A stretch of DNA of 64,000 bases, from the NCBI GenBank assembly GCA_018302235.1, contig JAGVZW010000033.1, positions 434 through 64,433 on the forward strand, in the 5' to 3' direction. This DNA comes from Candidatus Woesearchaeota archaeon (GTDB lineage: Archaea; Nanobdellota; Nanobdellia; SCGC-AAA011-G17; GW2011-AR18). Position 1 is the first letter of the stretch. The number at the start of each line of letters is the position of its first letter. Both the position numbers and the translations under genes were made by a program. The notes beneath the pieces were generated by a model that made no database searches, was not told the origin of the DNA, and was given only the letters and a program-made list of their open reading frames with translations. This document shows, in pieces, positions 1 to 64,000 of this stretch.

Positions 1-345
1 TGAATAAGACCATACTGGCATGCTTGGTGCAGAAGGGACGCTTGGAGCTGGTGCTGACATTGCACATAAATCTGCAGTGAATCCATTCCAATAATCACAT
101 TCGTCATGTGTCCAACCTGTGCCTAATGCGTCACATTCGTCATGTGTTAATTGTTCACAAAAAACACTAGAAGAACACCCTGTTTCTCTTACATATCTAT
201 TCCATATATCACAGTCGTCATGTGTTATACCTAAACCTAATGCATCACATTCATTATGTGTGTACTGTTCACAAGGTAAAGCTGTTACTGTTACTATTCC
301 TGTTATTAATACTAATACAAACACAAACAATTTTTTTATACTCAT
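1..345 (-). CDS. Secreted cysteine-rich repeat protein, 5' partial. The start codon is at 345 and the ORF runs off the window start.
   Basis: The reverse strand reads GGAGGT, 8 nt, then ATG (complement of 343..345). It encodes MSIKKLFVFVLVLITGIVTVTA as a signal peptide, followed by repeated ..THD(E/D)CD..WN.. cysteine-rich modules. The frame stays open to position 1. It is absent from the ORF track because no stop lies inside the window. Confidence 0.45.
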   Translation of the reverse strand, partial: MSIKKLFVFVLVLITGIVTVTALPCEQYTHNECDALGLGITHDDCDIWNRYVRETGCSSSVFCEQLTHDECDALGTGWTHDECDYWNGFTADLCAMSAPAPSVPSAPSMPVWSYS

Positions 346-463
346 TTTTTAAACCTCCTTTAAATTTTTCGGCGATTCGTTAAAAGAATAATATATTTTA
401 CGGCATGTACATTATAGAACAATAATTAGATTTATATTATTTATATTTTCAATAAAAATAAAA

Positions 464-2101
464 ATGGATTCACTTAAAAGTAAGTATATAGTTTTTTGGT
501 TGACAAGTATATTAATAATTCTTATACTACTTAATATAACCTTAAACAAAAGAATTGGTTTTATTGATATAAACGCAGGATCTGGACTATTAAATGAATT
601 ACATTTTTATTGGATAATTTGTTATCTAATGATTATTATAATTACAATATATTTTATATTTAAATCTCGAAATAAATTAATATTTATAATAAATATAATA
701 ATACTTACTTTAGTCTTATTTGGAACCCCTATTTTAATAGAAGAATTACCAAGAGATCATGACAGCTATTGGCATATGAGCAATACTATAACTGTTGTAG
801 AAGAAAAAACAATAGATATAGACTTAGAAGCATCATCTAATAGATTATTAACTTATAATAAAAATTTTAATAAAGACTATTTAACAAAAAATTCTGGTGG
901 ACCTTTAATATATGCAACCCTTTACTTACTATCTGGTATAGAAATAGACAAGTTTATTAGATATGTACCGCTAATACTTGTACTTCTCATAAATATTACA
1001 TTATATATTTTTTTCAAAACATTATTCAATGAACAAAATGCTCAAATAGCTACAATTATCGCTATTCTATCAAATATCTACATACATTTTCATTTTGCAC
1101 CTGCAACACTAGGTATTTTTTTTATACTTTTAATATTTTGGAGTATTAATAAGGAAATAAGAAAAAATTTAATAATTATTATAATAGTTGGGTCTGCTAT
1201 TTTACTTATAAATATTCCAAGCTATATAATAATAATTTTAACAAGTCTATTTTTATTTTTAATTGGTGTTATAAAAAAGGAAAAACCTAAAATAGATGTA
1301 ATATGTATTTTAATTTTGACATTATTAGGAATATTATATTTATCACATAATAATTATTTCTCTAATTTGGTTTTAAAAGGTATAATAGAAAAAATTTTAC
1401 AAAAAGGTATTCAGGAAGCAAATTTTGGATTAATAACAATTAATAGATATATCAGAATATGTATTTTATCTATTATGGTTTTTATTTCACTATATGTTAT
1501 TTATAAGATTTTGAAAGAAAAAAAGAAACTAAATATAATTTTAAGTTTGTTTTTAACAAGTTTTATAATATTTATATTTACTGTGTTTATTTCAGGAAAT
1601 TTTAATTTAGATGATAGGGCTTATCTTGTGTTTATATGGGGCTTTACAATTGGAAGTCTTGCACTGTATAATATGAATAAAAGAAAATTATTTTTAACTT
1701 TAATTATATTTTTAGCTGTAATTAATGGATTAACTTTGTATGCAAATGAAAATCTATATCTTGTGAATAAATCTGTAACAGATAGTTGGAATTTTTTAGT
1801 AGATAATACTGAAGAAACAGATAAAATTTTAGCGTCATTGGATTATTACCCAACCTTTCTATATAAAAGAGATCGACCAAGACAAACAGAATTTCAATTT
1901 ACAGAGATAGACAATGATTTTCTTATAAACAAAAAATATAGAAACTATAATTATTTTAATTTTAATTCTAAAATACAATATGTGCAAAAATCAAAAAATT
2001 TAGAAGAAAATTATTTAGAATTAATGTCTATTATAAGTGAAAACAATAATAAGATTTACACTAATAAAGATTCAGAAATATATCAGCTTATAGCGTCATA
2101 A
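464..2101 (+). CDS. Polytopic integral membrane protein, possibly a membrane glycosyl/mannosyltransferase-like protein.
   Basis: 545 aa with roughly 12 or more hydrophobic segments and a long C-terminal soluble tail. It sits convergent and overlapping with a GT4 glycosyltransferase gene. No diagnostic motif was recognised. Confidence 0.35.
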   Translation: MDSLKSKYIVFWLTSILIILILLNITLNKRIGFIDINAGSGLLNELHFYWIICYLMIIIITIYFIFKSRNKLIFIINIIILTLVLFGTPILIEELPRDHDSYWHMSNTITVVEEKTIDIDLEASSNRLLTYNKNFNKDYLTKNSGGPLIYATLYLLSGIEIDKFIRYVPLILVLLINITLYIFFKTLFNEQNAQIATIIAILSNIYIHFHFAPATLGIFFILLIFWSINKEIRKNLIIIIIVGSAILLINIPSYIIIILTSLFLFLIGVIKKEKPKIDVICILILTLLGILYLSHNNYFSNLVLKGIIEKILQKGIQEANFGLITINRYIRICILSIMVFISLYVIYKILKEKKKLNIILSLFLTSFIIFIFTVFISGNFNLDDRAYLVFIWGFTIGSLALYNMNKRKLFLTLIIFLAVINGLTLYANENLYLVNKSVTDSWNFLVDNTEETDKILASLDYYPTFLYKRDRPRQTEFQFTEIDNDFLINKKYRNYNYFNFNSKIQYVQKSKNLEENYLELMSIISENNNKIYTNKDSEIYQLIAS

Positions 2102-3219
2102 TATTTTTTTAAATATGCTTCTTTAGAAAAATATTTTTTATAAATTTCTATACATTCTTTTTTTCTTATTTTTTCAATTTTTTTTAGATCTCTAAAAAAA
2201 TTATTTTTTGTAAAATATGGTTTATCTTTGAATTTTTCTATAATTTCAGGAATCCCACCATAATTGCTGCCAAAAACAGGTACACCATAACTCAATGATT
2301 CTAGGGCAACTAAAGGCATATTTTCAGGCCATTTTGAGGGCAGAAGTAATGCCTTAGCATTTTTTAATACGGAATATTTTTTTTTACCCTCTATCCAGCC
2401 AATGAAAAAAATATTTTTATCTAGCTTTTTTTTAATTTTGTTTTCTAAGGTTCCACTCCCAGCTATAATTAATTTTTTATTTGTTTCCTTAAATAAATCA
2501 ATTAAATCTAATATACCTTTATGATGTTCTAATGCACCCATGAATAAATAATAATTTTTAAATTTACTATGGTTGGTTTTTTTAGGATTTGAAACAAAAT
2601 TTAAAATTGTTTTTACTTTAAAATTTTTTAATCTTTTAGCCATAAATTCAGATGGGGCAATAACGAGATCTAAATCATCCAAAGCTATTTTAAATCTATT
2701 GAAATGTCTAAAAAATTGATATGGTTTTTTATGTTTAAAACAGCAGAAAAAACAATTTTTATCTAATTTACATTCCTTAAATTCCCTTAATAAATCATAT
2801 TTAGGACAAATAAGCCAATAGTCATGGGCTGTATAGATATTTTTATAATTACCTATTTTTTTTAATATATTCCATCCCAATAAAGATATATTATGGTGGT
2901 GGACAATATCTGGTTTTATTTCTTTCACTAATCTTCCAAATTCTATTAATATTTTTTTTGAACTTCCAAATGTATAATTTCTAAAACATTGATATCTAAA
3001 AAATTTTGTTTTGATCCTATGTACAATTACTTTATTATCTTTTATATTTTTATTAGAATAATCCTTTTTTTTAAATCTATATGAGTCAACTAAAGTGAAA
3101 ACATGTATTTCATGTCCCTCTTTAATTAAAGCATCCGCAAGATATTTAACATGTAAGGCATCTCCACCTAAATGAAATGGTGGATAAAAGGTGCTTGTAA
3201 ATAATATTTTCATTATCAA
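2083..3219 (-). CDS. Glycosyltransferase family 4 (GT-B fold).
   Basis: N-terminal GGDALHVKYLADALIKEGHEIHVFT and C-terminal E..P.ALESLSYGVPV.G..YGGIPEII are typical GT4 motifs. Confidence 0.8.
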   Translation of the reverse strand: MIMKILFTSTFYPPFHLGGDALHVKYLADALIKEGHEIHVFTLVDSYRFKKKDYSNKNIKDNKVIVHRIKTKFFRYQCFRNYTFGSSKKILIEFGRLVKEIKPDIVHHHNISLLGWNILKKIGNYKNIYTAHDYWLICPKYDLLREFKECKLDKNCFFCCFKHKKPYQFFRHFNRFKIALDDLDLVIAPSEFMAKRLKNFKVKTILNFVSNPKKTNHSKFKNYYLFMGALEHHKGILDLIDLFKETNKKLIIAGSGTLENKIKKKLDKNIFFIGWIEGKKKYSVLKNAKALLLPSKWPENMPLVALESLSYGVPVFGSNYGGIPEIIEKFKDKPYFTKNNFFRDLKKIEKIRKKECIEIYKKYFSKEAYLKKYYDAIS

Positions 3220-3450
3220 AGTTAATTACAAAATATTTAAAAAACTAATTATTAATTATAAATCAACTTTAAATACTATATTCACTATAATTTAAAGAAT
3301 GTATGAAATCCCTCAAATACTTGAATCGAAAGAAAATGTAATTTTATAATGGAAAACCCGAATATGTTCCCTATATGATTTATATAACGGATTCTCCCCC
3401 TTTAAAATGAGATGAAAAATTGTTTTTATTACAATTTATTTTAAATTTTA

Positions 3451-4263
3451 TTAAAATAATTGTATTAAACCTAAGGAAATAAAACATGCTACTGATAAAA
3501 ATGGCATTGCTGGATAAAATTTCTTTTTTTCTCCAAAAATAAATAAAAGTAATAAAGCTATACTTGTAATTAAAGAAGTAATAATTGCACTAAATATACC
3601 ATATTTTAATAAAATTACACCAGAGAAAAGCAAAGTAAAACCTATATCCCCTCCACCTAAAATTGCCTCTTTAGTAAACACTTTTTTATCCTCTTTTTTC
3701 TTTTTTCCATAGGGGATTAATAGACCTGTAAATATCTTAGCTTTATTCTGAAATTTAGCTAATTCTATCATATGTTTTGTTTTCCACACAGATATCATAT
3801 CGTATATTGATATTAAAATTAATAGCAAAGAAATAGAAAAAATATTAAAGATAGGAACAAAAAGTGCTGCTAAACCCCCATATAAAAATAGTTCTGTAAA
3901 ATTATGTATCAAGAAATTTGGCTTGGTTAATCTCCATAACGAAAGCAATACTGCCACAATCAAAGAAAGATACTGACTAAAGAATGAACTAAAACTTATA
4001 GTAAGACAAAATGTAAGACTTAAAAAAAACCAAATTTTCCAAATGAATATTGTTCTAAATTTTATCATAATTAATGCAATAATTGATGCAACTAATATGG
4101 CTATAAAGACAGGTAAATATGCAATATCTTGGGTTATCTCCATTCTTTGTATATTGAATGGTAAAACCCTTGTATTATATTCATTAATAATAGTTAAACC
4201 TATAAAATGTGTACCTATAAATAATAAAACTAAAACTAATATTACATAAAATTCATGCTTCAT
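3451..4263 (-). CDS. Presenilin/signal-peptide-peptidase homolog (A22 family intramembrane aspartyl protease).
   Basis: Multi-TM protein carrying the three A22 signature motifs in order: ISIYDMISVW (YD), LGGGDIGF (GxGD) and PAMPFLS (PAL-like). Confidence 0.65.
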   Translation of the reverse strand: MKHEFYVILVLVLLFIGTHFIGLTIINEYNTRVLPFNIQRMEITQDIAYLPVFIAILVASIIALIMIKFRTIFIWKIWFFLSLTFCLTISFSSFFSQYLSLIVAVLLSLWRLTKPNFLIHNFTELFLYGGLAALFVPIFNIFSISLLLILISIYDMISVWKTKHMIELAKFQNKAKIFTGLLIPYGKKKKEDKKVFTKEAILGGGDIGFTLLFSGVILLKYGIFSAIITSLITSIALLLLFIFGEKKKFYPAMPFLSVACFISLGLIQLF

Positions 4264-4447
4264 ATAAGATATATTTTTAAAAACTTTATATAAATGTTTA
4301 TTTTAACTTTTTAATAATTAATAAAAAACTAGATAAAAAAAAATTAGAAGAATATCTTAAAGAATTTAAAGAAAAATTTTATAATGATAAAATATATATT
4401 ATAAAGTAATATAATTCTTATAAGGACACTATCATTAAAAATACAAA

Positions 4448-5098
4448 ATGTGGATCACTCTTTCTGGTATAGATGGAACAGGTAAGAATGCCTTAAAGGA
4501 TAGATTAGAAGTCTATTACGGTGAAAAAGGCTACTCCATCTTTAATTTTAAAGTTCCATATCATACATGGGTTAAAGAGATGATAAATTTATCTGGTGGT
4601 GGAAGAAGTCATGGTGATCCTTTAACAGATGAATTAATATTTGCCGCCTCCCACAGAATAGAAAGCCCCATGATCACTACCTGGAAAAAAAAATATGATA
4701 TCTTAATCTCTAAAAGATTCTGGTTAGACCAATTTCCATACGCTGAAGTTAAGGGTCTAAAATGGGAAGAAATAAGAGAGATAACTAAAACATATGAACT
4801 AGAAAAACCTGATTTAATGTTTTTTTTAGACTGTGATGCTGAATGCGCCTTAGAAAGAAAAAATGTTTATCCACATAAGTATAAATATATAGAATTTATT
4901 CGACCATTAAGAATAAATTTTTTGAGAGTAATGGATCTTTTAAAAGACAAAAAACTTCCTGAATTAGATAACATACCATATTTTTTAATAGACGCTCACA
5001 AAAGTTTGGAAAGAGTTTATGAGGAAATAAGAGATATTATTGACTCATATATTATAGAACATAACCTCCAACCTAAAATAATAAAAGAAGAAAAATAA
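4448..5098 (+). CDS. P-loop nucleotide/nucleoside kinase, thymidylate-kinase-like.
   Basis: N-terminal ITLSGIDGTGKNAL resembles the Tmk P-loop (ITxEGxDGxGKxT). 216 aa. Confidence 0.4.
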   Translation: MWITLSGIDGTGKNALKDRLEVYYGEKGYSIFNFKVPYHTWVKEMINLSGGGRSHGDPLTDELIFAASHRIESPMITTWKKKYDILISKRFWLDQFPYAEVKGLKWEEIREITKTYELEKPDLMFFLDCDAECALERKNVYPHKYKYIEFIRPLRINFLRVMDLLKDKKLPELDNIPYFLIDAHKSLERVYEEIRDIIDSYIIEHNLQPKIIKEEK

Positions 5099-5101
5099 AT
5101 T

Positions 5102-5455
5102 TTAATCCCTTGATATTGTGTATAGCGCCTTTATCGCTACAATCGCTGCACCAGGAGCAATAAATACACTCATCAACTGGAAGAATGCACTAACTGCCTG
5201 CCAGCCAAGCAATAATGTTTCTACTACTGTAGCTAATGATTGAAAGCTTATCAAAAATGCTATTGAAGCAACCAAATACAACTTAATCTCAGCATCTGTT
5301 ATATTCAAAAACCCTACTATTGCCCCCAATATCGCCAACAACAATACACTCCATGTTGGTGTATCTGCAGCCTTCACTACAGATATTAAAAACGCAATTA
5401 CTAAACCTACAATAAAAGACCATATTCCTATTTTACTTTTTAGGTTCTTAGACAT
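5102..5455 (-). CDS. Small membrane protein (3 predicted TM segments), hypothetical.
   Basis: 117 aa, hydrophobic throughout. Confidence 0.35.
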   Translation of the reverse strand: MSKNLKSKIGIWSFIVGLVIAFLISVVKAADTPTWSVLLLAILGAIVGFLNITDAEIKLYLVASIAFLISFQSLATVVETLLLGWQAVSAFFQLMSVFIAPGAAIVAIKALYTISRD

Positions 5456-5818
5456 TTTCTAACCTCCATTATTTATATTGATATTATAAATAACAAATAC
5501 ATTTTAAATACTTTGGTTATTTTAAGTTAGTTATAAATCCAAAATTGTGGAGTCCTTAATTTATTTCTCACCTTAAATGATTTGCCTATTTATGGTAAAA
5601 TTAAACAAAAGAGGTTTGGACTCCCCTTTCTCATAATCTCATTTATAGCCTATTCTTTAAAAATACACCGAAATACCACTCTAGTGCAACCTCTAAATAA
5701 GCAAAGTAACATAGAACTCTCTTCTATTGTGTCCAGGACATTTTAATTATTATAGACCAAAAATATATGTTTTTTACGAAACACACATTCCAATTAAGGG
5801 AAGGATTGGGAGACATAA

Positions 5819-5933
5819 AAAAGTAGATGGAGGAAAAAAGCTGTAGAATTCTTTAGAAAGAAAACATATAATCGAAGATCGATAGTTGAAGCAAGTATTG
5901 GAAGTTTAAAAAGAAAATTCTGATCTAGTGTGA
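5819..5933 (+). pseudogene. Relic of a DDE transposase C-terminus (IS4/IS5-superfamily-like).
   Basis: A short open frame encodes KSRWRKKAVEFFRKKTYNRRSIVEASIGSLKRKF*. The Y-x2-R-x3-E-x6-LK pattern matches the C-terminal catalytic-E region of IS4/IS5-type transposases. In-frame stops lie immediately upstream, inside a 470-bp non-coding stretch. Confidence 0.3.
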
Positions 5934-6058
5934 ACTTTAAATCTGTTACAACAATTAAGTCAGAGATTATGGGAGAATCCTCACCCATAACTTATTGGGC
6001 AGATTTGGAACAGATTATAAACAACAAATTTATAAATAAATGTGGTTCTTCAGTAATT

Positions 6059-7123
6059 ATGGAAAAAAAATTTATATTTAATATATCTAAAAAAGATAAT
6101 TTTTCCGAATGGTATACGAATATAATTCAAAAAGCAGAATTAGCTGATCTAAGATATAATGTAAAGGGATTTATTGTATTTCAACCGTGGAGTGTTCTTT
6201 CTATGGAAAAGATGTTTAAATACTTAGAAAATGAGTTACAAAAAAAGAACCATAAACCATATTTTTTTCCTACACTAATACCTGAAAAAAATTTTAATTT
6301 AGAATCATCCCATATCAAAGGGTTTACTCCAGAGGTATTTTGGGTAACCAGCCACGGTACAAATGAACCAATTGAAGAAAAATTAGCCTTAAGACCAACA
6401 TCAGAGACTGCAATTTATCAAATGTTTTCCCTATGGATAAGAAGCCATAATGATTTGCCATATAAAATATATCAAAGAGCAAATGTATTTAGGTACGAAT
6501 CTAAAGCTACAAGGCCATTTTTAAGATCAAGAGAATTTCATTGGATAGAAGCACATTGTGCACACGAATCAGAAGAAAAGGCAATGGAGCAGGTTTACGA
6601 AGATATGGAAACAACAAAAAAGGTTTTGCATGATATCTATTGTTTACCATTTATGTTTTTTGAAAGACCAGTTTGGGATAAATTTCCTGGGGCAAAAAGA
6701 ACATTTGCTGCAGATGTTTTAAATCCTGATGGTAGGGTAGTTCAACAACCATCAACACACCTATTAAAACCTGAATTTTCAAAAGCATTTAATGTTCAAT
6801 TTAAAGATAAAGATGGCAAAGATAAATTTGTGTGGCTAACCTGTTACGGCCCAGCAGTTTCAAGAATTTTTGCAAGTATTATTTCAGTGCATGGTGATGA
6901 TAAAGGCTTGCGTTTTCCTTGGAAGATTGCGCCATTACAAGTAATAATTGTTTTAATAGAGCAAAATGAACTTCTTTTAAAAGAAGCGAAAAAGATAAAA
7001 GAAGAATTAGATAAGAAAGAAATTTCAGCTGAAATCGACAATAGTGAAAAAAGGCCAGGTGAAAAGTTTTATTTTTGGGAGATGAAAGGGGTGCCTTTAA
7101 GAGTCGAATCATTTATTCGATAA
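6059..7123 (+). CDS. proS: Prolyl-tRNA synthetase, archaeal/eukaryotic type. The frame is interrupted near the 3' end.
   Basis: FSEWYTNIIQKAELADLRYNVKGFIVFQPW and class II core motifs are present. The likely start is the internal Met at 6059 (ORF track starts at 5930). The frame stops at VESFIR*, while the expected C-terminal domain continues in the +1 frame (next feature). Confidence 0.8.
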   Translation: MEKKFIFNISKKDNFSEWYTNIIQKAELADLRYNVKGFIVFQPWSVLSMEKMFKYLENELQKKNHKPYFFPTLIPEKNFNLESSHIKGFTPEVFWVTSHGTNEPIEEKLALRPTSETAIYQMFSLWIRSHNDLPYKIYQRANVFRYESKATRPFLRSREFHWIEAHCAHESEEKAMEQVYEDMETTKKVLHDIYCLPFMFFERPVWDKFPGAKRTFAADVLNPDGRVVQQPSTHLLKPEFSKAFNVQFKDKDGKDKFVWLTCYGPAVSRIFASIISVHGDDKGLRFPWKIAPLQVIIVLIEQNELLLKEAKKIKEELDKKEISAEIDNSEKRPGEKFYFWEMKGVPLRVESFIR

Positions 7124-7370
7124 TAGTATTCTTGAGGCTAAGAATCAAACAGAGTTAAAAAAAGTTATAGATTCAGGAAAAATTGCTAGATGTGGTTTTT
7201 GTTCTGTTGAAATGAAAGGTGCAATTTGTGCAGAAAAGGTAGAGAAATATATTTTAGCTACAGTTAGAGGAACAAAATTAGAACAAGAGAATTTTTCAGA
7301 GAAAATAAGTAAATGTGTAATTTGTGGTGAGAGATCTAATCATATAGTTTACATTGCTAAAAGCTATTAA
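7101..7370 (+). CDS. proS: ProRS C-terminal zinc-binding domain segment, in a different frame from the upstream proS body.
   Basis: Open frame ESNHLFDNSILEAKNQTELKKVIDSGKIARCGFCSVEMKGAICAEKVEKYILATVRGTKLEQENFSEKISKCVICGERSNHIVYIAKSY*. The terminal Y and the Cys cluster match the archaeal ProRS C-terminal domain. Confidence 0.55.
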   Translation, partial: ESNHLFDNSILEAKNQTELKKVIDSGKIARCGFCSVEMKGAICAEKVEKYILATVRGTKLEQENFSEKISKCVICGERSNHIVYIAKSY

Positions 7371-7683
7371 ATAAACTGTTTTAAGGCTTTGATTAATAGA
7401 GGAATTTTTGTAGAAAGTCTCTATGAAAAAAATTAATTAAGAACCGAAGTATTTATTTTACAACAAAAAATGCAAATGTATACCAGACACTAATGGGATG
7501 GTAGATAAAGTTTGTATTCAATGATTTCTAGTCTTACTAATAATTATCTAACTATTCACAATGTATATTGTTATTATTCAAATAACGGAATTAAAAATGG
7601 TATATAAATCAAAACTTTGTAACCACTGTTAATGTAAGAAATGGAACAATAACAATACTTCCGCTAATAGAATTGGAACCAAT

Positions 7684-8475
7684 TTAATTTTTTATTTTTT
7701 TATAAATTGAATATGAAGCAATAGCTCCTTGACCAATAGCAACTGAGAATTGTTTAATTATACTTTTGCTGCATAAATCACCAACACAATAAATTCCTTT
7801 TATATTTGTAGAAAAATTATCATCAACTATAACTAAATTATTTTTATCAAGTTTAATCTTTAAATCTTTAATTAATATCTGTGAAGAAATTTTTTCTTCT
7901 AAAAAAACGCCATCTACTTTAATTTCTTTATTATCTTCTAAAATAATCTTATTTACAACAGTATCTCCTTTTATTTCTTTTATGTTTTTTAAAGAATAAA
8001 CCCTTGAAGCATACTTTTTAAGCAAATTTATATCATTCTTTCCTATAACTGCAACATTTAAATTTCTATATAATGGAGCATCACAAGAAACACAGTAACT
8101 TACACCTTTTCCTATAAATTTTTCTTCGCCTGGTATCTTTTTTCTTATATTTAATCCAAATGCCAAGATAATATTTTTTGTTTCTATTCTATTACTTTCA
8201 TAATAAACCACAAAATAATTTTTTATCTTCTCTATTTTTGTAACATCTTCTTCTATAATCTTTATTTTAAAATAATTTATTTGTTCTTTGAATAACCCTA
8301 CTAAATCTTTGCCATTTATTGGTTTTAAACCCAAATAATTTTCAATTAGCTGAGCTTTATTTATTGCGCCCCCTATTTCTTTGCCTATTATTAAAAAATC
8401 TAATTTATATCTAACTGCATATATAGCAGCACTTAATCCGCCAGGTCCAGCACCTATTATTACTAAATCTCTCAT
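7684..8475 (-). CDS. trxB: Thioredoxin-reductase-like FAD/NAD(P)-dependent disulfide oxidoreductase.
   Basis: DLVIIGAGPGGLSAAIYA is an FAD dinucleotide-binding motif, and CVSCD is a redox-active CxxC. Start placed at the internal Met (ORF track extends to 8556). Confidence 0.6.
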   Translation of the reverse strand: MRDLVIIGAGPGGLSAAIYAVRYKLDFLIIGKEIGGAINKAQLIENYLGLKPINGKDLVGLFKEQINYFKIKIIEEDVTKIEKIKNYFVVYYESNRIETKNIILAFGLNIRKKIPGEEKFIGKGVSYCVSCDAPLYRNLNVAVIGKNDINLLKKYASRVYSLKNIKEIKGDTVVNKIILEDNKEIKVDGVFLEEKISSQILIKDLKIKLDKNNLVIVDDNFSTNIKGIYCVGDLCSKSIIKQFSVAIGQGAIASYSIYKKIKN

Positions 8476-8562
8476 TTTAAAAAATACAATTCTTTTATAT
8501 ATAAAATCATCTATAAATCTTATAATATAAACATTTATAATATTCTTTTTAATCAAAATAAT

Positions 8563-8733
8563 ATGAAAGTTGAAAACATTACCAAAAGTGTATTGGGTTT
8601 GGTATTAATCTTTTTTGGTCTTTGGCTTATTATTAGATGGTGGTCTTCATTTTTAGTTATAGTAAAGGGCTTTTTACCATTATTTTTAGGTCTAATTGGT
8701 TTAATCTTTATATTATTAGCCTTTGAAAAGTAA
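8563..8733 (+). CDS. Small 2-TM membrane protein, hypothetical (56 aa).
   Basis: ATG at 8563 and TAA at 8731..8733. Encodes MKVENITKSVLGLVLIFFGLWLIIRWWSSFLVIVKGFLPLFLGLIGLIFILLAFEK. Not in the ORF track because it is under 60 aa. Confidence 0.3.
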   Translation: MKVENITKSVLGLVLIFFGLWLIIRWWSSFLVIVKGFLPLFLGLIGLIFILLAFEK

Positions 8734-8764
8734 GTTTTTTAAACCTTTAATTTATAATTATTAT

Positions 8765-9307
8765 ATGATATTTACTCCTACAGAGATACTTTACATATTA
8801 ATTACAATAGTTGCTATTACATATATCTTTAGCTCCGTAATAAAATTACCCTGCAGAGAGTTCAATATCAAAAAAATTGACACAGAACAAATTAAATTTG
8901 CTTTTATTATTACTGCACCAGCAATTATCTTGCATGAAATGGGCCATAAATTTATAGCCATATTCATGGGTTTAGAGGCCCATTATGAGGTATGGTTTTT
9001 AGGATTAATCATAGGTTTAATTCTAAGATTTCTAAATTTTGGTTTTATATTTTTAGCCCCCGGATATGTTACCTTTTCTACATCTTCTAATCTAGAAATT
9101 ATTCTTATTGCCGGGGCTGGTCCATTTATAAACCTAATTTTGTGGTTAATTCCATATTTCATTATCAAACATAAAAAAAATTTAACAGAAAAAACCTCAT
9201 TATTATTAGTTTATACATCAGAGATTAATAAATGGTTGTTTATATTCAATATGATACCAATACCACCATTAGACGGATCTAAAATATTATGGCCTTTATT
9301 TTCTTGA
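8765..9307 (+). CDS. Site-2-protease-like membrane metalloprotease (peptidase M50 family, short form).
   Basis: HEMGH (HExxH) lies in a TM helix and LDGSKIL is the LDG motif typical of M50/S2P. An alternative upstream start is at 8723. Confidence 0.55.
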   Translation: MIFTPTEILYILITIVAITYIFSSVIKLPCREFNIKKIDTEQIKFAFIITAPAIILHEMGHKFIAIFMGLEAHYEVWFLGLIIGLILRFLNFGFIFLAPGYVTFSTSSNLEIILIAGAGPFINLILWLIPYFIIKHKKNLTEKTSLLLVYTSEINKWLFIFNMIPIPPLDGSKILWPLFS

Positions 9308-9892
9308 CTTTTTCTTCTTTTTAACTGTTTTTTTCTTCTTGAGATTTTTTTTAGTTTTTACAGGTATAGCTTTTATTTTTGCTTTTTCAAAATTATCTAA
9401 TAATTCCTGAATTTCTTTTTTTTCTTCATTTAATTTTTGCATTCTTTTAGAACTATCATCTGGATTAAATATACTTCCACATTCTGGACATACAAAAGCA
9501 TATTCCATCGCATCCTCTATTGTCATTCTTACACATTTATTTGGACAAGAGTAATATATAACAGTTTTTTCTTTCATAATTTGTTCATCAATTATTTTTA
9601 ATTGATGCAATTTTTTTCTTTTTATTAATTCATTTATTTGATCATGTCTAAATGTCCAATAATAAATGTACCATCCCTTTTTTCTATCTTTTTTTCTTGT
9701 AAATGAAACTAAATTTTGAGAATCAAATTTATAAAGTATATTTCTAATTTGATTAATATTTATTTTTAATTTTTCACTTAATAAGAATTCACTATAATTT
9801 TCCTTATTCTTTAACAATAAATATACACTTAATCCTTCTTTTCCTACTAATTCTATAATCGCTTCTTCAATATACTTATCCATAAGATTCAT
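9296..9892 (-). CDS. tfe: Transcription factor E (TFIIE-alpha homolog).
   Basis: An N-terminal winged-helix region is followed by the zinc ribbon CPNKC..x18..CPECG and a Lys-rich tail. 198 aa. Confidence 0.7.
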   Translation of the reverse strand: MNLMDKYIEEAIIELVGKEGLSVYLLLKNKENYSEFLLSEKLKININQIRNILYKFDSQNLVSFTRKKDRKKGWYIYYWTFRHDQINELIKRKKLHQLKIIDEQIMKEKTVIYYSCPNKCVRMTIEDAMEYAFVCPECGSIFNPDDSSKRMQKLNEEKKEIQELLDNFEKAKIKAIPVKTKKNLKKKKTVKKKKKSRK

Positions 9893-10020
9893 TTTAAGTA
9901 CTTCTTTCTACTTTCTTTTATTTAAAAAGATTTGGTTCCTAGTTTTCTATTAACTTTTAAGTGATAAGAAATATTTTTAAAAGGAAATATATATTCTTCT
10001 TCAAAAGGAGATGATTAATA

Positions 10021-10536
10021 ATGGGATTATTCAGTAAGAAAAAAGAGGAAAAAATACCTGCCATTAGTTCTAATATTAAATTAGTTCAACCAAAATTAAA
10101 CATATCAGAATTTCCTGAAATACACAAAGAAGAAACACCAGTCCCTTTATATAAACCAACTTTATCTGAAATAAAAACAGAAGTTAAGGGTCAAAATTTA
10201 GAGATACCTGAAAGAAAACCAAGAATTGAACCACAAAGAATGATGCCATTTACACCCAAAATTGAACCAGAATCTTATGATTTTCCAACAGAAGATATAT
10301 CAACAAGTAGATTAACAACATCTGAAAAACCATTATTTATCAAGATTGAAAAATATAAATCAGCTATGGAAGAATTAGAAAGTTTAAAAGAAAAGATACA
10401 TACCACAGAAGAAATATTAAATTCTTTAGAAGATATAAGAAGAAAAGAAGACAGGCAAATACAAACCTGGAGAGAAGAATTAAATAAATTAAAAAATAAG
10501 TTATTGAATATTGATAAAGATTTATTTAATAATTAA
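10021..10536 (+). CDS. Hypothetical Lys/Glu-rich coiled-coil protein.
   Basis: 171 aa, charged, low complexity, no recognisable motif. Confidence 0.35.
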   Translation: MGLFSKKKEEKIPAISSNIKLVQPKLNISEFPEIHKEETPVPLYKPTLSEIKTEVKGQNLEIPERKPRIEPQRMMPFTPKIEPESYDFPTEDISTSRLTTSEKPLFIKIEKYKSAMEELESLKEKIHTTEEILNSLEDIRRKEDRQIQTWREELNKLKNKLLNIDKDLFNN

Positions 10537-10538
10537 TA

Positions 10539-10958
10539 ATGAAAAAAAAGAAAACAGTTAAACAAGAGATAACAGGAATACATATTAAAATAGATAGGCC
10601 CATAGAGGTTAGAAAGCAGATTTTAAAATATGCAATAGAAGTAGCACAACTTCTTAAATCATACGAAGATTATAAAGAATTACATCATAAAAAAGATCAA
10701 ATATATTCTAATCTATCAGATAATTTTTATGAAATAAAGGATTTAGAAAAAAAATTAACAAGAGGACATTCACTTCCAACATTAAAACAATTAGGCTTTG
10801 AAGAAAAACCCACAGAAAAAGAACATATAATAGAAACAACACAGGAAATTAAAATAGAAACTAAACAAATTATTACAGAAAAACCAAAAGGTGATTCTGA
10901 AATTGAAAGATTAAAAAACGAATTAAAAGATATAGAAAATCAATTAAAACATCTATAA
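10539..10958 (+). CDS. Hypothetical Lys/Glu-rich coiled-coil protein.
   Basis: 139 aa, begins 3 nt after the preceding ORF, charged and helical. Confidence 0.35.
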   Translation: MKKKKTVKQEITGIHIKIDRPIEVRKQILKYAIEVAQLLKSYEDYKELHHKKDQIYSNLSDNFYEIKDLEKKLTRGHSLPTLKQLGFEEKPTEKEHIIETTQEIKIETKQIITEKPKGDSEIERLKNELKDIENQLKHL

Positions 10959-10960
10959 AT

Positions 10961-11560
10961 TTATCTGCTTGAATCAGCTTGTCTTTCCAATTCTAATTTT
11001 TTAGTTATAGCTTGACTGCCTTGATCACACCTGTAAGCCTTCATAATCTCATCAGCTAAACATCTTTCTATTCTTTTCTTTTTATTAAATGAAGCACTAT
11101 AAGATCCTTGCACCATTTGTCTTAATACCAAATCAATTCGCCTTTGAGGGCTGCATTCAACAGCTTGTGGATATCTTGCTCCCCCATATTCTATAGCAGT
11201 AATCTCTTCGCGAGGAGCAGCATTTTCTACAGCCTTAATAAAAATTTCAATAGGATTAACCTTCATTTCCTTTTCAATAATATCAAAAGATTTTATTATT
11301 AAACAATAAACAGTATTATATTTTCCTGTACACTTGCCAGATGTTATTTTATGTTTTTTTCCCCTATGACCTGGAACCATCATTTTGTTTATTAATCTCT
11401 CTATAATATTATATTTGCTCTTCCAGAATCTATTGGAAGCATTTCTTCCACACCGTTTTGGAATATATACCTGATCTAAATTAATATAATCCCTTAATCC
11501 AACATCATTAACTTGTATTTGGGAAGTATCCCATCTGCCAAACAATTTTATTTCATTCAT
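10961..11560 (-). CDS. rps7: 30S ribosomal protein S7 (uS7).
   Basis: 199 aa, archaeal S7-like N-terminus (KLFGRWD), downstream of S12 in the conserved cluster. Confidence 0.85.
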   Translation of the reverse strand: MNEIKLFGRWDTSQIQVNDVGLRDYINLDQVYIPKRCGRNASNRFWKSKYNIIERLINKMMVPGHRGKKHKITSGKCTGKYNTVYCLIIKSFDIIEKEMKVNPIEIFIKAVENAAPREEITAIEYGGARYPQAVECSPQRRIDLVLRQMVQGSYSASFNKKKRIERCLADEIMKAYRCDQGSQAITKKLELERQADSSR

Positions 11561-11991
11561 CTTCTACCTTTTTCTATTTTTCCCTTTAATAAAGCATCTA
11601 AACTCTGATCATTAACCTTTATTATCCTCCATCTTACACACGGAATATCACCCATAGCCCTACCCATTTTACCCCCAATACATTCTATAAGAACCTCATC
11701 GTGTTCTGTAATAAACCTTTGTGCATTATCTCCAGGAATAAAAGCAGTTACTTGTTTGCTATTCTTTATTAACTGAATTTTTGCACACTTCCTCATTGCA
11801 GAATTTGGTTGTTTTGCTTCTCTTTGTATCTTTTCTAAAACAATACCCTTAGCTTGACTACTCCCTTGTAAAGGATCTGATCTAATCTTAGAATTATTAA
11901 TCCTTTTAATAAACCATTTAGAGCTTTTTTTACTTTTTTTTCTTCTACTCACTAATTTATTTCCAGTGTATAAGCCATTACTTTTATTCAT
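11557..11991 (-). CDS. rps12: 30S ribosomal protein S12 (uS12).
   Basis: PNSAMRKCAKIQL...VTAFIPGDNAQRFITEHDEVLIECIGG is the S12 signature. Confidence 0.9.
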   Translation of the reverse strand: MNKSNGLYTGNKLVSRRKKSKKSSKWFIKRINNSKIRSDPLQGSSQAKGIVLEKIQREAKQPNSAMRKCAKIQLIKNSKQVTAFIPGDNAQRFITEHDEVLIECIGGKMGRAMGDIPCVRWRIIKVNDQSLDALLKGKIEKGRR

Positions 11992-12398
11992 TTTATCTTT
12001 ATATCCTCAATATCATCATAATATTTTTTAACAAGATCAATAATCCATTTTATATTTTCTCTACTTCTTCCATAAATCTTGCCCTTTATCCTATTATCCT
12101 GGACATAAATCTCTATTATATTGCCTTCTTTTTGTATATTATCTACTTTTAAAGGGTATAATAAGTTATTAATAAACTTTACTACATTCTTAGAAAAGGC
12201 TATTAATATTATTTTTTTCTTAAGTATTTCCTCCATTCTTTTTAAATTGGAATTATCCCTACCCAATGCCCTTTTTATATGCCCTTCTTCCACTATAAAC
12301 ATTAATTTATCCTCTTTTTTTATACAGTCTTTTATGTTTGCCCCAGTCATACTTTCAAACAAATTAATTGTTTGTATTGTTTCTAAGTTTAATTTCAT
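11988..12398 (-). CDS. nusA: Archaeal NusA-like KH-domain protein.
   Basis: 136 aa, KH-like GxxG region (ALGRDNSNLKRME), at the canonical position between rpl30e and rps12. Confidence 0.7.
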   Translation of the reverse strand: MKLNLETIQTINLFESMTGANIKDCIKKEDKLMFIVEEGHIKRALGRDNSNLKRMEEILKKKIILIAFSKNVVKFINNLLYPLKVDNIQKEGNIIEIYVQDNRIKGKIYGRSRENIKWIIDLVKKYYDDIEDIKIK

Positions 12399-12400
12399 TT

Positions 12401-12652
12401 TTATTCAAAATAAATTACACCAATAGAAAATCTTTTCTTGCATATAATCCCAATATCTTTATTATTCTCATCAAGTAATATTAATTTAACACCCATAATC
12501 CTACAAATATCCTCAATCTCTTTTTTTCTATGGTAAGTTTGTGCTGCATATACGCGCTTACATTTTCCTGTTTTTATAGATTTTATAGTCTTATTAAACC
12601 CGTAATATGCCTTTTTATTCTTCAAATCCTTTTTTAGATCAATTAAACTCAT
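12401..12652 (-). CDS. rpl30e: 50S ribosomal protein L30e.
   Basis: 83 aa L30e/L7Ae-fold protein at the canonical position between rpoA'' and nusA. Confidence 0.7.
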   Translation of the reverse strand: MSLIDLKKDLKNKKAYYGFNKTIKSIKTGKCKRVYAAQTYHRKKEIEDICRIMGVKLILLDENNKDIGIICKKRFSIGVIYFE

Positions 12653-13778
12653 CTTTATCCTCTGTCAAATTTCTCATAATTAATTGTGGCAATCCAGTTC
12701 CTAATGGAATTGGCTGATTTAAAATAACATTTTCTATAACACTATTTAATTCATCAACCTCTCCAATCAGACTAGCATTTAAAATATGTTTTATTGGGGT
12801 CTCAAATGCTGCCCTAGCTAAAACACTTTCTTTTTCCCCAGCTATTCCAGTTCTTGTAACCCCCTTTATTTCACCATTTCTTGTCATTATGTCAGCTAAA
12901 AGCATAATATGCCTTATATCAATAGATAAACCCTGTCCATCTAAAACCTTTTGTATTTCTACAATAATAGCATTTCTAGCTGCTTCTATACCTAAAACCT
13001 CACTAATTTCATAAATATTATTACTTGTAGTCCTCTCATGATCTATTTCCTCTAATTGTAATGCATCTTTTAAATTACTTCCAGCACAATATATTATATA
13101 TTCATCCTCATCATTTTTTACAGGTAACACCCTAGTTATACCCTTTAATCCACTTATTTTAATCCTTTTAATCTTTTCTTTTAATCTATAGATCTCAGAT
13201 AAAGTTATCTCTTCTTTAGATTTACAGTTAAATCCCTCTTTTGTCTCTTTCATATTTACATTTTTTAAACTATGTTTCAATATATCCAATAAATCCTTTT
13301 CTTTTAAACCGTAATCCTTCATAGTTCTTTTATCAAATTCAGCCTCTATTTGCAATTTAGCAATATTAATAGTAATCTCTTTTAAAATATCTTGCATTTT
13401 TGTTTCTTTTATATTCTCTGCAATTTTTTTTACAGTTTCAACGTTTTTTGAGTATTTTGGCTTGAGATACAAATCCATTCTAGGTGTGCTTGGTGTTTTT
13501 CTTGCATCTAATACCTCAATTAGTCTAGATAATCCTGTTGTAACACTCATCTCAGCAACACCAGCAAAATGAAATGTATCTAAAACCATCTGAGTACTAG
13601 GTTCACCAAAAGATTCCGCAGTGATAACCCCAATAGCCTCACCAGGGTCAATTTTAGAACCAATATATACATCCTCTAATCTTTTCATAAATTCCTTCTC
13701 TTGTTTTATATTCATTTTATATCTTTTAACTAATTCCTTAGCCTCTTTAAGGAGATGATCAGGTAACATTCTTATCAA
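12639..13778 (-). CDS. rpoA2: DNA-directed RNA polymerase subunit A''.
   Basis: 379 aa with a conserved trigger-loop region, immediately downstream of rpoA'. Confidence 0.9.
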   Translation of the reverse strand: MIRMLPDHLLKEAKELVKRYKMNIKQEKEFMKRLEDVYIGSKIDPGEAIGVITAESFGEPSTQMVLDTFHFAGVAEMSVTTGLSRLIEVLDARKTPSTPRMDLYLKPKYSKNVETVKKIAENIKETKMQDILKEITINIAKLQIEAEFDKRTMKDYGLKEKDLLDILKHSLKNVNMKETKEGFNCKSKEEITLSEIYRLKEKIKRIKISGLKGITRVLPVKNDEDEYIIYCAGSNLKDALQLEEIDHERTTSNNIYEISEVLGIEAARNAIIVEIQKVLDGQGLSIDIRHIMLLADIMTRNGEIKGVTRTGIAGEKESVLARAAFETPIKHILNASLIGEVDELNSVIENVILNQPIPLGTGLPQLIMRNLTEDKDEFN

Positions 13779-16323
13779 CCCCCACTACCTCTTTAGCTAT
13801 CCTTTCAACATTAATCTTTCCACCCCATGTTTTAGAAACATCTAAACTATCTTCCCCGTATTGAAATTGAATTATATTTCCCTTTCCATCCCTTACAGAA
13901 TAATCATATTCTACCCTTAAATCCTGCAATGCACTAGATAATCTTCTATATAAGTACCCTGATTTTGGAGTTCTTAATGCAGTATCCATAAGCGAATCCC
14001 TTCCAGTCATAGCATGCATAAAAAATTCAGATGGAATTAATCCATCCCTATAACCTCTTTTTATATAGCCCTTAGAAGAAGGCTGTAAATCTCCCCTACT
14101 AAAAATAGTTAAAACCCTATCCTTATAACCATTAGCTATTCTTTTTCCTCTCAAAGCTTGTTGTCCAACACACGCAGCCATTTGAGCTAAATTAATAATA
14201 TTACCCTTTGCACCTGAATTTGCCATAATAACTACAGGATTGCTTTGATTTACATTTTCAGCAATTAACTGTCCAACCTTATTTCTTGATTTGTTCAATA
14301 TCTCCATAATCTTTATCTCTACTGTTTCTTCAAGAGCTAAGCCAGGTAATGGTTCTAATTCCCCATTATTATATTGCTCTATATATTGCAACACCTTCTT
14401 TTCTGCATTTGAAATGATCTCTATATTTTTTTCTTTAACATGTTCAGGTAGATCAACATTTGTACTAGAGATAGAAAACCCCTCTCGCAATAAAATTTCA
14501 ATACCCAATCTAAATATTTGTCCTAAAATTTCAATTCCAGTTTCTTGATTATATTTAGCAAAAACTGCTCTTATTAATGTACCTTTCTCATTACCTATTG
14601 TATTATTATCAATATATCCTTTTATAATATTCCCATTCTTAATCACTAATTCTTCTTTAAGTTTAGTAATCCCTATAAAATCAAAATCCGATGGCAATAA
14701 CATACTAAATATCTCAATGCCCTTTACTTTATTTTTTAAATTTAAAAATTTTTCAGGCTTATTCACACCTATCGAATACAAAATTTCTATTGCATCTTCC
14801 CTATTATATTCTAATTCTTTAGTAAGCAAATAATTCCCAGTAACTGAATCTGTATCACATCCAATAATATTCAAACCATTTTTAGGTGTTATAATTTGGT
14901 TTTTTACATCCATCAACATCTCAACCTCAACCCTTGCCTCTTCTATTTGAGGTATATGAAGATTCATTTCATCACCATCAAAATCAGCGTTATATGGATT
15001 ACAAACCGCGGGATTCAACCTAAAAGATTTTCCAGGAAGGACCTTTATTCTATGCCCCATAATACTCATTCTATGTAATGAAGGCTGTCTGTTAAATATT
15101 GCAATATCATTATCCATTAAATGCCGTTCTACCTGATAGCCAGGCTGTAATTCTTCTAATAATTGTTCTTGTGTTTCCTCTGTTATCTTTTTTTTCTTAT
15201 TATCTGGTCGAATAACATAATTGCTTCCAGGATATTTTTCTGGACCATTTTCTACAAATTTTTTCATTCTTTTAAGGTTCCATTCTGTTACTCTCTCTGG
15301 TATGGTTAACTCCATAGCCACTTCTTTAGGTATTCCAACCTCATTTAATTCTAATTTTGGATCTGGAGAAATTACTGTCCTTGCAGCATAATTTACCCTC
15401 TTGCCAACTAAATTATTTCTAAACCTACCTTCTTTACTTTTTATTCTCTCACTTAATGTTTTCAGAGCCTGACCACTCCTATGTCTTGCTGGAGGGACCT
15501 GACTTATCTCATTATCAAAATATGTAGTAACATGATATTGTAATAAATCCCATAAATCCTCCACAATAACCTCTGGTGCACCAGCATTAATATTCTCAAA
15601 CAATCTTTGATTAATCCTAACAATATCACTTAATTTATGGGTTAAATCATCCTCACTTCTTTCCCCAGTTTCTAATGTAATAGATGGTCTAATAGTTACA
15701 GGAGGAACAGGTAATATCTCCAAAATTGCCCATTCAGGTCTTGCTTTCGAAGGGTCCAATCCAATTAAAGAGACAGTAAACTCACTAATCTTTTCCAATC
15801 TTAATTTAATTTCGATTATTGATAATTTTTTATCATTCTCTAAGAATGTTGATGGTTTTTCTATTTTAACACTATATTGCTTAGCTTGACAATGTGGACA
15901 TTTCTTAACATTTCTAGCACTTGTTATTAATGATCTTATATGCTTTTTCATCTCACTTTTAGTTATAACGTTTTCTTTCTTCTTTATTTTTTTTTCATCT
16001 AATAATATTTCACCACATTCCCTACATGTAGCCCTTAAGAAAGCTAGAACCATATCTATATATTTTATGTGTAATAGCGGCCTTGCTAATTCAATATATC
16101 CAAAATGACCATTACACTCCTTTAATTTTCCACCGCAAGTTTTACATCTTAATCCAGGATCTATAACACCCAACCTAATATCCATTAACCCCCCATCAAC
16201 AGGATAACCCTCTTTATCATATAATTCAGGGGTTACAACCTTAACACTAGCCATTTTTTTAACTAATTCAGGACTCAACATCCCAAATTCTATGGCCTTA
16301 ATTTTTTTATAATATTCTCTCAT
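13759..16323 (-). CDS. rpoA1: DNA-directed RNA polymerase subunit A'.
   Basis: 854 aa with NADFDGDEMNLH, the catalytic Mg-binding motif, and N-terminal zinc-binding Cys clusters. Confidence 0.95.
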   Translation of the reverse strand: MREYYKKIKAIEFGMLSPELVKKMASVKVVTPELYDKEGYPVDGGLMDIRLGVIDPGLRCKTCGGKLKECNGHFGYIELARPLLHIKYIDMVLAFLRATCRECGEILLDEKKIKKKENVITKSEMKKHIRSLITSARNVKKCPHCQAKQYSVKIEKPSTFLENDKKLSIIEIKLRLEKISEFTVSLIGLDPSKARPEWAILEILPVPPVTIRPSITLETGERSEDDLTHKLSDIVRINQRLFENINAGAPEVIVEDLWDLLQYHVTTYFDNEISQVPPARHRSGQALKTLSERIKSKEGRFRNNLVGKRVNYAARTVISPDPKLELNEVGIPKEVAMELTIPERVTEWNLKRMKKFVENGPEKYPGSNYVIRPDNKKKKITEETQEQLLEELQPGYQVERHLMDNDIAIFNRQPSLHRMSIMGHRIKVLPGKSFRLNPAVCNPYNADFDGDEMNLHIPQIEEARVEVEMLMDVKNQIITPKNGLNIIGCDTDSVTGNYLLTKELEYNREDAIEILYSIGVNKPEKFLNLKNKVKGIEIFSMLLPSDFDFIGITKLKEELVIKNGNIIKGYIDNNTIGNEKGTLIRAVFAKYNQETGIEILGQIFRLGIEILLREGFSISSTNVDLPEHVKEKNIEIISNAEKKVLQYIEQYNNGELEPLPGLALEETVEIKIMEILNKSRNKVGQLIAENVNQSNPVVIMANSGAKGNIINLAQMAACVGQQALRGKRIANGYKDRVLTIFSRGDLQPSSKGYIKRGYRDGLIPSEFFMHAMTGRDSLMDTALRTPKSGYLYRRLSSALQDLRVEYDYSVRDGKGNIIQFQYGEDSLDVSKTWGGKINVERIAKEVVGVDKNVT

Positions 16324-18125
16324 TAAAACTTTCCTCCTAAAATAATTTTAGGATAAACACATAATGCCTTTAGTTCATCGATTAGTAATTTAAAAGCATA
16401 TGATACCTCTATAGAAGATATTTTTACCTTAGAACCACATTTAGGACAACTCTCTTTATCCTTATAATTATCATAAACAGCCCACATACCACATTCCTCA
16501 CAAACGTAAATTACAGTCTTGTCAGAATCAAATCTTTCTTTTAATACCATAGCAGCCCCATGAGCAACAAAACAATCCTTCTCCATCTCGCCAATCCTTA
16601 AACCACCACCCTGTAATCTTCCTTCTATAGGTTGTCTTGTTAATAGTTGAATCTTACCAGATGCCCTTGCATGTAATTTATTTGCAACCATATGTTTAAG
16701 TTTTAAATAATAAATATTTCCAATATATATCCTAGCAGGATAAACCTTACCAGTGATCCCATTGTACATAAGTTCAGTACCATCATCCTTGAAACCCATT
16801 TTTAATAAGTTTTCTTTCAAATCACTTTCCGGAGTCACATCGAAAGCAGTGCCATCAACAAATTCTCCACTTAATGCACTAACCTTACCTGCAATTATCT
16901 CAATTAAATGAGATATTGTCATTCTCGAAGGAATACCAAAAGGTGAGAATAAAATATCAGGCACAATACCAGATACTGTAAAAGGCATATCTTCCGTTTT
17001 TACTATATAACTAATAACTCCTTTTTGACCATGTCGTGAAGCAAACTTATCCCCAACCTCAGGAATCCTCTGTTCTCTCAGCCTTACCTGTACTAATCTA
17101 TTCCCCTCTTCATTTTCTGTTAGTAATACACTATCAACAACACCCTTTTCTCCATGTTTTAAAGCAACAGAACTCTCTCTCTTTACATTAGCAGCTATAC
17201 TAAACTCTTCAAACTCACCTAAAAATCTTGGAGGACTAACCTTACCAACTAATACATCATCAGCCTTTATCTTTGCACCCTCATAAATTACACCGTCATC
17301 TTCTAAAAATTTATAATCCTTTTCTGCCCTATATCCCTTAACCTCTTTATCAGGTATAGTGAATTCATCCATTAAACCCCCCTGATATCTTTTTTCTTCA
17401 GAAGAAAACGGTTTAAAAAAAGTGGATCTTCCAAAACCCCTATCAACTGAACCCTTATTCACAATAATAGCATCAGACATATTATAGCCCTCATAACTCA
17501 TAATTGCAATAACAACATTTTGTCCAGAGGGATGTTTATCATAATTAAAAATATCATGCATAAATGTTTTTGTCAATGGTATTTGGGGATAATGTAATAT
17601 ATTTACATCAGTATCCATTCTTAACAAAAAATTAGATGAGTATAAACCCAACGATTGTTTTAAAATTTTTGTTCCCCTTATTAGTCTTGAACTGCCACCA
17701 TAATTTGAATATGGCACTAAAGACGTGCATAAACCCAATATTGCTACAGGTGATATCTCTATATGTGTATGGTCTTTATTTAAATTATTTTCATCTAGAG
17801 CAATATAACAATTTTCTTCCTCAGCAGCATCTACGTATTCAATTATTCCTTCTTTTAGTAAATCCTTCCATTTTAGTAAGCCTTTATCTATAGCATCAAT
17901 ATGTTCCTTTTTAAACAAAGATGCTCCATTCTTAACAATTATTAATGGCCGTCTTGCTCTACCTTTAGATGTATTAAGATAAATAGAATTATATTTTTCT
18001 TCATAATAATAATTCAATTCATTAGGTAATATACTTTTCCTTCTTTCTTCTTTTATTTTGTTAATAAAAGTATCTCCATTATCTACCTCCCCAATGTATT
18101 TTTCATTTAAAAATATATCTACCAT
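16323..18125 (-). CDS. rpoB1: DNA-directed RNA polymerase subunit B' (C-terminal part of the split B subunit).
   Basis: 600 aa with conserved GQKG...ISHLIE and a C-terminal zinc ribbon CEECG..x14..CPKCG. Confidence 0.9.
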   Translation of the reverse strand: MVDIFLNEKYIGEVDNGDTFINKIKEERRKSILPNELNYYYEEKYNSIYLNTSKGRARRPLIIVKNGASLFKKEHIDAIDKGLLKWKDLLKEGIIEYVDAAEEENCYIALDENNLNKDHTHIEISPVAILGLCTSLVPYSNYGGSSRLIRGTKILKQSLGLYSSNFLLRMDTDVNILHYPQIPLTKTFMHDIFNYDKHPSGQNVVIAIMSYEGYNMSDAIIVNKGSVDRGFGRSTFFKPFSSEEKRYQGGLMDEFTIPDKEVKGYRAEKDYKFLEDDGVIYEGAKIKADDVLVGKVSPPRFLGEFEEFSIAANVKRESSVALKHGEKGVVDSVLLTENEEGNRLVQVRLREQRIPEVGDKFASRHGQKGVISYIVKTEDMPFTVSGIVPDILFSPFGIPSRMTISHLIEIIAGKVSALSGEFVDGTAFDVTPESDLKENLLKMGFKDDGTELMYNGITGKVYPARIYIGNIYYLKLKHMVANKLHARASGKIQLLTRQPIEGRLQGGGLRIGEMEKDCFVAHGAAMVLKERFDSDKTVIYVCEECGMWAVYDNYKDKESCPKCGSKVKISSIEVSYAFKLLIDELKALCVYPKIILGGKF

Positions 18126-19622
18126 TTATTTCACCTTTAAACCGTATGTTTCTAATTGTTTAATTATATTATTTTCATTTATTTCACTACAAGAAACATC
18201 ACATAATAAAGCCATATTTTTTCTCAATCCAATAGGTGTTCCCTCTGGGGTTTCAATTGGACATAACCTCCCCCAATGGGTTGAATGCAATGCCCTTGCT
18301 TCAAAATTTTCTTGAGTAGAAGTTAATAAACTAACTATCCTATGTAAATGAGAATTAGCAGCTAAAGCATTAGTTCTATCAATATTCTGGCTAATTCCCT
18401 TTCTGCCCCCAGTCCATGTTCCAGTAGCCAAAGAACTTTTGATATTAGAAGTTAATAATTCATCTCTAATAATTATCTTTATAGATTGAAATTTTCCCCT
18501 CTTCACTAATCTTTGAAAATTATACATTATATCTTGAACTAATGATTTTAAATTAGTTCTAACTAAGTCCTCTAATAAATCACCACTTAATTTTAATCTT
18601 TTATTCATGTAATGATCCTTATCTGGAAAATCATTTTTATTTTCAATATGAGATAACATCAAAAATTTTTTTAGAATCTTACATAAATTAAATATCTTTA
18701 TATTTCTTGAATCGGGTGTAACCCCTAAGTGCGGCATAAAATATCTGTCTAATTGTTCTTTACTTCTTTCTATTTTTATCTCTCTAGGTTGTGTTATACC
18801 CATCTTTTTCCCTAAGATTTCCAATGCATCATCTTGATTTTTTATTTCTGCACTCTCATATAAATTAACTAAAAGAATATCATTTAATGATTCATTTCCT
18901 TCACATATAGACCTCATTATATCTTGTTCCTTAGACATACCCAATCCCTTTAAAAGATTTATTACTGGTATTTTATTGAAGCGTGTAAACGTTAAATAGA
19001 TAATACCATCTTTCATTAATTCAAATGTATGTGGTATTCTATAACTTCCAATCTCTGAAAATAATCTACCAACAAAGATATCAGAATCATCCCTTTCCTC
19101 AATAAAGAGTTTATTTGAAGCTAAATCTTCTACTGTAATAAGCACTCTTTCATTACCATTAATTATAAAATATCCCCCCTGATCATATGGATCCTCGCCT
19201 TTTTCTATTAATTCTTCTTTTTTTAATCCATATAAATGACAATATTTTGATTTAATCATGATAGGGATTTTTCCTATTAAAGATGTAAAATTTTCTCTTT
19301 GAATATCATCAACATAAGCGCTTACCTCTAGATAAATAGGTGCAGAATAAGTTAAATTTCTTAATCTCGTTTCAGCAGGAGTTATCTCTCTTTTACTCCC
19401 ATCTGCCTCTATTATAGAGGGTTTTTCTATCCATATTTTTTTTAGTCTTATTATAAAGCTTTCAACCTCTTGTGGAATTATAGTGGGAATAATGTCTCCA
19501 ATTTCATCCACAAGTTTTTGCATACCTTTATCCATAAAATTATTAAAACTTCTTAAATTAGCACTACCAAAAGGATTCTCTTGAAAATAACTGTTTATAA
19601 TCTTTTTATAACCATCAACCAT
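18126..19622 (-). CDS. rpoB2: DNA-directed RNA polymerase subunit B'' (N-terminal part of the split B subunit).
   Basis: 498 aa, ends directly adjacent to the rpoB' start. Split rpoB is characteristic of certain archaeal lineages. Confidence 0.9.
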   Translation of the reverse strand: MVDGYKKIINSYFQENPFGSANLRSFNNFMDKGMQKLVDEIGDIIPTIIPQEVESFIIRLKKIWIEKPSIIEADGSKREITPAETRLRNLTYSAPIYLEVSAYVDDIQRENFTSLIGKIPIMIKSKYCHLYGLKKEELIEKGEDPYDQGGYFIINGNERVLITVEDLASNKLFIEERDDSDIFVGRLFSEIGSYRIPHTFELMKDGIIYLTFTRFNKIPVINLLKGLGMSKEQDIMRSICEGNESLNDILLVNLYESAEIKNQDDALEILGKKMGITQPREIKIERSKEQLDRYFMPHLGVTPDSRNIKIFNLCKILKKFLMLSHIENKNDFPDKDHYMNKRLKLSGDLLEDLVRTNLKSLVQDIMYNFQRLVKRGKFQSIKIIIRDELLTSNIKSSLATGTWTGGRKGISQNIDRTNALAANSHLHRIVSLLTSTQENFEARALHSTHWGRLCPIETPEGTPIGLRKNMALLCDVSCSEINENNIIKQLETYGLKVK

Positions 19623-19857
19623 TAACTACCACCCGATAAAAGATCGTTTCTTTAGCTGTATAACTCATTCTCTTTATTTTTATGATATCTCCCACCTTCA
19701 AATCATTAATATGTTTGATTCCAGGATCACTAATTCTTATATAAGCCAATTTTACCCTATCAATATTGTATTTTTTAAGTAATTCTGACTTTTCATCATC
19801 AGTTAATTTAGTACTTTCAGGTACCCATCTATGCTTTAATATATTAAATTCAGTCAT
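19615..19857 (-). CDS. rpoH: RNA polymerase subunit H (Rpb5 homolog).
   Basis: MTEFNILKHRWVPESTKLTDDEKSELLKKYNIDRVKLAYIRISDPGIKHINDLKVGDIIKIKR. Start placed at the internal Met, because the longer ORF-track start would overlap tRNA-Lys. Confidence 0.8.
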   Translation of the reverse strand: MTEFNILKHRWVPESTKLTDDEKSELLKKYNIDRVKLAYIRISDPGIKHINDLKVGDIIKIKRMSYTAKETIFYRVVVNG

Positions 19858-19876
19858 TTTTTTTCTATTATAGGTG

Positions 19877-19980
19877 CGGGCCGGACGTGATATACACAAA
19901 CACTGAAACACAGTATTAGTTTTGAACACGCGACCACCTGATTAAAAGTCAGGTGCTCCACCAAGCTGAGCTACCGGCCC
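19877..19980 (-). tRNA. tRNA-Lys (anticodon UUU) with a ~30-nt insertion inside the T-loop.
   Basis: Manual fold: GGGCCGG/CCGGCCC acceptor stem, GCTC/GAGC D-stem, CCTGA/TCAGG anticodon stem with loop CTTTTAA, T-stem GCGTG/CACGT. The T-loop is 37 nt instead of 7 (TTCAAAA plus about 30 nt). Confidence 0.6.
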
Positions 19981-19986
19981 ACCAAT

Positions 19987-20074
19987 CGCCCTGACCGGGA
20001 CTTCCAGTATCCTTTTGAACCCGGGTTGAAGCCTCGACAGGGCTTCGTGCTAGACCGGTCTACACCATCAGGGC
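19987..20074 (-). tRNA. tRNA-Asp (anticodon GUC) with a ~13-nt insertion inside the T-loop.
   Basis: Manual fold: GCCCTGA/TCAGGGC acceptor stem, GTGT/GCAC D-stem, AAGCC/GGCTT anticodon stem with loop CTGTCGA, T-stem CCGGG/CCCGG enclosing a 20-nt loop TTCAAAAGGATACTGGAAGT. Confidence 0.6.
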
Positions 20075-20277
20075 ATAGATCCTCCTAAAAGGGATTTTTT
20101 GTAAAAAAATTGATTATCAGCCACTATTGAAGATGTTACTGCTACCATTTTAGAAGAGACTCCATAAATTGCAAATACTTCTTATTTATAAAGGTTATGT
20201 TTTAAATTTTGAAAACACAAAATTTTACAATTAGTAAGTAGGATTAAGCTTATATAAAATAGATAAATAAAGCACAC

Positions 20278-20943
20278 ATGGAAAAAACAAAATATTATGG
20301 GATATATACTAAACAAAATAAAAAGATAAAATACTATACTGAGAATTTAACACCTGGGATTAGCTTTTTTGGAGAAAAATTAATTAAAGAAAATGATAAA
20401 GAATACAGAGAAACCAATATTAGAAGATCAAAATTATTTGCTGCAGTTAGTAAACATATATCCAATCTTTTTTTAAAAAAAAATAATATTGTATTATACC
20501 TGGGAGCATCACATGGATATACCCCAAGTTTTATTTCAGATATTGTCTCAGAAGGCTATGTTTTTTGCTTAGATTTTGCTCCAAGAGTTGTTAGAGATCT
20601 AGTAGCTGTATGCGAGAAAAGAGAGAATATGATACCTATTTTAGCAGATGCAAAAAAAATAGATGAGTACAAAGATAGAATAGATGAAGTTGATATTATT
20701 TATCAGGATATTGCACAAAAAAACCAAGTTGAAATTTTATTTAAAAATCTAGAATTTTTAAAAGATAAAGGCTATGTCTTATTTACTGTAAAAGCAAGAT
20801 CAATCGATGTAACTAAACATCCAAAACAAATTTTTATAGAAGTAGAAAAAAAATTATGTAAAAACTTGAAAATAATTGATTATAAAATATTAGATCCATA
20901 TGAAAAAGATCATTGTTTTTTTGTTTGTCAAAAAATTAATTAG
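20278..20943 (+). CDS. flpA: Fibrillarin-like rRNA/tRNA 2'-O-methyltransferase.
   Basis: ILYLGASHGYTPSFISDIV and VFCLDFAPRVVRDL..A.KRENMIPILADA are fibrillarin SAM-MTase motifs. Confidence 0.85.
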   Translation: MEKTKYYGIYTKQNKKIKYYTENLTPGISFFGEKLIKENDKEYRETNIRRSKLFAAVSKHISNLFLKKNNIVLYLGASHGYTPSFISDIVSEGYVFCLDFAPRVVRDLVAVCEKRENMIPILADAKKIDEYKDRIDEVDIIYQDIAQKNQVEILFKNLEFLKDKGYVLFTVKARSIDVTKHPKQIFIEVEKKLCKNLKIIDYKILDPYEKDHCFFVCQKIN

Positions 20944-21295
20944 ATTTAAATATTTTTTGATATTTATATTTTTTATGATTAGATATTTAACCTTTTTAGA
21001 TGTGAAGAATAGAAGGTCTGAGTTAGAATATAAACTTAAGGAAATGGTTATAGAAATAAATATAATTAAAGAAAATCCAAAAAAAGATAGAAAGCAAGTT
21101 GAGGCTTTATTAAGTGGAGCTTATATTTTACGTAGGTTATTAAAAAGGCGTTCTATTGACATAGAAGAATTATATGAAGAATTCGTAAAAGAATATGGAT
21201 TTAATGACAAAAAAATTTTTTATGATGGGGCTGAAATGGTTAATAACCTCTTAAAAGAAGGTACCTATGTTACTGGAAGATTTATTTCGCAATAA
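20900..21295 (+). CDS. Hypothetical protein. The true start is probably an internal Met.
   Basis: 131-aa ORF overlapping the flpA 3' end. No motif recognised. Confidence 0.3.
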   Translation: MKKIIVFLFVKKLIRFKYFLIFIFFMIRYLTFLDVKNRRSELEYKLKEMVIEINIIKENPKKDRKQVEALLSGAYILRRLLKRRSIDIEELYEEFVKEYGFNDKKIFYDGAEMVNNLLKEGTYVTGRFISQ

Positions 21296-22466
21296 TTTCT
21301 ATTACATCTAAATGCTTTAATATATAATCCTTGCCTATTGTCTTTTTATTTTTAACATCTATAGCTCTAATAAAATTTTTTCCTAAATCGGTATGTAGTT
21401 TGTAAGCAAAGTCTAGAGCAGTAGAATTTTGAGGCATTAAAAAACAATCTGGTAGAATTCTTCCTTGAGAGTCCTCTAATTTATTCACGCCCCCTGGAAA
21501 GACAGCAATATATTTTAAAAAATCAAAAATTGCTGTATTTAATATATTTTGTACACCACTTGTATTATATCTTTCCAAAATATCTTTTTTAATAAAATCT
21601 AATGCCTTAATCTGTTTTTCTGATAAATCTCTTGATATAACCTTAAAATTATTTTCTCCTGGGATATATTTAATTAAATTTTTCTTAGCAGCCTCCCGTA
21701 ATGCAAGCTCTGATTCTGCTGAACATGAAATTATCAAGTAATTTGAAAATTCTTTTCTTGCTCTTTCTAAGTTTTTTTCTGAACCAACAATATCTATTTT
21801 ATTTGCAGCTATTATCATTGGTTTTGATTTTTCTCTTAATTTTTTACTTAAAGAAAATAAAAGGGTGTCATCCCACTTTGTAGGGTCATCTGGAAATTGC
21901 TTAATTGTTTCTTTTACATCCTCTTCTGTTACCTTTAATCCAGATAATTGTTTAGCTATTGATTTATACACCTCTGATTGTTCTTGCTTTATCAGCCTAG
22001 CGAACCTATCCCAACCCTTTTTTAATATTCCATAATACCAAATATTTAATTCTTCTTCAAGGAATTTTATTGTATTTAAAGGGTCATAAGATAATACTGG
22101 AACTGATTCTCCATTTTCATTTGTTGATCCTGAAATGTCCACTATATGGATCAAAATATCTGCATTTCTTAGATCATCTAAGAAGGCATTACCTTGCCCC
22201 TTACCCTCTGATGCCCCGGGAACTAAACCTGCAACATCCATTAAGTCTATTGGAACAAATCTATTATGATCATTACAATAACCTTGTCTAGGATTACATT
22301 GTGTTTTAAAGAATTGATCAGCACAAAGTATTTTTACATATCCCACAGCATGATTTGGTTTTATTGTTGTAAAGGGGTAATTAGCAATCTCTACATTAGC
22401 CAAGGTTGCAGCCTTAAAAAATGTAGATTTTCCTGCCGATGGCGCCCCTATAAACCCAACAATCAT
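21282..22466 (-). CDS. ychF: YchF/OLA1-family Obg-like ATPase/GTPase with a C-terminal TGS domain.
   Basis: GFIGAPSAGKSTFF (G1), ANYPFTTIKPNHAVGYV, and DVAGLVPGASEGKGQGNAFLDDLRNADILIHIVD. Confidence 0.8.
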   Translation of the reverse strand: MIVGFIGAPSAGKSTFFKAATLANVEIANYPFTTIKPNHAVGYVKILCADQFFKTQCNPRQGYCNDHNRFVPIDLMDVAGLVPGASEGKGQGNAFLDDLRNADILIHIVDISGSTNENGESVPVLSYDPLNTIKFLEEELNIWYYGILKKGWDRFARLIKQEQSEVYKSIAKQLSGLKVTEEDVKETIKQFPDDPTKWDDTLLFSLSKKLREKSKPMIIAANKIDIVGSEKNLERARKEFSNYLIISCSAESELALREAAKKNLIKYIPGENNFKVISRDLSEKQIKALDFIKKDILERYNTSGVQNILNTAIFDFLKYIAVFPGGVNKLEDSQGRILPDCFLMPQNSTALDFAYKLHTDLGKNFIRAIDVKNKKTIGKDYILKHLDVIEIIAK

Positions 22467-22485
22467 CTTATAATGATATAAATAT

Positions 22486-23067
22486 TTATTTAATTCTCCT
22501 CAAATTAGCCCTTGAACTTGGTCTAGCCTTTTCATAACCCTGGCCCTTACCACCCAATCCCCGTGATTTTCTACCAGCAGAGGTTTTTCCTCTTAAAACC
22601 CGATAACTATGTTTATTGGAACAAATCCAATTTAATTCCTTAGAAGATTTAATCCCAGGATGATGCGGATCAATTAAAATGACCTCATACCATGCATAGA
22701 TAGCATCTTTTCCCACTTTATAAGAATTTAATACCTCTAAATTCTTATAATATTTCTGTGTTCTTTCCTCTGCGACCCACTGATAGTTCTTTCCTAATAC
22801 TAATTTCAAAGAACTAGCCTTTGATGTCCTACCCCTTACTCCTGAAGAAGGATGTCTTTTTCCTCCCCTCTTAACCCTCACTCTAACAAGAATTATACCT
22901 TGTTTTGCTCTATATCCCTTAGCCCTTGCAGCCAATGGATTAGTTGGATATTCTATTCTAAAGATACTTGGCTCTTTTCTCCATACAATTTTTCTTTGTC
23001 TATTTAGAATAATAATATTTTTAGGTCTTTTTCTTAATATTTCTTTTAAATATTTTTGATATCCCAT
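22486..23067 (-). CDS. rpl15e: 50S ribosomal protein L15e.
   Basis: RAKGYRAKQGIILVRVRVKRGGKRHP is a hallmark L15e segment. Confidence 0.85.
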   Translation of the reverse strand: MGYQKYLKEILRKRPKNIIILNRQRKIVWRKEPSIFRIEYPTNPLAARAKGYRAKQGIILVRVRVKRGGKRHPSSGVRGRTSKASSLKLVLGKNYQWVAEERTQKYYKNLEVLNSYKVGKDAIYAWYEVILIDPHHPGIKSSKELNWICSNKHSYRVLRGKTSAGRKSRGLGGKGQGYEKARPSSRANLRRIK

Positions 23068-23202
23068 TTTTACTCCAATTCAGGTTTTTAAGCCTACATT
23101 TTTATATTTAAAAAAAGAAGAAATTTATAAGCTTTATGTTATTTGAAGCAATCAAATAACATAATATAAATATTTATAAAATATTAAAATGTATAATTAA
23201 AT

Positions 23203-23343
23203 ATGGATGAAGAAAAAGAGGTTATGTGGCAATGTATAAGGTGTGAATGTATAACATATAGTTATGAAAAACCAGATTATTGTAAAAATTGTAATGCTTA
23301 TACAGGAGATATTGTACTTTTAGAAGACTCAGAAGAATCTTGA
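23203..23343 (+). CDS. Small zinc-ribbon protein (46 aa).
   Basis: MDEEKEVMWQCIRCECITYSYEKPDYCKNCNAYTGDIVLLEDSEES contains a CxxC...CxxC pair. Below the ORF-track size cutoff. Confidence 0.35.
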   Translation: MDEEKEVMWQCIRCECITYSYEKPDYCKNCNAYTGDIVLLEDSEES

Positions 23344-23556
23344 ATTTCTTTGGCTGTACAAAATTTTTTTCTTTTCCAATAAAAATGGCATTTTTCTTTA
23401 AACAATTTCCATTTTAAACAATTATTACAATACATAAAATTCTTAAAAATCAGCTATAAATAAAGGTTTAGTTACTACTAATAAATAGCGAAAGCTTTAT
23501 AAATAAGTTATATTTGTATTATCTAATAAAAGTAGTGAAATTAGGAGAAAATTGAA

Positions 23557-24342
23557 ATGATTGTATCTGATGCTGTAATAAAAAAAATAAGAAGTTCATT
23601 TGATCTGAATATATACGAGGCTAAGGAATGGCTTGCACTTTTATCAAAAGGAATAGCTACAGCAGGAGAATTGTCTGAAATATCCAGTGTGCCAAGATCA
23701 AGGAGTTATGATGTATTAGAATCATTAGAGAAAAGAGGCTTTGTTATCATGAAACTTGGAAGGCCTATAAGATATATTGCTGTTAAACCCTCAGATATTC
23801 TTGAAAGAATAAAGAAAGATATAAAAATCCAAGCAGACTCTGAGATTAAATCTTTGGGTGAAATAGAACAATCTGATTCTTTTAAAGAATTAAATCTATT
23901 ATTTAATAATGGTATAGAAAATATAAATCCTAGTGATATTATGGGTGTATTAAAGGGAAGAACTAATATATATTCTCATTTAAATTCCTTATTTGCTAAG
24001 GCTAAAAAAGAAATAATCATTGTGACTTCGCAAAAAGCTCTAAATAGAAAATTAGACAAATTTAGTTTTATATTAAAGAATTTAAAGAATAAAGGTGTAT
24101 ATATTAGAATAGCGGCGCCTTTTAATGATAAGAATTTAGCCAAAGAATATTCACTTTTTGCAAAAATAAAAGATATTGATATGAAGGCAAGATTCTTTAT
24201 TATAGACAACAAGGATTTGTTATTTTTGACTACAAATGAAGATGATATTCATGAAAAATCTGAGATTGCTTTATGGATAAATTCAGAATTTTTTGTTAAT
24301 TCGTTAAAAGAACTTTTTGAGACTAGCTGGAAGGGAAAATGA
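23557..24342 (+). CDS. TrmB-family transcriptional regulator.
   Basis: GELSEISSVPRSRSYDVLESLEKRGFV matches the TrmB winged-helix signature (SKVPRSRVYDVLESLE.KG). Confidence 0.75.
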   Translation: MIVSDAVIKKIRSSFDLNIYEAKEWLALLSKGIATAGELSEISSVPRSRSYDVLESLEKRGFVIMKLGRPIRYIAVKPSDILERIKKDIKIQADSEIKSLGEIEQSDSFKELNLLFNNGIENINPSDIMGVLKGRTNIYSHLNSLFAKAKKEIIIVTSQKALNRKLDKFSFILKNLKNKGVYIRIAAPFNDKNLAKEYSLFAKIKDIDMKARFFIIDNKDLLFLTTNEDDIHEKSEIALWINSEFFVNSLKELFETSWKGK

Positions 24343-24370
24343 TTTTTGTTTTAATTTTTAGAGGTATTAA

Positions 24371-24658
24371 ATGTTAAAAACATTGTTATATGCTACGGGA
24401 TTAAGTGTATTTATTAGCTGTTGTTCTCATAATTCACTCTCTGATAGGGTTTTTTTAAAAGAAAGAGAGATAGGTACAGTCGAAATGGATTATTCTAATA
24501 AGACGTGTATGGTTTATTATGAATCTGGACCTATGATTATGAATCTAGGAATAAGAAATATACCAAGATCTCTTTGTGATGTATTTTACAATACAATAAA
24601 AAAGGACATAGAAAAAAGAGAAATTCCAAGTTTAATTCCTACGTTAAAAAAAGATTAA
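24371..24658 (+). CDS. Small secreted/lipoprotein-like hypothetical protein.
   Basis: N-terminal signal with a Cys cluster (LSVFISCCS). 95 aa. Confidence 0.3.
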   Translation: MLKTLLYATGLSVFISCCSHNSLSDRVFLKEREIGTVEMDYSNKTCMVYYESGPMIMNLGIRNIPRSLCDVFYNTIKKDIEKREIPSLIPTLKKD

Positions 24659-24665
24659 AAAATTT

Positions 24666-25220
24666 TTATCTAAAAATTAAAGAAATTAAATCTGTAAAAA
24701 TAATCTTGATATAACCAAGCCAAGGTATTCTAAAGACTGCCTTTCCATACACTTTTTTTATATTTAATTCATCTTGTCTAGAATCTGCATTATTATCACC
24801 CTTGGTTCTATAGGTTTTATCTTCATTTATTTTTATTACTCTATGAATTATTGGTTTGCTTGCTGCTCCTTGGAATACAATGACATCTCCAATTTTAACC
24901 TTAGATCTCCCCCATAAAACCATTATATCCCCTTTATTAAAACCGTTTTTGAATCTAAAACCTTTAAATTCCTCTTTTGTAATATTTATGTTTTCATAGT
25001 AATTACCATTTTCTCCCCACCATTTTTCAAAACTATTTTCGTGTTGCATGCTACCTGAAACTACAGCTACAACAGGAAAATCAGTATTAAAAACAAAACC
25101 CAATCCTGGATAAATAACAAATTTAACCAGAATTATAGCAACAATAACGTTTAAAATCCATCCTAAAACTGAATCATCACTCCAAAAAATATCCCATAAT
25201 TTCTTTAAGTATTTATTCAT
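24666..25220 (-). CDS. Signal peptidase I, archaeal/ER type (S26B).
   Basis: Contains VVSGSMQHE (Ser nucleophile), GDVIVF, IIHRV (catalytic His) and TKGDNNADSRQDE, which is the archaeal SPase pattern. Confidence 0.75.
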   Translation of the reverse strand: MNKYLKKLWDIFWSDDSVLGWILNVIVAIILVKFVIYPGLGFVFNTDFPVVAVVSGSMQHENSFEKWWGENGNYYENINITKEEFKGFRFKNGFNKGDIMVLWGRSKVKIGDVIVFQGAASKPIIHRVIKINEDKTYRTKGDNNADSRQDELNIKKVYGKAVFRIPWLGYIKIIFTDLISLIFR

Positions 25221-25266
25221 CTATAGATAAAAAAAGAAAAGAATTAATAAAGGTATGGTTTAAAAT

Positions 25267-26655
25267 TTAATGTGCTTTTTCCATTCTATAAAAAAAATAA
25301 TTTTTCATGATTTTTAAAAAATAATTTATCCCTAGTTTAGTCTCATACGGATTTTTTATAATAAATAAAAGGTTATTATATAACCAAAAGGGATTAAAAT
25401 ATAGATTTCTATAGGCTTTTTTTCTAATTTTATTAAGTTCTTTAATAGATAATTCACATAAACTTATTAATGCTTCATCTTGATATAATTTTTTCCAATT
25501 TATATCCCTACTATATTTTTCATAAAGTTTTGTACCTGGATAAGGAACTGCTATATTGAATTGTGCGCTGTTTGGCTTTAACTTTTTAACAAATTTTATT
25601 GTTTCATTGGCTGTATTTTTATTTTCACCAGGCAGGCCAAAAATAAAGGCACAATAGGTTTTTATTCCTATTATTTTACAAAAATTTATTGCTTTTTCTA
25701 TGTCTTTAAGATTTATACCTTTATTACAAATATCTAATATTTTTTGTGAGCCAGACTCACATCCAAAACTTATTCCAGCACAACCAGCTCTTTTCATTTC
25801 ATTTAATAGTTCATAATCTATTAGATTTACCCGTGTATTGCAGTACCATTTAATATTCAAATATTTTAGATTATTACAAATCTCTAAAACTCTTTTTCTA
25901 TCCAGTGTAAATGTTTCATCAAAAAATGAGATTAATTGCACCCCATAATCTTTTAAAACTTTAATTTCATTAATAACTAGATCTACACTTTTTGTTTTAA
26001 GATGTGTATTAGCTACATTACAAAAATTACATTTATAAGGACAACCCTTACTGGTATATATTATTGAAAATATTTCATTCGTGTTTGCATTTATTTTATA
26101 AAAATTAAAATTTTTAAGTAGATTATATGCTGGAATTCCTAAGGAATCATAATCAAAGCCATTTCTTATGTATTCATTATGAAAAATTTTTTTATTTTTT
26201 TTATACGCTATTCCTTTAATATTTGAATAATTTTGAAAATTAGTAAATAAATCTTTAATAACCACCTCATAATCTCCTGTAATAAATATATCTAAATCTG
26301 CTTCCTTCATAATCTCCTTCCATAACGTTTTTAGAGTGAAGCATATTCCTATAATTATACCTTCTGGATTTTTTTTTCTAAATCTGTTTGTAATTTTAAG
26401 ATCATGATCAAATGTTGTTGGAGTAAATCTAAATATAAGAATATTATAGCCATCTAGTTTTATATCTTTAAATCTTAGATTTTCTCCGTTTGCATCTATT
26501 AGTGTTACATCATGTTTTAATTCTATTAATATTTTACCTATTTGAAGTAAAGAATAAGGTGGGATAATTGAATTTCTCTCTATAATTTCGCATCTTTCTT
26601 CTCTTATTATTGGAATCCCATTAACCCTTGGAGGGTTTACTAAAAGTATTTTCAT
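25267..26655 (-). CDS. B12-binding-domain radical SAM protein.
   Basis: N-terminal cobalamin-binding-like Rossmann region plus the CPYKCNFC (CxxxCxxC) radical SAM cluster. Confidence 0.7.
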   Translation of the reverse strand: MKILLVNPPRVNGIPIIREERCEIIERNSIIPPYSLLQIGKILIELKHDVTLIDANGENLRFKDIKLDGYNILIFRFTPTTFDHDLKITNRFRKKNPEGIIIGICFTLKTLWKEIMKEADLDIFITGDYEVVIKDLFTNFQNYSNIKGIAYKKNKKIFHNEYIRNGFDYDSLGIPAYNLLKNFNFYKINANTNEIFSIIYTSKGCPYKCNFCNVANTHLKTKSVDLVINEIKVLKDYGVQLISFFDETFTLDRKRVLEICNNLKYLNIKWYCNTRVNLIDYELLNEMKRAGCAGISFGCESGSQKILDICNKGINLKDIEKAINFCKIIGIKTYCAFIFGLPGENKNTANETIKFVKKLKPNSAQFNIAVPYPGTKLYEKYSRDINWKKLYQDEALISLCELSIKELNKIRKKAYRNLYFNPFWLYNNLLFIIKNPYETKLGINYFLKIMKNYFFYRMEKAH

Positions 26656-26700
26656 AATAAAGTGGAATTATGAAATATATTAAAAACTAATTGTTTAGAA

Positions 26701-29202
26701 TTAAGATATATCTCCTATCATATATTTATTAAATATTACTTTATCTAAAATAAAAACCATTGATGATATCATTATTATTAAGAACCAATGACTAATAAAT
26801 AACGGTGTTGTTTTAAATAAATTTGATAATAAATACACTACAACTAGTTGAAGCAAAAACGAAATAGCTATTGTCATTAAAAGATATTTGTTCTCAAAAA
26901 AATCTTTAAATTTCTCTATTGTTGTATAATTAAATGCATTAAAAAGTTGAAATAATACTAGACAAGAAAAAGCTGCGGTTTGGGCATAGATTAAGGAATA
27001 TTTTCTAAAATATGTAAATATAAATAAAACACCTATTGTTAGTATAGAAGATTGTATAATGATTCTCAATAAATTTTTATTGTTGATTATAGGCTCTTTT
27101 GGATTACGTGGAGGAATATTCATTATGGATGAAGGGGCTTTATCCATTCCTAATGCTATTGCGGGCAAACCATCTGTTAGGAGATTTACCCATAATATTT
27201 GAATTGCAATTAATGGTAAAGGCAACCCGAGAATTAATGATAAAAAGATTACCAATACTTCTCCAAGATTACAGGAAAATAAAAATAATATAAATTTTTT
27301 AATATTAGTATATATTGTACGACCTTCTTTAACTGCCTCTACAATAGATGAAAAATTGTTATCTAATATGATTATGTCTGATGACTGTTTAGCAACATCA
27401 GTGCCTGAACCAACTGCTGCCCCAATATCTGCTTTTTTTAATGATGTGGCATCATTTACACCATCTCCAGTCATTGCTACTATTTCCCCTTGTTCTTGCA
27501 AAAGTTCTAAAATTTCTCTTTTATGCTTGGGAGAAACCCTTGCTATAATGTTTGTTGTTTTTAATTTTTTAATTAATTCTTTTCTTGAAAGCCTGTCTAT
27601 TTCATCGCCATTTAAACTATCCCCTATAATTCCAACTTCTTTTGCTATTGCTTTTGCTGTTAACTCATAATCTCCTGTAAGCATTATTATTCTTATTCCT
27701 GCTTTTTTACAAAGAGAAATTGCATCTTTTACCTCTTTTCTTGGCGGATCAATCATCCCAATTAAACCAACGAAAATGAGTTCTTTTTCTGTTGTGGTAG
27801 AATAAGCTAATGCTAATACCCTTAATGCATTATTAGCCATTCTGTTGTAATTTTTAAAAATTTCTTGTTTTGTTTTATTGTCTAAATCTTTTATTTTATT
27901 ATTTATTAATATTTTTTTTGAATTTTTTAAAATAAATTCTGGTGCGCCCTTGATGTGGATTATTTCTTTATTATTAATTAAATTTATTGTTGACATATAT
28001 TTTTTTTCAGAAGAAAATGGCACTTCATTTATTCTTTTATAATCTTTATTATAATTGAATTGCTTTATAAAAGAAATTAATGCTTTTTCTGTGGGATCTG
28101 AAATATAATTATTACATAATTTTGCAATTCTTAATAGTATTTCTATATTTGCCTCTGATGGCTTTAAAACCCTATTATTAGCATAGATTTCTGTTACTGT
28201 CATTTCGTTTTTTGTTAATGTTCCTGTTTTATCTGTACAAATTAATGTTGTTGATCCTAATGTTTCTACTGCATATAATTTTCTAATTAAAATGTTCTTT
28301 TTTATCATTTTTTGGGTACCAATTGCTAAAGAGATTGTTACTATGGCTGGTAGGCCTTCAGGAATTGCTGCAACTATCAAGGCCATTGTTGTCATGAATA
28401 TTGTAAAAAATGAATAATTTAGAAAAAAATAGCCTACGATCAGAATAAATAGACAAATAAATAATATAGAAATAGTAATATATTTTCCTAAATCTTTTAA
28501 TTTTTTTTGTAATGGGGTTAATGTATCTTTTATATTTTGAACTTCTTCCGCTATTTTTCCTAATTCAGTTTCCATATTCGTTGCTGTTACTATAGCTATA
28601 GCATGCCCTAAAACAACAGATGTACCCATAAAAACCATGTTTCTTTGTTTTTGTAAAATCAAATTTTTTGGCAATTTTTCTGCTGTTTTTTCTACTGATA
28701 TTGATTCTCCTGTCAGGGTTGATTCATTAAGTTTTAGTGAAAAAGAAGATAAAATTCTTGCATCTGCTGGAATGTTTGCACCTTCACTTAAAATGATAAT
28801 ATCTCCTGGAACAAGAAATTTTGCTTCTATTTCTTTTTGGTTATTGTTTCTTAAAACTATAGCTTTTGGGGTTGTCAATCTTTTTAATGCTTCTAATGAT
28901 TTTTCTGCTTTATACTCTTGTATAAAACCTAAAACTGAATTTAAGATAAGTATTGTGGTTATAATAATTCCATCTGTATACTCTTTTAATAAAAATGAGA
29001 TCAATGCTGCAACTATTAAGATATAGATTATATAACTCTTAAATTGTGATAAAAATATCTTTAATTTGGACAAATACTTTGTTCTTTTTAATTCATTAAG
29101 TCCATATTTTTCTAATCTTTTTTGTGCTTCTTTCTCTGATAATCCTGATTCTTTACTACTTAATCTTATTATAGCCTCTTTTTCTGATAAAGTATAATAC
29201 AT
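26701..29202 (-). CDS. P-type cation-transporting ATPase, type II (Ca2+-ATPase-like).
   Basis: Contains DKTGTLT, TGD and GDGVNDA, with 10 TM segments. 833 aa. Confidence 0.9.
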   Translation of the reverse strand: MYYTLSEKEAIIRLSSKESGLSEKEAQKRLEKYGLNELKRTKYLSKLKIFLSQFKSYIIYILIVAALISFLLKEYTDGIIITTILILNSVLGFIQEYKAEKSLEALKRLTTPKAIVLRNNNQKEIEAKFLVPGDIIILSEGANIPADARILSSFSLKLNESTLTGESISVEKTAEKLPKNLILQKQRNMVFMGTSVVLGHAIAIVTATNMETELGKIAEEVQNIKDTLTPLQKKLKDLGKYITISILFICLFILIVGYFFLNYSFFTIFMTTMALIVAAIPEGLPAIVTISLAIGTQKMIKKNILIRKLYAVETLGSTTLICTDKTGTLTKNEMTVTEIYANNRVLKPSEANIEILLRIAKLCNNYISDPTEKALISFIKQFNYNKDYKRINEVPFSSEKKYMSTINLINNKEIIHIKGAPEFILKNSKKILINNKIKDLDNKTKQEIFKNYNRMANNALRVLALAYSTTTEKELIFVGLIGMIDPPRKEVKDAISLCKKAGIRIIMLTGDYELTAKAIAKEVGIIGDSLNGDEIDRLSRKELIKKLKTTNIIARVSPKHKREILELLQEQGEIVAMTGDGVNDATSLKKADIGAAVGSGTDVAKQSSDIIILDNNFSSIVEAVKEGRTIYTNIKKFILFLFSCNLGEVLVIFLSLILGLPLPLIAIQILWVNLLTDGLPAIALGMDKAPSSIMNIPPRNPKEPIINNKNLLRIIIQSSILTIGVLFIFTYFRKYSLIYAQTAAFSCLVLFQLFNAFNYTTIEKFKDFFENKYLLMTIAISFLLQLVVVYLLSNLFKTTPLFISHWFLIIMISSMVFILDKVIFNKYMIGDIS

Positions 29203-29274
29203 ATTACTAAAATATTTTGTTTATTTTTAAAAGTATGCAAAACCTTTTTAAATAAATAATGAAATAAAAAAGTA

Positions 29275-29898
29275 ATGAAAAAACATGAAGTATATGAAAC
29301 TATAATTGCAGTCGCTAAAGACATAGCTAAGACTAAAGAGGGGGCATTGTTTCTTATCACAAGACCTACTAGGGTTAGGGGGTTATATAAGTCATTGTTT
29401 CCACAAGTGCATAAGAATTTTCTTATTAATAAAAAAGGAGCAAATAAAGTTATTGAAAAACTAGCAACATTAGATGGGGCAGTGATTATCTCAGAGGATG
29501 GTTATTTGCGCGCATATGGAGTTAAATTAACTAAATCTAAACCAGTACATGGCCATGGCACTAAACATGCAGCTGCTTCTGGAATGACATCACATATAAA
29601 AGATTCTACTGCTGTTTTGATTAGTGAAGAAGATCATCTTATTCGGGTGTTTCAAAATGGTAAATGTATTTTAGAGATGGATGAAAAAGAAAAACCAAAG
29701 GTTTTACAAGATAAAATAATTGCATTTATTTCAGATGGAGATACTGCTTTATTAACTGCTGCGGGTGTATCTACAGCAATACTTGGAACTGCTGCTTTGG
29801 GACCTTTAGTTATTGTAGGTGGTACATATTTAGCTATTAAGACTGCAGGCGGAGTAATAAAAAAAAGTTGGGATTCAATAATAAAAAAAAGAAATTAA
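29275..29898 (+). CDS. dacZ: Diadenylate cyclase (DAC domain, DacZ-like c-di-AMP synthase).
   Basis: LDGAVIISEDG and GHGTKHAAASG..AVLISEEDHLIRVF match the DAC-domain DGA and GTRHRAA blocks. Hydrophobic C-terminal tail. Confidence 0.65.
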   Translation: MKKHEVYETIIAVAKDIAKTKEGALFLITRPTRVRGLYKSLFPQVHKNFLINKKGANKVIEKLATLDGAVIISEDGYLRAYGVKLTKSKPVHGHGTKHAAASGMTSHIKDSTAVLISEEDHLIRVFQNGKCILEMDEKEKPKVLQDKIIAFISDGDTALLTAAGVSTAILGTAALGPLVIVGGTYLAIKTAGGVIKKSWDSIIKKRN

Positions 29899-31205
29899 AC
29901 ATGATAATATTTGAATCCCAAATCTTTTAATTCTTTTTCATTATATAATGCTCTATAATCTCCAAAAAATGGATTCTCTTGCATCTTATTTTTAATATTT
30001 GGTAGATCTAAACTTCTAAATATATCCCATTCTGTAGCTATAATTAGTGCGCTAGAGCCCTCTGTTGCTTGGTTTTCGTTTTCTGCATAATTAATTTTAT
30101 CTCCAAATTCTTTTTTAGTTTCTTCCATTGCTTTTGGATCATAAACAGTTATATCTGCATTTAACTCCAACAGAATTTTTATTAATCTATGTGCTGGTGA
30201 ATCTCTTGTATCTGAAACATTTGCTTTAAAGGCTGTCCCAAGAATTGTTATTTTTTTATTCTCTAGAGAATTAAAATGTTCTAAAAGATCTTTAATTAAA
30301 TGCTCTGTATGTGATTTATTCGAGTTTATTATTTCTTGAAGTAATGTTGAACCTGGCAATTCTTTTTGTTTAGATAAAAAAGTTAAAGCTTGTATGTCTT
30401 TTGAAAAACAACTGCCACCAAAACCAAGACTTGGATGTAAGAACTTTTGTCCTATCCTTCTGTCTTTTCCAACAGCTTTCATTATTTCTCGTGTATTAGC
30501 ATTATACTTTCTAGCAATTTGAGAGATTACATTAGTTATTGCTACTCTAGCTGCCAAATGTGTATTAGATGCGTACTTTGCTAAAGATGCTTCTTTTGGT
30601 CCAATAAAAATAATCTCTGCTTGATTTAATGCATATGGCCTAAATAATTTTTGCACTAGGCCTTTGGCTATTTCAGACTTAATCCCTACTATAATCCTAT
30701 CTGGATTTGAAAAATCTTTTATTGCTGTTCCCTCAGCTAATGTTTCTGGACAACAACCAATCTCATAATCATATTTTATATTGTTGTTTTTTTCTATTTC
30801 TTTTATTTCTTCTTCTATAATATCTAGTGCTTCTGGAGGAGAAGTAGATTTATTCAAAATTAAACAAAAATTTTGTGGATTTAAATTTTCTCCTATTGTT
30901 CTTGAAATTTGTTTTATGTATCTTAAGTCTACACAACCATCTTCATCTGCTGGAGTTCCAACTGTAATAAATAAAATATCTTTATCCTTGATTGCTTCAT
31001 CTGGTCTAGTAGAATATGTTGTTTTATTCTTATTTTTTATGATTAATTCCTGTAAGCCTGGTTCATAGATCGGACAAATCTGATTTTTCAATGAATTTAT
31101 TTTATTTTCATCTATATCATAGAAAGAAACATCATTACCTAAATTTGCTAGACAATTTCCTGTAACTAGACCAACCCACCCTGTTCCCAGAACACCAATT
31201 TTCAT
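29895..31205 (-). CDS. UDP-glucose/GDP-mannose 6-dehydrogenase-family NDP-sugar dehydrogenase.
   Basis: N-terminal GVLGTGWVGL Rossmann motif and the catalytic GFGGSCFSKD motif. Confidence 0.85.
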   Translation of the reverse strand: MKIGVLGTGWVGLVTGNCLANLGNDVSFYDIDENKINSLKNQICPIYEPGLQELIIKNKNKTTYSTRPDEAIKDKDILFITVGTPADEDGCVDLRYIKQISRTIGENLNPQNFCLILNKSTSPPEALDIIEEEIKEIEKNNNIKYDYEIGCCPETLAEGTAIKDFSNPDRIIVGIKSEIAKGLVQKLFRPYALNQAEIIFIGPKEASLAKYASNTHLAARVAITNVISQIARKYNANTREIMKAVGKDRRIGQKFLHPSLGFGGSCFSKDIQALTFLSKQKELPGSTLLQEIINSNKSHTEHLIKDLLEHFNSLENKKITILGTAFKANVSDTRDSPAHRLIKILLELNADITVYDPKAMEETKKEFGDKINYAENENQATEGSSALIIATEWDIFRSLDLPNIKNKMQENPFFGDYRALYNEKELKDLGFKYYHV

Positions 31206-31324
31206 AATTATTTGCTCTGTACAGAATAAATAAAGATTATTGTGAATTCAGTTATATTTTTATTTAGAAAAATATTAAATAAAAAGAAAATTATATAAAC
31301 TGTTAATTCTTTTCTAGAGACTAG

Positions 31325-32788
31325 ATGGAAAATCAATTAATAAAGGAAAGAAAACAGAAACTAGAGGAAATTAAAAGATTAAAGATTAATCCGTATCCTC
31401 ATAATTTTAACAAAACAACAGATATTCAAAATGTAATTAATTCTTATTCATCCATTAAATCTGAAGAAAAATCAAAAGACATATTTTCAATTGCTGGAAG
31501 AATAATTTTAGAAAGGAATATGGGCAAGGCTACTTTTTTGAACATCCAAGATCAAACTAATTCACTACAATTATATTTAAATCAACAAGAAACTAAAAAC
31601 TATGAATTAATAAAATTTTTAGACATTGGCGATATTATTGGAACTAGTGGGTACCCATTTAAAACAAAAAAAGGAGAATTAACTTTATTCGTAAAGGAAT
31701 TAACAATATTAACTAAATCATTAAGACCACTTCCAGAGAAATTTCATGGTTTAAAGGATCAAGAATTAATTTATAGACATAGGTATCTTGATTTAATTAC
31801 AAACCCAGAATCAAAAAATAAGTTTTTAATAAGAACAAAAATGATTCAGACTTTTAGGGAATTTTTAGACTCTAGAGGTTTTATAGAAGTAGAGACTCCC
31901 ACTTTACAGCCATTATATGGTGGAGCAAATGCAAAACCATTCAAAACATATTACAATGCTTTAAAAAGAGATTTCTATCTAAGGGTTTCAAATGAGTTAT
32001 ATCTAAAAAGATTATTAGTTGGGGGATTTGAAAAAGTCTATGAATTTGTTAAGGATTTTAGAAATGAAGATATTGATACTACCCATGTTCCAGAATTTAC
32101 ACAAATAGAGTTCTATGAGGCATATAAGGATTATATTCATGCAATGGAAATGTATGAACAATTAATAGAATACACGGCAAAAAAGGTTTTGGGAACAATA
32201 GAGGTAATATATCAAGGGAATAAAATCTCTTTAAAAACACCCTGGAAAAGAATATCTATGGTAGATGCTATAAAAAAATATGCTAAATTTGATGTGAATA
32301 AAAAAACAAGAAAAGAATTAACAGATTTTCTAGAAAAAAATAATATAGAATATGAAAAAGAATTGTTAGATGGTATGTTAATAAAATTAATCTTCGAAGA
32401 AACTTGCGAAAAACATTTGATTCAACCAACCTTTATCATAGATCACCCTATAGAAACAACACCCCTGTGCAAACCAAAAGAATTGAACCAAAAATTTGTA
32501 GAGAGGTTTGAGCCTTATATTGCATGTATGGAGGTAGGAAACGCATATTCAGAATTAAATGATCCTATTCTACAAAGAAGATTATTTGAAGAACAAGAGG
32601 AACGTGGTCGTGGTGGAGAAAAAGAAACCCATCCATTAGATGAAGACTTTTTAGAAGCAATGGAAACAGGAATGCCCCCAACTACTGGTGTAGGAATTGG
32701 TTTTGATAGATTAGTAATGATCTTTACAAATTCAGAATCGATTAGAGATGTAATTCTATTCCCACCAATGAAGCCTAAAACAAATTAA
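31325..32788 (+). CDS. lysS: Lysyl-tRNA synthetase, class II.
   Basis: N-terminal OB anticodon-binding domain and class II motifs (FEPYIACMEVGNAYSELNDP, GMPPTTGVGIGFDRLVMIFTNSESIRDVILFP). Confidence 0.9.
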   Translation: MENQLIKERKQKLEEIKRLKINPYPHNFNKTTDIQNVINSYSSIKSEEKSKDIFSIAGRIILERNMGKATFLNIQDQTNSLQLYLNQQETKNYELIKFLDIGDIIGTSGYPFKTKKGELTLFVKELTILTKSLRPLPEKFHGLKDQELIYRHRYLDLITNPESKNKFLIRTKMIQTFREFLDSRGFIEVETPTLQPLYGGANAKPFKTYYNALKRDFYLRVSNELYLKRLLVGGFEKVYEFVKDFRNEDIDTTHVPEFTQIEFYEAYKDYIHAMEMYEQLIEYTAKKVLGTIEVIYQGNKISLKTPWKRISMVDAIKKYAKFDVNKKTRKELTDFLEKNNIEYEKELLDGMLIKLIFEETCEKHLIQPTFIIDHPIETTPLCKPKELNQKFVERFEPYIACMEVGNAYSELNDPILQRRLFEEQEERGRGGEKETHPLDEDFLEAMETGMPPTTGVGIGFDRLVMIFTNSESIRDVILFPPMKPKTN

Positions 32789-32861
32789 TTTTATTGAGAA
32801 AAACAATAACACAAGTTTGCACCATTAGTTCTAAATGATCTAAGAAACATTTGTAGAGGAT

Positions 32862-33122
32862 ATGTCTAGACTTATTAGTGGAGAGATTGATAGTGTTAAT
32901 AAAAAAATAGATGCTCTTGAAACCTCTCTAGATGGCCAAATGCAGGGTTTAAAAACTGGTTTAGAAGGTAGAATGTATGGTTTAGAAGGTCAAATGCAGG
33001 GTTTAAGAGATCAATATCATGCGCTTGAAAATAGAATGATAGCAGTAGAAACTAAAATGGATATTATACTCAATAGAACAGACATATTGAAAGGCAATAT
33101 GAAACTATTACACGCTATTTAA
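32862..33122 (+). CDS. Small coiled-coil protein with internal GLxGQMQGL repeats, hypothetical.
   Basis: 86 aa, repeats LDGQMQGLKTGLEGRMYGLEGQMQGL. Confidence 0.3.
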   Translation: MSRLISGEIDSVNKKIDALETSLDGQMQGLKTGLEGRMYGLEGQMQGLRDQYHALENRMIAVETKMDIILNRTDILKGNMKLLHAI

Positions 33123-33286
33123 AAATACTTATGAAAAGAACCGCTAATAAAAACATAGGTTTTAAATGTTCAAAAAAAAATAACTAATTCTAAAAAATTC
33201 CGAATTAAGAACAAATAAAAAGACTCGGTTATTATTATGAACTTATTAGATTCAATAGAAACAAACCATTATTTTAATTAAAAAAA

Positions 33287-33838
33287 TTAAAATTTCACCT
33301 TAACATTTTTTCTTTCTTCTTCTGTTGCCTCGAACATCTCTTTTTTAACAAAATGCATCATTCCAGCTATTAAACTATTCGGGAATACCTCTATCTTTGT
33401 ATTAAATTCCATAACCATGTCATTATAATGCTGTCTTGCATAACCAATCTTATTCTCAGTTCCAGCTAATTCCTCTTGCAACTGCATAAAATTCTCATTT
33501 GCTTTCAATTGTGGATAATTCTCAGCTACAGCAAATAGTGTTTTTAATGTTCCTTCTAACATATTCTCAGCATTTGCCTTTCCCTCTACACCCTTAGCAC
33601 TCATTAATGATGTTCTTGCCTTTGTTACATTCTCTAACACATCTTTCTCATGCTTCATATATCCCTTTACTGTCTCAATTAAATTTGGAATTAGATCTGC
33701 CCTTCTCTTCAATTGTACATCTATTTGTGCCCAAGCATTCTCCACCTGATTTTTTAGCCTTATTAAACTATTAAATAACCAAATTACTATTAAAATTAAT
33801 ACTGCTAAAACAATAAGTATAATCCATATAGCTTCCAT
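33287..33838 (-). CDS. LemA-family membrane protein.
   Basis: N-terminal TM helix, then [18 protein letters not shown]...[11 protein letters not shown], typical of LemA. Confidence 0.75.
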
Positions 33839-33873
33839 TTTAAACCTCCAAATTACTCATATGAATTAAATTT

Positions 33874-34470
33874 TTAAGCTTTTCTATTTAAAATCTTCAT
33901 TCTTATTGATTCATAAGATTCCATACCATTTATTATCTGACCATTTATAAACAAATACGGAGTTGCAGTTATACCTAACCCTCTAGCATCCATATAATCC
34001 CTTTCTACAAAAGACATCATTCTTCTAGCATCTAAACATGATTCAAATTGAAATTTATTTATATTTAATCCCTCAGCTATAATTATAAAATTCTCTGTAG
34101 TAAAATTATATTGGTTTTCCAACAAAACATCTACATAATTAAAATAGCCCTCATCCCCCTTTTGTTCCCTAAAACATCTAGTTGCCTCAGCTGCCCTCTG
34201 CGAAGATTCACTTAAAGCATAATCCTTTACATAAAGACTTACAATTCCAGTTTGAACAAATTCATTTACTATCTTCTGGAATTTATTCCTAAAAAAATCC
34301 CTAGTATCTTCTGAGCTATAATCTACAAAAATAAAGATCTTAGTATCAGCATCACCCTTGACAGGAGAATTATCTCTTCTTATAACAATCTCTTCTTCAA
34401 CTTGTGGATATAAAAGATATATAATAGCTATAATCAAAATTACAATTATTAGAGCTTTAAAAATTTTCAT
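33874..34470 (-). CDS. DsbA-like thioredoxin-fold protein lacking the CxxC motif.
   Basis: N-terminal TM anchor. KIFIFVDYSSEDT sits where DsbA-like proteins carry F.D..CP.C, and the C-terminus has ATPYLFINGQ (cf. TPTFFINGK). Confidence 0.4.
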   Translation of the reverse strand: MKIFKALIIVILIIAIIYLLYPQVEEEIVIRRDNSPVKGDADTKIFIFVDYSSEDTRDFFRNKFQKIVNEFVQTGIVSLYVKDYALSESSQRAAEATRCFREQKGDEGYFNYVDVLLENQYNFTTENFIIIAEGLNINKFQFESCLDARRMMSFVERDYMDARGLGITATPYLFINGQIINGMESYESIRMKILNRKA

Positions 34471-34485
34471 ATATTAAAAAATAAT

Positions 34486-37400
34486 TTATAATTTAAAACG
34501 TTTTCTTTTTAACACAAAATAAATTCCAACAATTAGTAAAATCCCAAGAATTGCTATTATTATAGGCCATAACAAAGATGTTTCTTCTTCAATCTGTTCT
34601 TCTTGAACCTCTTCTTGTGCTTCCTTTTCCTCTGTTATTGTAGGTATCTCACTAATAATTTGTTCTTTAATCGTTTGTATCCTCAATAATGCTGTATTAT
34701 TTTGTATATTATCCAAACCAACACTAAGATCATAAAAATTATCTGCATTTAAATTAAATTTTTTAGTTTCTCCTATATAAATTACTGCCTCAATAGGCTC
34801 ACTTTGTACAAGAATCTTAACATTATCATCATTAATCTCTTTTACAGTTACAGTATGTGTAGCACCCTCAAAAATAAATTCAACAATATCCCCATCATTA
34901 AAATATTGTAGAATTCCTTGTTCTAATTTCTCATTTGTTACTGTAGTTTTTGTAGTTCCGGTTGGAGTACTACTCCCACCCCCACTTGAACTTGAAGTGG
35001 TAGATAAAGATTCTCTATATGATGAAAATTCACAATATGGTATCTTCCAAACACAATTAATTGAATCCAATAGAGTTGCTTCTGCAGTTTTATCCACACA
35101 ATTTGCACCAGCATCATCACAATGATACAATGTATCACAAACCCCTGTAAATGGTATTTTTAATTTACAGACCTCTGGATGTAAATTACCTATTATTTTA
35201 TCCCTTGTAGCAGAAGTTAATCCCAAAATATTACTATCACTTATTATATCTGCTCCCCCATCAATTGATCTGACCTTATCATTTAAAGCAGTCATTGTTA
35301 AACTAGCATTAATAAATTCAAAATATACACTACTATCATTCTTTGCCATCTTTATATTAACCAACCTTCCATCTGTATAATTTGTTTTCATCCCTGAATT
35401 AGTTCCACATACTTGACCCTGTATATGCTCATATACCCCATTCTGATCTAAATCATACGAAATTACCCAAGCAGAAGTTGTTTTTATTCTTGCCACAAAA
35501 TTACAATATGGACATGTTGCATTAGTAACTGTTATTATCGAACTACATTGACTTACAGCACAATGTGAATCAGTATCACAAACCTTTATCTTATAATAAT
35601 ATCCTGTTTGATTAGAGAGACTAAAATTCAAAGCATTAGTTCCATTATATAAATTTGCAGTATGCCACAACTTATAATCCCTAACATCACTACTTACTAA
35701 ACCTATATCTCTTACTGTTGAATTCACAGTCAAACATCTTGAATAATTAGAATAAAATTCAACTGTACCATTAGTTGGTTTATTTGTATCATACATTATT
35801 AATGCTGAATCTGGATATTCCTCTAATTTTACCCCTAAGACTTGTGGTGATCTAGCATCTGTATATCCTGGAGAATTAACCCCTAAATTTGTGCATGCTG
35901 ATGAAAATTCACAATCCCAATCATAACAATCTAGTGTATTATCACCATCATCATCTACACCATTAAAGCAATCCTCATACTTTACATAACCATTCTTCAA
36001 GATATCCTCAAATTTCGCTACATTAGCTCCATAAGAAAACATACTATCTATCTCAAAATCAATAGTACCTGGTGTAAACCATATTGGTCCAATAGAATCA
36101 CTAACTACTGAAATATTTTCATATAAACCTGCTGTTGAAACATAAATCCTTATTTCTTCAGATGAATTATACAATGTAGGAAATCTAGCTAATTCTGATT
36201 TTTCTACAGCAACCATAGGCCCGCTTATCTCTGAGCACATCTTAGTCTTCCATGTAGTTAGTTTAATATCAGTAGCAGCCCAAGCATTATCATCACATTT
36301 ATACGCTGTTGTAGATTCTATTGATTTGCTATTATTCACATCCCATGTTGAAGTATATTTAAATCTAAATTCATATCCTGTTTTTGTTGTGTCATTTGTA
36401 AGTGCACATCCCCCTGTTGCCAAACCATCTGTATCTAAATATACATAAAGCTTTATAGTATCATTCCCATTACCAACTTTATCAGCACCATAAATATACG
36501 CTGGAAGTTTTTCTTTATTACATATTGAAGAATTAGAGAAATCCCTAACCTTTACACCATATCCAAAGGCATTTACCATATCCTTCACTCCAATATTGCA
36601 TATATCTATACTTCCTGCAATAGTAGTCTCATTACAATCATCATACCCTAATGGCATCATTATACCGCTTTCCATTCCAGTAAATATTTCATTCATAAAT
36701 CCAGGATTACACCATCCAGTCATCCATTTGCACCCAAACCCACAACCAGCCTGTGCAGTTTGATTATAACATGTGGGTTCACAAGTTCCCCATGCAGTAA
36801 CATTACAATAAAGATTATTATTACACTCTGTTTCCCAATCTGTTGGATTAGCCCATTTTTGTAATGTACTATTCATCCAACATTGATCCATAATATTAGT
36901 ACACCAACCATATCCTGATTCATTATTCCACCAACAATTATTTGTTGCATTGCATCCCCCCCCTGCAGGTGATAAATACATCCAACAACTACTATTAGTC
37001 CAGTCTACATCACAAAAAGGCATAGGTTCTGGGAACCATCCACATGTAAGATTAATATGTGTTTTATTTGTGCATAAACTTTGATTACCATCATATTTAT
37101 AACAATTAGAACCTGCAGCAGTAGCTACTCCACCTGCACCCATAGTCGATGCACTTGAAAATCCCCCATATTTAGGATCACACCACCCAGATTCCTTCCA
37201 TGTACATCCAGATGTAGCCTGACAACCCCCTTGATTGTACATATTTGAGGCTGAAGAACATGTTTCTAGATCCTCTTCCTGACACCATCCATTTTGATCC
37301 TTCCATTGACAACCACCTTGTGCATTACAAACAGATGATGAACTCTGATTACCTAACAAAAAACACCTTGGTTCACAAAAAGTATATGTCCAATCAGAAC

Positions 37401-40347
37401 GCCAAAAACATAAGGAATTTCCATTAGCATCAAATTGATTCGCACATGCAGCAGTAGTACTAGCACTCCAACATTTCTCAGTTGGATTTGCACACCATCC
37501 ACCCCATGTATCATTCCTCCACCAACAATCTGCATCAACACAAGTAGAATTAGAATAATATTGCCAGCAATTAGCACTATAATTTACCTCACAATGTGGA
37601 GTACTATACGAATCTACATACCAATTACATCCATCTGTATTATTACAGTTTGTTGATGTTGTATACATCCAGCAATTCTTTGGTTTAAAATTATTATGAT
37701 CACACCATCCACCAGCACCAGTACACCATGTTGTAGTATTACCCGTACCTAAACACCAAGAATCCGCAGTCCAATTACAACCATTTCCAGAAGCTGCATC
37801 ACAATTAGCCTTACTTAAACCCATACATAACTGAGTTTGACTCCAATCCTCTTCACACCAAGAATAACCAGTACCATTCTGCCATAAACATTGTGTACGT
37901 GAATTACAATAAGTTTCATTCGTATCATACTTCCAACACTGCGAACCTGGAGAATCACACCAAGTCCCCCACTTATCAACAACCCACTCACAACTATTAG
38001 TTTCACACGTTGCTTGCGTTACCCATCCAGAACATTCACCCCCAATAAAACCGCAATAACTATCTGAATAACAAGCACTGTCCATACAATCTATCAATTG
38101 ATTATTATTATTATCTGACCCATCCCAACAAATCTCTCCACTCTCTCCTACATTTGAAGAACAATATCCATCACTTGATGTTCCCTCCCACTTACAAGCC
38201 CCACTAGTATTTGAAACATCAGCTCTACCTAAACCCTGACAATCTGACTGTGTATAACACCTATCACAAGCATCTAAACATGTTTTATCCCCTTTTTTTA
38301 AACAATAACCACCTATAGTCATAGAAGTGTCTACCACCCATTTACAACCACCAGCACCAGAGTTTGCATTACTATTCTCACAATAACTTCCTGGTCTCTT
38401 TGTTGTATCATTACTAAGCGGATCTCCCATATATGTACATGCCCCACAATCAACATTACAATCCACTACAACATTATTTTTATATTGATATTTAGTTTTA
38501 CAATAGCCAATATTATTAGATGCTCTTGTATCAGCCTCAAACTCACAAATCCCTAAAAGAGAATTTCTGCACGCAGAATCAGCATTAGTCGCATTTACAG
38601 TATTCCCATCGCTATCTTCATATTCACAACCATAACAAGCCTTATCACAACTTACATCACCTCCAAACTTACTCTCACATCTTCCAGTAGGAACAGAAAT
38701 ATTACCCTCACAATAACTCTCAGTAATCCAATTTCCTCCAGTAAATTCACAAGTTCTCTTGTTAGTCAACTTATTCAGGCTTTGAGATGTATTCCCAAAG
38801 ATATCTGCTGCATCTACCAAGCATCTCTCTGTTGTATTATCCCATTTACAAGGCATATACCATGGATCACCACTAATCTGTTCACATAAAGATTTATCAG
38901 TATAAGAACTATAATCCTCACAAAAATTTGCACCCGCTGGTGGTGCTGACATCTGATCCCAACATGTTGTAATCAATTTGTTTGCAGTACAATTATTATA
39001 TTGCCAAGAGCAACACGATGATAACACAGATATACTATTACATAAATTTGAATCATTTATATAACTACACTTTATTCCATTACCTGTAATATTAATTCCA
39101 TAATTGTTGGTTAATGTATTGCATTTTTCACTAGAATAATTACAACCCAATGTCAAATTACAATTTGTTTGATTCATATCAAAAACATAACATCCAGGAT
39201 TCCATTCCTCAAATATTGTAGTAGAACTATTTGTTAATGTCCAATTTGGCGTCTGACAGCTACCACCTACACCTAGGTTATTTAGATCAGTATACACCCA
39301 CCAACAATAAGATGTTGCAGAACAATCATATTGTGTTGTTTTATTCGCACAACCTGTTGTCGTATAATCTTTATAACACCACCCTGGATTAGTAGCATTT
39401 GTAGCATTAGAATAATCATTCCATTGACAATTCATACTATAGGTATTGTTCTCACATGCACTTGCATTTCCCCCCTTTGCACCATCCCAACTCCAACATT
39501 GAGCCTCTTCGCAATAAGATGTTGATTGAGAAGATTTCCAATAACAATTAGTCATATTAGTACATGTATTATTAGCAGTAAAAGTCCAACAATCCTGCGT
39601 TGTACAATAATTACTACTCCATTTACAACTTAAATTATAGGTATTATTCACACACGCTGTCTGATTAGTCCAATCATAAACATAACATGCTGGTTCCTGA
39701 CACCAATTATTTCTCCATGCACAATTGATTTCATCTGTCACAGACGCACATGCTGTCTGATTAGTATAACTTGAACACCATCTCTCTTGACAAAGATTAG
39801 CACTCCATGTACAATTTTTACCATTCCATGATTTGCCTGCATTACACGTTGATTGAGTAGTATAATCAATACCACAATTTCTATAATCACACTTTCCCCA
39901 ACTACAACTTGTTGTATTTAAACATGAAGCTCTTGTCGTCTGTGCTGAACAATCTGCAGACCATAAAAGGTTATTATTATAACAACTCTCACTCCATTTA
40001 CATCCTAGATTCCTTGAATTATTTTCACATGTATTCTGATTTGTTCCATATAAATCATAACATGATGCCGTACCACAATAATTAGTGGTCTTGGAACCCA
40101 CCCAAGTACAATTTTTTCCAGTAATTACAGTATTTGTACATTCATTTTGTGAGCCTAGATTCCAACAAGCCAATTCTGTACAGTATTTTCCCCCAGAATA
40201 CTGCTTCCAAATACAAGCATTAGCAGCAGTACAACTTGCATTATTAGTCTCAGTATACAACCAACAATTTGCACCATATATTGACTTAATAAAAACAAAA
40301 ACTAAAAAAAATATTAAAAGATAAATGTATATATTATTTTTCTTCAT
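34486..40347 (-). CDS. Giant (1953 aa) secreted, C-terminally membrane-anchored, Cys/Trp-rich repeat surface protein.
   Basis: Signal peptide MKKNNIYIYLLIFFLVFVFIKSIYG. Dozens of ~30-aa modules of the form C-[WY]-x(4-6)-N-x-[ST]-x-C-x(4-8)-C-x-W-x(4-8)-C. Very dense N-x-S/T sequons. A Ser/Thr-rich linker (SSSGGGSSTPTGTTKTT), an acidic stretch, a C-terminal TM helix and a KRKRFKL tail. Confidence 0.8.
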   Translation of the reverse strand: MKKNNIYIYLLIFFLVFVFIKSIYGANCWLYTETNNASCTAANACIWKQYSGGKYCTELACWNLGSQNECTNTVITGKNCTWVGSKTTNYCGTASCYDLYGTNQNTCENNSRNLGCKWSESCYNNNLLWSADCSAQTTRASCLNTTSCSWGKCDYRNCGIDYTTQSTCNAGKSWNGKNCTWSANLCQERWCSSYTNQTACASVTDEINCAWRNNWCQEPACYVYDWTNQTACVNNTYNLSCKWSSNYCTTQDCWTFTANNTCTNMTNCYWKSSQSTSYCEEAQCWSWDGAKGGNASACENNTYSMNCQWNDYSNATNATNPGWCYKDYTTTGCANKTTQYDCSATSYCWWVYTDLNNLGVGGSCQTPNWTLTNSSTTIFEEWNPGCYVFDMNQTNCNLTLGCNYSSEKCNTLTNNYGINITGNGIKCSYINDSNLCNSISVLSSCCSWQYNNCTANKLITTCWDQMSAPPAGANFCEDYSSYTDKSLCEQISGDPWYMPCKWDNTTERCLVDAADIFGNTSQSLNKLTNKRTCEFTGGNWITESYCEGNISVPTGRCESKFGGDVSCDKACYGCEYEDSDGNTVNATNADSACRNSLLGICEFEADTRASNNIGYCKTKYQYKNNVVVDCNVDCGACTYMGDPLSNDTTKRPGSYCENSNANSGAGGCKWVVDTSMTIGGYCLKKGDKTCLDACDRCYTQSDCQGLGRADVSNTSGACKWEGTSSDGYCSSNVGESGEICWDGSDNNNNQLIDCMDSACYSDSYCGFIGGECSGWVTQATCETNSCEWVVDKWGTWCDSPGSQCWKYDTNETYCNSRTQCLWQNGTGYSWCEEDWSQTQLCMGLSKANCDAASGNGCNWTADSWCLGTGNTTTWCTGAGGWCDHNNFKPKNCWMYTTSTNCNNTDGCNWYVDSYSTPHCEVNYSANCWQYYSNSTCVDADCWWRNDTWGGWCANPTEKCWSASTTAACANQFDANGNSLCFWRSDWTYTFCEPRCFLLGNQSSSSVCNAQGGCQWKDQNGWCQEEDLETCSSASNMYNQGGCQATSGCTWKESGWCDPKYGGFSSASTMGAGGVATAAGSNCYKYDGNQSLCTNKTHINLTCGWFPEPMPFCDVDWTNSSCWMYLSPAGGGCNATNNCWWNNESGYGWCTNIMDQCWMNSTLQKWANPTDWETECNNNLYCNVTAWGTCEPTCYNQTAQAGCGFGCKWMTGWCNPGFMNEIFTGMESGIMMPLGYDDCNETTIAGSIDICNIGVKDMVNAFGYGVKVRDFSNSSICNKEKLPAYIYGADKVGNGNDTIKLYVYLDTDGLATGGCALTNDTTKTGYEFRFKYTSTWDVNNSKSIESTTAYKCDDNAWAATDIKLTTWKTKMCSEISGPMVAVEKSELARFPTLYNSSEEIRIYVSTAGLYENISVVSDSIGPIWFTPGTIDFEIDSMFSYGANVAKFEDILKNGYVKYEDCFNGVDDDGDNTLDCYDWDCEFSSACTNLGVNSPGYTDARSPQVLGVKLEEYPDSALIMYDTNKPTNGTVEFYSNYSRCLTVNSTVRDIGLVSSDVRDYKLWHTANLYNGTNALNFSLSNQTGYYYKIKVCDTDSHCAVSQCSSIITVTNATCPYCNFVARIKTTSAWVISYDLDQNGVYEHIQGQVCGTNSGMKTNYTDGRLVNIKMAKNDSSVYFEFINASLTMTALNDKVRSIDGGADIISDSNILGLTSATRDKIIGNLHPEVCKLKIPFTGVCDTLYHCDDAGANCVDKTAEATLLDSINCVWKIPYCEFSSYRESLSTTSSSSGGGSSTPTGTTKTTVTNEKLEQGILQYFNDGDIVEFIFEGATHTVTVKEINDDNVKILVQSEPIEAVIYIGETKKFNLNADNFYDLSVGLDNIQNNTALLRIQTIKEQIISEIPTITEEKEAQEEVQEEQIEEETSLLWPIIIAILGILLIVGIYFVLKRKRFKL

Positions 40348-40474
40348 TCATAAAACCTCTTTTTCTTATTAACAACATTAAATAATCTTTAATATATAAA
40401 TATTTTTATTTTATAAAATTAAATTGTGGTATAGGGATAACAATCTTTAAAAATTATTAATACAAAAGAATAGA

Positions 40475-40888
40475 ATGGAAGATTGTATCTTTTGTAAAAT
40501 TATTAATAAAGAAATAAAAGCAGCAACTGTTTATGAAGATAAACATACATATGCCTTTTTAGATATTAGACCAGCTTCAGAAAAAGGAGGACATACATTA
40601 GTTATGCCTAAAAAACATTATGAATTAATCACTGACATCCCAGATGAAGAAATAAAACACTTATCTTTAACATTAAAAAAAATATCATCTGCATTACTTA
40701 AATTCAGTCAAGGACTTAATATCCTACAAAATAATAAAAAAATTGCTGGTCAGTATATTAAACATATTCACTTCCACCTAATTCCAAGATTTGAGAATGA
40801 TAATATTACAATAGAAAAATGGAAAGCAAACGAATATAAAAATGGAGAAATAGAAAAGATTCAAAATAAAATTAAATTATTATTCTAA
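40475..40888 (+). CDS. HIT-family (histidine triad) nucleotide hydrolase.
   Basis: HIHFHLIP is the HxHxHxx motif. 137 aa. Confidence 0.85.
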   Translation: MEDCIFCKIINKEIKAATVYEDKHTYAFLDIRPASEKGGHTLVMPKKHYELITDIPDEEIKHLSLTLKKISSALLKFSQGLNILQNNKKIAGQYIKHIHFHLIPRFENDNITIEKWKANEYKNGEIEKIQNKIKLLF

Positions 40889-41266
40889 ACATCTCCCATT
40901 TTCACAACCATTAGAGCACCAAATCACCGAATTCAAAACATCATTATTATAACAATAAAATTCTTTTAAATTATTATTATTAACACAAATATCTGATTCA
41001 CTTTGAGATTCACAGTCTTTCAAAGATTTCAAACAGGTTTCAGAGTAAGCATAAACTGTTCCCTTTTTATTTACATTATAATACTTTCTATCAAAATATT
41101 GTGATGGCTTATCAGTATCTATGCATCCCTTTTGTACACTAAATTCTATAGATTTTCCTGTAAAAATCTCCTGTGATAGATTTGGCTTAAACTTTAATAG
41201 TATAAAAAAAATAGCTACAATTATAATCAAAACTACTAAAGTTCCTGCAAACCCTCTTTTATTCAT
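40880..41266 (-). CDS. Small secreted/anchored Cys-rich protein, hypothetical.
   Basis: N-terminal TM/signal segment and 8 Cys in a 128-aa protein. Confidence 0.35.
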   Translation of the reverse strand: MNKRGFAGTLVVLIIIVAIFFILLKFKPNLSQEIFTGKSIEFSVQKGCIDTDKPSQYFDRKYYNVNKKGTVYAYSETCLKSLKDCESQSESDICVNNNNLKEFYCYNNDVLNSVIWCSNGCENGRCLE

Positions 41267-41302
41267 TAAAATAAGAATACATTGATACTTAAAAAAATTT
41301 CC

Positions 41303-41320
41303 GTTAAATTTAAGTATAAT
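41303..41320 (+). promoter_or_regulatory. Putative archaeal TATA box (with BRE) for tRNA-Met.
   Basis: AAGTATAATTA is centred about 26 nt upstream of tRNA position 1. Confidence 0.35.
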
Positions 41321-41340
41321 TATCTTTTCATTGAATCATT

Positions 41341-41452
41341 GCCTCACTAGCTCAGCCTGGTTAGAGCGCCACTCTCATATGTTTGAGAAATGAAGCATTA
41401 GCTAATGAACTAAGAAAGGTGGAGGTCGGGGGTTCAAATCCCCCATGAGGCA
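41341..41452 (+). tRNA. tRNA-Met (anticodon CAU) with a 37-nt intron at the canonical 37/38 position.
   Basis: Manual fold: acceptor GCCTCAC..ATGAGGC, D-arm GCTC/GAGC, anticodon stem CCACT/GGTGG with CTCATA followed by the intron (41380..41416), T-arm GGGGG TTCAAAT CCCCC. Confidence 0.7.
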
Positions 41453-41466
41453 AAGCTTTAAATAGA

Positions 41467-42075
41467 ATGATTATTTTGAAATATATAATGAAAGAAATAA
41501 TTATTATTTGTTTATTATTTATATCATCTTGTGTAACACCATCAGAGGATTTGAATCTAGTTCCACCTATAGCAGAACCCAAATCTGATTTTGTTTGCAA
41601 TGAACCATATATTCAAGTGGGTTCCGAATGTTGTCTAGATCAAAATAAAAATAAAATCTGCGATAGGGATGAAATAATAGAAGAAGAGAATAATATAGTT
41701 GAATGTAATTTAATAAATCCATTTACGTGTAGATACGCAAAAATCGAAGATAATAAAATTATAATAAGTTTAAAATTCTTAAACCCAGAAATAGCATTCA
41801 TAAAAACGATATCATTTCCATCATTAGATTGTACAGTACATTTCAATGCCCCTGAATCAGAATGGATTAAAGATCCTTTAACAGATTATTCATATATACT
41901 TCCATTAAAAGAAACAGAACTTGAGATTCCCTGTGAGATTACAGAGGATTATGTAAATACTGATTGGGAAATAAGCTACATAATATACGATGATGGTGTT
42001 CCATATAATGATGGATTAAGATATTTATATGATAAAGAAGATAAAACCTATGGAACATTATTAGCTGAGTTATAA
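41467..42075 (+). CDS. Secreted Cys-rich lipoprotein-like protein, hypothetical.
   Basis: MKEIIIICLLFISSCVTPSEDL is a lipobox-like signal. 10 Cys. Confidence 0.4.
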   Translation: MIILKYIMKEIIIICLLFISSCVTPSEDLNLVPPIAEPKSDFVCNEPYIQVGSECCLDQNKNKICDRDEIIEEENNIVECNLINPFTCRYAKIEDNKIIISLKFLNPEIAFIKTISFPSLDCTVHFNAPESEWIKDPLTDYSYILPLKETELEIPCEITEDYVNTDWEISYIIYDDGVPYNDGLRYLYDKEDKTYGTLLAEL

Positions 42076-42094
42076 AATAGCAAAAAAAGAATAA

Positions 42095-43522
42095 TTAGTT
42101 TAACATAGCTTTTTTAATAAATATATGAGCATTATACAACTTTTCACATTTTATTTCATAATCCTTTATGTCTATTTTTTTAGAAAATATTGGACAATTA
42201 ACTACTAAAGTCTCTGCTTCTCCACCTTCAAATGCAACATTTATCCCCTTAATTTTAACTAATTTATCAACATCCTTTTCAGTAATTATTCTACCCAACC
42301 AAGATTTATCCAAACCATCACAAGCTACCTTGGTTATAATAAATTCAAAACCATTTCTAATTACCTCTCTTATCTCTTTTTCCTGATCCATATGCCATAA
42401 TGGTGAAAATATCTTTAAACCTAAAGAATCACAAATCTCTTCAATTCTTTTTCTTTGATAATCACTAAAAAGACCGCCATGTACTACCCCATCTATATGA
42501 TATTTTTTTTTAGCTAATTTTAACACTATTTTTAAATCCTCTAATTCCTTTTCTTTTTCACCCCAAGTTTCTTGTATAATTAAAGGAATACCTAAAGAAT
42601 CTGCCTGTAATCTAACTAAATCTATAGTTGGTGTATGATACATAAAAGAATCTTTATTTTTACTTTTAATTGTAACTAAACATTCAATCTTATAATTTTG
42701 TTTCATCATTACATACATTGCATAAATACTGTCCTTGCCACCACTAACTAATGCACCTAATCTTAAATTATAAGAATAATATTTCTTTAAATAACCTGAA
42801 ATATCTCTTTTTCCTGATTTTTTTAATGCCTTATGAAAATTAGAACCATATTGGGCAGCCCTTTTCTTTCTATTATATATCTCTTTTTTTAAACCCAAAT
42901 CCTTTCCTATTTCTCTCAAAATTAATTTATTATTCTTCTCATTAATCTTATATTTTCCATCAATATTTAAAACAAATTCAATTAATTTCTTATCTAAAAA
43001 TGGTAGTCTTAATTCTAAATTATTATACATAGTTATTACATCATCTCTATATAAATCTCTCTCATACATCTTTAACAAACCACTTAAACATTCTTTATTT
43101 ATATCATTAGAATTTTTATGTCTTTCATAACCAGCAAATATCTCTTCAGAACCCAAACCAGAGAAAATTACCTTACAACCATCTTTTCTTGCTTGTTCAC
43201 ATGCTACAAAGAAAGGCAAAGCTACACCAACCTTAGTAACATTTGTATCTTCAATCAATGGAATTATCTTTTCTAAATATGGTTTAATATCTTTAATTTC
43301 TATTACTTTCAAATCTAAATTTAACTCTTTAGCTACTTTTTTAGCAAAAATTACATCTTCAGCTTCTTTAATATTTTCACTATAAAAACCAGAAACATAA
43401 CAAGTAAAATCAACATTAAATTCCTTTAAAATCACAGCTAAAATTGTAGAATCTATTCCACCAGAAAACAGTAAACCTAATTTCTTTTTAGGTATTCTTT
43501 TTTTTACAGCTTCAAACAACAA
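42095..43522 (-). CDS. Asparagine-synthetase-type PP-loop synthetase domain fused to a Dph6/MJ0570-like PP-loop ATPase domain.
   Basis: N-terminal LGLLFSGGIDST with GYERH...RDD...LELRLPFLD is the AsnB C-domain pattern. The C-terminal half has a second PP-loop, ALVSGGKDSIYAM, resembling diphthine-ammonia ligase (Dph6) type ATP-binding domains. The apparent start codon is TTG. Confidence 0.65.
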   Translation of the reverse strand: MLFEAVKKRIPKKKLGLLFSGGIDSTILAVILKEFNVDFTCYVSGFYSENIKEAEDVIFAKKVAKELNLDLKVIEIKDIKPYLEKIIPLIEDTNVTKVGVALPFFVACEQARKDGCKVIFSGLGSEEIFAGYERHKNSNDINKECLSGLLKMYERDLYRDDVITMYNNLELRLPFLDKKLIEFVLNIDGKYKINEKNNKLILREIGKDLGLKKEIYNRKKRAAQYGSNFHKALKKSGKRDISGYLKKYYSYNLRLGALVSGGKDSIYAMYVMMKQNYKIECLVTIKSKNKDSFMYHTPTIDLVRLQADSLGIPLIIQETWGEKEKELEDLKIVLKLAKKKYHIDGVVHGGLFSDYQRKRIEEICDSLGLKIFSPLWHMDQEKEIREVIRNGFEFIITKVACDGLDKSWLGRIITEKDVDKLVKIKGINVAFEGGEAETLVVNCPIFSKKIDIKDYEIKCEKLYNAHIFIKKAMLN

Positions 43523-43985
43523 TCTTTCTTGGGTTTAGCTCAATCATTTCTTTAAATACTTTTTTTTCTGAAGCAAACATAAATCCATCTTTATTTGTGT
43601 ACCATAAAGGTTTTATTCCTAAAATATCTCTTGCTAAAATTACCTTATCATCTTTAATTAAAGCAAAGGCATAAGATCCATCTAATTCATCTAAATCTAA
43701 TCCTTTATCTACAAAATAAAATAATAGTTCAGCATCATTTTTAGCCTTGAGATTATATTTTCTATTCAATTCTTCCCAATTATAAATCTCACAATTAGCA
43801 ACAAACCTATTCTTTATTGGCTGTTCAACAAAACCCACAATTGAATGAAGTAAATGGCCTATTGAATAGTTTATATTAGAATAAACTTTTTTCCCATCTA
43901 AACCTCTATATTTTATTATTTCTAAACCCTTTTCAACTAATTCTTTATGATTTTTTCTATTGAATACTCCAATTATTCCACACAT
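43512..43985 (-). CDS. Class II (Ntn) glutamine amidotransferase domain of asparagine synthetase.
   Basis: MCGIIGVF has the N-terminal catalytic Cys. RGLDG, NCEIYN, GSYAFAL, ARDILGIKPLWY and FMFASEKK match the AsnB GATase domain. It overlaps the next ORF by 11 nt in another frame. Confidence 0.7.
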   Translation of the reverse strand: MCGIIGVFNRKNHKELVEKGLEIIKYRGLDGKKVYSNINYSIGHLLHSIVGFVEQPIKNRFVANCEIYNWEELNRKYNLKAKNDAELLFYFVDKGLDLDELDGSYAFALIKDDKVILARDILGIKPLWYTNKDGFMFASEKKVFKEMIELNPRKIVV

Positions 43986-44168
43986 AAGAAATTAATGAAT
44001 AAAAACCATTAAAAAAGTAACTTTTCTTATTAGGCAATACTTAAAATGGTAGAGCAAAAAGTATTTGCTCTTCATTAAACATATATTTTAAGGGTCAAAT
44101 ATTAATTTAAAACTATTTTTTCTAAAACCATCACAACTTTTATATATTTTATTAAAATGGTTTTTTAA

Positions 44169-45905
44169 ATGAAAACAAAATATAGAACCCATACTTGTGG
44201 GCAATTAAATAAAAATGATTTAAATAAAGAAGTTACATTAGCTGGATGGGTTCAAGCTAGAAGAGATCACGGTGGATTAATTTTCATAGATTTAAGGGAT
44301 AGATATGGTTCAACACAAATAGTTTTTAATCCTGATTTTAATGATTTTAAATTAGCAGAATCTCTAAGAAGAGAATATTGTATCCAAATAAAAGGCAAAG
44401 TAAAATTAAGACCTAAAGGCATGATTAATAATAATCTCTCTACTGGGGATATAGAGGTTGAGGTAAATGAAGTAAATCTATTAAATAAATCAGAAGTTCC
44501 ACCATTTGAGATTGATGAAAGGATAGAAATTAATGAAGATTTAAGATTAAAATACAGATATTTAGATTTAAGAAGAAAAAATATGTTAAAAAACCTAGAG
44601 TTAAGGTATAGAATGACTCAAATTGTAAGAAATTTTTTAGATAAACATAATTTTATTGACGTTGAAACCCCTTGTTTAACTAAATCAACCCCAGAAGGTG
44701 CAAGAGATTATCTTGTTCCATCAAGAGTTAATCCAAAACAATTTTATGCTTTACCACAATCACCCCAATTATTCAAACAAATTTTAATGATCTCAGGTTA
44801 TGACAGATATTATCAAATTGTTAGGTGTTTTAGAGATGAGGATCTAAGAGCTGATAGACAGCCAGAATTTACTCAGATAGATATTGAAATGGCCTTTATT
44901 GAAGAAGAAGATATTCAAAATATTGTTGAAGGTATAATGAAGGAATTATTTAAAGAATTCAAAAATAAAGACTTAAAATTACCATTAAAAAGAATAAGTT
45001 TTCATCAAGCAATAGAAACCTATGGTTCTGATAAACCAGATTTAAGATTCAATTTAGAATTAATTGACGTTGATGAGATAGTAAAAAAAAGTGATTTCAA
45101 TATATTTAAAACATCAGAATTAGTTAAGGCAATTAGTTTAGAAAAAGAAATTTCTAGAAAAGATTTAGATGAAATAACTGGCTGGGCCATGAGAAATGGT
45201 GCCAGAGGCTTAGCATGGATTAAAGTTAATGATGGAAAATATGATGGAGCTGTTGTAAAATATTTTAAAGAAAAAGAGTTAAAAGAATTAACAAAAAAAT
45301 TAAATGTTAAAAATGGAGTAATATTTTTTGTTGCAGATAAAAGAAAAACCGTTAATGAAGTTTTAGGAAGATTGAGAAATTATTTAGCTGAAAAATATAA
45401 ATTAATTGATGAAAATAAAGATGAATTATTTTGGGTAGTTGATTTTCCATTATTTGAGTATTCAGAGGATGAACAAAGATGGGTTTCAGTACATCATCCA
45501 TTTACTCAACCACATCCAGATCAAGTTAAAAAGATGACTACTGACCCGGGAAATGTTAGATCTAGGGGTTATGACTTAGTTTGGAATGGTAATGAGATAG
45601 CTGGTGGTTCAATAAGAATCCATGGACAAGAAATGCAATCAGATGTGTTTAAGTCATTAGGGATATCAGAAGAAGAGGCTAAAATCAAATTTAGTTTTTT
45701 ATTAGATGCCTTAAAATTTGGCGCACCACCACATGGAGGAATAGCTTTTGGTTTAGATAGATTAACTATGCTATTTGCTAAAACTAATTCAATAAGAGAT
45801 GTTATTGCTTTTCCTAAGAATAAAGATGCAGTTTGTTTAATGACAAATGCTCCTTCTCCAGTAACAGATTCTCAATTGAAAGAATTACATATTAAATTAA
45901 GATAA
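44169..45905 (+). CDS. aspS: Aspartyl-tRNA synthetase, bacterial type (with GAD insertion domain).
   Basis: THTCGQLNKNDLNKEVTLAGWVQARRDHGGLIFIDLRDRYG is a bacterial AspRS N-terminus. 578 aa, class II motifs, C-terminal GGIAFGLDRL. Confidence 0.9.
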   Translation: MKTKYRTHTCGQLNKNDLNKEVTLAGWVQARRDHGGLIFIDLRDRYGSTQIVFNPDFNDFKLAESLRREYCIQIKGKVKLRPKGMINNNLSTGDIEVEVNEVNLLNKSEVPPFEIDERIEINEDLRLKYRYLDLRRKNMLKNLELRYRMTQIVRNFLDKHNFIDVETPCLTKSTPEGARDYLVPSRVNPKQFYALPQSPQLFKQILMISGYDRYYQIVRCFRDEDLRADRQPEFTQIDIEMAFIEEEDIQNIVEGIMKELFKEFKNKDLKLPLKRISFHQAIETYGSDKPDLRFNLELIDVDEIVKKSDFNIFKTSELVKAISLEKEISRKDLDEITGWAMRNGARGLAWIKVNDGKYDGAVVKYFKEKELKELTKKLNVKNGVIFFVADKRKTVNEVLGRLRNYLAEKYKLIDENKDELFWVVDFPLFEYSEDEQRWVSVHHPFTQPHPDQVKKMTTDPGNVRSRGYDLVWNGNEIAGGSIRIHGQEMQSDVFKSLGISEEEAKIKFSFLLDALKFGAPPHGGIAFGLDRLTMLFAKTNSIRDVIAFPKNKDAVCLMTNAPSPVTDSQLKELHIKLR

Positions 45906-45966
45906 AATATTTACAAAGACTAACTGAATATATAATTCCTAAAATCCCAGTAAAACTCAAAATGTA

Positions 45967-47172
45967 TTAAATAAAATATAAAAATAAATTAGCAATTAAA
46001 TGCGCTAATATTGGATAAAAAATACTTCCTTTTCTAGCTAAATAGCCCATAAACAAAGAAAATATAAATAGAGCAATAAAATAAAGAATTACAAATAAAT
46101 AATCATTATAATATGAAAAAATTGTTTTTAAAAATAAAAAATGGATCGAAGCAAACAATAATGATTGTAATATTTGTGCTTTTTTAAAAGAAAATGATTT
46201 TTCACTTAATTTTAAAAGAATTAATCTAAACATATTTTCTTCTGTGATTGCAATAAATATTGGAGCAAATATGAAACTAAAATTTATGGGTTCTTTAATA
46301 ATATAAAATACATAACCAAGACAAAAGCCAAATAACAAAGATAGTAATATATTTTTTAAATTAAAAATAAAATTAAATTCTAATTTAAAAAACCTAACTA
46401 GATATATCGAAATTATTGTTAATAAAATTAGAATTATTTGATCTATAAAAGGAATATATTTTTCTAACAAAAAACCAATAAAACCAAAAAATAAATATAA
46501 GAATATTATTGCATTAATAGCTAAAATAAAATCATCTCTATATTCCTTTAAACCTATTAATTCCCTATAAAATACAAAATTAAAGATTAAACTTACTATT
46601 AAAAATGAAAAGAGAATAATTATTGAATTATTAATTAGATTTATAATTCCTATAGCTAATAATACAACACTAAACCCATATATTATAATTAATTTATTAT
46701 TTAATAAATCTTTTAAAATATTTCTGGCTAAATATCTACAACTAAAATAAGTGAAGATAAAAAAACCACCTAAATAAAATAAGATATCTAATAAAAATAA
46801 AAAAATAAGTAAAAAAACCATAATATAATCATTACTTTCTATAAAAAATAGAATTCCATTAAAATAATAATTTACAATAGAATAAATATAATTCCAGAGA
46901 AATATTCCTAAAAATACAAGGCTTCCTAAAAACAAAGAACTTATTAAAATATCCCTAAATTTTCTAATTAGTAAAAGAAAAACAAATATTAAAATAAGAA
47001 TAACAAATAATGTTTCAAAATTAAAGAAACTTACGGATGACAATTTATACGTTAAGAAATCAACACCAATTATACCTCCTGAAGATATAATCGCCTTTTG
47101 ATTCACCCACGGAACAAACAAAAAACAGAGAATAGATATAACTATGCAGCAGATTAAAATGTATCTTTTCAA
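45967..47172 (-). CDS. CPBP-family (CAAX protease/Abi) intramembrane metalloprotease with a long N-terminal membrane extension.
   Basis: TEENMFRLILL (EExxxR), LFASIHF (FxxxH) and ILAHLIANLF (HxxxN). Confidence 0.6.
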   Translation of the reverse strand: MKRYILICCIVISILCFLFVPWVNQKAIISSGGIIGVDFLTYKLSSVSFFNFETLFVILILIFVFLLLIRKFRDILISSLFLGSLVFLGIFLWNYIYSIVNYYFNGILFFIESNDYIMVFLLIFLFLLDILFYLGGFFIFTYFSCRYLARNILKDLLNNKLIIIYGFSVVLLAIGIINLINNSIIILFSFLIVSLIFNFVFYRELIGLKEYRDDFILAINAIIFLYLFFGFIGFLLEKYIPFIDQIILILLTIISIYLVRFFKLEFNFIFNLKNILLSLLFGFCLGYVFYIIKEPINFSFIFAPIFIAITEENMFRLILLKLSEKSFSFKKAQILQSLLFASIHFLFLKTIFSYYNDYLFVILYFIALFIFSLFMGYLARKGSIFYPILAHLIANLFLYFI

Positions 47173-47302
47173 ACCATTTATAAAATCCCCTATTTTAACA
47201 TCAAAAACAACAAAACAGCAAAATAGAATAGGAATAATTAATAAAAATAAAACACCTAATCCACTTAAGATGTAAATAATTGTGGTTAAAATATTAATTG
47301 AT

Positions 47303-47941
47303 TCAGATTGAAAATGTTCTATTAAGCTTAAATGTAAGTTTTCTACCGAGAATATTTAATATCTTAATTTTCTCACTCTTTAAGTCTTTAATAGCATAAA
47401 TTAGCGCCACAATAAATAAAGATTTGTCTAAAGATACCATGAACCATTGATTAACTAAACCAAACAAATATTGTGAAAATGCAAATAAAATTATAAAGAT
47501 TGAAAAAAACCTTAACCATAAGTTATTCTTTAAATAATTAGTTTTCTTAATTAAATTTGTTACTGCATAAACAACAGATAATTCTTTAATATTATTTTTT
47601 TTAGAGAAATAAAATGCTATTATTATTAGTATACTAGTACCTAATATCAAAGAAATATAACTAATTAATGTAGAATATATAGAAATATCTTTTTCTATAA
47701 AAGGAAGAAAGGTATCAATAACTAAAATATAAAATCCAAATAGAATTAACCAGTCTAATTTTTTATTCTTCGTACCTATGATAAAATTTGTTGGACTTAA
47801 CCTTAACCAAAAACAAAATAATAAAATTGCTGTTAATAATTTATCAATAATATTAAATGAACCTGGTAAAAGATTAAAAAAATCAAGAAAACCAAGGCAC
47901 AAAAGAAACAATTTAAAAATAATATCTAAATATTTATTCAT
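47303..47941 (-). CDS. Polytopic membrane protein, hypothetical.
   Basis: 212 aa with 6 or more hydrophobic segments. Confidence 0.35.
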   Translation of the reverse strand: MNKYLDIIFKLFLLCLGFLDFFNLLPGSFNIIDKLLTAILLFCFWLRLSPTNFIIGTKNKKLDWLILFGFYILVIDTFLPFIEKDISIYSTLISYISLILGTSILIIIAFYFSKKNNIKELSVVYAVTNLIKKTNYLKNNLWLRFFSIFIILFAFSQYLFGLVNQWFMVSLDKSLFIVALIYAIKDLKSEKIKILNILGRKLTFKLNRTFSI

Positions 47942-47971
47942 ATTTTTAAAAAATACTAAAAAATTAAAAAA

Positions 47972-48762
47972 CTATTGTTTCTTTGTAAATATAATAATTG
48001 CAATTATACCTAATATTATAATAAATACAAAGATTATTGTTGTTAATGAAAACCCCCAAATAACAGTATGAGATGATACCCCTGCTATTGAATTCGAATT
48101 TGCTATTGGTTTATCAGAAAATGTACTTGTTGAAACAACCTCTCCTGCTTCAAGATTATTAAAATTATATTTTATAACGGGATCATTTTCAATTATTTCA
48201 GTATTATCTGGCAAAACTAATTCTGATGCATCTGCTACATCTTCTTTTGGAATCTCAATTATTATATCTAAATCACCATCTTCAGGCATGACATATGTTT
48301 CTTTTAATTCATAAAATTCTTTACTTTCTCCATTTTTATTAATACCTACATGTGTAATTAACTCTTTTTTTTCTGCATTAACTGGTCTTTCTTTTTCTAA
48401 ATTAAAAATTGCTGTTTCTAAACCTTTATTTGGTTTTTCTTGAAGTTTTTTAGTTAAAATAATTAAAGCTCTATCCCTTCCTTTGTCCTCTAATTTTTCT
48501 TCTTTTAATACAAAAGTTTCTGCATCTTCATCAATAAATTTTTTAGCAGCTTTTTTTTCATCTTTATCATCCTTGTCTTCTACTTCATCTTTATCATCCT
48601 TGTCTTCTACTTCATCTTTATCATCCTTGTCTTCTACTTCATCTTTATCATCCTTTTGTCTTCCTTGTCATCTTCAGATTCATTTGAACCAGCAAAGACT
48701 AAAGAAAAAAAACTAATTAAAAAAAATACTATAATAACACTAGAGATTATTTTTTTATACAT
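47972..48762 (-). pseudogene. Acidic-repeat, C-terminally anchored secreted protein gene disrupted by frameshifts.
   Basis: ATG at 48762 encodes a signal peptide MYKKIISSVIIVFFLISFFL and then stops. A second frame encodes SLVFAGSNESEDDKEDK. A third frame (48667..47972) carries four DDKDEVEDK repeats, then ...MPEDGD... and a C-terminal TM helix. The shifts lie at a T7 run and inside the 27-nt repeat array. Confidence 0.4.
48558..48675. repeat. 27-nt tandem repeat, about 4 copies, with the last copy degenerate.
   Basis: Unit tcatctttatcatccttgtcttctact. On the coding strand this encodes DDKDEVEDK. Confidence 0.8.
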
Positions 48763-48887
48763 ATATATATTAAGAGAAACCCATATATAAATATATAAGC
48801 AATGATTATATGTATTTAGTTTTTTATAAAAGAACTATCAATATGTCATAAATATGTAAAGAAATATTTAAATAGCTTCTTTTTTTC

Positions 48888-49013
48888 AAGAACTTAAGCG
48901 AGGGTGCCGGAGTGGCCAAACGGGGTAGAATTATATTGTCTTAAAACACTATAATACCCATACTCAAGTTTGAAAAATAATCATTGAGTCATCTACTGGC
49001 TTAGTGCCTACGC
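48888..49013 (+). tRNA. Class-II-type (Leu/Ser-like) tRNA 5' portion with a long anticodon-loop intron. The 3' T-stem and acceptor strand were not found.
   Basis: GCGAGGG acceptor 5' strand, CCG/CGG D-stem with loop GAGTGGCCAAA, anticodon stem GTAGA...TCTAC separated by about 62 nt, a long variable arm GGCTTAGTGCC, and GCAGG TTCGAAT. No CCTGC or CCCTCGC complement follows. Confidence 0.35.
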
Positions 49014-49256
49014 AGGTTCGAATTTCTTAAAAAATACAATTCATTTTTATAAACCTCATAAGTCATTAAAGCAGAAAAAATTAGAGATAAAACTGCTAAA
49101 GAAATATAAAGGTGTTTATGATATCTTATTCTTCTTGGATCTTTTATATCCTTATAAATTGTTGTAGCTAATCCAAGACACTCCTCTTCTAGTTCTTTTT
49201 TTAATTCATGCATAATTATCAAAAAATTAGGTTATTAAAATAGTTTACGCTTAGAA

Positions 49257-50748
49257 TTCACTGGTGTATTAAGTGGGCTTTTTTAAGAATAAAATATATG
49301 AAATATATGGAATATGGTAAAGTTTATATAGTTCTTATATTGCATATATTTATGCAAATAAGATATAATCCATTTAATCCTCAACAACCAGCAAAACCTC
49401 ATTTTTTTGTTGGAAGAGAACAGGAAGTAAAATGTTTTGAAAATTTTTTAGGTCAAACTATTTACAATTCTCCTATGAATATGACCATTACAGGAGATAG
49501 AGGAATGGGTAAAACATCAATATTAAATAAATTTGAAGAGATAGCAGATAATCAAAGAGCCTTAGTAGTTAATGTTTCTAATTATGAGGGTAATGTAAAA
49601 GATGTAATTGAACTATCTGAATTCCTAATTACAAATATTCAAAGAGAAATAATAAGTCGTAATCCTATTTCAAAAAAAATTAATGAATTTGGAAAATGGG
49701 TTAGTTCATTTAAAGCAAGAATAGAAGTAAAAGGAATTACAATAGCTTTAGAAAAGAAACAAATAGTTGAATATATTTTAAGAGAAAAATTAGAAGAAAT
49801 ATGGAAAAATGTTAAAGAAATGTATACATCTATTGTAATTTTAATTGATGAAGCCGAAAGTTTAGAAAATATGGATGGTTTAACTTTTTTAAGAGAAGTT
49901 TTTCAAAAAGTACAATCAAATTCAAATTATATGATTGTTTTAGCAGGAAAATTTAACTTTCCTGAAAAAATGTCAGAACAATTTTCTCCTTTAAATCGCT
50001 TTTTTCCTGCAGAAAGATTAAGAAGATTAACTGAAAAAGATGTTTCAAATTATTTAGAAAATAGATTAAATGATACTGAGGTTAATATTGACAAAGAAGC
50101 CATATATAATTTATTTAAAAAATCAGAAGGACATCCGTATGTTTTAGTTTGTATTGGTTTTTTAGTTTTCGATTCTTTAAAAACTAATGAAATGGCTATT
50201 AATTCAGATGTTGTAGAAAGAAGTATTTGGAAAATTAGAGGGAAATTATCTCAAGATTTTTTTACTCCTATGTTTTATCCTTTATCACCACAAGCAAAAA
50301 GAATAATATGTAAAATCGCTAAAGAAATTAAAGGTTTAAAATTTACAATGAATGAAGCTACTTTAATAACTAATATGCCTAATAATCAACTTTCTGGTTA
50401 TTTTGGAGAATTTTTAAAAAGAGGAATACTTACAAAACCAAGTAGAGGTGTATATTGGATATTTCATACACAATTTAAAGAATATTTAATACATAATTCG
50501 GATAAATTTAATTAGATTCTTTTTCAATAATAATCTTTCCTTTTTCAAATACAATCTTTAATTCTTTGTCTATTAACCCACTCTCTTCTATTATTCTTTT
50601 AGGAAGATTAATTCTATATCTAAAATACTTATTATTATTAATCTCTTTGTCAAATGCTTTTAAAATTTTCATAAATGGTTTAGATATCAGAAGTTTTTAA
50701 AGTGTTCCGGTTTCCGAATTATTTAAGCCCACTTAATGCACCAGTGAA
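49257..50748. mobile_element. Putative transposon-like insertion: 24-bp terminal inverted repeats flanked by an 8-bp direct repeat (GCTTAGAA), carrying one ATPase gene.
   Basis: Left end TTCACTGGTGTATTAAGTGGGCTT (49257..49280). Right end AAGCCCACTTAATGCACCAGTGAA (50725..50748), its reverse complement with 1 mismatch. GCTTAGAA lies immediately outside both ends (49249..49256 and 50749..50756). Confidence 0.5.
49298..50515 (+). CDS. AAA+ ATPase of the archaeal ATPase (Arch_ATPase/ORC-like) family.
   Basis: FFVGREQEV...MTITGDRGMGKTSIL is Walker A and ILIDEAESL is Walker B, with a C-terminal wH-like region. Confidence 0.6.
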   Translation: MKYMEYGKVYIVLILHIFMQIRYNPFNPQQPAKPHFFVGREQEVKCFENFLGQTIYNSPMNMTITGDRGMGKTSILNKFEEIADNQRALVVNVSNYEGNVKDVIELSEFLITNIQREIISRNPISKKINEFGKWVSSFKARIEVKGITIALEKKQIVEYILREKLEEIWKNVKEMYTSIVILIDEAESLENMDGLTFLREVFQKVQSNSNYMIVLAGKFNFPEKMSEQFSPLNRFFPAERLRRLTEKDVSNYLENRLNDTEVNIDKEAIYNLFKKSEGHPYVLVCIGFLVFDSLKTNEMAINSDVVERSIWKIRGKLSQDFFTPMFYPLSPQAKRIICKIAKEIKGLKFTMNEATLITNMPNNQLSGYFGEFLKRGILTKPSRGVYWIFHTQFKEYLIHNSDKFN

Positions 50749-50789
50749 GCTTAGAAATATTTAAATCTCTTTTTAATTTATATTTTGTA

Positions 50790-51440
50790 ATGAAATCATT
50801 ATACTGTAATGGAAAATATTATTTATGGAAAGAAGGAGATCTGCACACTAAAGACGGATTTCTAAAAGAAGCAGACATAAAGAATAAAACATCCGCAGAA
50901 TCAAATATAGAAAAAAAATTTTATATATTCGAGCCATCTTTTAATGATTTATTAAAAAAAATACATAGAGGACCACAAATACCCCTACAAAAAGATATTT
51001 TACAGTTATTAAATTATATTAATAAAGATTCTATTGTCTTAGAAGCAGGCACTGGTTGCGGCTGTGTAGCTTTAAACCTAGCTAGATTTGTAAAAAAAGT
51101 AATAACCTATGAAAGAAATAAAGAATACATTAAAATAGCCAAAAAAAATTTTAATTTATTCAATATAAACAACATTGAAGTAATAAATAAAGATATTTTT
51201 GAAGGGATAGAAGAAAAAAACATAGATATGATTTTTTTTGATTTAGAAGAACCATATAAACTACTAAATGAGGCAAATAAATCATTAAAACAGGGAGGAT
51301 ATCTAATTATCTACTTACCAAATATTCCACAAATACAAGATGTAATTAGAGAGAATAATAATTTTATTCATGAAAAAACTATTGAAATTTTAGAGATGAT
51401 TGGTCATACTGGATTTTTAAATATATTTAGAAAAATATAG
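50790..51440 (+). CDS. Class I SAM-dependent methyltransferase, TrmI (tRNA m1A MTase)-like.
   Basis: VLEAGTGCGCVALNLARFVKKVITYERNKEYIKIAKKNF resembles the TrmI/GCD14 SAM-binding block. Confidence 0.5.
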   Translation: MKSLYCNGKYYLWKEGDLHTKDGFLKEADIKNKTSAESNIEKKFYIFEPSFNDLLKKIHRGPQIPLQKDILQLLNYINKDSIVLEAGTGCGCVALNLARFVKKVITYERNKEYIKIAKKNFNLFNINNIEVINKDIFEGIEEKNIDMIFFDLEEPYKLLNEANKSLKQGGYLIIYLPNIPQIQDVIRENNNFIHEKTIEILEMIGHTGFLNIFRKI

Positions 51441-51488
51441 TTTTTAAAGATAAAAAAGATTTATATTTTAGTTCTGTGTTGAAAAGAT

Positions 51489-52607
51489 ATGGAAAAGAAA
51501 TATTCCTCCCATCACGATACTAAAAAATATGCATGGGATTTTGCAAGAGAAAGATTTGGAAGTAAAGATGATGAAATTACTAAAGTAGAAACGTTAAGTT
51601 TATCTAGAAAAGATGAGAGTAAAAAAGATTCTGGTATTTTGAATGTTAAAACTAAAGATCAATTAAGTCAAGTGCATGAGAGTAATATTAAAGAAGAACC
51701 TCATATTTTAAAACCTTGGTATAAATTAATAGAACGGCTTACATATAGAAAAAAGAATAACGAGCTTACAAAAATTGATGAAAATTCTTTTAAAAGAATT
51801 GTAAAGATTGGATCAGTATTTATTGAAATCAATGACCGTACTGCTTATAACAGAGCTTTATATGAAAGAGGAAATAATTTTGGACTAGAAGAGCGTTTTT
51901 TGAAAAAACATTTTAAAGGTATTAGTTTTGCTGCTGCAACTACTGCTTTAACTATAGGAGTATTTACATTATATAATAGATTTAAATCTTCAATTGACGA
52001 TCATTTTCAAGTAAAAACCCCTATTAGCTATCAAATTAAAGAGCTTGAAGATGATTTAGAGGGAATCGTTGAAGATTATAAACCCAGAGAAATTGAAGTT
52101 GTTGAAACTAAACCAATTAAAGTTGTTGAAACTAAACCAATTAAAGTTGTTGAAACTAAACCAATTAAAGTTGTTGAAACTAAACCAATTAAAGTTGTTG
52201 AAACTAAACCCAGAGAAGAGATTAGAAAAAATGGGATGTATAGTGTTGATTTTTCAAGAACAAGTTTTAGAAATGGAAGAATAATAAGCACTACTGAATC
52301 TAATAAAATAATGCGGTTTTCAGAATATCATGGAACTCCTTATAAAGGGGAGGGCGATGAATTAAAATTGCGGATAAATAAAGATGGAACATCTTATCAA
52401 ATAAGATCTGAAACGAAAAAAGCTAGGAACTATTTTGTTATATGTTATGATACAAATGGTAATTTTATTGGGACTAAAAATGGAAATATTTCTAATGAGG
52501 ATGTAGTTCAAATACCTAAGGAAACAAGATATACTGATACTATGCTATTAAATGAAAAAGGAATAAGTATTGCATCACATATCAGTTACCAAAATATTGT
52601 TTTATAA
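51489..52607 (+). CDS. Hypothetical protein with a single TM segment and a VETKPIKV tandem-repeat region.
   Basis: 372 aa with a TM helix at GISFAAATTALTIGVFTLY. Four to five in-frame VVETKPIK repeats are encoded by a 24-nt tandem array. Confidence 0.45.
   Translation: MEKKYSSHHDTKKYAWDFARERFGSKDDEITKVETLSLSRKDESKKDSGILNVKTKDQLSQVHESNIKEEPHILKPWYKLIERLTYRKKNNELTKIDENSFKRIVKIGSVFIEINDRTAYNRALYERGNNFGLEERFLKKHFKGISFAAATTALTIGVFTLYNRFKSSIDDHFQVKTPISYQIKELEDDLEGIVEDYKPREIEVVETKPIKVVETKPIKVVETKPIKVVETKPIKVVETKPREEIRKNGMYSVDFSRTSFRNGRIISTTESNKIMRFSEYHGTPYKGEGDELKLRINKDGTSYQIRSETKKARNYFVICYDTNGNFIGTKNGNISNEDVVQIPKETRYTDTMLLNEKGISIASHISYQNIVL
52098..52211. repeat. 24-nt perfect tandem repeat (4.75 copies) flanked by aaacccagagaa.
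   Basis: Unit gttgttgaaactaaaccaattaaa, in frame within the 51489..52607 CDS. Confidence 0.85.
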
Positions 52608-52794
52608 TTCGTGTAAGAAGAAAATTTTCTAAAAAACATGTTAAATCTTATGAGCTTCTACAATTAAAATACTTCCTTCGAATTTTGATATAGTTATTTT
52701 TACTGAAAATTAATTATTAAGTTTAACTATTGTGTTTATAAATGAATATTTATTATTCACAAAATTTAAATATAAAAAATTTAGTAACTAAAGA

Positions 52795-53346
52795 ATGAAA
52801 AGATTAATACTGTTATTTATATTAATGTTAATGATAGCAAGTTGTAGTATTCAAAAAAATGATGGTTTTATAAAAATAAAAAATGTACTCTTAGAGGAAA
52901 AAAATAATACAACTAATATTATTGAAGAAAAAGAAACTAAACCAAAAGTAGTTACAACTGAAGATCTAAACAGTGAAGATGAAGAAGAGGATAATAATGA
53001 TGAAGATGATAACGAAGAAGAAGAAACTAAATTAACAACAGATAAAAACGAAATTACTGTAAAAACACCAGATGGAGATTTAAAAATTGTTATGAACAAT
53101 GCAAATGAATGGTGTATAGGAGGGTCAATCTGGGATTATACAGTACCCAGTTCAAAAGGAACAAGCTATGTAAAGGGAAAAGTAACTGGCATAATCACTG
53201 ATAACAATGAATTAAATGGTCTATGTGAGATATTCTATAGTATAAAGAATCCAGATGGAACTACATCAGAAATATACAATTATTTTAATAAAAGCAATGA
53301 TATCCTATATGCTAAAGATTTGAATGGAACACTTTATAAAAAATGA
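52795..53346 (+). CDS. Secreted lipoprotein-like protein with an acidic (D/E-rich) region, hypothetical.
   Basis: MKRLILLFILMLMIASCS is a lipobox-like signal. It has a poly-acidic stretch EDEEEDNNDEDDNEEEE and two Cys in the C-terminal domain. Confidence 0.4.
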   Translation: MKRLILLFILMLMIASCSIQKNDGFIKIKNVLLEEKNNTTNIIEEKETKPKVVTTEDLNSEDEEEDNNDEDDNEEEETKLTTDKNEITVKTPDGDLKIVMNNANEWCIGGSIWDYTVPSSKGTSYVKGKVTGIITDNNELNGLCEIFYSIKNPDGTTSEIYNYFNKSNDILYAKDLNGTLYKK

Positions 53347-53720
53347 TTAACCTTATTTTTTTCTTTTAAATTAGCAAAGGTTGCTCCCACATCAATTATA
53401 TATTTGCCTTCATCTAACATATAGACTATAGGCTCCTTTTTAAATAATTTAGCTATATCCAATTCAAATTTACCTGATTTTGTAATATTGATTGAAGCCA
53501 AATCTAACACTATAAGCTTATCATCTGAATTAATCCCTAATATATCCAATACATCTTTTTCTATATTCTCCTTTTCTTCTAAAGAAAGATTATGAATATT
53601 CTTTTCAGTTTTAGACTTGATAAAAAAAAAGAATTTTCCACCACAACCATTACATCCCTTAAGTATTTCATCTGAACCATCTTCAAATATTCTGTCGCAT
53701 TTTACACATTGATGTGGCAT
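53334..53720 (-). CDS. Zinc-ribbon protein conserved in archaea, hypothetical.
   Basis: N-terminal CVKC..x13..CNGCG Cys4 ribbon. Last gene of the GTPase operon. May correspond to the DUF2072-type Zn-ribbon family, recalled from memory and uncertain. Confidence 0.4.
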   Translation of the reverse strand: MPHQCVKCDRIFEDGSDEILKGCNGCGGKFFFFIKSKTEKNIHNLSLEEKENIEKDVLDILGINSDDKLIVLDLASINITKSGKFELDIAKLFKKEPIVYMLDEGKYIIDVGATFANLKEKNKVNHFL

Positions 53721-53722
53721 AT

Positions 53723-54118
53723 TTAATACTTCCTTTTTCTTCTATCTAATGTTAGAAGTTCAATTTTAAATGGATCTTTTTTTATTTCTTTAACTATTGT
53801 AGCTGGTCCAACAATAGTTAAACCATTTGATCTACCCAATAAAAAATTAGCAATTTTTAATCTGATCCTCTCAAATAATTCCTGATTTTGTTTAATGTTA
53901 TCAATACTGCATATCTCGATCCCCTTAAATTTTTTATCTATTTCCTCCATTGTTTTAGTTATTAATTCTGCCTCTTCATTAGGATCTAATTTTCCCTCTA
54001 TTAAAATTATCTTATCCTCTTTTACACTCCTTAAAATCTTTTTTAATTTTTCTTCTGTATTCAAATTTCCAAGTTCATGATATGGGATATATTGTAACGT
54101 TAACAATTTTTTGTTCAC
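53723..54118 (-). CDS. Conserved archaeal hypothetical protein, possibly DUF2073-like.
   Basis: 131 aa, overlaps the upstream GTPase stop by 4 nt and lies 3 nt upstream of the Zn-ribbon gene. Confidence 0.35.
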   Translation of the reverse strand: MNKKLLTLQYIPYHELGNLNTEEKLKKILRSVKEDKIILIEGKLDPNEEAELITKTMEEIDKKFKGIEICSIDNIKQNQELFERIRLKIANFLLGRSNGLTIVGPATIVKEIKKDPFKIELLTLDRRKRKY

Positions 54119-56136
54119 CTCTTTTTCACCATTTCAAATACCTTATCATAAAATTCCTCCATGTTTAAGCCCTTTTCAGCTGATATGCCTATAACAGAAT
54201 ATTGAGGAAATGCATCTTCTATTTTTTTTACATCAGATTTCTTTAAATCTGTTTTATTAGCTACAATTAAAACTGGAATATCCCTTGCAGCTAAATTACC
54301 TATAATTGTTATATTTACTTGATTATATGGATTTCTAGTTGAATCTAATACAATTAAAACACAATCCATATCATCCAACCATTTTATTGCATCTATAATC
54401 CCCTTTGTAGCCTCTTTCGCCCTTTCTTTTGCTTCATCTATCTTCATTTTAAATTTAAGAAAATCCTCATAATCAATCTTTGTAGCGATTCCTGGTGTAT
54501 CAACTAGATTAAAACTTAATTCCTTTCCCTTTGAATTAATAGTGATTTTTTCCTTCATATTTATTTCCCTTGTTTCATGTGGAATAGAAGATACTGTTCC
54601 CATATCTTCCCCTAACCAATCCTGACATATTCTATTTGCAATGCTAGTATTATGAGCGATCAGGCCATTAGAAATAATAAAGGTATGTGTATCTTCAATT
54701 GTTAAATCATAAATATAATCATTATATTCTTCTTGAGTTATTTCTTTAATTTCATCCCACAAGTTATCTGAATTAGTTAAAGTCTTTATAATTTTATTAT
54801 TTAATACTCTAGACATTTTCTCTAATCTATGATATGATATTCTATTATCTCTGTACATTCTAGCAATATGTTTATTATCTAAATAAAATTCTTCTTCTTT
54901 TAATTTCTCTTGTTTTCTTATATTTTCCAATAAACCCATAATAGGCAAATAAAACTTATTTCTTTTTAAACAACATTTGGATAGTTTATCTAATCTTTCA
55001 GCTTTATATTTTATTCTAAAACCAATTTTTTCTTTAAACAATCTGTGATTATCACTTCCAAATATAAATAAACTCCAGTAGGCTTGACCATTAATTAATT
55101 TTGATCTAAATCTCCCTACAATCCCAAATCTATTTAAAAGTAATTGAACTTGTTCTACCAAAATTTTACTTTTGGTACTATATTCAATCTGATTGCTAGA
55201 ATTTTTAGTTAATTTAGAAACATAACCCCCCATATCAAATAAAATTTGTAATAATTTTGCTGTTAAATTATCAGGTAAACCCATAAATTGTGAAGGAATT
55301 TGTTTATTACCTGAAAGAGATGGTTTGAAATTTAAACTTTTTTCTAAAAAATCAGTTAATGTTCTTGAATTTAATTCTCTTTCAGGCACACCATTATTTA
55401 TTCTTTTAATGGCTTCTAAATTGAATAATTTTTTTGTTAAATAATCAAAATGATTTAATGCGTATTCGTCTGAATTACTAAATTTAATCACGCTTTTTGT
55501 ATAATATGCTTCTGTAATTAGATAACCTATAAAACTAACTAAATCTTCATCTATGTAAGAAGGTATAATTATCTCTTTTTGATTATGAAATTTAGATATT
55601 ATTTGTATCATATTGCCATTAACGTTGAAACAATTTTCAGTAATTAATTTGGGTAACATAATGTTTGTTGCTAAGGATAACTTTTTTGCAATAGCAATAG
55701 ATTCATTAGCCTTTAAACCTCCAGTTCTTATATTCTCTACGCCATTATTTGAAAGCCTGATTAATGGATGTTCTGGTGTAACTCTTATTTGTCTACCCGC
55801 TTTAGTTAAAATATTATATATTTTTCCTTTATATTTTTGAGCATAAACAAAACTCACTCGTTTTGGAATTATTTTTAAGGTTTGTGTATTAAAACTTGGT
55901 ATGATTAAATTTTTAGATCTTACATCAATATATATTTCATTAAATGAATTATTATGGTTTACGCTATCAAATATTTCTTTTATTGTTTTAATTTCTCCAT
56001 TCATTAATACAATTTTAGTTTCTGGTGTAACACATTTTCCGCTGTTCGGTGGCCCATAAAGTCCTAATTTTATATTCTTCTTTTTATTAAAAATTGACCT
56101 TAAATTAAAAAAGAAAACCTTAAGCTTACGAATCAT
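54115..56136 (-). CDS. Small Ras/Era-like GTPase interrupted by an intein in the P-loop. The mature extein is about 211 aa.
   Basis: Extein motifs are GLYGPPNSGK|...|TSI (G1, split), DTPG (G3), NKTD (G4) and SAEK (G5). The intervening 462 aa begin with Cys and end with HN, followed by Thr. Confidence 0.65.
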   Translation of the reverse strand: MIRKLKVFFFNLRSIFNKKKNIKLGLYGPPNSGKCVTPETKIVLMNGEIKTIKEIFDSVNHNNSFNEIYIDVRSKNLIIPSFNTQTLKIIPKRVSFVYAQKYKGKIYNILTKAGRQIRVTPEHPLIRLSNNGVENIRTGGLKANESIAIAKKLSLATNIMLPKLITENCFNVNGNMIQIISKFHNQKEIIIPSYIDEDLVSFIGYLITEAYYTKSVIKFSNSDEYALNHFDYLTKKLFNLEAIKRINNGVPERELNSRTLTDFLEKSLNFKPSLSGNKQIPSQFMGLPDNLTAKLLQILFDMGGYVSKLTKNSSNQIEYSTKSKILVEQVQLLLNRFGIVGRFRSKLINGQAYWSLFIFGSDNHRLFKEKIGFRIKYKAERLDKLSKCCLKRNKFYLPIMGLLENIRKQEKLKEEEFYLDNKHIARMYRDNRISYHRLEKMSRVLNNKIIKTLTNSDNLWDEIKEITQEEYNDYIYDLTIEDTHTFIISNGLIAHNTSIANRICQDWLGEDMGTVSSIPHETREINMKEKITINSKGKELSFNLVDTPGIATKIDYEDFLKFKMKIDEAKERAKEATKGIIDAIKWLDDMDCVLIVLDSTRNPYNQVNITIIGNLAARDIPVLIVANKTDLKKSDVKKIEDAFPQYSVIGISAEKGLNMEEFYDKVFEMVKKR
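54649..56034 (-). other. Intein (about 462 aa) with a LAGLIDADG-type homing endonuclease domain, inserted after the P-loop Lys.
   Basis: Block A is CVTPETKIVLMNGE directly after GPPNSGK. The C-terminal block is THTFIISNGLIAHN, with Thr as the +1 residue. Internal LAGLIDADG-like motifs are LVSFIGYLITEAYY and LLQILFDMGGYVS. Confidence 0.6.
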
Positions 56137-56180
56137 AATATTAAAGATAGCAGATTGTTTAAAAATATTTTGGTTAAAAT

Positions 56181-56732
56181 TTATAGACCAACAAATAAAT
56201 TATATTTCTCGTTACCATCTAATTCTAAAAGTATTCTTTTCACAATAATCTTCTCTGGATCTGGAATAGATGTTACCCTCTGTTTTAGATCAAAAAAGCT
56301 TTCAAATCTCTTCTCCTTTCTAGCATCCAAAATCTCCAACATATGTTTCTTTCCAATACCAGGTAATAATTCTAAATAATGTCTTCTCATATTTATTGGA
56401 CCAGCCTGATTAAAAAAATCCAAGAATTTACTAGAATTTTTTTCTATTAAATCCTTTAATACAAATTCAAGTTCATTTCTCGCTGTCTGAGTCAACTTAG
56501 ACAAAGGAACCTTTCCAACTATATGATGGATTTGATCCCTTTTTCCATCCCCAATATAAACCTTTTGATACGGCTGCAAAAAAACATCTTCCTTTGGCAC
56601 TAATTCTAAAAGAACAAGATAAGTTTCACCTATAGCTTGAGCTATAGGATTTCTTTTGTGCAGTGGTTTGTTTTCGTAGGGGTATCCATGTTTTAAAAAA
56701 TCCAATATTACTGCATATTCTTCCTTGCCCAT
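56181..56732 (-). CDS. DUF655/COG1491-like nucleic-acid-binding protein (OB fold plus helix-hairpin-helix).
   Basis: C-terminal HhH-like LLPGIGKKHMLEILDAR. Conserved archaeal position next to rpoF and rpl21e. Confidence 0.4.
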   Translation of the reverse strand: MGKEEYAVILDFLKHGYPYENKPLHKRNPIAQAIGETYLVLLELVPKEDVFLQPYQKVYIGDGKRDQIHHIVGKVPLSKLTQTARNELEFVLKDLIEKNSSKFLDFFNQAGPINMRRHYLELLPGIGKKHMLEILDARKEKRFESFFDLKQRVTSIPDPEKIIVKRILLELDGNEKYNLFVGL

Positions 56733-56743
56733 TTTTTTCTCCC

Positions 56744-57085
56744 TTAAACATATTTTTTCACTACTTCTTCTATTTTACTCAAATCTTCTTGTTTTAATGT
56801 AATATTGTCCCCACTAAAAAGAGATTTTATGCTCTCCTGTGTAGTTGGCATTATATCTATTATCTTAATTAAATTCTTTTCCTTTATTCTAATTAAATTC
56901 AATTCACCTAATTCTTTCTTTAATTGTTCAGCATCCTTCTTTTTTATTTTTATATTCTCATTTAACTGATCCAATACCTTTACTGATCTAAAATTTAATT
57001 CTTTTTTTTGTTTTTTAAAACCCTCTAATCTTTCTTTTATATCAATTAGAGATAAAGGAACCTCCTTTAATATTTCAATATCCAT
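56744..57085 (-). CDS. rpoF: RNA polymerase subunit Rpo4/F (Rpb4 homolog).
   Basis: 113 aa helical protein (..IKIIDIMPTTQESIKSLF..LKQEDLSKIEEVV..) overlapping the rpl21e 3' end, which is the conserved archaeal L21e-RpoF synteny. Confidence 0.55.
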   Translation of the reverse strand: MDIEILKEVPLSLIDIKERLEGFKKQKKELNFRSVKVLDQLNENIKIKKKDAEQLKKELGELNLIRIKEKNLIKIIDIMPTTQESIKSLFSGDNITLKQEDLSKIEEVVKKYV

Positions 57086-57377
57086 TTTTTATCCTCCTTA
57101 AATGTATTGGATGCACAATCATAAGTTTTTTCAAATTACCATCAATTAGCTCAATTTCATAGCATTTGCCTCTTTTTTTTAATACTGTTCCAGATTTTCC
57201 ATGAAACCTTGGATGATACATTCCCTTTTGAATCCCTGGATCAGCTAAAAAATACACCATTTCTCCAGGATTTAATATTTTATAATATTCTATAATACTA
57301 ATCTTTCCCCTTTTTCTCTTTCCCTTTGATAATTTATATCGAGTATTCTTCCTTAAACCGCCAATCTTAGTTCCCAT
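57075..57377 (-). CDS. rpl21e: 50S ribosomal protein L21e.
   Basis: SKGKRKRGKISI...DPGIQKGMYHPRFHGKSGTV is an L21e signature (QKGMPH..YHGKTG). Confidence 0.8.
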   Translation of the reverse strand: MGTKIGGLRKNTRYKLSKGKRKRGKISIIEYYKILNPGEMVYFLADPGIQKGMYHPRFHGKSGTVLKKRGKCYEIELIDGNLKKLMIVHPIHLRRIKNGY

Positions 57378-57433
57378 TCACTTTTCTAAGCAAAATAGAA
57401 TATATAAATCTTTCTGCAGTCCAAAAAATAATT

Positions 57434-58117
57434 CTATAAAATCAACCAATCAAAATTTTCTTGACCATTATCTAAAGAATATAATATACCATCATCAACA
57501 TAATTTATATATAAATCAAAATTAGTTTCCTCTATTTTGTCATAAATACAAGTAATACAGTTTCTATTGCCATTTAAAGCATAATCTTCAACAATGAAAT
57601 CAGCTATATCAAACATTTTACTGATATTTGAGTTAAGAACAACATTAAAATACCTTAAATTATATGTTTTATCAGCCTTTGTAATATCTAATTTATAATC
57701 TAAAAGAACATTTACATTTTGATTAATCTCACTATTTACTTCAAATCCATTCTCTTGAATATTATACTCTGATAAATAATAAAAATCTTTAATACAATAA
57801 TTTAATCTATAATTAATATAATTGTTTAATTCTCTATTCAAAAAATTCTCTTCTATTAAGCTAACATTATTTTTATAATAATATGGTATCTCCTCTATAA
57901 AATAACCACCGTGATCACCCAAATAAACTAATCCCTCTTTAACTGTCTGTTCCAAACAATTTTTTACATATTCATCAACTGCTTGTATATCTTGAGGAAC
58001 AATATTAACATACTTACTCTCTAAAATATAAAATTTAACATAATAAACAATACCTAAAATAATTAAAATTACTAATCCTAGAATTACAAATATAGTTACT
58101 TGTCCCCTTTTTAACAT
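57434..58117 (-). CDS. Hypothetical N-terminally anchored protein.
   Basis: 227 aa with one N-terminal TM helix. Asn/Tyr-rich. Confidence 0.3.
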   Translation of the reverse strand: MLKRGQVTIFVILGLVILIILGIVYYVKFYILESKYVNIVPQDIQAVDEYVKNCLEQTVKEGLVYLGDHGGYFIEEIPYYYKNNVSLIEENFLNRELNNYINYRLNYCIKDFYYLSEYNIQENGFEVNSEINQNVNVLLDYKLDITKADKTYNLRYFNVVLNSNISKMFDIADFIVEDYALNGNRNCITCIYDKIEETNFDLYINYVDDGILYSLDNGQENFDWLIL

Positions 58118-58281
58118 GATATAAAAAATATGTAAGAATTAATAAATTTAATTCTCATATAAAAAAACATATTTTTATTCAATAAACAATTCTGAATAAT
58201 TACTAATTCTGAGAAAATAAAACATACTTAATTACTATTAAATGACAAAAGTTTTAAATAGTTTTTTATTAGATTAAGAGA

Positions 58282-58881
58282 ATGGAAAAACGCACTGACT
58301 ATTTTGAAACAAAAAATAGGGAGTTTTATTATGAATTTAAACAAACAGAAGATAAGAAAAAACGCGAAGAATGGGTATTATTTAACAAACATCTTGTTTA
58401 TTCTATAGCAAAAAAATTTACTAATTTTAGTATATATGATGATATTATTCAAGAGGGGTATATTGGCTTAATCCATGCTGTAGATAGATATAACCCGAAT
58501 TTAGGGAATTTTAGCAGTTTCGCATACTCTGCTATAATGAGAGAAATAATTAGATATATAAGAAAAAATAGATCAATAGTACATCCCCCTATAAATAATC
58601 AGCTAAGTGTATCAAAAGACGTAGCTATTGATGATATTATAGACCTAGAAGCAGAAACAAATCCAGAAACAGTACTACAAAAAAAAGAATTGGTTGAAGA
58701 TGTTCAAAAAACATTAAAATTAACAAGTTTAAGTGATATCTTAATTAGAATAATGTATGATGAAAATACATCAATAATAGCCAGAGCATATAAAGTATCT
58801 AGAAGAGAAATGCACCAATTAGAAACTAGGGCAGTTAAAACATTTAAAAAAAGATTCGAAACACCTGAAGCCTATATTTAA
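58282..58881 (+). CDS. Sigma-70-family-like protein (regions 2 and 4) encoded in an archaeal context.
   Basis: DIIQEGYIGLIHAVDRYNPNLGNFSSFAYSAIMREIIRYIRKNRSIVHPP aligns with sigma-70 regions 2.1 to 2.4 (DLIQEGNIGLMKAVDKF..G.KFSTYA.WWIRQAI.R.I...RTIRIP). IARAYKVSRREMHQLETRAVKTFKK resembles the region 4.2 HTH (VTRERIRQIEAKALRKLR). Confidence 0.55.
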   Translation: MEKRTDYFETKNREFYYEFKQTEDKKKREEWVLFNKHLVYSIAKKFTNFSIYDDIIQEGYIGLIHAVDRYNPNLGNFSSFAYSAIMREIIRYIRKNRSIVHPPINNQLSVSKDVAIDDIIDLEAETNPETVLQKKELVEDVQKTLKLTSLSDILIRIMYDENTSIIARAYKVSRREMHQLETRAVKTFKKRFETPEAYI

Positions 58882-58906
58882 TTTTTATTCTTCAAACCAC
58901 ACCTTA

Positions 58907-61060
58907 TTAACACTGCTCAAATACCTTTTGTTTATCTTCTTCCGTAATAAATTTATATTTTACTAAAAAATCAAATGAAGCAATATAAACACCTGTATAC
59001 GGACTATATTCACATATATGTTGCTTAAATTCCATTGGCCTATTTCTAATTTTAGTTGTCATATCAGAAATATCCTCATCCCAATCAGTAGCCCCATAAG
59101 GAGTAGCATAACCATAAGCAACCTCAAAAAGTGATTCATCACTCCACCCTAAACCATCAGACAATTTTTTATTAGGATAAGCATCATTTCCCTTATGAAT
59201 ATCATACCATTCTTGTTTAAAAAGGTTTTTTTCTCCTTTTTTATATCTACTAGAATATTTTTCAATCAATGGATGTGATAGTTCATGAACTAAAAATTCA
59301 TCATCTGAAAATTTATCACTTGTTACTTCTACGACATTATTTCCTATGCACCCAACAGTAGATTCATCTGATTGATGACATGCCTTTAAAAGATCATTTT
59401 TATTATTGTAAAGAACAATTTCCTTTAAACCAACCCTCATTTCAGGAGTAGAAGAATCTAATACATCCCCTAAATAAGATAATTGATCTTTACTGTAATC
59501 TCCATTTAATTTTATATTATATTTTTTTTCTAATAATCTTTTAGAAGATTTATCAACAAAAAATTTAGGTTTAGAGATTAGATCTTCAACTAGGTTAAAA
59601 CTACCATCCTCTTCAAAATTAACAAACCCAATTCCTATATCAAACTCAAAAGGAACAGCTTTAATATTTGATTTATCATTAACGAACCGTATATCTCGAT
59701 TTGTATACGTATCAAAAATATTTGGACCGTTCTGCATTCTAAATAGTTTTGTTTTTCCACCCAATTTTGAATATAATCTAACCACTGGGTTAGGATCATA
59801 ATCTTCCATCTTTAAAGAGTAACTTTCTTTATCATCAAAATCAAATTTAACATCACCTTTAAAGAAAGAATCCTTTGTAAAATCAAGATTAAAATCACCT
59901 TTGTCCTTCGCAATATTTGTATAAACCCCCACTTCTCCAAGAGAAATATAACTAGTATCTACCCCATGTTTATTACCATCAAAAAATAATTTTGTTTCTT
60001 GTTCACTGTATACATGAATACCATTAATTACACTATCTTTTGTATAAAAAGTATTACCTTTAATCAGAATTTCACCCTTATTTAATGTATTAAACTGGTT
60101 AATCTTGACATTTTCTCCAGTAATCTTCATATCAGGTCCATTTTCAGACATAGGCAATTCTTTAAATTCAGAATCCTTTGGAGCATTTAAAGTTATTATT
60201 CCATCCTTAAATTTAACATTAGAACCTGGCGGAGCATAAAATTTAGTTCCTTTTATATTATAATCACCACCTTGATCACCAATCTTAAAATCAGCCTCAA
60301 CTAAATCACCCTTAGCATCTAAAGTAAATGTACTTTTACCGTTTTCTGTAGGAATAATATTCTTAAATTCATTATCTCCTATCTTTAAGTCCCCTTCTTT
60401 TTCTATATTAATAACATTTAAATCATTTAAAGAGCTTGAACTAACTCCATTTGGATCACCAGAAAAAGAAAGATAATCATTAGTCTCATATCCTAAAGAT
60501 TCTCCAAAATTAAGCCCAGCAGCAGAAATTAAAAAGGAAAATAAAATAAAAAATATAAACACATTTTTTCTTAAATTCCTTAAAATAAGAATTAAAATTA
60601 TTATTAAACTAAAAATTAAAATATACAATAAATATTTCTTTTCTTCAGAAACTGGTTCTTCAATTATTTTTTCTTCTTCCTTAAAATAATCCACTAAATT
60701 AATCTCTAAAATCATATCTAAAGAGTCATTATAAACAAAAATATCCAGAATATTTTTATCATATTTAACACTTAAAATACCACTATAATAATCCCTCAAA
60801 AAAGTCTCGTCAGTTCCATTTTCATAATAAAACCTAATTTCTCTATCAAATTCAAAAGAATCCATTTCAACAATATTATTACTTAAATCAAATACTTGAT
60901 AGACATAATTTCCTTCATTATCTATTACATCATAATAATTCAACCCTATAATCTCGTAATCATAAACACCATTATCATAACTAATATTTATATCTAAATA
61001 TTCTCCAGCGTTAACACATATAATACTAATTATAAAAATAAATATTACCTCTTTAAACAT
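58907..61060 (-). CDS. Large secreted/membrane protein with a C-terminal HExxH zincin-like region.
   Basis: Signal peptide MFKEVIFIFIISIICVNAG. A mid-protein hydrophobic stretch. The C-terminal part has FLVHELSHPLIEKYS (HExxH) and downstream E/D residues. Confidence 0.4.
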   Translation of the reverse strand: MFKEVIFIFIISIICVNAGEYLDINISYDNGVYDYEIIGLNYYDVIDNEGNYVYQVFDLSNNIVEMDSFEFDREIRFYYENGTDETFLRDYYSGILSVKYDKNILDIFVYNDSLDMILEINLVDYFKEEEKIIEEPVSEEKKYLLYILIFSLIIILILILRNLRKNVFIFFILFSFLISAAGLNFGESLGYETNDYLSFSGDPNGVSSSSLNDLNVINIEKEGDLKIGDNEFKNIIPTENGKSTFTLDAKGDLVEADFKIGDQGGDYNIKGTKFYAPPGSNVKFKDGIITLNAPKDSEFKELPMSENGPDMKITGENVKINQFNTLNKGEILIKGNTFYTKDSVINGIHVYSEQETKLFFDGNKHGVDTSYISLGEVGVYTNIAKDKGDFNLDFTKDSFFKGDVKFDFDDKESYSLKMEDYDPNPVVRLYSKLGGKTKLFRMQNGPNIFDTYTNRDIRFVNDKSNIKAVPFEFDIGIGFVNFEEDGSFNLVEDLISKPKFFVDKSSKRLLEKKYNIKLNGDYSKDQLSYLGDVLDSSTPEMRVGLKEIVLYNNKNDLLKACHQSDESTVGCIGNNVVEVTSDKFSDDEFLVHELSHPLIEKYSSRYKKGEKNLFKQEWYDIHKGNDAYPNKKLSDGLGWSDESLFEVAYGYATPYGATDWDEDISDMTTKIRNRPMEFKQHICEYSPYTGVYIASFDFLVKYKFITEEDKQKVFEQC

Positions 61061-61477
61061 AGTTTTAAAAATAAAAACTATAATATAAATTTAATCTTAT
61101 TTTAGAGCGTATTTAACCGAAAAATAACATTAATATGTTTTTTTCTAGACTTAAGAACAAAGTTAGAAGAAATAAAAATACTTGAAATTTTAAATGAATG
61201 GAAAAAAAAAATAATATTAAGTTTATTCCATTATGGAAATGGTTATTGTTAAATGAATAAATTTTATTTACAAGAATCAACTAAAAGCATTATTTCAATA
61301 AGATATTTTTCCATATAAAAAAAATATTAGGAAATTACACATCGTCAAATAAAAGAAAATATATATTAACAATAATAGAGATATTATATCACAAAATAAT
61401 TACAATACTAAGATAATAGATAGCTTACTGAAATCAAAGAATTATATTTAGGTCCAGTCAAAAATAATTCTATAAAA

Positions 61478-62221
61478 TTAAATAATATTCTTAATTTCTT
61501 TAAATATAACAGCAAAATTAGGAACTATAGAAACATAATCCTTCAATTCATTTGACCATAAATTTTCCATATCTTTAATCTTTAATAAAAAAGACTTAGA
61601 ATCATATTTTTGATTATAATATTTTAATTTTTTATTAATCAGACTAATATCAAATTTAACACCTTTTCTTAATAAAAAATAAAAATCAAATATGTCTCTT
61701 GGTTTGCTTCTATTCATTATTGTTCTTACCTTTTCAGCCATAATTTCTCTCTCATCCATTACTAAAATATTATATGGTCTCAAATCAGAATAAACAGGAA
61801 ATATTTCAATTAATTTAGGATCTAACAAAATACTCTCTCGTAAACTGATGTCTAATCGAAGAGTACATAAACTAACTAAACTATTTACATATAAAGGCCC
61901 TTTTATCTTAAAAATAAAATTTTTTCCCAAATTTTTAACTTCTTCAAATTTAGTCTCATATCCAAAATCAGTTAAAGAATTAGCTATCTTAGAAATTAAA
62001 CTAATATCAAAATCTTTTGTTTGTGTAAAATCCAAATCTATACTAAACCTATTCAAACCATAAATCTTCTGCATAGCAGTTCCACCCTTAAAAATTAATT
62101 CATTAGAAAAATATTGTGACAAAAAGATTAAAAATAAATGTTGTAAATAATCCTTTTCGACTTGTGCTAAATTAAATCCTATAACTGAACAATATTTATT
62201 TAATTCATTTTTAGTTATCAT
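61478..62221 (-). CDS. AbiEii/DUF1814-family nucleotidyltransferase (type IV toxin-antitoxin / abortive-infection toxin).
   Basis: IFKGGTAMQKIYGLNRFSIDLDF matches the conserved DUF1814 N-terminal block (GGTAL...RFSxDxDF). Confidence 0.65.
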   Translation of the reverse strand: MITKNELNKYCSVIGFNLAQVEKDYLQHLFLIFLSQYFSNELIFKGGTAMQKIYGLNRFSIDLDFTQTKDFDISLISKIANSLTDFGYETKFEEVKNLGKNFIFKIKGPLYVNSLVSLCTLRLDISLRESILLDPKLIEIFPVYSDLRPYNILVMDEREIMAEKVRTIMNRSKPRDIFDFYFLLRKGVKFDISLINKKLKYYNQKYDSKSFLLKIKDMENLWSNELKDYVSIVPNFAVIFKEIKNII

Positions 62222-62916
62222 TCCAATACCTCATTAATATTTAATCTCCATCTAACTGAGTTATTTTTGCTTTTTTTCAAATAAGGATTCAAAAGATCAT
62301 ATCTATTGTTAATTTTTACCTTTTTTGATATATCAATACTAATCAAATCCAATAAAAACCCCAATCTTTTTAACAAAACAATAGAATTCATCAGTAAAGC
62401 ATATTTTAATAATTTTTCAATATCAATTTTATTTTTTAAAACCTCAAAAGTCTCAGAAATTGGACAAAATTTAGGTAGATATAAAGAATCAATTATAGCT
62501 TTTTCTAACTCTGCAACAAATAAATAATTCTTTTTATAAATCATCTTTCTATAGCCAAAAACATTTTTTAAAACAACAAAATTAATAGTCATCTTATTAA
62601 AAATTAAAGATTTTTTTGGTTTAGAAGAAACAATATAAATAGTCTTAGGAATTTGTGTAGTCAAACCATAAATAGAGTAGGCACTAATAAAAGAGATATA
62701 TGACGGAAAAATCAAATTAGAAGCAACCTCATAAGGTTCATCAGATAGAGTATATTTATTTTTTTCTATCTCCGTAATAATATTCCTTTTTTTTAGTCTA
62801 TATATATACAAACGACTATACTCTTTATTTTTATTAATAATCTTAGAGATATCATTTAATGTTAGAACTGAAGTTTTCATAGTTTCAATTTTTTTTAAAA
62901 AATCAAGTGCTTGCAT
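62218..62916 (-). CDS. AbiEi-like antitoxin/transcriptional regulator partner of AbiEii.
   Basis: 232 aa. Its stop overlaps the AbiEii start by 4 nt. The N-terminal region is wHTH-like. Confidence 0.45.
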   Translation of the reverse strand: MQALDFLKKIETMKTSVLTLNDISKIINKNKEYSRLYIYRLKKRNIITEIEKNKYTLSDEPYEVASNLIFPSYISFISAYSIYGLTTQIPKTIYIVSSKPKKSLIFNKMTINFVVLKNVFGYRKMIYKKNYLFVAELEKAIIDSLYLPKFCPISETFEVLKNKIDIEKLLKYALLMNSIVLLKRLGFLLDLISIDISKKVKINNRYDLLNPYLKKSKNNSVRWRLNINEVLE

Positions 62917-63525
62917 AAAGATATATTATTCTTTAACTATTTAAACTTTTTTATTTAATAAAATTATCAAATAAGCTAACTATAACAAAACAAAAAGTTA
63001 AAAATAACTAATAAATTTAATAAAATTATCATTTATGATAATTATAAACAAAAATATAGTAATATAAATAGAGTACAACGACCAAAAAAAGTATCATTCT
63101 TCTTAGAAACATAGCTATGTAAGAACAAAATAAAACAATATTATAAGAATCCAAAATTTTCTTCAACTTTCTTAATAAACTCTCTAGCAACATTCAAAGA
63201 TTTTTTTACTTTTTCAAGATCTATAACTTCATTTCGTAATAAAATAACAATCTTCAATATTCATATCAAATCTTCTCCATATAAAACAATATGATTTCTC
63301 ATTATATTATCATAAAAAACCCTATCATTCCTTTTTATATTTTTCCATTTTTCTATAGACAAAACCTCTATATTTACTTCTTTTTCTAATTTTTGTTCAA
63401 TTATCTGAGTTTCTTTTAAAAAATCTAGATTATATATGAAATAGAAATTAATGGTTTATTAGAAACATTAAAAGAATTAATATTAATAACAAAAAATTTA
63501 GAAAAAAAGATAATATTCAATTCGC

Positions 63526-63927
63526 TCATGAGACTTTTTGAATATTCCTACAGAGATCACCCATTTCTGTATCATAATAAACTGCATATTGACCAAAAAC
63601 AGTTGGATCCTCCCTATCATCATCACAAAAGTAGTTCTGTACAGAGTTTACTTCCCATATTTCCAAATCTATATCCTCATGATTACATTCTAGTGTGAAG
63701 TCATCATTAGAAACATAACCCCTAACCTCAAGTTCTTCCATCACCACACTCTCCTCTAAAAGGTACAAATAAAAAACCTGCTCCCCATAAGAATGATCAT
63801 CATTAAGCTCCTGTACATTTTCTGGATACAAATAAGCTGCACGATCAGAATTTTCTACTTCATATTCCATATCATTATTCTCGTTTTTTATTTTACAACT
63901 AAAATTTCCAAAGTCATTATCATGCAT
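63526..63927 (-). CDS. Acidic hypothetical protein.
   Basis: 133 aa, rich in D/E/Y/N. No motif recognised. Confidence 0.25.
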   Translation of the reverse strand: MHDNDFGNFSCKIKNENNDMEYEVENSDRAAYLYPENVQELNDDHSYGEQVFYLYLLEESVVMEELEVRGYVSNDDFTLECNHEDIDLEIWEVNSVQNYFCDDDREDPTVFGQYAVYYDTEMGDLCRNIQKVS

Positions 63928-64000
63928 TAAATCATTATCTAAAGAAAAATATAAACCAAGATAATCATCAGAAAAATATAAATAAGCAGATTCAAAATTA

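Follow-up and report, generated by a model that had tools for sequence, protein, structure and literature searches.

We consider it highly probable (about 0.9) that the 64,000-nt stretch of DNA analysed here (the window) carries two functional tRNA genes, tRNA-Asp(GUC) and tRNA-Lys(UUU), each interrupted by a protein-spliced archaeal bulge-helix-bulge (BHB) intron between positions 59 and 60 of the T-loop. This reading is built on the structure of the genes, the fit of their junctions to the splicing motif, covariation among related species and the conservation of the exons.

Structure and setting of the two tRNA genes

The segment 19877-20074 of the minus strand consists of exactly two tRNA genes, arranged head to tail. 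They are given below with the downstream gene and a third tRNA of the window.

20074..19987, minus strand: tRNA-Asp(GUC) gene with one intron (hand reading; called tRNA-Asp(gtc) by ARAGORN once its T-loop is trimmed; cloverleaf when spliced)
20014..20074, minus strand: tRNA-Asp exon 1, positions 1-59, ending ...CCGGG TTCAAA
20001..20013, minus strand: tRNA-Asp intron, 13 nt (AGGATACTGGAAG), site 59/60, relaxed hBH/BHL form
19987..20000, minus strand: tRNA-Asp exon 2, positions 60-73, T CCCGG TCAGGGC G
19981..19986, minus strand: spacer between tRNA-Asp and tRNA-Lys, 6 nt, ATTGGT
19980..19877, minus strand: tRNA-Lys(UUU) gene with one intron (hand reading; called tRNA-Lys(ttt) by ARAGORN once trimmed)
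19921..19980, minus strand: tRNA-Lys exon 1, positions 1-59, ending ...GCGTG TTCAAA
19891..19920, minus strand: tRNA-Lys intron, 30 nt, site 59/60, full hBHBh' form
19877..19890, minus strand: tRNA-Lys exon 2, positions 60-73, T CACGT CCGGCCC G
19615..19857, minus strand: rpoH (RNA polymerase subunit H / Rpb5 C-terminal domain; Pfam PF01191, E = 9.5e-23)
41341..41452, plus strand: third tRNA, anticodon CAT, interrupted in its anticodon loop by about 37-39 nt of intron, T-loop normal at 7 nt (Rfam RF00005, 48 bits)

Both tRNA-Asp and tRNA-Lys possess a regular acceptor stem, D-arm, anticodon arm and 5-bp T-stem, with G73 as discriminator and no encoded CCA. Their anticodon loops (CTGTCGA for Asp and CTTTTAA for Lys) are undisturbed at 7 nt and thus free of introns, as a preliminary description of this DNA had stated. 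The T-loops are 20 nt long in tRNA-Asp (TTCAAAAGGATACTGGAAGT) and 37 nt in tRNA-Lys (TTCAAAACTAATACTGTGTTTCAGTGTTTGTGTATAT); these lengths and the outer coordinates, taken from the same description, were exact on rereading. Removal of 13 nt (Asp) or 30 nt (Lys) after A59 gave a normal cloverleaf in each case: the spliced tRNAs, of 75 and 74 nt respectively, fold as cloverleaves and share the T-loop UUCAAAU. Split or permuted tRNA genes could be ruled out, as both genes are contiguous and colinear. The same region was found in two independent assemblies (L001 and L002), and is therefore not an artefact of assembly. An identical RpoB'' was also found on groundwater-metagenome contigs, including a scaffold from Rifle (ANAN16-1).

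Standard searches overlooked this region. ARAGORN called no tRNA in the whole window and, when its intron options were used, neither the Asp nor the Lys gene in this region; a tRNA-Leu returned by one relaxed run was spurious. With the Rfam tRNA model, the two genes scored 26.9 and 13.8 bits, both below the gathering threshold of 29, in alignments that bypassed the T-arm and took a false 3′ acceptor strand. Since these scores were reached only by bypassing the T-arm, the model gives the extra bases no better position, for instance in a variable arm, which the preliminary description had named as a possible objection. Once the T-loops were trimmed to 7 nt, ARAGORN called both tRNA-Asp(gtc) and tRNA-Lys(ttt). 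A scan for T-arms with matching acceptor strands, allowing upstream interruptions of up to 400 nt, found no further hidden tRNA in the window.

The third tRNA (41341-41452) was also mishandled by ARAGORN, which misplaced its intron and called tRNA-Ser(cga). By hand, the intron is apparently located at the canonical 37/38 position (ARAGORN places it differently), with a mismatch at acceptor pair 7:66 and a C·A mismatch in the central BHB helix. Its only intron being in the anticodon loop, the window itself lends no support to the earlier suggestion that this genome uses non-canonical tRNA introns widely; the comparison across the lineage, presented below, does point that way.

The rpoH ATG (19857) lies 19 nt beyond the 3′ end of tRNA-Lys, and the two tRNA genes are indeed, as previously noted, directly upstream of the rpoH cluster. 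rpoH is the first gene of an RNA polymerase cluster on the minus strand, which further includes a split rpoB (B'' and B'), rpoA' and rpoA''. Because the spacer between them is only 6 nt, tRNA-Asp and tRNA-Lys would share one precursor transcript. The order tRNA-(Asp)-Lys-rpoH is retained in nearly all of 80 related species: every tRNA-Lys is situated just upstream of rpoH, and tRNA-Asp usually stands immediately before tRNA-Lys. This conserved order, together with the 19-nt gap, suggests that the polymerase operon shares a transcript with the tRNAs or owes its 5′ end to tRNA 3′ processing.

Several other features of the window (GC 27.4%) deserve mention. An aspartyl-tRNA synthetase with a GAD domain (44169-45905, plus strand), which we take to be a bacterial-type architecture, and a second class II synthetase of the D/K/N type (31325-32788, plus strand) may be the cognate enzymes of tRNA-Asp and tRNA-Lys. 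A 199-aa ORF (58282-58881, plus strand) matches bacterial Sigma-70 region 2 (PF04542, E = 2e-16) and is located within about 1 kb of genes for archaeal L21e and an Rpb4-like RNA polymerase subunit; it is odd for an archaeon and may have been acquired from bacteria. A GTPase gene (54115-56136, minus strand; MMR_HSR1 / GTP_EFTU domains) is split by an intein whose homing-endonuclease domain is of the LAGLIDADG type. An AbiEii-type nucleotidyltransferase toxin gene (61478-62221, minus strand; PF08843, E = 4e-31) is slightly overlapped by a 232-aa ORF that has no Pfam match (62218-62916, minus strand) and may encode the antitoxin partner. Finally, a very large ORF of 1953 aa occupies 34486-40347 of the minus strand.

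The splicing motif in the window and in related species

An archaeal intron is marked by a BHB, in which two 3-nt bulges on opposite strands are separated by 4 bp and the cut falls after the second base of each bulge (PMC3239211, PMC5829648). A search for this motif around the junctions, which the preliminary description had proposed as a check, found it in both genes, as a full hBHBh' with mismatches in tRNA-Lys and in the relaxed hBH/BHL form in tRNA-Asp. The two junctions have a common layout: T-stem / TTCA / AA^A ... / TGGA or TGTA / NN^T / T-stem, where ^ marks the proposed cut.

In tRNA-Lys, the junction reads GCGUG / UUCA / AA^A / CUAAUACUG-UGUUU-CAGUGUUUG / UGUA / UA^U / CACGU. Its central helix joins TGTA (19896-19893) to T54-A57 (19926-19923) through three pairs and one U·U, and its inner helix joins CTAATACTG (19919-19911) to CAGTGTTTG (19905-19897) over 9 positions, one of them a U·U mismatch; AA^A and TA^T form the bulges. 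In tRNA-Asp, the junction reads CCGGG / UUCA / AA^A / GGAUAC / UGGA / AG^U / CCCGG, and the central helix, formed by TGGA (20006-20003) with T54-A57 (20019-20016), has 4 bp including one G·U. Here the bulges are AA^A and AG^T, the inner helix is absent and the 5′ site lies in a loop, which corresponds to the hBH/BHL form. In neither case was the BHB fold the predicted minimum: it reached -6.6 against -13.5 kcal/mol for the minimum-energy fold in Lys, and -7.6 against -9.5 kcal/mol in Asp. These modelled energies are a caveat, chiefly for Lys. Within the A-run, a shift of the cut by one base is conceivable; 59/60 was chosen because of the BHB geometry and of the invariant T60 in relatives.

We then compared this region with that of 80 related loci, obtained by a scan of species-representative genomes with RpoB'' (56-78% identical) and labelled nearly all as Woesearchaeota, Nanoarchaeota or Nanoarchaeia. 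Genes were detected by a scanner that combined TTCRA with a perfect T-stem and a perfect acceptor stem, the spliced product being checked by ARAGORN, and by a second method, spliced alignment of the window's mature tRNAs against each locus. With the window included, the totals were 75 tRNA-Lys(UUU) and 31 tRNA-Asp(GUC) genes, of which 29 and 15 respectively contain a T-loop intron. Introns were numerous: tRNA-Lys genes carry 0-3 of them, with a mean of 1.72 and only 6 of 75 genes intron-less, and tRNA-Asp genes up to three, some introns exceeding 100 nt (multi-intron examples are found at L056 2466-2732, L074 366-643 and L064 2351-2517). Besides the T-loop, they occur in the D-arm, at about 31/32, at 37/38 and at about 43-48. 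A count of four introns for the tRNA-Asp of L066 was discarded, as one intron of about 45 nt had probably been split in two by the alignment; its close relatives L064, L068 and L078 have three.

All 43 delimited T-loop introns (12-92 nt, the two of the window counted) occupy one site and follow one layout with unrelated sequences: T-stem / TTCR / AA^N ... YGAA-like / NN^T / T-stem. Introns of the same design as that of Lys are found at the orthologous position in L003, L008, L011, L016 and L023. The exon motif TTCG faces CGAA or CGAG in 11 of 12 introns, and TTCA faces TGAA, TGGA or TGTA in 22 of 31.

Covariation was assessed on a junction alignment of 32 columns and 40 introns of at least 15 nt from related species. 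In it, 87.5% of the cells were paired as against 71.7% in shuffles, none of 500 of which reached the observed value. This alignment was built around the proposed layout and is biased in its favour; as a partial control for this, we slid the partners by 1-3 columns, whereupon only 28-56% were paired, which argues for a real signal in spite of the built-in layout. The central helix was 90.5% paired, its pair 57:x1 being A-U in 20 sequences and G-C in 9, and the inner helix showed changes on both sides at all four pairs across the 40 introns. Helices of the motif are thus accompanied by compensatory changes in the orthologues. Restored cloverleaves, junctions of BHB or hBH type and covariation all bear out the initial proposal that the inserts are non-canonical introns placed in the T-loop at about 59/60.

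One further resemblance, the hexamer ATACTG, is present in both the Asp and the Lys introns, as had been pointed out, and the question was whether it carries any meaning. Sharing of a 6-mer occurred in 2.8% of shuffles of both introns and, for segments drawn at random from the window, in 11% of pairs, and ATACTG is absent from the orthologous introns of L003. Given these control rates and this absence, we rejected it as a mark of common origin or of intron transposition; the match is probably due to chance.

Alternative explanations

The best-surviving alternative, though a very improbable one, is that both genes are decaying pseudogenes with T-loops disrupted by insertions, functional copies being present elsewhere in the genome. 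It would account for the rejection of both genes by standard finders, and with 64 kb of the genome in view other copies could exist. All four stems are nevertheless intact in both genes and the spliced forms are normal cloverleaves. Compared with the nearest species (L003, RpoB'' 78% identical), the exons are identical at 73 of 75 and 73 of 74 positions (97-99%), while the introns (13 versus 25 nt and 30 versus 32 nt) have little identity left and the flanks have diverged. Such conservation of the exons beside diverged introns argues against pseudogenes, the objection that the preliminary description had itself anticipated; judged from this comparison, the Asp and Lys exons appear to be under purifying selection and the body of the intron free to vary. 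The gene pair is moreover kept upstream of rpoH across the order, and its junction motif is maintained by compensatory changes. Finally, genomes of this group are small (0.74 Mb in one complete relative) and the median in the phylum is 35 tRNAs, which leaves little room for duplicate copies.

Slightly less probable again is retention of the inserts, which would yield mature tRNAs with an enlarged T-loop or an extra arm. The minimum-energy folds do place an independent hairpin in the Lys insert, in agreement with such an arm. Among orthologues, however, insert length ranges from 12 to 92 nt and 46 of 75 tRNA-Lys genes have no T-loop insert, a behaviour unlike that of a structural element of a mature tRNA. 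The only conserved part is the four bases pairing with 54-57 plus the 2-nt bulge, that is, the splicing signal. The elbow contacts between T-loop and D-loop require a free T-loop, and pairing of the insert with 54-57 would block them.

Self-splicing introns (group I or II), or leftovers of a mobile element or of an integration event at a tRNA attachment site, can practically be dismissed: tRNA 3′ halves are often integration targets and group I introns are known from archaea and from tRNA genes of small-genome bacteria, but a ribozyme core takes a hundred or more nucleotides, so that inserts of 13 and 30 nt are effectively excluded by size, no Rfam intron family was found in the window even at E <= 10, and the inserts have no direct repeats of tRNA sequence around them, with exons colinear and complete.

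Proposed splicing, known systems and detection

With protein splicing of BHB introns as the preferred explanation, processing could proceed as follows. An Asp-Lys precursor would be transcribed and its ends processed. In this precursor, the T-stem (49-53/61-65) would serve as the outer helix, and a central helix of 4 bp would arise from pairing of UUCA 54-57 with four intron bases that lie 2 nt upstream of the 3′ splice site. Both bulges of each intron would be cleaved by the tRNA splicing endonuclease (EndA) after the second base of their three, between A59 and the first intron base (i1) in A58 A59^i1 and before U60 in NN^U60, and an RtcB-type ligase would join the exons. Ligation would release U54-A58 to adopt a normal T-loop with its elbow contacts to the D-loop. 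A Pfam scan found neither EndA nor RtcB among 50 of the 62 window ORFs of at least 70 aa. A58, which opens the 5′ bulge at both junctions, is also the likely target of a 216-aa methyltransferase encoded in the window (50790-51440, plus strand), whose best match (E = 7e-14) is GCD14, one of the subunits of the tRNA m1A58 methyltransferase complex. The position of A58 in the bulge implies that methylation would have to follow splicing or else tolerate the precursor.

The proposed arrangement resembles that of a canonical intron. By hand reading, 59/60 on the T-arm is geometrically equivalent to 37/38 on the anticodon arm: each arm has a stem of 5 bp and a loop of 7 nt, and the intron separates the sixth loop base from the seventh. 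In both, the stem acts as the outer helix, the first four loop bases pair with the 3′ part of the intron, and cleavage follows the sixth loop base and precedes the seventh; the difference is the arm concerned. To our knowledge, 37/38 introns are handled by every EndA type and found by standard tRNA finders.

Nor is 59/60 an exotic site, as the preliminary description had supposed: it is listed in a review among recurrent non-canonical intron positions (PMC4090602) and has been tested in ARMAN-2 (Candidatus Micrarchaeum acidiphilum), whose pre-tRNA-Cys(GCA) contains a 13-nt hBH intron at 59/60 that is cleaved in vitro by the ε2 EndA, and whose tRNA-Pro has two T-loop introns (Fujishima et al. 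2011, PMC3239211). The Asp intron of the window shares with this Cys intron a DPANN host, the site, the length of 13 nt and the hBH/BHL form, and differs from it in the tRNA and in the phylum-level lineage, the sequences being unrelated.

How such an intron fares depends on the endonuclease. A mini-helix mimicking the ARMAN-2 59/60 junction was cut by a crenarchaeal (αβ)2 EndA and left uncut by the α'2 enzyme of Archaeoglobus (AFU) and by that of Methanopyrus (M. kandleri), and substrates lacking the inner helix are refractory to strict α4 or α'2 enzymes (PMC5829648). The absence of an inner helix in the Asp intron would accordingly count against protein splicing if the EndA of this organism were a strict α4 or α'2 enzyme. 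Conversely, as the Asp intron is only of the hBH/BHL form, EndA must tolerate relaxed substrates; the broad specificity thus predicted from a 13-nt intron bears on the proposal that endonuclease architecture and disruption of tRNA genes have evolved together (PMC5829648). The ε2 type is reported only from the Micrarchaeum group, the other DPANN lineages being discussed as having an α4 type with an L3 loop (PMC5829648). Kaneta et al. (2018), who predicted the tRNA genes of one Woesearchaeota genome, described such α4 EndAs with L3 in multiple DPANN lineages, associated them with pronounced disruption of tRNA genes, and considered that disrupted genes probably lie hidden behind incomplete tRNA sets (PMC5829648). 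Introns of the 59/60 type in DPANN archaea are therefore already anticipated.

Outside DPANN, non-canonical and multiple tRNA introns are reportedly described, in the work of Marck and Grosjean in 2003 and of Sugahara and colleagues in 2008, for Thermoproteales and other Crenarchaeota/Thaumarchaeota. BHB and relaxed introns in these groups recur at particular sites, number up to three per gene and evolve fast (PMC4090602, PMC4033280). Relatives of the window organism are similar in having 0-3 introns per tRNA-Lys gene. They differ in that the EndA of the former is an (αβ)2 enzyme with the crenarchaeal loop (L1), while the host here is a mesophilic, AT-rich (27% GC) DPANN archaeon. The order's mean of 1.72 for tRNA-Lys, which concerns one gene and is not directly comparable, can be set against 0.84 genome-wide in Thermoproteales (quoted in PMC8450103).

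The known mechanism is unchanged, and the intron type is one already described in other archaea. What is new is its extent in this lineage, with 1.7 introns per tRNA-Lys gene and ARAGORN missing nearly all such genes. Among the literature searched, we found no description of the order-wide intron pattern documented here. In relatives, ARAGORN assigned the right identity to 9 of 74 tRNA-Lys and 7 of 30 tRNA-Asp genes, figures that became 22 of 74 and 8 of 30 with the intron option; of the 42 genes with an intron in the T-loop, a single one was recovered. tRNAscan-SE searches for non-canonical introns and may outdo ARAGORN.

For annotation, the value of the finding is that two essential tRNA genes were invisible to ARAGORN and below the Rfam threshold. 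In a 2026 preprint on 208 complete Nanobdellota genomes (median 35 tRNAs), tRNAscan-SE covered all 20 amino acids in only 96, and tRNA loss or split genes were considered as explanations. Heavily interrupted genes with several introns are a simpler and checkable alternative for such incomplete sets.

A broader reading joins these points, and we advance it tentatively, holding it at somewhat less than even odds: Woesearchaeales may be among the lineages with the most intron-dense tRNA genes, 59/60 may be an old site, EndA may be of the α4 type with L3, and tRNA finders may overlook many genes. Should this be true, the T-loop site 59/60 would be an old insertion point, repeatedly used or vertically kept, and the α4-type EndA with the DPANN L3 loop would represent a third independent route to a broad substrate range. 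Many of the 'missing' tRNAs of the phylum would then be overlooked multi-intron genes, rather than genes lost or split.

Follow-up and report, generated by a model that had tools for sequence, protein, structure and literature searches.

A conserved family of giant cysteine-rich proteins in Woesearchaeota and Pacearchaeota, putative envelope glycoproteins with four-cysteine modules

What could a protein of 1953 amino acids, with cysteine and tryptophan in repeated modules, do for an archaeon of the Candidatus Woesearchaeota, and do the two genes directly downstream share in its role? The giant gene (34486..40347, (-); MBS3159868.1, annotated as 'hypothetical protein J4436_03700') is located in a 64-kb stretch of DNA, the window, from a Ca. 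Woesearchaeota MAG. After a gap of 15 bp it is followed by an open reading frame for a membrane-anchored DsbA-like thioredoxin-fold protein without CxxC (33874..34470, (-); 198 aa; MBS3159867.1), and after a further 35 bp by one for a LemA family protein (33287..33838, (-); 183 aa; MBS3159866.1; Pfam LemA), with a GGAGG in the intergenic sequence upstream of the latter. An earlier reading, made from the DNA sequence alone, had placed the three open reading frames on this strand at exactly these coordinates and with the same 15 bp gap. Its assignment to a small archaeon agrees with the source name, with the RNAP genes, which are split and of the archaeal type, and with a 112-nt tRNA, all of which fit the DPANN. 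This tRNA was found by Rfam and missed by ARAGORN.

Topology and modules of the giant protein

The giant protein contains 152 cysteines (7.8%), an even number that equals the family median, and 79 tryptophans (4.0%). N-x-S/T sequons had been described as very dense, and indeed 66 are observed versus 36.2 +/- 5.1 in shuffled sequences (n = 2000 shuffles, maximum 52), a 1.8-fold enrichment; half of them (33/66) are kept in at least 50% of the homologues. A signal peptide, judged by eye from the sequence, covers aa 1-25 (MKKNNIYIYLLIFFLVFVFIKSIYG then ANCW; 40273..40347, (-)), and the N-termini of the homologues are equivalently hydrophobic, ending in ...SA/ASA directly before the first CW. At the other end, the sequence and a helix predicted by AF2 indicate a Glu-rich linker, a TM helix and the basic tail KRKRFKL (34489..34647, (-)), with the TM helix itself at aa 1925-1946 (34510-34575, (-)), and all complete homologues end in the same order of acidic or low-complexity linker, TM helix and basic tail. 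The signal peptide, anchor and tail of the sequence-only reading are thus all seen, and topology and composition are those of the secreted, disulfide-rich, N-glycosylated and C-terminally anchored surface protein that it had proposed.

Between these termini, two arrays of four-Cys modules flank a different, Cys-rich core. The first array comprises ten modules (aa 28-366; 39250..40266, (-); module HMM domains 1-10, i-E 1e-5 to 7e-10), the second twelve (aa 772-1220; 36688..38034, (-); module HMM domains 18-29 and alignment). The core (aa 367-771; 38035..39249, (-)), recognised by its invariant columns and a confident AF2 model, has a non-canonical Cys pattern and carries the most conserved motifs of the family, NPGCY[IVL]FD and K[TI]Cx[DE]xCD[RK]C, at a mean pairwise identity of 0.53; it has no Pfam match, also when searched as short segments. 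Next comes a beta-rich ectodomain of approximately three beta-sandwich domains (aa 1221-1780; 35008..36687, (-)). The pattern C-x-D-G-x-D-N...D-C-x-D-x-x-C is visible in two acidic stretches, a double-disulfide-type repeat within the core (aa 740-765, CWDGSDNNNNQLIDCMDSACYSDSYC; 38053..38130, (-)) and a second one within the beta-rich ectodomain (aa 1458-1485; 35893-35976, (-)), which resemble NF033662 below its cutoff of 41 bits (23.4 bits in the giant protein, 24.6-34 bits in homologues). A Ser/Thr/Gly-rich linker, read from the sequence and modelled by AF2 at low confidence (aa 1781-1812, …STTSSSSGGGSSTPTGTTKTT…; 34912..35007, (-)), leads to a membrane-proximal beta-sandwich domain (aa 1813-1900; 34648..34911, (-); AF2 strands, pLDDT >90). 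This domain is the most variable region of the family (identity 0.18) and has no BLAST similarity to homologue P0078.

The module HMM detects 22 canonical, diverged modules of the form C[WY]…C…CxW…C, as well as a few degenerate copies. Each module has four invariant cysteines and an invariant C-x-W, and amino-acid identity between modules is only ~17-39%. The sequence-only reading was right about the repeated Cys/Trp modules, but not about dozens of them fitting its strict regular expression, which matches twice; with a looser four-Cys pattern there are 15 matches within aa 1-1250, against a mean of 1.1 and a maximum of 7 in shuffled sequences. The N-x-[ST]-x-C that it had included in the module is present in some modules and absent from the rest. 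AF2 models of segments of the giant protein are confident (pLDDT 84.9 and 87.6), and in array 1 each module is modelled as a helical turn, a helix and a beta-hairpin (pLDDT mostly 80-95). The cysteines of array 1 are invariant or near-invariant across homologues, and the occasional co-loss of module cysteines, of C1 with C3 in 12 homologues and of C2 with C4 in 4, is consistent with a 1-3/2-4 disulfide pairing, in a noisy signal that includes 4 contradictory cases. The module is probably a helix-helix-hairpin mini-knot with disulfides 1-3 and 2-4.

Comparison with known families

The giant protein shows no significant match to any family in Pfam, NCBIfam or PDB. The four-Cys module, for which no Cys-repeat family could be named from the sequence either, is of an undescribed type and matched no curated family at threshold. 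The only resemblances that recur below threshold are those of modules to PSI domains and to the C-terminal domain of trypanosome VSG. With the PSI profile PF01437, neither the whole giant protein (E<=1) nor segments of the core gave a match, and when modules were scanned singly, one of the 22 reached 16.5 bits (E 0.011; gathering threshold 23.1). Module 6 aligns over all four cysteines to positions 2-30 of the profile, and hhalign gives a probability of 0.4-1.2% for a module against the PSI domain of Met. Both are small extracellular disulfide knots with a short helix, a beta-hairpin and C-x-W, and the proposed 1-3/2-4 pairing of the module would match C1-C4 and C3-C6 of PSI. However, the PSI domain has eight cysteines in four disulfides and C-x-W-C, whereas the module has four and no cysteine after the tryptophan; neither the W-C pair nor a counterpart to the C-terminal half of PSI is present in it. 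Moreover, PSI domains are essentially eukaryotic, where they serve as rigid spacers in receptors, and are found alone or a few together, in contrast to the 22 arrayed modules of the giant protein.

The C-terminal domain of VSG (PF10659; PDB 5m4t) is likewise a small Cys-stabilised helix/hairpin unit of a glycosylated surface-coat protein. However, it is single and membrane-proximal in a GPI-anchored protein, whereas the modules form a distal tandem array, and no module match is significant (gathering threshold 21.4 bits); homology to VSG finds no support. Repeats of the EGF, laminin-EGF or Giardia VSP type gave no Pfam match either, with the whole protein at E<=1 or with modules at E<=10, and the CXXC motifs expected to be frequent in a VSP-type repeat number only four in 1953 aa.

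The PGF-pre-PGF domain (TIGR04213) is not matched in the giant protein at E<=1, while four homologues (P0037, P0078, P0080 and P0086) reach 69-120 bits against a criterion of 28 bits, at the equivalent membrane-proximal position, where the giant protein has its sandwich of aa 1813-1900. The family can thus be assigned to PGF-pre-PGF by this criterion, and this 1953-aa member cannot. The PGF motif itself (TIGR04126) is absent from the giant protein and from 60 inspected C-termini of homologues, which rules out a signal of the archaeosortase A type (PGF-CTERM), despite the TM helix and basic tail.

Conservation and a possible role in the cell envelope

The giant protein is a member of a conserved family in many Woesearchaeota/Pacearchaeota. 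Its full-length homologues number at least 120, with lengths of 1800-2150 aa and identities of 32-54%. A scan for loci with two exact peptide patterns, which gives a lower bound, found them in 69 GTDB species genomes; one locus each is present in the AR15 genome, which is closed, and in a 1.3-Mb contig. Nearly every cysteine is invariant among 26 diverse members; the ectodomain is evenly conserved with only its anchor-proximal part varying, and neither a hypervariable tip nor variation in module number was seen across homologues.

These observations lead me to regard the giant protein, with somewhat better than even confidence, as a conserved type-I membrane glycoprotein of the envelope in these lineages, forming an S-layer-type coat or a stalk. 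It would be exported by Sec and have its signal peptide cleaved off, its 152 cysteines would be oxidised outside the cytoplasm to up to 76 disulfides, and N-glycosylation could take place at ~30-60 of the sequons. The C-terminal TM helix would hold it in the membrane with the basic stub in the cytoplasm. From the membrane outward, the predicted order is an acidic linker, the variable beta-sandwich (PGF-pre-PGF in most homologues), the S/T/G linker, about three conserved beta-sandwich domains, twelve modules, the Cys-rich core and the ten distal modules. The module arrays may act as stiff spacers that tolerate protease and reductant, and the resulting rod-like proteins would project outward as a cell coat, as a layer of the S-layer type or as its stalk. 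As a context for oxidative folding, genes for membrane-anchored DsbA-like proteins with CPFC exist in relatives, 4 of ~50 near the giant gene.

As TIGR04213 is a domain of archaeal surface proteins, its occurrence in the homologues counts for a surface role. In overall layout the giant family resembles archaeal S-layer glycoproteins of the PGF-pre-PGF/PGF-CTERM type: both begin with a signal peptide, followed by a large ectodomain with N-glycosylation and, close to the membrane, by a linker rich in S/T, and both end in a TM helix and basic tail; in most homologues the PGF-pre-PGF domain near the membrane is a further shared feature. However, S-layer glycoproteins of haloarchaea are without cysteine (PMC5744192), in contrast to the 7.8% of the giant protein, and it is Cys-knot modules, not Ig-like or MSTP-like sandwiches, that make up most of the giant protein's ectodomain. 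A point against the S-layer reading is that MSTP-like beta-sandwich S-layer proteins are predicted for DPANN phyla including Nanoarchaeota (preprint 2024, 10.1101/2024.05.28.596244). In cultivated DPANN the candidates for S-layer proteins, NEQ300, MJ1_0160 and Micr_00292, are ~1000 aa long with Ig-like folds, and MJ1_0160 ends without a TM helix (10.1101/2023.10.27.564410). They resemble the giant family as secreted, multiply N-glycosylated envelope proteins with beta-sandwich domains (10.1101/2023.10.27.564410); compared by description only, members of the giant family have twice their length, a TM anchor and many cysteines. Given these shorter, Ig-like candidates without a C-terminal TM helix, this lineage may build its lattice from a protein other than the giant one. 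Among the genes of Woesearchaeota with the highest expression, PMC11606122 lists unnamed 'S-layer protein genes'.

Alternatively, as the sequence-only reading had suggested, the giant protein may be an adhesin for host attachment: its distal Cys-module arrays would bind a ligand on the cell of a host or partner and so bring about the episymbiotic contact that is typical of DPANN archaea, a function that I consider rather unlikely. The very long, distally projecting and glycosylated ectodomain in a lineage generally considered symbiotic would suit it, the nearest hints from structure point to modules found in coat proteins and in cell-surface receptors of eukaryotes, and the C-terminal domains of the giant protein resemble, below threshold, FN3- and carbohydrate-binding-like sandwiches. 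However, no lectin or binding domain is recognised at threshold, and the architecture is fixed with invariant cysteines at 33-54% identity across very diverse MAGs. This constancy, together with the single locus per (near-)complete genome (n=2), the constant module number and the lack of a hypervariable tip, makes a structural envelope protein likelier than a fast-evolving adhesin. A conserved adhesin with a conserved ligand would be compatible with all of these counter-points, and a conserved contact function is therefore possible.

The neighbouring genes

The identities first proposed for the two neighbours are confirmed by Pfam. The DsbA-like protein matches Thioredoxin_4 (PF13462, 74.8 bits, 1.2e-20, cutoff 23.2) and DSBA (PF01323, 28.4 bits, 1.7e-6, cutoff 25.6), and the LemA protein, hydrophobic at its N-terminus, matches the full PF04011 profile (217.7 bits, 7.9e-65, cutoff 26.2). 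Like oxidoreductases of the DsbA/BdbD type, the DsbA-like protein has the thioredoxin fold, is anchored in the membrane by its N-terminus, and keeps the T-P loop (cis-Pro) as well as two cysteines in the helical insert (C99, C145), but the catalytic CPFC, as found in eight relatives, aligns to S-E-D-T at aa 53-56, which makes thiol-disulfide exchange impossible at that site. The CxxC was correctly reported as lacking, whereas the replacement had been given as SSED, one residue off. The ~50-residue N-terminal linker of the relatives is absent as well. That this neighbour is catalytically dead, and that the window contains no second DsbA-like copy, counts against the envelope reading with its many disulfides. 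Apart from near-identical copies, its relatives do not exceed 37% identity. CxxC is present in 301/368 DsbA-like domains of the 150 best representatives, and degenerate domains are common (18% of 368), mostly as extra domains within tandem arrays, which fits decay or subfunctionalisation. Relatives encode membrane-anchored oxidoreductases of the CPFC type, of which this protein is a lineage-specific, degenerate paralogue.

Could the three genes nevertheless be a co-transcribed functional module, with the DsbA-like protein as a redox-inactive chaperone or holdase and LemA as its membrane partner? Their common strand, the short gaps and the GGAGG ahead of LemA would be in line with this. The DsbA-like protein has also retained its fold, its membrane anchor, the T-P loop and the two structural cysteines, and in other species a few giant genes have a DsbA-like gene beside or near them. 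However, in tblastn searches LemA is found beside the giant gene in 0/71 related loci, and a thioredoxin-like gene lies directly downstream in 2/71 (L017, L023, both from other species) and at 3-7 kb in two more (L035, L043), that is 2 or 4 when counted against the ~50 loci with sufficient flank. Clustering of neighbouring open reading frames revealed no family common to more than 10/72 loci. In addition, CPFC is intact in every DsbA-like protein near a giant gene in relatives, which means that inactivity is not what has been conserved, and both the common degeneration of such domains and the lack of closer relatives speak against a module. The apparent operon of the sequence-only reading is therefore not co-conserved, which that reading had itself named as refuting it. 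A shared function appears largely refuted by synteny and is in my view improbable, and DsbA-like protein and LemA are local neighbours in this genome rather than conserved functional partners.

Finally, the length of the gene, its repetitive protein sequence and its origin from a MAG could raise the suspicion that repeats were misassembled into a chimera or that the open reading frame was wrongly called. There is next to no chance of either, as the gene DNA has neither tandem nor long dispersed repeats, the modules have diverged as described, at least 69 species have full-length homologues that are collinear with the giant protein, and the 1953-aa protein is found 100% identical on 17 contigs from independent sources (NCBI, JGI, ENA and Logan assemblies). 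This check, which the sequence-only reading had itself named, thus came out against a chimera and in favour of a real gene.

The repeat of the giant protein and its predicted layout

The 1953-aa giant protein (MBS3159868.1, annotated as hypothetical), encoded at 34486-40347 on the minus strand, contains 152 Cys (7.8%), 79 Trp (4.0%) and 192 Asn, and its 66 N-x-S/T sequons exceed the 36 +/- 5 expected from 2000 shuffles (maximum 52). The sequence-only reading had described dozens of modules fitting one exact expression, of which I find only 2 matches. However, the underlying repeat is real and non-random, and what was overstated is the number of modules and the motif: relaxing the four-Cys pattern raises the matches to 15, where shuffled sequences average 1.1, and an HMM of the module (C[WY]...C...CxW...C) recovers 22 canonical copies and a few degenerate ones, with ten of the canonical copies in aa 28-366 and the other twelve in aa 772-1220. 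All modules of the giant protein have the four Cys, and all but one have the Trp of C-x-W; 102 modules drawn from 12 homologues likewise show no variation at the four Cys, and this Trp is at least 90% conserved among them.

Amino-acid identity between the modules is only about 17-39% and no DNA-level repeats were found within the gene, from which it follows that the repeats are ancient and that the ORF is not the assembly chimera that had been considered; 17 contigs, assembled from several independent sources, encode the identical protein. In exactly this form the protein occurs in the Rifle groundwater runs SRR3989338 and SRR3989344. The G+C content of the giant gene is 0.35-0.37 (36000-40000) versus about 0.24-0.30 elsewhere in the window, presumably due to its Cys/Trp/Gly/Thr-rich composition and not to a foreign origin.

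The N-terminus of the protein is hydrophobic, and a C-terminal helix, LLWPIIIAILGILLIVGIYFVL, is followed by KRKRFKL. AF2 models built from a 70-sequence alignment reach a pLDDT of 84.9 for aa 24-760 and of 87.6 for aa 1216-1953 (pTM 0.74). In these models the module opens with a helical turn at C1-[WY]; next comes a short helix whose end lies near C2, then a beta-hairpin that bears C3-x-W and C4. The C-terminal third is predicted to hold several beta-sandwich domains, a TM helix and two low-confidence linkers (S/T/G-rich and Glu-rich). The membrane-proximal sandwich of the homologues is a bona fide PGF-pre-PGF domain (TIGR04213, 69-120 bits); the shorter proximal domain of the window protein gives no match to TIGR04213 and no BLAST similarity to a PGF-pre-PGF homologue, and the PGF motif is absent from every member of the giant family inspected. 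All complete homologues inspected end with a linker, a TM helix and a basic tail. This order of signal, ectodomain, linker, TM helix and tail indicates an archaeal surface glycoprotein of type I, anchored at its C-terminus and with membrane-distal Cys arrays. While this type of protein is known, its construction from an undescribed Cys module is new. The earlier proposal of a giant surface glycoprotein thus finds support as far as sequence features and the conservation of the family go, and I infer export, disulfide formation, glycosylation and shape of the protein.

The module and known domains

That the module falls outside the nameable Cys-repeat families, as had been noted before, agrees with all searches, none of which reached significance. 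Neither Pfam nor NCBIfam gave a significant match to the whole protein, the sole NCBIfam match being a sub-threshold 'acidic double-disulfide repeat'. The same holds for Pfam scans of every module and of short segments of the core between both arrays (aa 367-771; E <= 10), for phmmer or hmmsearch runs over all PDB sequences in which the whole protein and two module profiles served as queries, and for a Foldseek search of the PDB with the Cys-rich model (best E = 1.6). An EGF-, laminin- or VSP-like module is rejected, as there are no profile matches and only 4 CxxC motifs in the giant protein.

Two sub-threshold resemblances recur over independent methods, namely to the PSI domain and to the C-terminal domain of trypanosome VSG. 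The latter reaches 14.7 bits in Pfam and E = 1.3 in the PDB profile search. The best per-module match to Pfam PSI scores 16.5 bits against a cutoff of 23.1, with the four Cys of module 6 on PSI positions 2-30, and hhalign against the PDB-verified PSI domain of Met aligns C-x-W alone, at a probability of 0.4-1.2%. Membership of the PSI family is rejected on the basis of the per-module Pfam matches, the core-segment scans and this alignment, and the resemblance is kept as a hint at the fold level. C1 and C3 are lost jointly from one module in 12 homologues, and C2 and C4 from another module in 4 homologues. These joint losses lend support to a 1-3/2-4 pairing, though a noisy one, as only two modules are informative and alignment shifts partly confound the signal; such a pairing would presumably correspond to the PSI pairs C1-C4 and C3-C6. 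I regard the module as an undescribed four-Cys helix-hairpin mini-knot that may be related to the PSI core at the fold level, not as a member of a known family, and as a candidate for a domain family of its own. Its use on such a scale makes one ask how anaerobic DPANN archaea make and keep dozens of extracellular disulfides.

Spread, conservation and likely role of the giant family

Of the uncultivated archaea, Woesearchaeota and Pacearchaeota belong to the most widespread; their genomes measure about 1 Mb, and their cell envelope is not known to have been studied by experiment. The giant family is a concrete candidate for their surface material and offers a handle on host contact. Homology search returned at least 120 full-length homologues of about 1800-2150 aa and 32-54% identity, from MAGs labelled Woesearchaeota, Pacearchaeota, Nanoarchaeota and a few other names, and a scan of GTDB species genomes found 69 giant loci. 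The closed genome of Archaeon GW2011_AR15 and a 1.3-Mb contig (JANQNC010000001.1) hold one locus each. No relatives were found in viral contigs, and the module HMM, run against about 1.4 Mb of related genomes and the whole window, matches the giant family only. I found no description of the family in the literature searched on S-layers, Cys-rich, disulfide-bonded and large proteins and metaproteomics of Woesearchaeota and DPANN. Castelle et al. (2021, PMC8204110) report 51 mostly unannotated families specific to Woesearchaeota and Pacearchaeota, of which the giant family may be one.

Many of the 'binchicken' MAGs with a giant gene are titled 'uncultured Methanosarcinales archaeon', and others Aenigmatarchaeota, Iainarchaeum or Altiarchaeota (loci L003, L013, L042, L046, L049, L058, L060, L062 and L069-L071); these labels may be wrong. 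In the MAG SRP200020_co5_145, two partial matches lie at contig ends, in L058 (1-4275) and L069 (10001-11464). One comprises the N-terminal half and sits at the end of its contig, the other is partial too and sits at the start of its contig; they look like a single gene split over two contigs and not like two copies. Antisense ORFs of about 80 aa within the giant gene cluster over 13-14 loci (e.g. L038 11107-11361 and L048 12253-12501, both on the minus strand); these are not genes but a by-product of the coding sequence that is conserved on the opposite strand.

Aligning 26 diverse members shows nearly all Cys to be invariant or close to it over the whole length, and half of the sequons of the window protein are kept in place in at least 50% of homologues (family medians: 152 Cys, 62 sequons). 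The ectodomain is rather evenly conserved and has no hypervariable distal tip: pairwise identity averages 0.46-0.48 for the arrays, 0.53 for the core and 0.53-0.59 for the beta-rich C-terminal part. For the membrane-proximal domain, the linker and the tail it falls to about 0.2. The data argue against a fast-evolving adhesin only, and a conserved adhesin for host contact is a live rival.

Most likely the family would serve as a structural part of the envelope. Its conserved gene of about 6 kb, located once per complete or near-complete genome of about 1 Mb, is likely to be important and points in this direction, as do the Sec signal with TM anchor and basic stub, the even number of invariant Cys with conserved sequons, and the PGF-pre-PGF-type proximal domain of most members together with the uniform conservation of the ectodomain. 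The arrays of disulfide-locked modules could then be stiff spacers by which a glycosylated coat is held out from the membrane, and this coat could take the form of an S-layer-type layer or of the stalk of one. Claims of an S-layer lattice are limited by two statements in the literature: MSTP-like beta-sandwich S-layer proteins have been predicted for DPANN phyla including Nanoarchaeota (2024 preprint, 10.1101/2024.05.28.596244), and the S-layer candidates of cultivated DPANN are Ig-like proteins of about 1000 aa that are not TM-anchored (10.1101/2023.10.27.564410). That the giant family is the principal envelope protein of Woesearchaeales and Pacearchaeales, forming an S-layer or stalk layer from a new minimal double-disulfide module structurally akin to the core of the PSI domain of eukaryotes, I consider rather unlikely. 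If true, its approximately 76 disulfides would make it by far the most disulfide-rich prokaryotic envelope protein, and extracytoplasmic oxidative folding via membrane-anchored CPFC DsbA-like proteins would be obligatory in these largely anaerobic, genome-reduced archaea.

The DsbA-like and LemA genes and the wider neighbourhood

The giant gene is followed after 15 bp by a DsbA-like gene (33874-34470, minus strand; 198 aa, MBS3159867.1, thioredoxin domain-containing, Pfam Thioredoxin_4/DSBA) and this, after another 35 bp, by a LemA gene (33287-33838, minus strand; 183 aa, MBS3159866.1, Pfam LemA) with a GGAGG 5' of it, and position and strand of all three had been read correctly from the sequence. 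The functional operon proposed for them is not borne out in 71 related loci compared by tblastn, about 50 of which extend at least 2 kb downstream. LemA is beside the giant gene in 0/71, the gene next downstream on the same strand is thioredoxin-like only in L017 and L023, and in L035 and L043 such a gene is found within 3-7 kb on the opposite strand. Clustering of flanking ORFs gives no neighbour family in more than 10/72 loci, and the neighbours of distant giant homologues are wholly different. The arrangement with DsbA-like and LemA genes should thus not serve as a basis for functional inference.

Similarly, the absence of CxxC from the DsbA-like protein is not a conserved feature, as relatives beside giant genes all keep CPFC: its S-E-D-T aligns with CPFC of all neighbouring thioredoxin-like proteins and of relatives of 32-37% identity, the CPFC relatives also having an additional linker of about 50 residues. 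An exhaustive HMMER search of a library of 1.84 billion proteins gave 8517 relatives, none above 37% identity except a fragment of the same protein. CxxC is present in 301 of the 368 DsbA-like domains of the 150 best representatives of these; the degenerate domains (18%), with one or both catalytic Cys lost, are mostly extra domains of tandem multi-DsbA proteins. The closest relatives (P0125-P0274) carry 2-6 tandem DsbA-like domains and are up to 1196 aa long. A second DsbA-like gene was not found in the 64-kb window. Given the lack of synteny and the CPFC of its relatives, the gene is a lineage-specific, catalytically dead paralogue whose adjacency to the giant gene is local. CPFC-type DsbA genes are weakly enriched in the vicinity of giant genes (4 of about 50 loci); this fits a loose functional link of oxidative folding to the giant protein as its substrate, but is no strong evidence for one.

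The most recurrent neighbours of giant homologues are TrmB-family transcriptional regulators, a weak association (10/72 loci); they occur in the window at 23557-24342 (plus strand), in the related locus L001 at 6248-7903, and in two copies directly upstream of the giant gene in JANQNC010000001.1. Just upstream of the giant gene in the window, two small proteins (40880-41266, minus strand, 128 aa; 41467-42075, plus strand, 202 aa) have a hydrophobic N-terminus and several Cys, and match neither Pfam nor the module HMM. The 112-nt tRNA at 41341-41452 (plus strand; Rfam match of 48 bits) overlaps a spurious ORF (41361-41600, minus strand); ARAGORN detected no tRNA anywhere in the window, and the length suggests an intron-containing archaeal tRNA. 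The window comes from a Candidatus Woesearchaeota MAG, and the surroundings are otherwise archaeal housekeeping genes, with split RNA polymerase A'/A''/B'/B'', aminoacyl-tRNA synthetases and a P-type ATPase. Two ORFs without a Pfam match at 1e-4 (58907-61060, minus strand, 717 aa; 464-2101, plus strand, 545 aa) could be additional lineage-specific proteins. A 673-aa GTPase (MMR_HSR1 / GTP_EFTU; 54115-56136, minus strand) is split by an intein (Intein_splicing 3e-27) bearing a LAGLIDADG homing-endonuclease domain (LAGLIDADG_3 2e-16). An AbiEii-type nucleotidyltransferase toxin (Pfam 4e-31) and an overlapping upstream ORF, at 61478-62221 and 62218-62916 on the minus strand, are probably a type IV toxin-antitoxin pair.

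What the first reader, a model, noticed from the sequence alone, without database searches (positions are those of the whole stretch)
42095..43985. Glutamine-dependent asparagine synthetase appears split, and its synthetase domain is fused to a Dph6-like second PP-loop domain
ORF 43512..43985 is a complete AsnB-type Ntn glutamine amidotransferase domain (MCGIIG...). It overlaps by 11 nt, in another frame, the next ORF. That ORF starts at TTG with the AsnB synthetase domain (SGGIDST PP-loop, RLPFLD) and continues into a second PP-loop domain (SGGKDS), resembling diphthine-ammonia ligase (Dph6/MJ0570-type) ATPases. This is either a single frameshifted gene or a genuinely split enzyme. A GATase / AsnB-like / Dph6-like architecture would suggest glutamine-derived ammonia being channelled to an amidation such as diphthamide formation.
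Basis: partly seen in the sequence, partly recalled or inferred. Interest (0 to 1): 0.55.

Follow-up and report, generated by a model that had tools for sequence, protein, structure and literature searches.

The report
Known diphthamide-enzyme fusion, broken by misassembly
The two reading frames are one gene for a three-part enzyme (glutamine-splitting domain, asparagine-synthetase-like domain, diphthamide-forming Dph6 domain) that is standard in Woesearchaeota and was first described in 2012. It looks split here only because this contig lacks 95 bases that many near-identical assemblies have, one of three such gaps in the contig.

Summary
ORF 43512..43985(-) is an AsnB-type Ntn glutaminase and ORF 42095..43522(-) is an AsnB-like PP-loop domain fused to a bona fide archaeal Dph6 domain (TIGR03679 264 bits, cutoff 197).

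The split is not a conserved feature. More than 24 contigs from independent assemblies of the same groundwater population carry one intact 661-aa gene; the 11 compared at DNA level are 99.8-100% identical to the window. The window lacks 95 nt (31 conserved codons plus 2 nt).

The contig carries two more sharp non-triplet deletions. One of 146 nt breaks the essential ProRS gene and one of 173 nt breaks an Rce1-like gene, while the intervening DNA shows about 1 mismatch per 10-20 kb. A collapsed assembly gap is therefore the best explanation.

The fusion is already known. GATase / AsnB-like / Dph6 is one ORF in 80 of the 80 species genomes shown (410 relatives found), mostly Woesearchaeota/Nanoarchaeota. 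NCBI names it diphthine--ammonia ligase. The architecture and the glutamine-to-ammonia idea were published in 2012 (PMC3541065).

One residual point may be new. The AsnB-like module never has the catalytic Glu (0/146) or the Arg of the TTxR motif (0/143) of true asparagine synthetases. It persists in natural forms that have lost the glutaminase.

Interest is low.

The parts
43512..43985 (-). 5' fragment of the gene: Ntn (class II) glutamine amidotransferase domain. It equals residues 1-155 of the intact 661-aa protein plus VV*. NCBI MBS3159873.1, annotated 'hypothetical protein'.
43520..43524 (-). Junction of the 95-nt deletion (3-nt microhomology ATT). The missing DNA encodes residues 156-186, LVYENNKIRFIQREFFKLNLIKGKNKEKVKE. 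These form the last two strands of the glutaminase domain, the linker and the start of the first synthetase helix.
42776..43522 (-). AsnB-like PP-loop (synthetase-like) domain, the first ~249 aa of the 475-aa ORF. The ORF equals residues 187-661 of the intact protein; its TTG 'start' is the codon of Leu187.
43448..43465 (-). First PP-loop, SGGIDS (AsnB-like domain). The motif is invariant in 112/112 homologues.
43142..43162 (-). SGLGSEE motif. Leu stands where asparagine synthetases have the catalytic Glu (E. coli AsnB E348, human ASNS E364).
42107..42757 (-). Dph6 (diphthine--ammonia ligase, DUF71/PF01902) domain.
42728..42745 (-). Second PP-loop, SGGKDS (Dph6 domain).
42212..42229 (-). EGGEAE: the Dph6-subfamily signature EGG(E/D)xE, containing the predicted catalytic Glu (PF0828 E188).
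7106..7108 (.). Junction of a second sharp deletion (146 nt), which breaks the ProRS gene into ORFs 5930..7123 and 7212..7370. It is part of the evidence that the contig has collapsed gaps.
47342..47344 (.). Junction of a third sharp deletion (173 nt), which breaks a 715-aa Rce1-like/CPBP membrane protease gene into ORFs 45967..47172 and 47303..47941.

Best explanation
Window 42095..43985(-) is a single gene for the three-domain enzyme that Woesearchaeota and related DPANN archaea use as their diphthine--ammonia ligase. The domain order is N-terminal Ntn glutaminase, AsnB-like PP-loop domain, C-terminal Dph6 domain.

In this contig the gene appears as two overlapping ORFs because 95 nt are missing between the glutaminase and the AsnB-like domain. 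The gap is most probably a local assembly or scaffolding artefact (a collapsed gap at a strain-variation branch point) and not a property of the organism.

Mechanism, shown versus inferred:
- Shown by sequence: the Dph6 domain has every residue that defines archaeal Dph6.
- Inferred from established Dph6 chemistry: it adenylates the carboxylate of diphthine on EF-2 and amidates it to diphthamide.
- Shown: the glutaminase keeps the Cys1 nucleophile and the N74, E76 and D98 equivalents.
- Inferred, and published as a hypothesis in 2012: it supplies NH3 from glutamine.
- Unknown: the role of the AsnB-like domain. It keeps the PP-loop and most of the adenylate pocket but lacks the catalytic Glu and the Arg of TTxR, so it is probably not a canonical asparagine synthetase.
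For: One gene, and the fusion is the norm:
- The homologue search gave 2239 hits. The best 120 are almost all 640-720 aa with GATase + Asn_synthase + Diphthami_syn_2.
- 410 species genomes encode a relative. The 80 shown all cover residues 1 to ~630-661 in one frame, with a single ORF of median 699 aa.

Intact in the same population:
- P0122 (661 aa) lies on at least 24 contigs from ENA and JGI assemblies with the same synteny.
- ORF1 is identical to its residues 1-155 and ORF2 to residues 187-661.

The deletion:
- 95 nt, with flanks 99.8-100% identical to 11 assemblies.

Artefact:
- Two more sharp deletions, also 2 mod 3: 146 nt in ProRS and 173 nt in the Rce1-like gene.
- The rest of the contig is almost identical to a single 49-kb ENA contig: 1 mismatch in 21,019 nt and 0 in 8,209 nt.
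- The split proteins are on record from one contig only.
- Breakpoints coincide with contig ends or strain switches in other assemblies. L002 and L003 start 1-3 nt before the 3' edge of the deletion. L101 changes from 96% to 100% identity at 7108.

Function:
- TIGR03679 scores 264 bits against a cutoff of 197.
- The Dph6 part is ~40-50% identical to PH1257 and PF0828, with TM-score 0.92 normalised to those targets.
- The Dph6 signature residues are present in 112/112 homologues.
- The AF2 model of the intact protein has pLDDT 87.7 and pTM 0.83.
Against: - No reads were available, so the deletion could be a real minor-strain allele.
- A scan of JGI metagenome contigs for the deletion junction found nothing, but the positive control (the intact junction) also found nothing, so that test is void.
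- Natural proteins that lack the glutaminase exist: P0098, P0107 and 18 of 150 cluster representatives. An ORF2-like product is therefore not biologically absurd.
- No biochemical evidence exists for glutamine use by any member of this fusion.
Confidence: 0.8

Rival explanations
1. The 95-nt deletion is real in this strain. The gene is either a fresh pseudogene, or it yields a dead glutaminase fragment plus a still-functional ammonia-dependent AsnB-like/Dph6 protein started at an internal codon.
For: - The junction is clean, with 3-nt microhomology and an imperfect direct repeat AAAGA(A)TT.T.GTTT on both sides.
- Natural relatives work without a glutaminase: P0098 has none within 3 kb, and P0107 lacks the first ~60 residues including Cys1.
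- Stand-alone archaeal Dph6 proteins are ammonia-dependent (established knowledge, PMC3541065).
Against: - The same contig has two further frame-breaking deletions, one in the essential ProRS gene, on a background of ~0.005-0.1% divergence. Three independent disruptive deletions with almost no point substitutions is not what recent natural decay looks like.
- The split products occur on one contig only, against at least 24 intact contigs.
- ORF2 has no ATG; its TTG is simply the first possible start after a stop.
Confidence: 0.15
2. A genuinely split, evolutionarily maintained two-subunit enzyme: a separate glutaminase subunit plus an AsnB-like/Dph6 subunit.
For: The only support is the two overlapping ORFs in the window. 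Some cluster representatives have only two of the three domains.
Against: - No relative shows a split at this position; 80/80 species loci have one ORF.
- The nearest relatives (99.9%, 90% and 84% identity) are intact.
- 31 conserved residues are missing, including the invariant Y158, R168, F170 and F171. They are not redistributed between the two ORFs.
- The glutaminase fold is truncated.
Confidence: 0.02
3. A programmed ribosomal frameshift or other recoding joins the two ORFs in vivo.
For: The ORFs overlap by 11 nt and an A-rich stretch lies nearby.
Against: - A frameshift would still give a protein lacking 31 conserved residues.
- All relatives encode the protein in one frame without any shift.
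Confidence: 0.01
4. A plain asnB whose C-terminal extension carries a chance SGGKDS.
For: None was found.
Against: - The C-terminal 217 aa match the Dph6 models over their full length and above the curated cutoff.
- They superpose on PF0828 and PH1257 with TM-score 0.92.
- They carry the EGGExE signature.
Confidence: 0

Closest known systems
GAT-II / Asn_synthase PP-loop / DUF71 (Dph6) fusion proteins of Methanohalophilus mahii, Methanosalsum zhilinae and 'Ca. Nanosalinarum sp. J07AB56' (de Crecy-Lagard et al. 2012, Biol Direct 7:32, PMC3541065)
   Same: - Same three domains in the same order.
- Same proposal that glutamine hydrolysis supplies NH3 to the Dph6 domain.
- NCBI already names the Woesearchaeota proteins 'diphthine--ammonia ligase'.
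   Different: - The proteins of the three 2012 organisms were not retrieved here, so orthology with them was not tested.
- The window copy is interrupted by a 95-nt deletion.
- The 2012 paper listed 'a few Archaea'. Here the fusion is the rule in at least 410 species-level genomes, mostly Woesearchaeota/Nanoarchaeota.
Stand-alone archaeal Dph6 (PF0828, PDB 3RJZ/3RK0/3RK1; PH1257, PDB 2D13; MJ0570 type)
   Same: - The C-terminal domain is ~40-50% identical, with TM-score 0.92 normalised to those targets.
- It has PP-loop SGGKDS, H48, E78, Y103, Q104 and EGGExE188.
   Different: Those proteins are ~220 aa, single-domain and use free ammonia. Here about 440 extra N-terminal residues are attached.
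Glutamine-dependent asparagine synthetase (E. coli AsnB, PDB 1CT9; human ASNS, PDB 6GQ3)
   Same: - Same two-domain fold for residues 1 to ~435 (TM-score 0.76 normalised to 1CT9).
- Kept: the Cys1 nucleophile, the N74, E76 and D98 equivalents, PP-loop SGGxDS, the D400 and R403 equivalents and the K466 equivalent.
   Different: - Leu replaces the catalytic Glu (E348/E364); the E364A and E364Q variants of ASNS are inactive (PMC6748925).
- Gly or Ser replaces the Arg of TTxR.
- Leu replaces the glutamine-binding R49/R48.
- The last ~100 residues of AsnB are absent.
- Scores fall below the curated cutoffs of TIGR01536 and NF006949.
Eukaryotic Dph6 (yeast YLR143w) with C-terminal RidA/YjgF domains
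   Same: A Dph6 core fused to a domain proposed to deliver or handle ammonia (PMC3541065).
   Different: [quoted passage not shown]

Membership tests
Dph6, diphthine--ammonia ligase (TIGR03679 / PF01902, Dph6 subfamily of DUF71) | Full-length match to the curated equivalog model, above its cutoff | tested here: met
   Cutoff 197.3 bits. Window ORF 264.3 bits over profile 2-216/218. Intact P0122 263.9 bits.
Dph6, diphthine--ammonia ligase (TIGR03679 / PF01902, Dph6 subfamily of DUF71) | N-terminal PP-loop SGGKD and His48 around the ATP phosphates | tested here: met
   - SGGKDS at window 42728..42745.
- S, G, K, D and H are each present in 112/112 homologues.
- The definition comes from PMC3541065.
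Dph6, diphthine--ammonia ligase (TIGR03679 / PF01902, Dph6 subfamily of DUF71) | EGG(E/D)xE188 motif, as opposed to ENGE(F/Y)H of the DUF71-B12 subfamily | tested here: met
   EGGEAE at window 42212..42229. The E, G, G, E and E positions are each 112/112.
Dph6, diphthine--ammonia ligase (TIGR03679 / PF01902, Dph6 subfamily of DUF71) | Predicted EF-2 interface residues S44, E78, Y103, Q104 | tested here: met
   All four are 112/112. Y45 is Y or F.
Dph6, diphthine--ammonia ligase (TIGR03679 / PF01902, Dph6 subfamily of DUF71) | Fold of PF0828/PH1257 | tested here: met
   Foldseek TM-score 0.92 normalised to the target, rmsd 1.3-1.5 A, using the AF2 model of the intact homologue.
Dph6, diphthine--ammonia ligase (TIGR03679 / PF01902, Dph6 subfamily of DUF71) | ATP-dependent amidation of diphthine on EF-2; presence of dph2, dph5 and an EF-2 with the target His in the same genome | not testable with these tools
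   - The activity needs biochemistry.
- Among the 24 larger window ORFs scanned, none was dph2, dph5 or EF-2. Not every ORF of the 64 kb was scanned.
- The rest of the genome was not available.
Asparagine synthetase, glutamine-hydrolysing (AsnB/ASNS; TIGR01536, NF006949) | Score above the curated cutoff of the equivalog models | tested here: not met
   For the intact P0122: TIGR01536 249.4 bits against a cutoff of 267.1, and NF006949 214.6 against 499. The window ORFs separately score 92.6 and 154.1 bits.
Asparagine synthetase, glutamine-hydrolysing (AsnB/ASNS; TIGR01536, NF006949) | N-terminal Cys nucleophile and the glutamine pocket (R48/49, N74, G75, E76, D96/98) | tested here: inconclusive
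   - Kept: Cys 108/112, N 107/112, E 110/112, D 112/112.
- Changed: the Arg is Leu in 107/112 and G75 is Cys in 102/112.
Asparagine synthetase, glutamine-hydrolysing (AsnB/ASNS; TIGR01536, NF006949) | PP-loop SGGxDS in the synthetase domain | tested here: met
   SGGIDS at window 43448..43465; the motif is present in 112/112.
Asparagine synthetase, glutamine-hydrolysing (AsnB/ASNS; TIGR01536, NF006949) | Catalytic Glu of the SGEGSDE motif (E. coli E348, human E364; E364A/Q inactive) | tested here: not met
   - Leu in 111/112 close homologues.
- 0/146 Glu or Asp among cluster representatives.
- The alignment is unambiguous.
- The role of the residue comes from PMC6748925.
Asparagine synthetase, glutamine-hydrolysing (AsnB/ASNS; TIGR01536, NF006949) | TTxR motif (human T336, T337, R339) | tested here: not met
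   The motif reads V/T-K-x-G. The Arg position is Gly in 103/112 close homologues and is Arg in 0/143 representatives.
GAT-II / AsnB-like / DUF71 fusion class (PMC3541065) | Three domains in this order in one polypeptide | tested here: met
   Met for the intact allele and for all relatives. In the window itself the polypeptide is interrupted by the 95-nt deletion.

The most novel reading that the evidence does not exclude
The AsnB-like module of these fusions is not an asparagine synthetase. It is a distinct PP-loop module without the catalytic Glu, tied to Dph6.
- Its ATP-binding loop and most of the adenylate pocket are under strong selection.
- It never has the catalytic Glu or the Arg of TTxR.
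- It stays attached to Dph6 even in lineages that have lost the glutaminase.

It would then have an undescribed role in diphthamide formation. Candidates are an ammonia relay, an ATP-dependent gate, a dimerisation or EF-2-docking scaffold, or a second adenylation reaction. That would answer the question raised by a reviewer of the 2012 paper: which of the two PP-loops uses the ammonia?
Probability: 0.35. Interest if true: 0.45.

Novelty: already known. Interest (0 to 1): 0.14.

Why it matters
As posed, the finding matters little. The fusion is published and routinely annotated, and the 'split' is best read as a defect of this MAG.

Practical value:
- The contig (NCBI locus tags J4436_) carries at least three collapsed gaps of about 95-173 nt that create false pseudogenes, including ProRS. 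Gene-loss or split-gene inferences from this genome need care.

Scientific residue:
- The three-domain enzyme is the standard Dph6 of a large archaeal lineage, yet it has never been characterised.
- The residue census suggests its middle domain is not an asparagine synthetase.
- That makes a 2012 open question (which PP-loop uses the glutamine-derived ammonia, and what the second one does) testable with one recombinant protein.

Tried and rejected
1. **Functional link to the divergently transcribed bacterial-type AspRS (44169..45905).** Rejected: 0 of 80 related loci have an AspRS within 3 kb, not even the 90%-identical L014. The tblastn control on L004 worked.
2. **Any conserved neighbour (dph2, dph5, EF-2).** Clustering the flanking ORFs of 80 loci gave nothing present in more than 16 loci.
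3. **Search for the deletion junction in JGI metagenome contigs.** 0 hits, but the control pattern for the intact junction also gave 0 hits, although JGI contigs with it are known. The collection evidently does not hold these records and the test says nothing.
4. **Exact look-up of the 157-aa product in the gene index.** Not on record there. The cluster look-up found it once, from NCBI.
5. **P0003 and P0061 as possible independent split forms.** Rejected. The P0003 contigs simply begin at that point. The P0061 contig is a chimera with a LINE-type reverse transcriptase fused in front of the glutaminase C-half.
6. **Literature search for the role of E. coli AsnB Glu348.** Nothing found under that name. 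The equivalent human Glu364 data were found instead.
7. **Intron, intein or recoding explanations for the 95 nt.** Rejected, because the segment encodes conserved in-frame residues in all relatives.
Full report
**1. What is in the sequence**

On the minus strand, ORF 43512..43985 (157 aa, MCGIIG...) and ORF 42095..43522 (475 aa, TTG start) overlap by 11 nt in different frames.

- The short ORF matches GATase_7 and GATase_6 and covers positions 1-169 of the asparagine synthase model TIGR01536.
- The long ORF matches Asn_synthase over aa 4-245 and Diphthami_syn_2 over aa 256-472.
- The long ORF also scores 264.3 bits on the curated archaeal Dph6 model TIGR03679, whose cutoff is 197.3.

The exact proteins are in NCBI as MBS3159873.1 ('hypothetical protein') and MBS3159872.1 ('diphthine--ammonia ligase'). 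They come from a 64,784-nt contig of a Candidatus Woesearchaeota MAG with locus tags J4436_.

**2. Why the gene looks split**

A homologue search returned 2239 hits. The best 120 are almost all 640-720 aa and carry all three domains in one chain.

The closest full-length protein, P0122 (661 aa), lies on at least 24 contigs from independent ENA and JGI assemblies of Rifle-type groundwater. All share the window's gene order: AspRS, this gene, a 195-aa gene, a 128-aa gene, a HIT protein and a 1953-aa protein.

- ORF1 is identical to P0122 residues 1-155, followed by VV*.
- ORF2 is identical to residues 187-661, so its TTG 'start' is simply the codon of Leu187.
- Residues 156-186 (LVYENNKIRFIQREFFKLNLIKGKNKEKVKE) are absent.

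At the DNA level the window lacks 95 nt, with the junction at 43520..43524 and 3-nt microhomology. The 6 kb around it are 99.8-100% identical to 11 assemblies.

The missing segment contains residues invariant in the family: Y158, R168, F170 and F171. In an AlphaFold model of the intact protein (pLDDT 87.7, pTM 0.83) it forms strands 154-159 and 162-167, a linker and the start of helix 181-194. In the alignment to E. coli AsnB it corresponds to the end of the glutaminase domain and the interdomain linker. The lesion is thus neither a 1-nt indel nor a domain-boundary split.

**3. Real deletion or artefact**

Comparing the whole window with the same assemblies showed two more sharp deletions.

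- 146 nt at 7106..7108 cuts the ProRS gene into ORFs 5930..7123 and 7212..7370. Other assemblies have an intact 515-528-aa ProRS.
- 173 nt at 47342..47344 cuts a 715-aa Rce1-like gene into 401-aa and 212-aa ORFs.

All three lengths are 2 mod 3. Between them the window is almost identical to one 49-kb ENA contig: 1 mismatch in 21,019 nt and 0 mismatches in 8,209 nt. Three disruptive deletions, one in an essential single-copy aminoacyl-tRNA synthetase, on a background of about 0.005-0.1% divergence do not look like natural decay. They look like unassembled stretches lost when contigs were joined.

The breakpoints support this, because they coincide with places where other assemblies break or switch strain.

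- Two contigs of a 91%-identical relative (L002, L003) begin 1-3 nt before the 3' edge of the 95-nt deletion. They are 100% identical to this population for the next ~100 nt.
- L101 changes from 96% to 100% identity at 7108.
- L007 is divergent right next to 47343.

The split products are on record from one contig only. I could not examine reads. A scan for the junction in JGI contigs was void because its positive control also failed. I put an artefact at about 0.8 and a real minor allele at about 0.15.

**4. The fusion itself is ordinary for this lineage and already published**

A scan of one genome per species found 410 genomes encoding a relative. The 80 best all match residues 1 to ~630-661 in one frame, and each has a single ORF (median 699 aa). 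Nearly all are labelled Woesearchaeota, Nanoarchaeota or Nanoarchaeia.

De Crecy-Lagard et al. 2012 (PMC3541065) described AsnB (GAT-II + Asn_synthase PP-loop) fused to the N-terminus of DUF71/Dph6 in Methanohalophilus mahii, Methanosalsum zhilinae and 'Ca. Nanosalinarum'. They proposed that glutamine hydrolysis supplies the ammonia. A reviewer asked which PP-loop uses it and what the AsnB-like one does. I found no later paper on this point.

**5. How it probably works**

*Dph6 domain*
- It carries everything that defines the Dph6 subfamily: SGGKD, H48, S44, E78, Y103, Q104 and EGGExE188. Each is present in 112/112 homologues.
- It has the PF0828/PH1257 fold, with TM-score 0.92.
- Amidation of diphthine via an adenylate follows from established Dph6 chemistry. 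It is inferred here, not shown.

*Glutaminase domain*
- It keeps the Cys nucleophile (108/112) and the N74, E76 and D98 equivalents.
- It has Leu instead of the glutamine-binding Arg48/49 (107/112).

*AsnB-like domain*
- It keeps the PP-loop (112/112), the D400 and R403 equivalents, the K466 equivalent and the acidic pair after the glycine-rich turn.
- Its motif reads SGLGSEE where asparagine synthetases read SGEGSDE. The Glu is Leu in 111/112 close homologues and is never Glu or Asp in 146 cluster representatives.
- The Arg of TTxR is never Arg in 143 representatives.
- In human ASNS the E364A and E364Q variants are inactive (PMC6748925).
- Even the intact protein scores below the curated cutoffs of the asparagine synthase models: 249.4 against 267.1, and 214.6 against 499.

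Natural forms without a working glutaminase exist.
- P0098 has none within 3 kb, in two samples.
- P0107 starts after the Cys, in two samples.
- 18 of 150 representatives have only the AsnB-like and Dph6 domains. Some two-domain representatives are contig-end fragments, so that count is rough.
- These forms keep SGLGSEE and EGGExE.

The AsnB-like/Dph6 pair is therefore the conserved core, and the glutaminase is an add-on. The middle domain is probably not a canonical asparagine synthetase, and its role is unknown.

**6. Context checks that led nowhere**

The adjacency to AspRS is not conserved (0/80). No neighbour recurs in more than 16 of 80 loci. None of the 24 larger window ORFs scanned was dph2, dph5 or EF-2.

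**7. Verdict**

- Novelty: already known.
- Interest is low, about 0.14.
- The only point that may be new is the systematic loss of the catalytic Glu and Arg in the AsnB-like module, together with its retention without the glutaminase. This makes the 2012 question experimentally approachable.

Noticed in passing
window 5930..7370 (junction 7106..7108): The ProRS gene is broken by a sharp 146-nt deletion relative to otherwise 100%-identical assemblies, which carry an intact 515-528-aa ProRS. An essential gene appears as a false pseudogene in this MAG.
   Followed up: yes
window 45967..47941 (junction 47342..47344): A 715-aa Rce1-like/CPBP membrane protease gene is broken by a sharp 173-nt deletion into 401-aa and 212-aa ORFs. 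Other assemblies (L007, L008) also vary around this gene.
   Followed up: yes
window 48557..48674 and 52091..52210: BLAST segments overlap or duplicate here relative to L004 and L010, including 72-nt repeat hits. This suggests tandem-repeat copy-number differences between assemblies.
   Followed up: no
window 34486..40347 (-): A 1953-aa Cys-, Asn- and Trp-rich protein with an N-terminal signal-like segment and a C-terminal hydrophobic anchor. The precomputed hits on record in related contigs list no Pfam family. It is conserved at ~100% identity in all assemblies of this population.
   Followed up: no
window 54115..56136 (-): A 673-aa GTPase (MMR_HSR1 / GTP_EFTU hits) interrupted by an intein with a LAGLIDADG homing-endonuclease domain.
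   Followed up: no
window 44169..45905 (+) and 31325..32788 (+): This archaeon has a bacterial-type AspRS with a GAD domain (NF001750, 861 bits) and a class II bacterial-type LysRS (NF001756, 655 bits). Neither is linked to the Dph6 fusion in other genomes.
   Followed up: partly
L094 2822..4354, L095 3001..4533 (P0098); L105 2001..3791, L106 936..2726 (P0107): Natural relatives that have lost the glutaminase. P0098 has lost it entirely and P0107 has lost its first ~60 residues, including the Cys nucleophile. Each occurs in two samples with an unrelated divergent gene 75-90 nt upstream.
   Followed up: partly
L096 1..600 (P0061): The contig is a chimera, or carries an insertion. A LINE-type reverse-transcriptase reading frame (…FLDLSKAFDTIDH…GVPQGSVLGPLLF…) runs straight into the C-terminal half of the glutaminase domain of a Woesearchaeota Dph6 fusion gene.
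   Followed up: no
P0005 (source SRR3989344), relative to P0122 residues ~167-219: A 98%-identical variant has an in-frame loss of about 53 residues between two similar short sequences (IRFIQREF / VILKEFNV), which removes the first PP-loop. It may be another assembly artefact in this AT-rich gene.
   Followed up: no
P0139 (1005 aa): A cluster representative in which an SMC-like N-terminal ATPase head (~345 aa) precedes a Dph6 fusion lacking its first ~15 residues, including the Cys. It could be a gene-calling run-through, a chimera or a real fusion.
   Followed up: no
tool behaviour: The metagenome-contig collection returned no match for a 26-mer that is present in JGI contigs retrieved through the look-up of encoding contigs (for example 3300025311). 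Negative results from that scan cannot be used for this population.
   Followed up: yes

Follow-up and report, generated by a model that had tools for sequence, protein, structure and literature searches.

The minus-strand locus at 48762..47972 of the 64,000-nt stretch of DNA analyzed here (the window) raises the question of whether an archaeal surface protein gene is really broken by frameshifts and, if so, by what kind of event. A preliminary description of the locus placed the signal peptide, the acidic N-terminal segment and the repeat body with its membrane anchor in three different frames, with shifts at a T7 run and at a degenerate repeat copy, and proposed a phase-variable contingency locus, a decaying pseudogene or a mis-assembled low-complexity region. 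From comparison with other assemblies, we consider it probable, at roughly 0.88, that a local assembly error in the deposited MAG (Candidatus Woesearchaeota, J4436_03750) caused the break. The gene is most likely normal and intact in the organism itself, a groundwater DPANN archaeon of the Rifle aquifer.

One Gene in Two Reading Frames

The segment 48762..47972 (minus strand) corresponds to one real gene, which comprises a signal peptide, a 27-nt acidic repeat, a helical and beta-sandwich ectodomain and a C-terminal transmembrane (TM) anchor. In the window it is divided between two frames only, with the signal peptide and the acidic start (SNESEDDKEDK) sharing one of them (48762..48634). According to the ORF list and its translation, this 5′ fragment (48634..48762, minus strand) contains the signal peptide and acidic start (MYKK...VFAGSNESEDDKEDK) followed by six out-of-frame codons and a TAG codon; in frame 1 it translates to MYKKIISSVIIVFFLISFFSLVFAGSNESEDDKEDK, next RMIKMK and the stop. 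In frame, it is identical to the first 36 residues of both intact proteins, P0001 and L005. The proposed signal peptide was recovered as a signal-peptide-like N-terminus, MYKKIISSVIIVFFLISFFSLVFA followed by GS, with a KK n-region, a 17-residue hydrophobic core and a VFA/GS boundary. The homopolymer to which one shift had been assigned is a T8 and not a T7 run (48705..48712, minus strand); it lies within the signal peptide and, as judged from the translation and the comparison with relatives, reads ISFFSL in frame, exactly as in the intact genes.

The second frame holds an open stretch of 231 codons and a stop (47972..48667, minus strand), with no start codon before 48289, and this earliest start yields a 105-aa fragment. 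The translation of the whole stretch runs through (Q)KDDKDEVEDK three times, DDKDEKK, a body of 195 residues, a hydrophobic C-terminus and KKQ. TRF confirmed the DDKDEVEDK repeat as a perfect 27-nt tandem array at 48557..48655 (minus strand; 3.7 copies, 100% matches), with the unit GAAGACAAGGATGATAAAGATGAAGTA encoding EDKDDKDEV. On the same strand and in the same open stretch, 48383..48559 is helical and 48068..48382 forms a beta-sandwich, followed by the expected hydrophobic TM anchor (47984..48061) and a KKQ tail. In an AF2 model (pLDDT 65, three-sequence alignment), the body folds as two helices and a 7-8-strand beta-sandwich.

The intact gene encodes a type-I membrane protein with a cleavable signal peptide, an acidic 9-aa tandem-repeat spacer (net charge of about -21 in a 6-copy allele), an ectodomain and a TM anchor. 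As a working guess, the intact protein may be a membrane-anchored extracellular binding domain carried on a charged stalk of variable length.

Intact Alleles in Other Assemblies

A protein search with the body yielded two clusters, P0001 (307 aa, 100% identical across the body) and P0002 (302 aa, 92%), in both of which signal peptide, repeats and body are encoded in a single frame, and further contigs were gathered through neighbor-gene look-ups. At the DNA level, the relatives' contigs were 99% (JGI Rifle, C687J...) and 89% (ENA) identical to the window. One of them, the 25.7-kb Rifle-aquifer contig L005 (JGI 3300002104), carries an intact 280-aa allele and shows 0-2 mismatches to the window over 45592..54470, with none over 47343..49023; its array copies are I, I, V, V, V and a terminal copy. 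The comparison with relatives, which the preliminary description had suggested as a check, thus found every recovered relative to be single-frame and the lesion to be present in the window only.

Complete alleles of 253, 280, 298, 307, 352 and 370 aa follow the series 253 + 9n and are all in frame; the sister lineage adds two in-frame proteins, one of 268 aa and one of 302 aa. All eight distinct complete alleles (8/8) and all five partial ones (5/5) are in frame, the copy in the window being the sole OFF copy. Two of the alleles were each recovered twice independently, namely those of 307 aa (L001, L002) and 280 aa (L005, L022). Array copy number in the other alleles ranges from 3 to 16, the exact counts being uncertain because they come from short-read assemblies, and the array seems to vary in length, in frame, among populations.

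Between the two lineages the body has a dN/dS of 0.135, which indicates a real gene under purifying selection; the pieces are parts of this one gene and not, as had been allowed for, unrelated chance ORFs. A scan of genome contigs retrieved the sister-lineage representative SMAG_U8091 only, whose 268-aa gene is intact. Neither the reconstructed protein nor its distant homologues matched a Pfam or NCBIfam family above cut-off, and a Foldseek search of the PDB with the AF2 model (pLDDT 65) gave generic beta-sandwich matches only, none below E = 1e-3. An exhaustive phmmer search identified eight relatives among 1.84 billion representatives, none of them named; these share an IPK...DPV(I/V)K(W/Y)xFxN...G motif, mostly with a C-terminal TM segment, and include multi-domain surface proteins. 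The gene beneath the lesion is an ordinary one, restricted to its lineage and coding for an archaeal surface protein with repeats.

A Blunt 52-nt Loss at the Start of the Array

In intact relatives the array starts with GAAGACAAGGATGAT, which we found at 12 same-lineage loci (L001, L002, L005-L007, L009, L010, L014, L022 and L030-L032), whereas the window has GAAGACAA joined to AAGGATGAT (48647..48663, minus strand; junction 48655/48656), the sequence across the junction being GAAGACAAAAGGATGAT. Compared with L005, 52 nt of array, or two copies minus 2 nt, are absent from the window with a blunt join, and both ATA-type copies are missing except for 2 nt. We also considered the lesion as an insertion of AA and rejected this, because the comparison with L005 shows a 52-nt loss. 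A single blunt, out-of-register loss of this size accounts for both the apparent contraction of the array and the change of frame. The preliminary description had located a shift in a degenerate, partially duplicated repeat copy around 48650..48670; a frame break is indeed present there, but its attribution to slippage or a change in repeat units does not hold. Slipped-strand or homologous events between 27-nt copies would be in register, so that a blunt out-of-register join is not a product of repeat slippage.

Assembler Failure at the Array

The lesion is absent from every other recovered assembly and database allele, including independent assemblies of the same population, in which the 12 loci carry the normal junction. 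A search for the window-specific junction gave 0 matches in metagenome contigs, a weak negative since the normal-junction control matched one contig only and the lineage is thinly covered.

The array is a site of demonstrable assembler failure. In other Rifle samples, three sibling IDBA-UD scaffolds (L030-L032; ANAN16-1 scaffold_1672, _44312 and _8918) carry a 100-N gap inside it, and gene callers give the same 105-aa fragment on all three; the array also holds six contig or scaffold ends, with five megahit contigs ending and scaffold_81 starting there. No Ns are present at the lesion site in the deposited record. The window keeps 99 nt of array, and base 100 is the first to distinguish the terminal from an internal copy, so that the junction falls at the expected end of a k = 100 contig. 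Because arrays with at least four V-type copies exist, a k = 100 de Bruijn contig entering from the unique side must stop at this point. Rifle DPANN genomes were assembled by IDBA-UD with -maxk 100 (PMC8204110), and local errors, including wrong repeat numbers in coding genes, are prominent in IDBA-UD MAG assemblies (Chen et al. 2020, PMC7111523).

We propose that a short-read de Bruijn assembler failed to traverse the repeat array and that the deposited contig connects the flanks directly, with neither the missing sequence nor Ns between them; such a join would have dropped the 52 nt and shifted the frame. The software step responsible may have been either the removal of Ns from a scaffold or an incorrect local join made by IDBA-UD. 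Three observations speak against an assembly error: the k-mer argument gives no reason for the left flank to end just 8 nt inside the array; the 367-nt piece from one junction to the next (48656..49022) falls below the 500-nt minimum contig quoted for Rifle assemblies; and the apparent variation in array length between populations is compatible with a rare real out-of-register deletion.

Six Further Private Deletions in the Same Contig

We compared window positions 3905..64000 with independent contigs and found a further six blunt deletions private to it, 45-173 nt long and with microhomology of 0-3 nt, together with 0 private insertions and about 8 SNPs in 60 kb. The missing segments are present in every other assembly. 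A deletion of 146 nt at 7107 truncates ProRS (5930..7123) from 515 to 397 aa, and one of 95 nt at 43520 splits the gene for a 661-aa asparagine-synthase/diphthine-ammonia-ligase fusion (42095..43985) into parts of 475 and 157 aa. The adjacent Rce1-like gene is split by the loss of 173 nt at 47343, giving 212 and 401 aa in place of 715 aa, a tRNA loses its 3′ end with 69 nt at 49023, and TrmI (50790..51440) is shortened in frame from 231 to 216 aa by the removal of 45 nt at 51393. The remaining deletion, of 89 nt at 61161, is intergenic. The six avoid neither coding sequence nor frameshifts, and they strike genes that a reduced genome could hardly lose; ProRS, the tRNA and TrmI are among the indispensable genes affected by these unsupported joins.

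A cluster look-up and NCBI nr placed the 216-aa TrmI, the 212-aa Rce1-like and the 475-aa ligase products on one public contig only (64,784 nt; J4436_037xx, MBS3159872-MBS3159881), and the 212-aa, 42-aa and 216-aa window products had no exact entry in the contig index. Archaeal BHB introns in coding genes were considered for the 45-173-nt segments and rejected, as every relative has these segments as in-frame coding sequence and the frame shifts when they are removed.

Alternative Explanations for the Broken Gene

It appears unlikely to us that the population sampled by this MAG has a true strain-specific null allele or a young pseudogene, in which a genuine 52-nt array deletion was accompanied by loss of the neighboring Rce1-like gene. 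This explanation would fit the damage to both of two adjacent genes that are probably co-transcribed, as well as a recombination-prone array of variable length and a record that has no Ns at the site. Against this, the body is 100% identical to intact alleles and gives no sign of decay, and the join is blunt and out of register. We found neither a reproducible lesion nor further degeneration: the lesion is private to one contig, and outside it the gene matches intact L005 at 100%, which contradicts the idea of a decaying pseudogene. The similar deletions in ProRS, a tRNA and TrmI in the same record would be hard for a reduced genome to tolerate, seven deletions to about eight SNPs is an unnatural ratio, and in sibling scaffolds N gaps lie exactly at the site. 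A related reading, which we regard as quite improbable, takes the array to be a true hypervariable in-frame VNTR (3 to 16 copies in co-occurring Rifle populations) in which rare out-of-register recombination yields real null alleles, that of the window among them. If this were true, the VNTR would set the length of a charged stalk by which an episymbiotic DPANN archaeon holds a beta-sandwich binding domain at its surface, and a host-contact protein would show population-level length and ON/OFF variation.

Phase variation, with slippage in the T run or the array toggling a surface protein, finds some encouragement in the surface exposure of the protein and in the spread of copy number between populations, but it is very improbable. 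A 27-nt unit means that changes in copy number preserve the frame, which all eight distinct complete alleles indeed keep, the T8 run does not vary and reads in frame in every assembly, and the change of frame is not a change in tract length. The locus has no hypermutable frame-shifting tract, and its relatives do not divide into ON and OFF tract lengths. Simple-sequence contingency loci are exemplified by the Neisseria opa CTCTT repeats, the Haemophilus tetranucleotide repeats and homopolymer switches. They resemble the present locus in that a surface protein gene contains repeats and a homopolymer, and differ from it in that here the length of the unit is divisible by three, the homopolymer does not vary and no ON/OFF series is seen in relatives. 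Recovery of the full-length protein at GAC AAA AGG, by programmed -1 ribosomal frameshifting or by transcriptional slippage, is scarcely credible. A -1 shift anywhere in 48667-48637 would fuse both frames; the site (C AAA AGG), however, is not an X XXY YYZ slippery heptamer, its A4 is too short for transcriptional slippage, and the two-frame arrangement is not conserved, the relatives all being single-frame. Among the explanations in the preliminary description, mis-assembly of a low-complexity region is the one supported, by a blunt 52-nt loss where sibling scaffolds carry an N gap and by six more private blunt deletions. The frameshifted, possibly phase-variable gene as originally described is not a real feature.

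Neighboring Genes and Other Features of the Window

Downstream of the repeat gene, after a 30-nt spacer, lies a gene (45967..47941, minus strand) whose product is a polytopic membrane protein carrying a CPBP/Rce1-like protease domain at its C-terminus (PF02517, E = 3e-12). In relatives this protein has 715 aa, with a long extra N-terminal polytopic region that has no family match. The repeat gene is found 30 nt upstream of the Rce1-like gene in both lineages, and this conserved spacing and pairing suggests that the two are probably co-transcribed; a functional link of the repeat protein to the Rce1-like protease is speculation. Between the Rce1-like gene and AspRS, L001 has about 830 nt (3336..4166; approximately window 45920..45968), compared with about 50-60 nt in the window and in L005; no gene was called in this L001 segment, which could be an insertion or a strain-variable segment.

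Upstream of the repeat gene and on the opposite strand is an intron-containing tRNA gene (48898..49023, plus strand), called by ARAGORN in intron mode. The private 69-nt deletion at 49023 takes the 3′ half of its T-arm, the acceptor and 56 nt beyond. In L005 the gene is intact (3532..3670): a 55-nt intron at 37/38 interrupts the sequence for a mature tRNA of 84 nt that has the anticodon UAU and a long variable arm, an odd combination of class-II shape and Ile anticodon. Default ARAGORN and Rfam left this tRNA uncalled, even in its intact L005 copy, and ARAGORN intron mode alone called it. Several contigs of other assemblies start or end near the 3′ end of this tRNA gene. Elsewhere, a 112-nt tRNA match (41341..41452, plus strand; Rfam, 48 bits) that was uncalled by ARAGORN presumably also contains an intron.

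A second in-frame tandem array (52091..52210; 24 nt x 5, within a 72-nt higher-order unit) lies in the ORF 51489..52607 (plus strand), whose 372-aa protein has no family match and measures 348, 364 or 372 aa across assemblies; sibling scaffolds have 100-N gaps at this array. On the minus strand, 54115..56136 encodes a 673-aa GTPase (MMR_HSR1) with an intein bearing a LAGLIDADG endonuclease domain, after which come OapB/OapC-family genes (53334..54118). A 1953-aa ORF (34486..40347, minus strand), with no Pfam match on record and a G+C content of 0.35-0.37 compared with about 0.27 for the window, is identical across many Rifle assemblies. The window also encodes a bacterial-type AspRS with a GAD domain and a second class-IIb synthetase of 487 aa (44169..45905 and 31325..32788, both plus strand). 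Toward its end, an AbiEii-family nucleotidyltransferase (247 aa) and an overlapping 232-aa partner (61478..62916, minus strand) form a toxin-antitoxin-like arrangement, and a HEPN/nucleotidyltransferase pair is found in relatives just past the window end.

Comparison with Known Systems and Implications

Surface proteins whose repeats vary in size while remaining in frame include Mycoplasma Vsa/Vlp, the staphylococcal SD-repeat proteins and streptococcal alpha C. The intact gene described here shares with them a signal peptide, an in-frame, copy-variable repeat spacer, a folded domain and a membrane anchor. It differs in that it is archaeal (DPANN), with a lysine/aspartate/glutamate-rich repeat and no sequence homology to these proteins, and in that its anchor is a C-terminal TM helix and not lipid or LPXTG; its copy numbers, taken from short-read assemblies, are uncertain. 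By analogy with these bacterial proteins, in-frame variation in copy number would be unremarkable.

The lesion itself resembles the errors described by Chen, Anantharaman, Shaiber, Eren and Banfield (Genome Res 2020, PMC7111523). As in their cases, a repeat-containing coding gene in a short-read, IDBA-UD-type assembly has a consensus supported by no other assembly, with a wrong repeat number, broken protein calls in public databases and several errors per scaffold. Unlike theirs, the present error was inferred from comparison with about 20 other assemblies and not by read mapping, and the joins are without Ns where sibling scaffolds keep them.

On this reading, the deposited MAG contig would contain at least seven silent joins without Ns, which would have produced false pseudogenes and truncated proteins. 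The false products now in NCBI nr would include J4436_03745, J4436_03750, the 216-aa TrmI and the 475-aa diphthine-ammonia ligase. Scans of DPANN genomes for pseudogenes, phase variation or gene loss would be misled by such joins, and we suggest that they be interpreted with this caution in mind.
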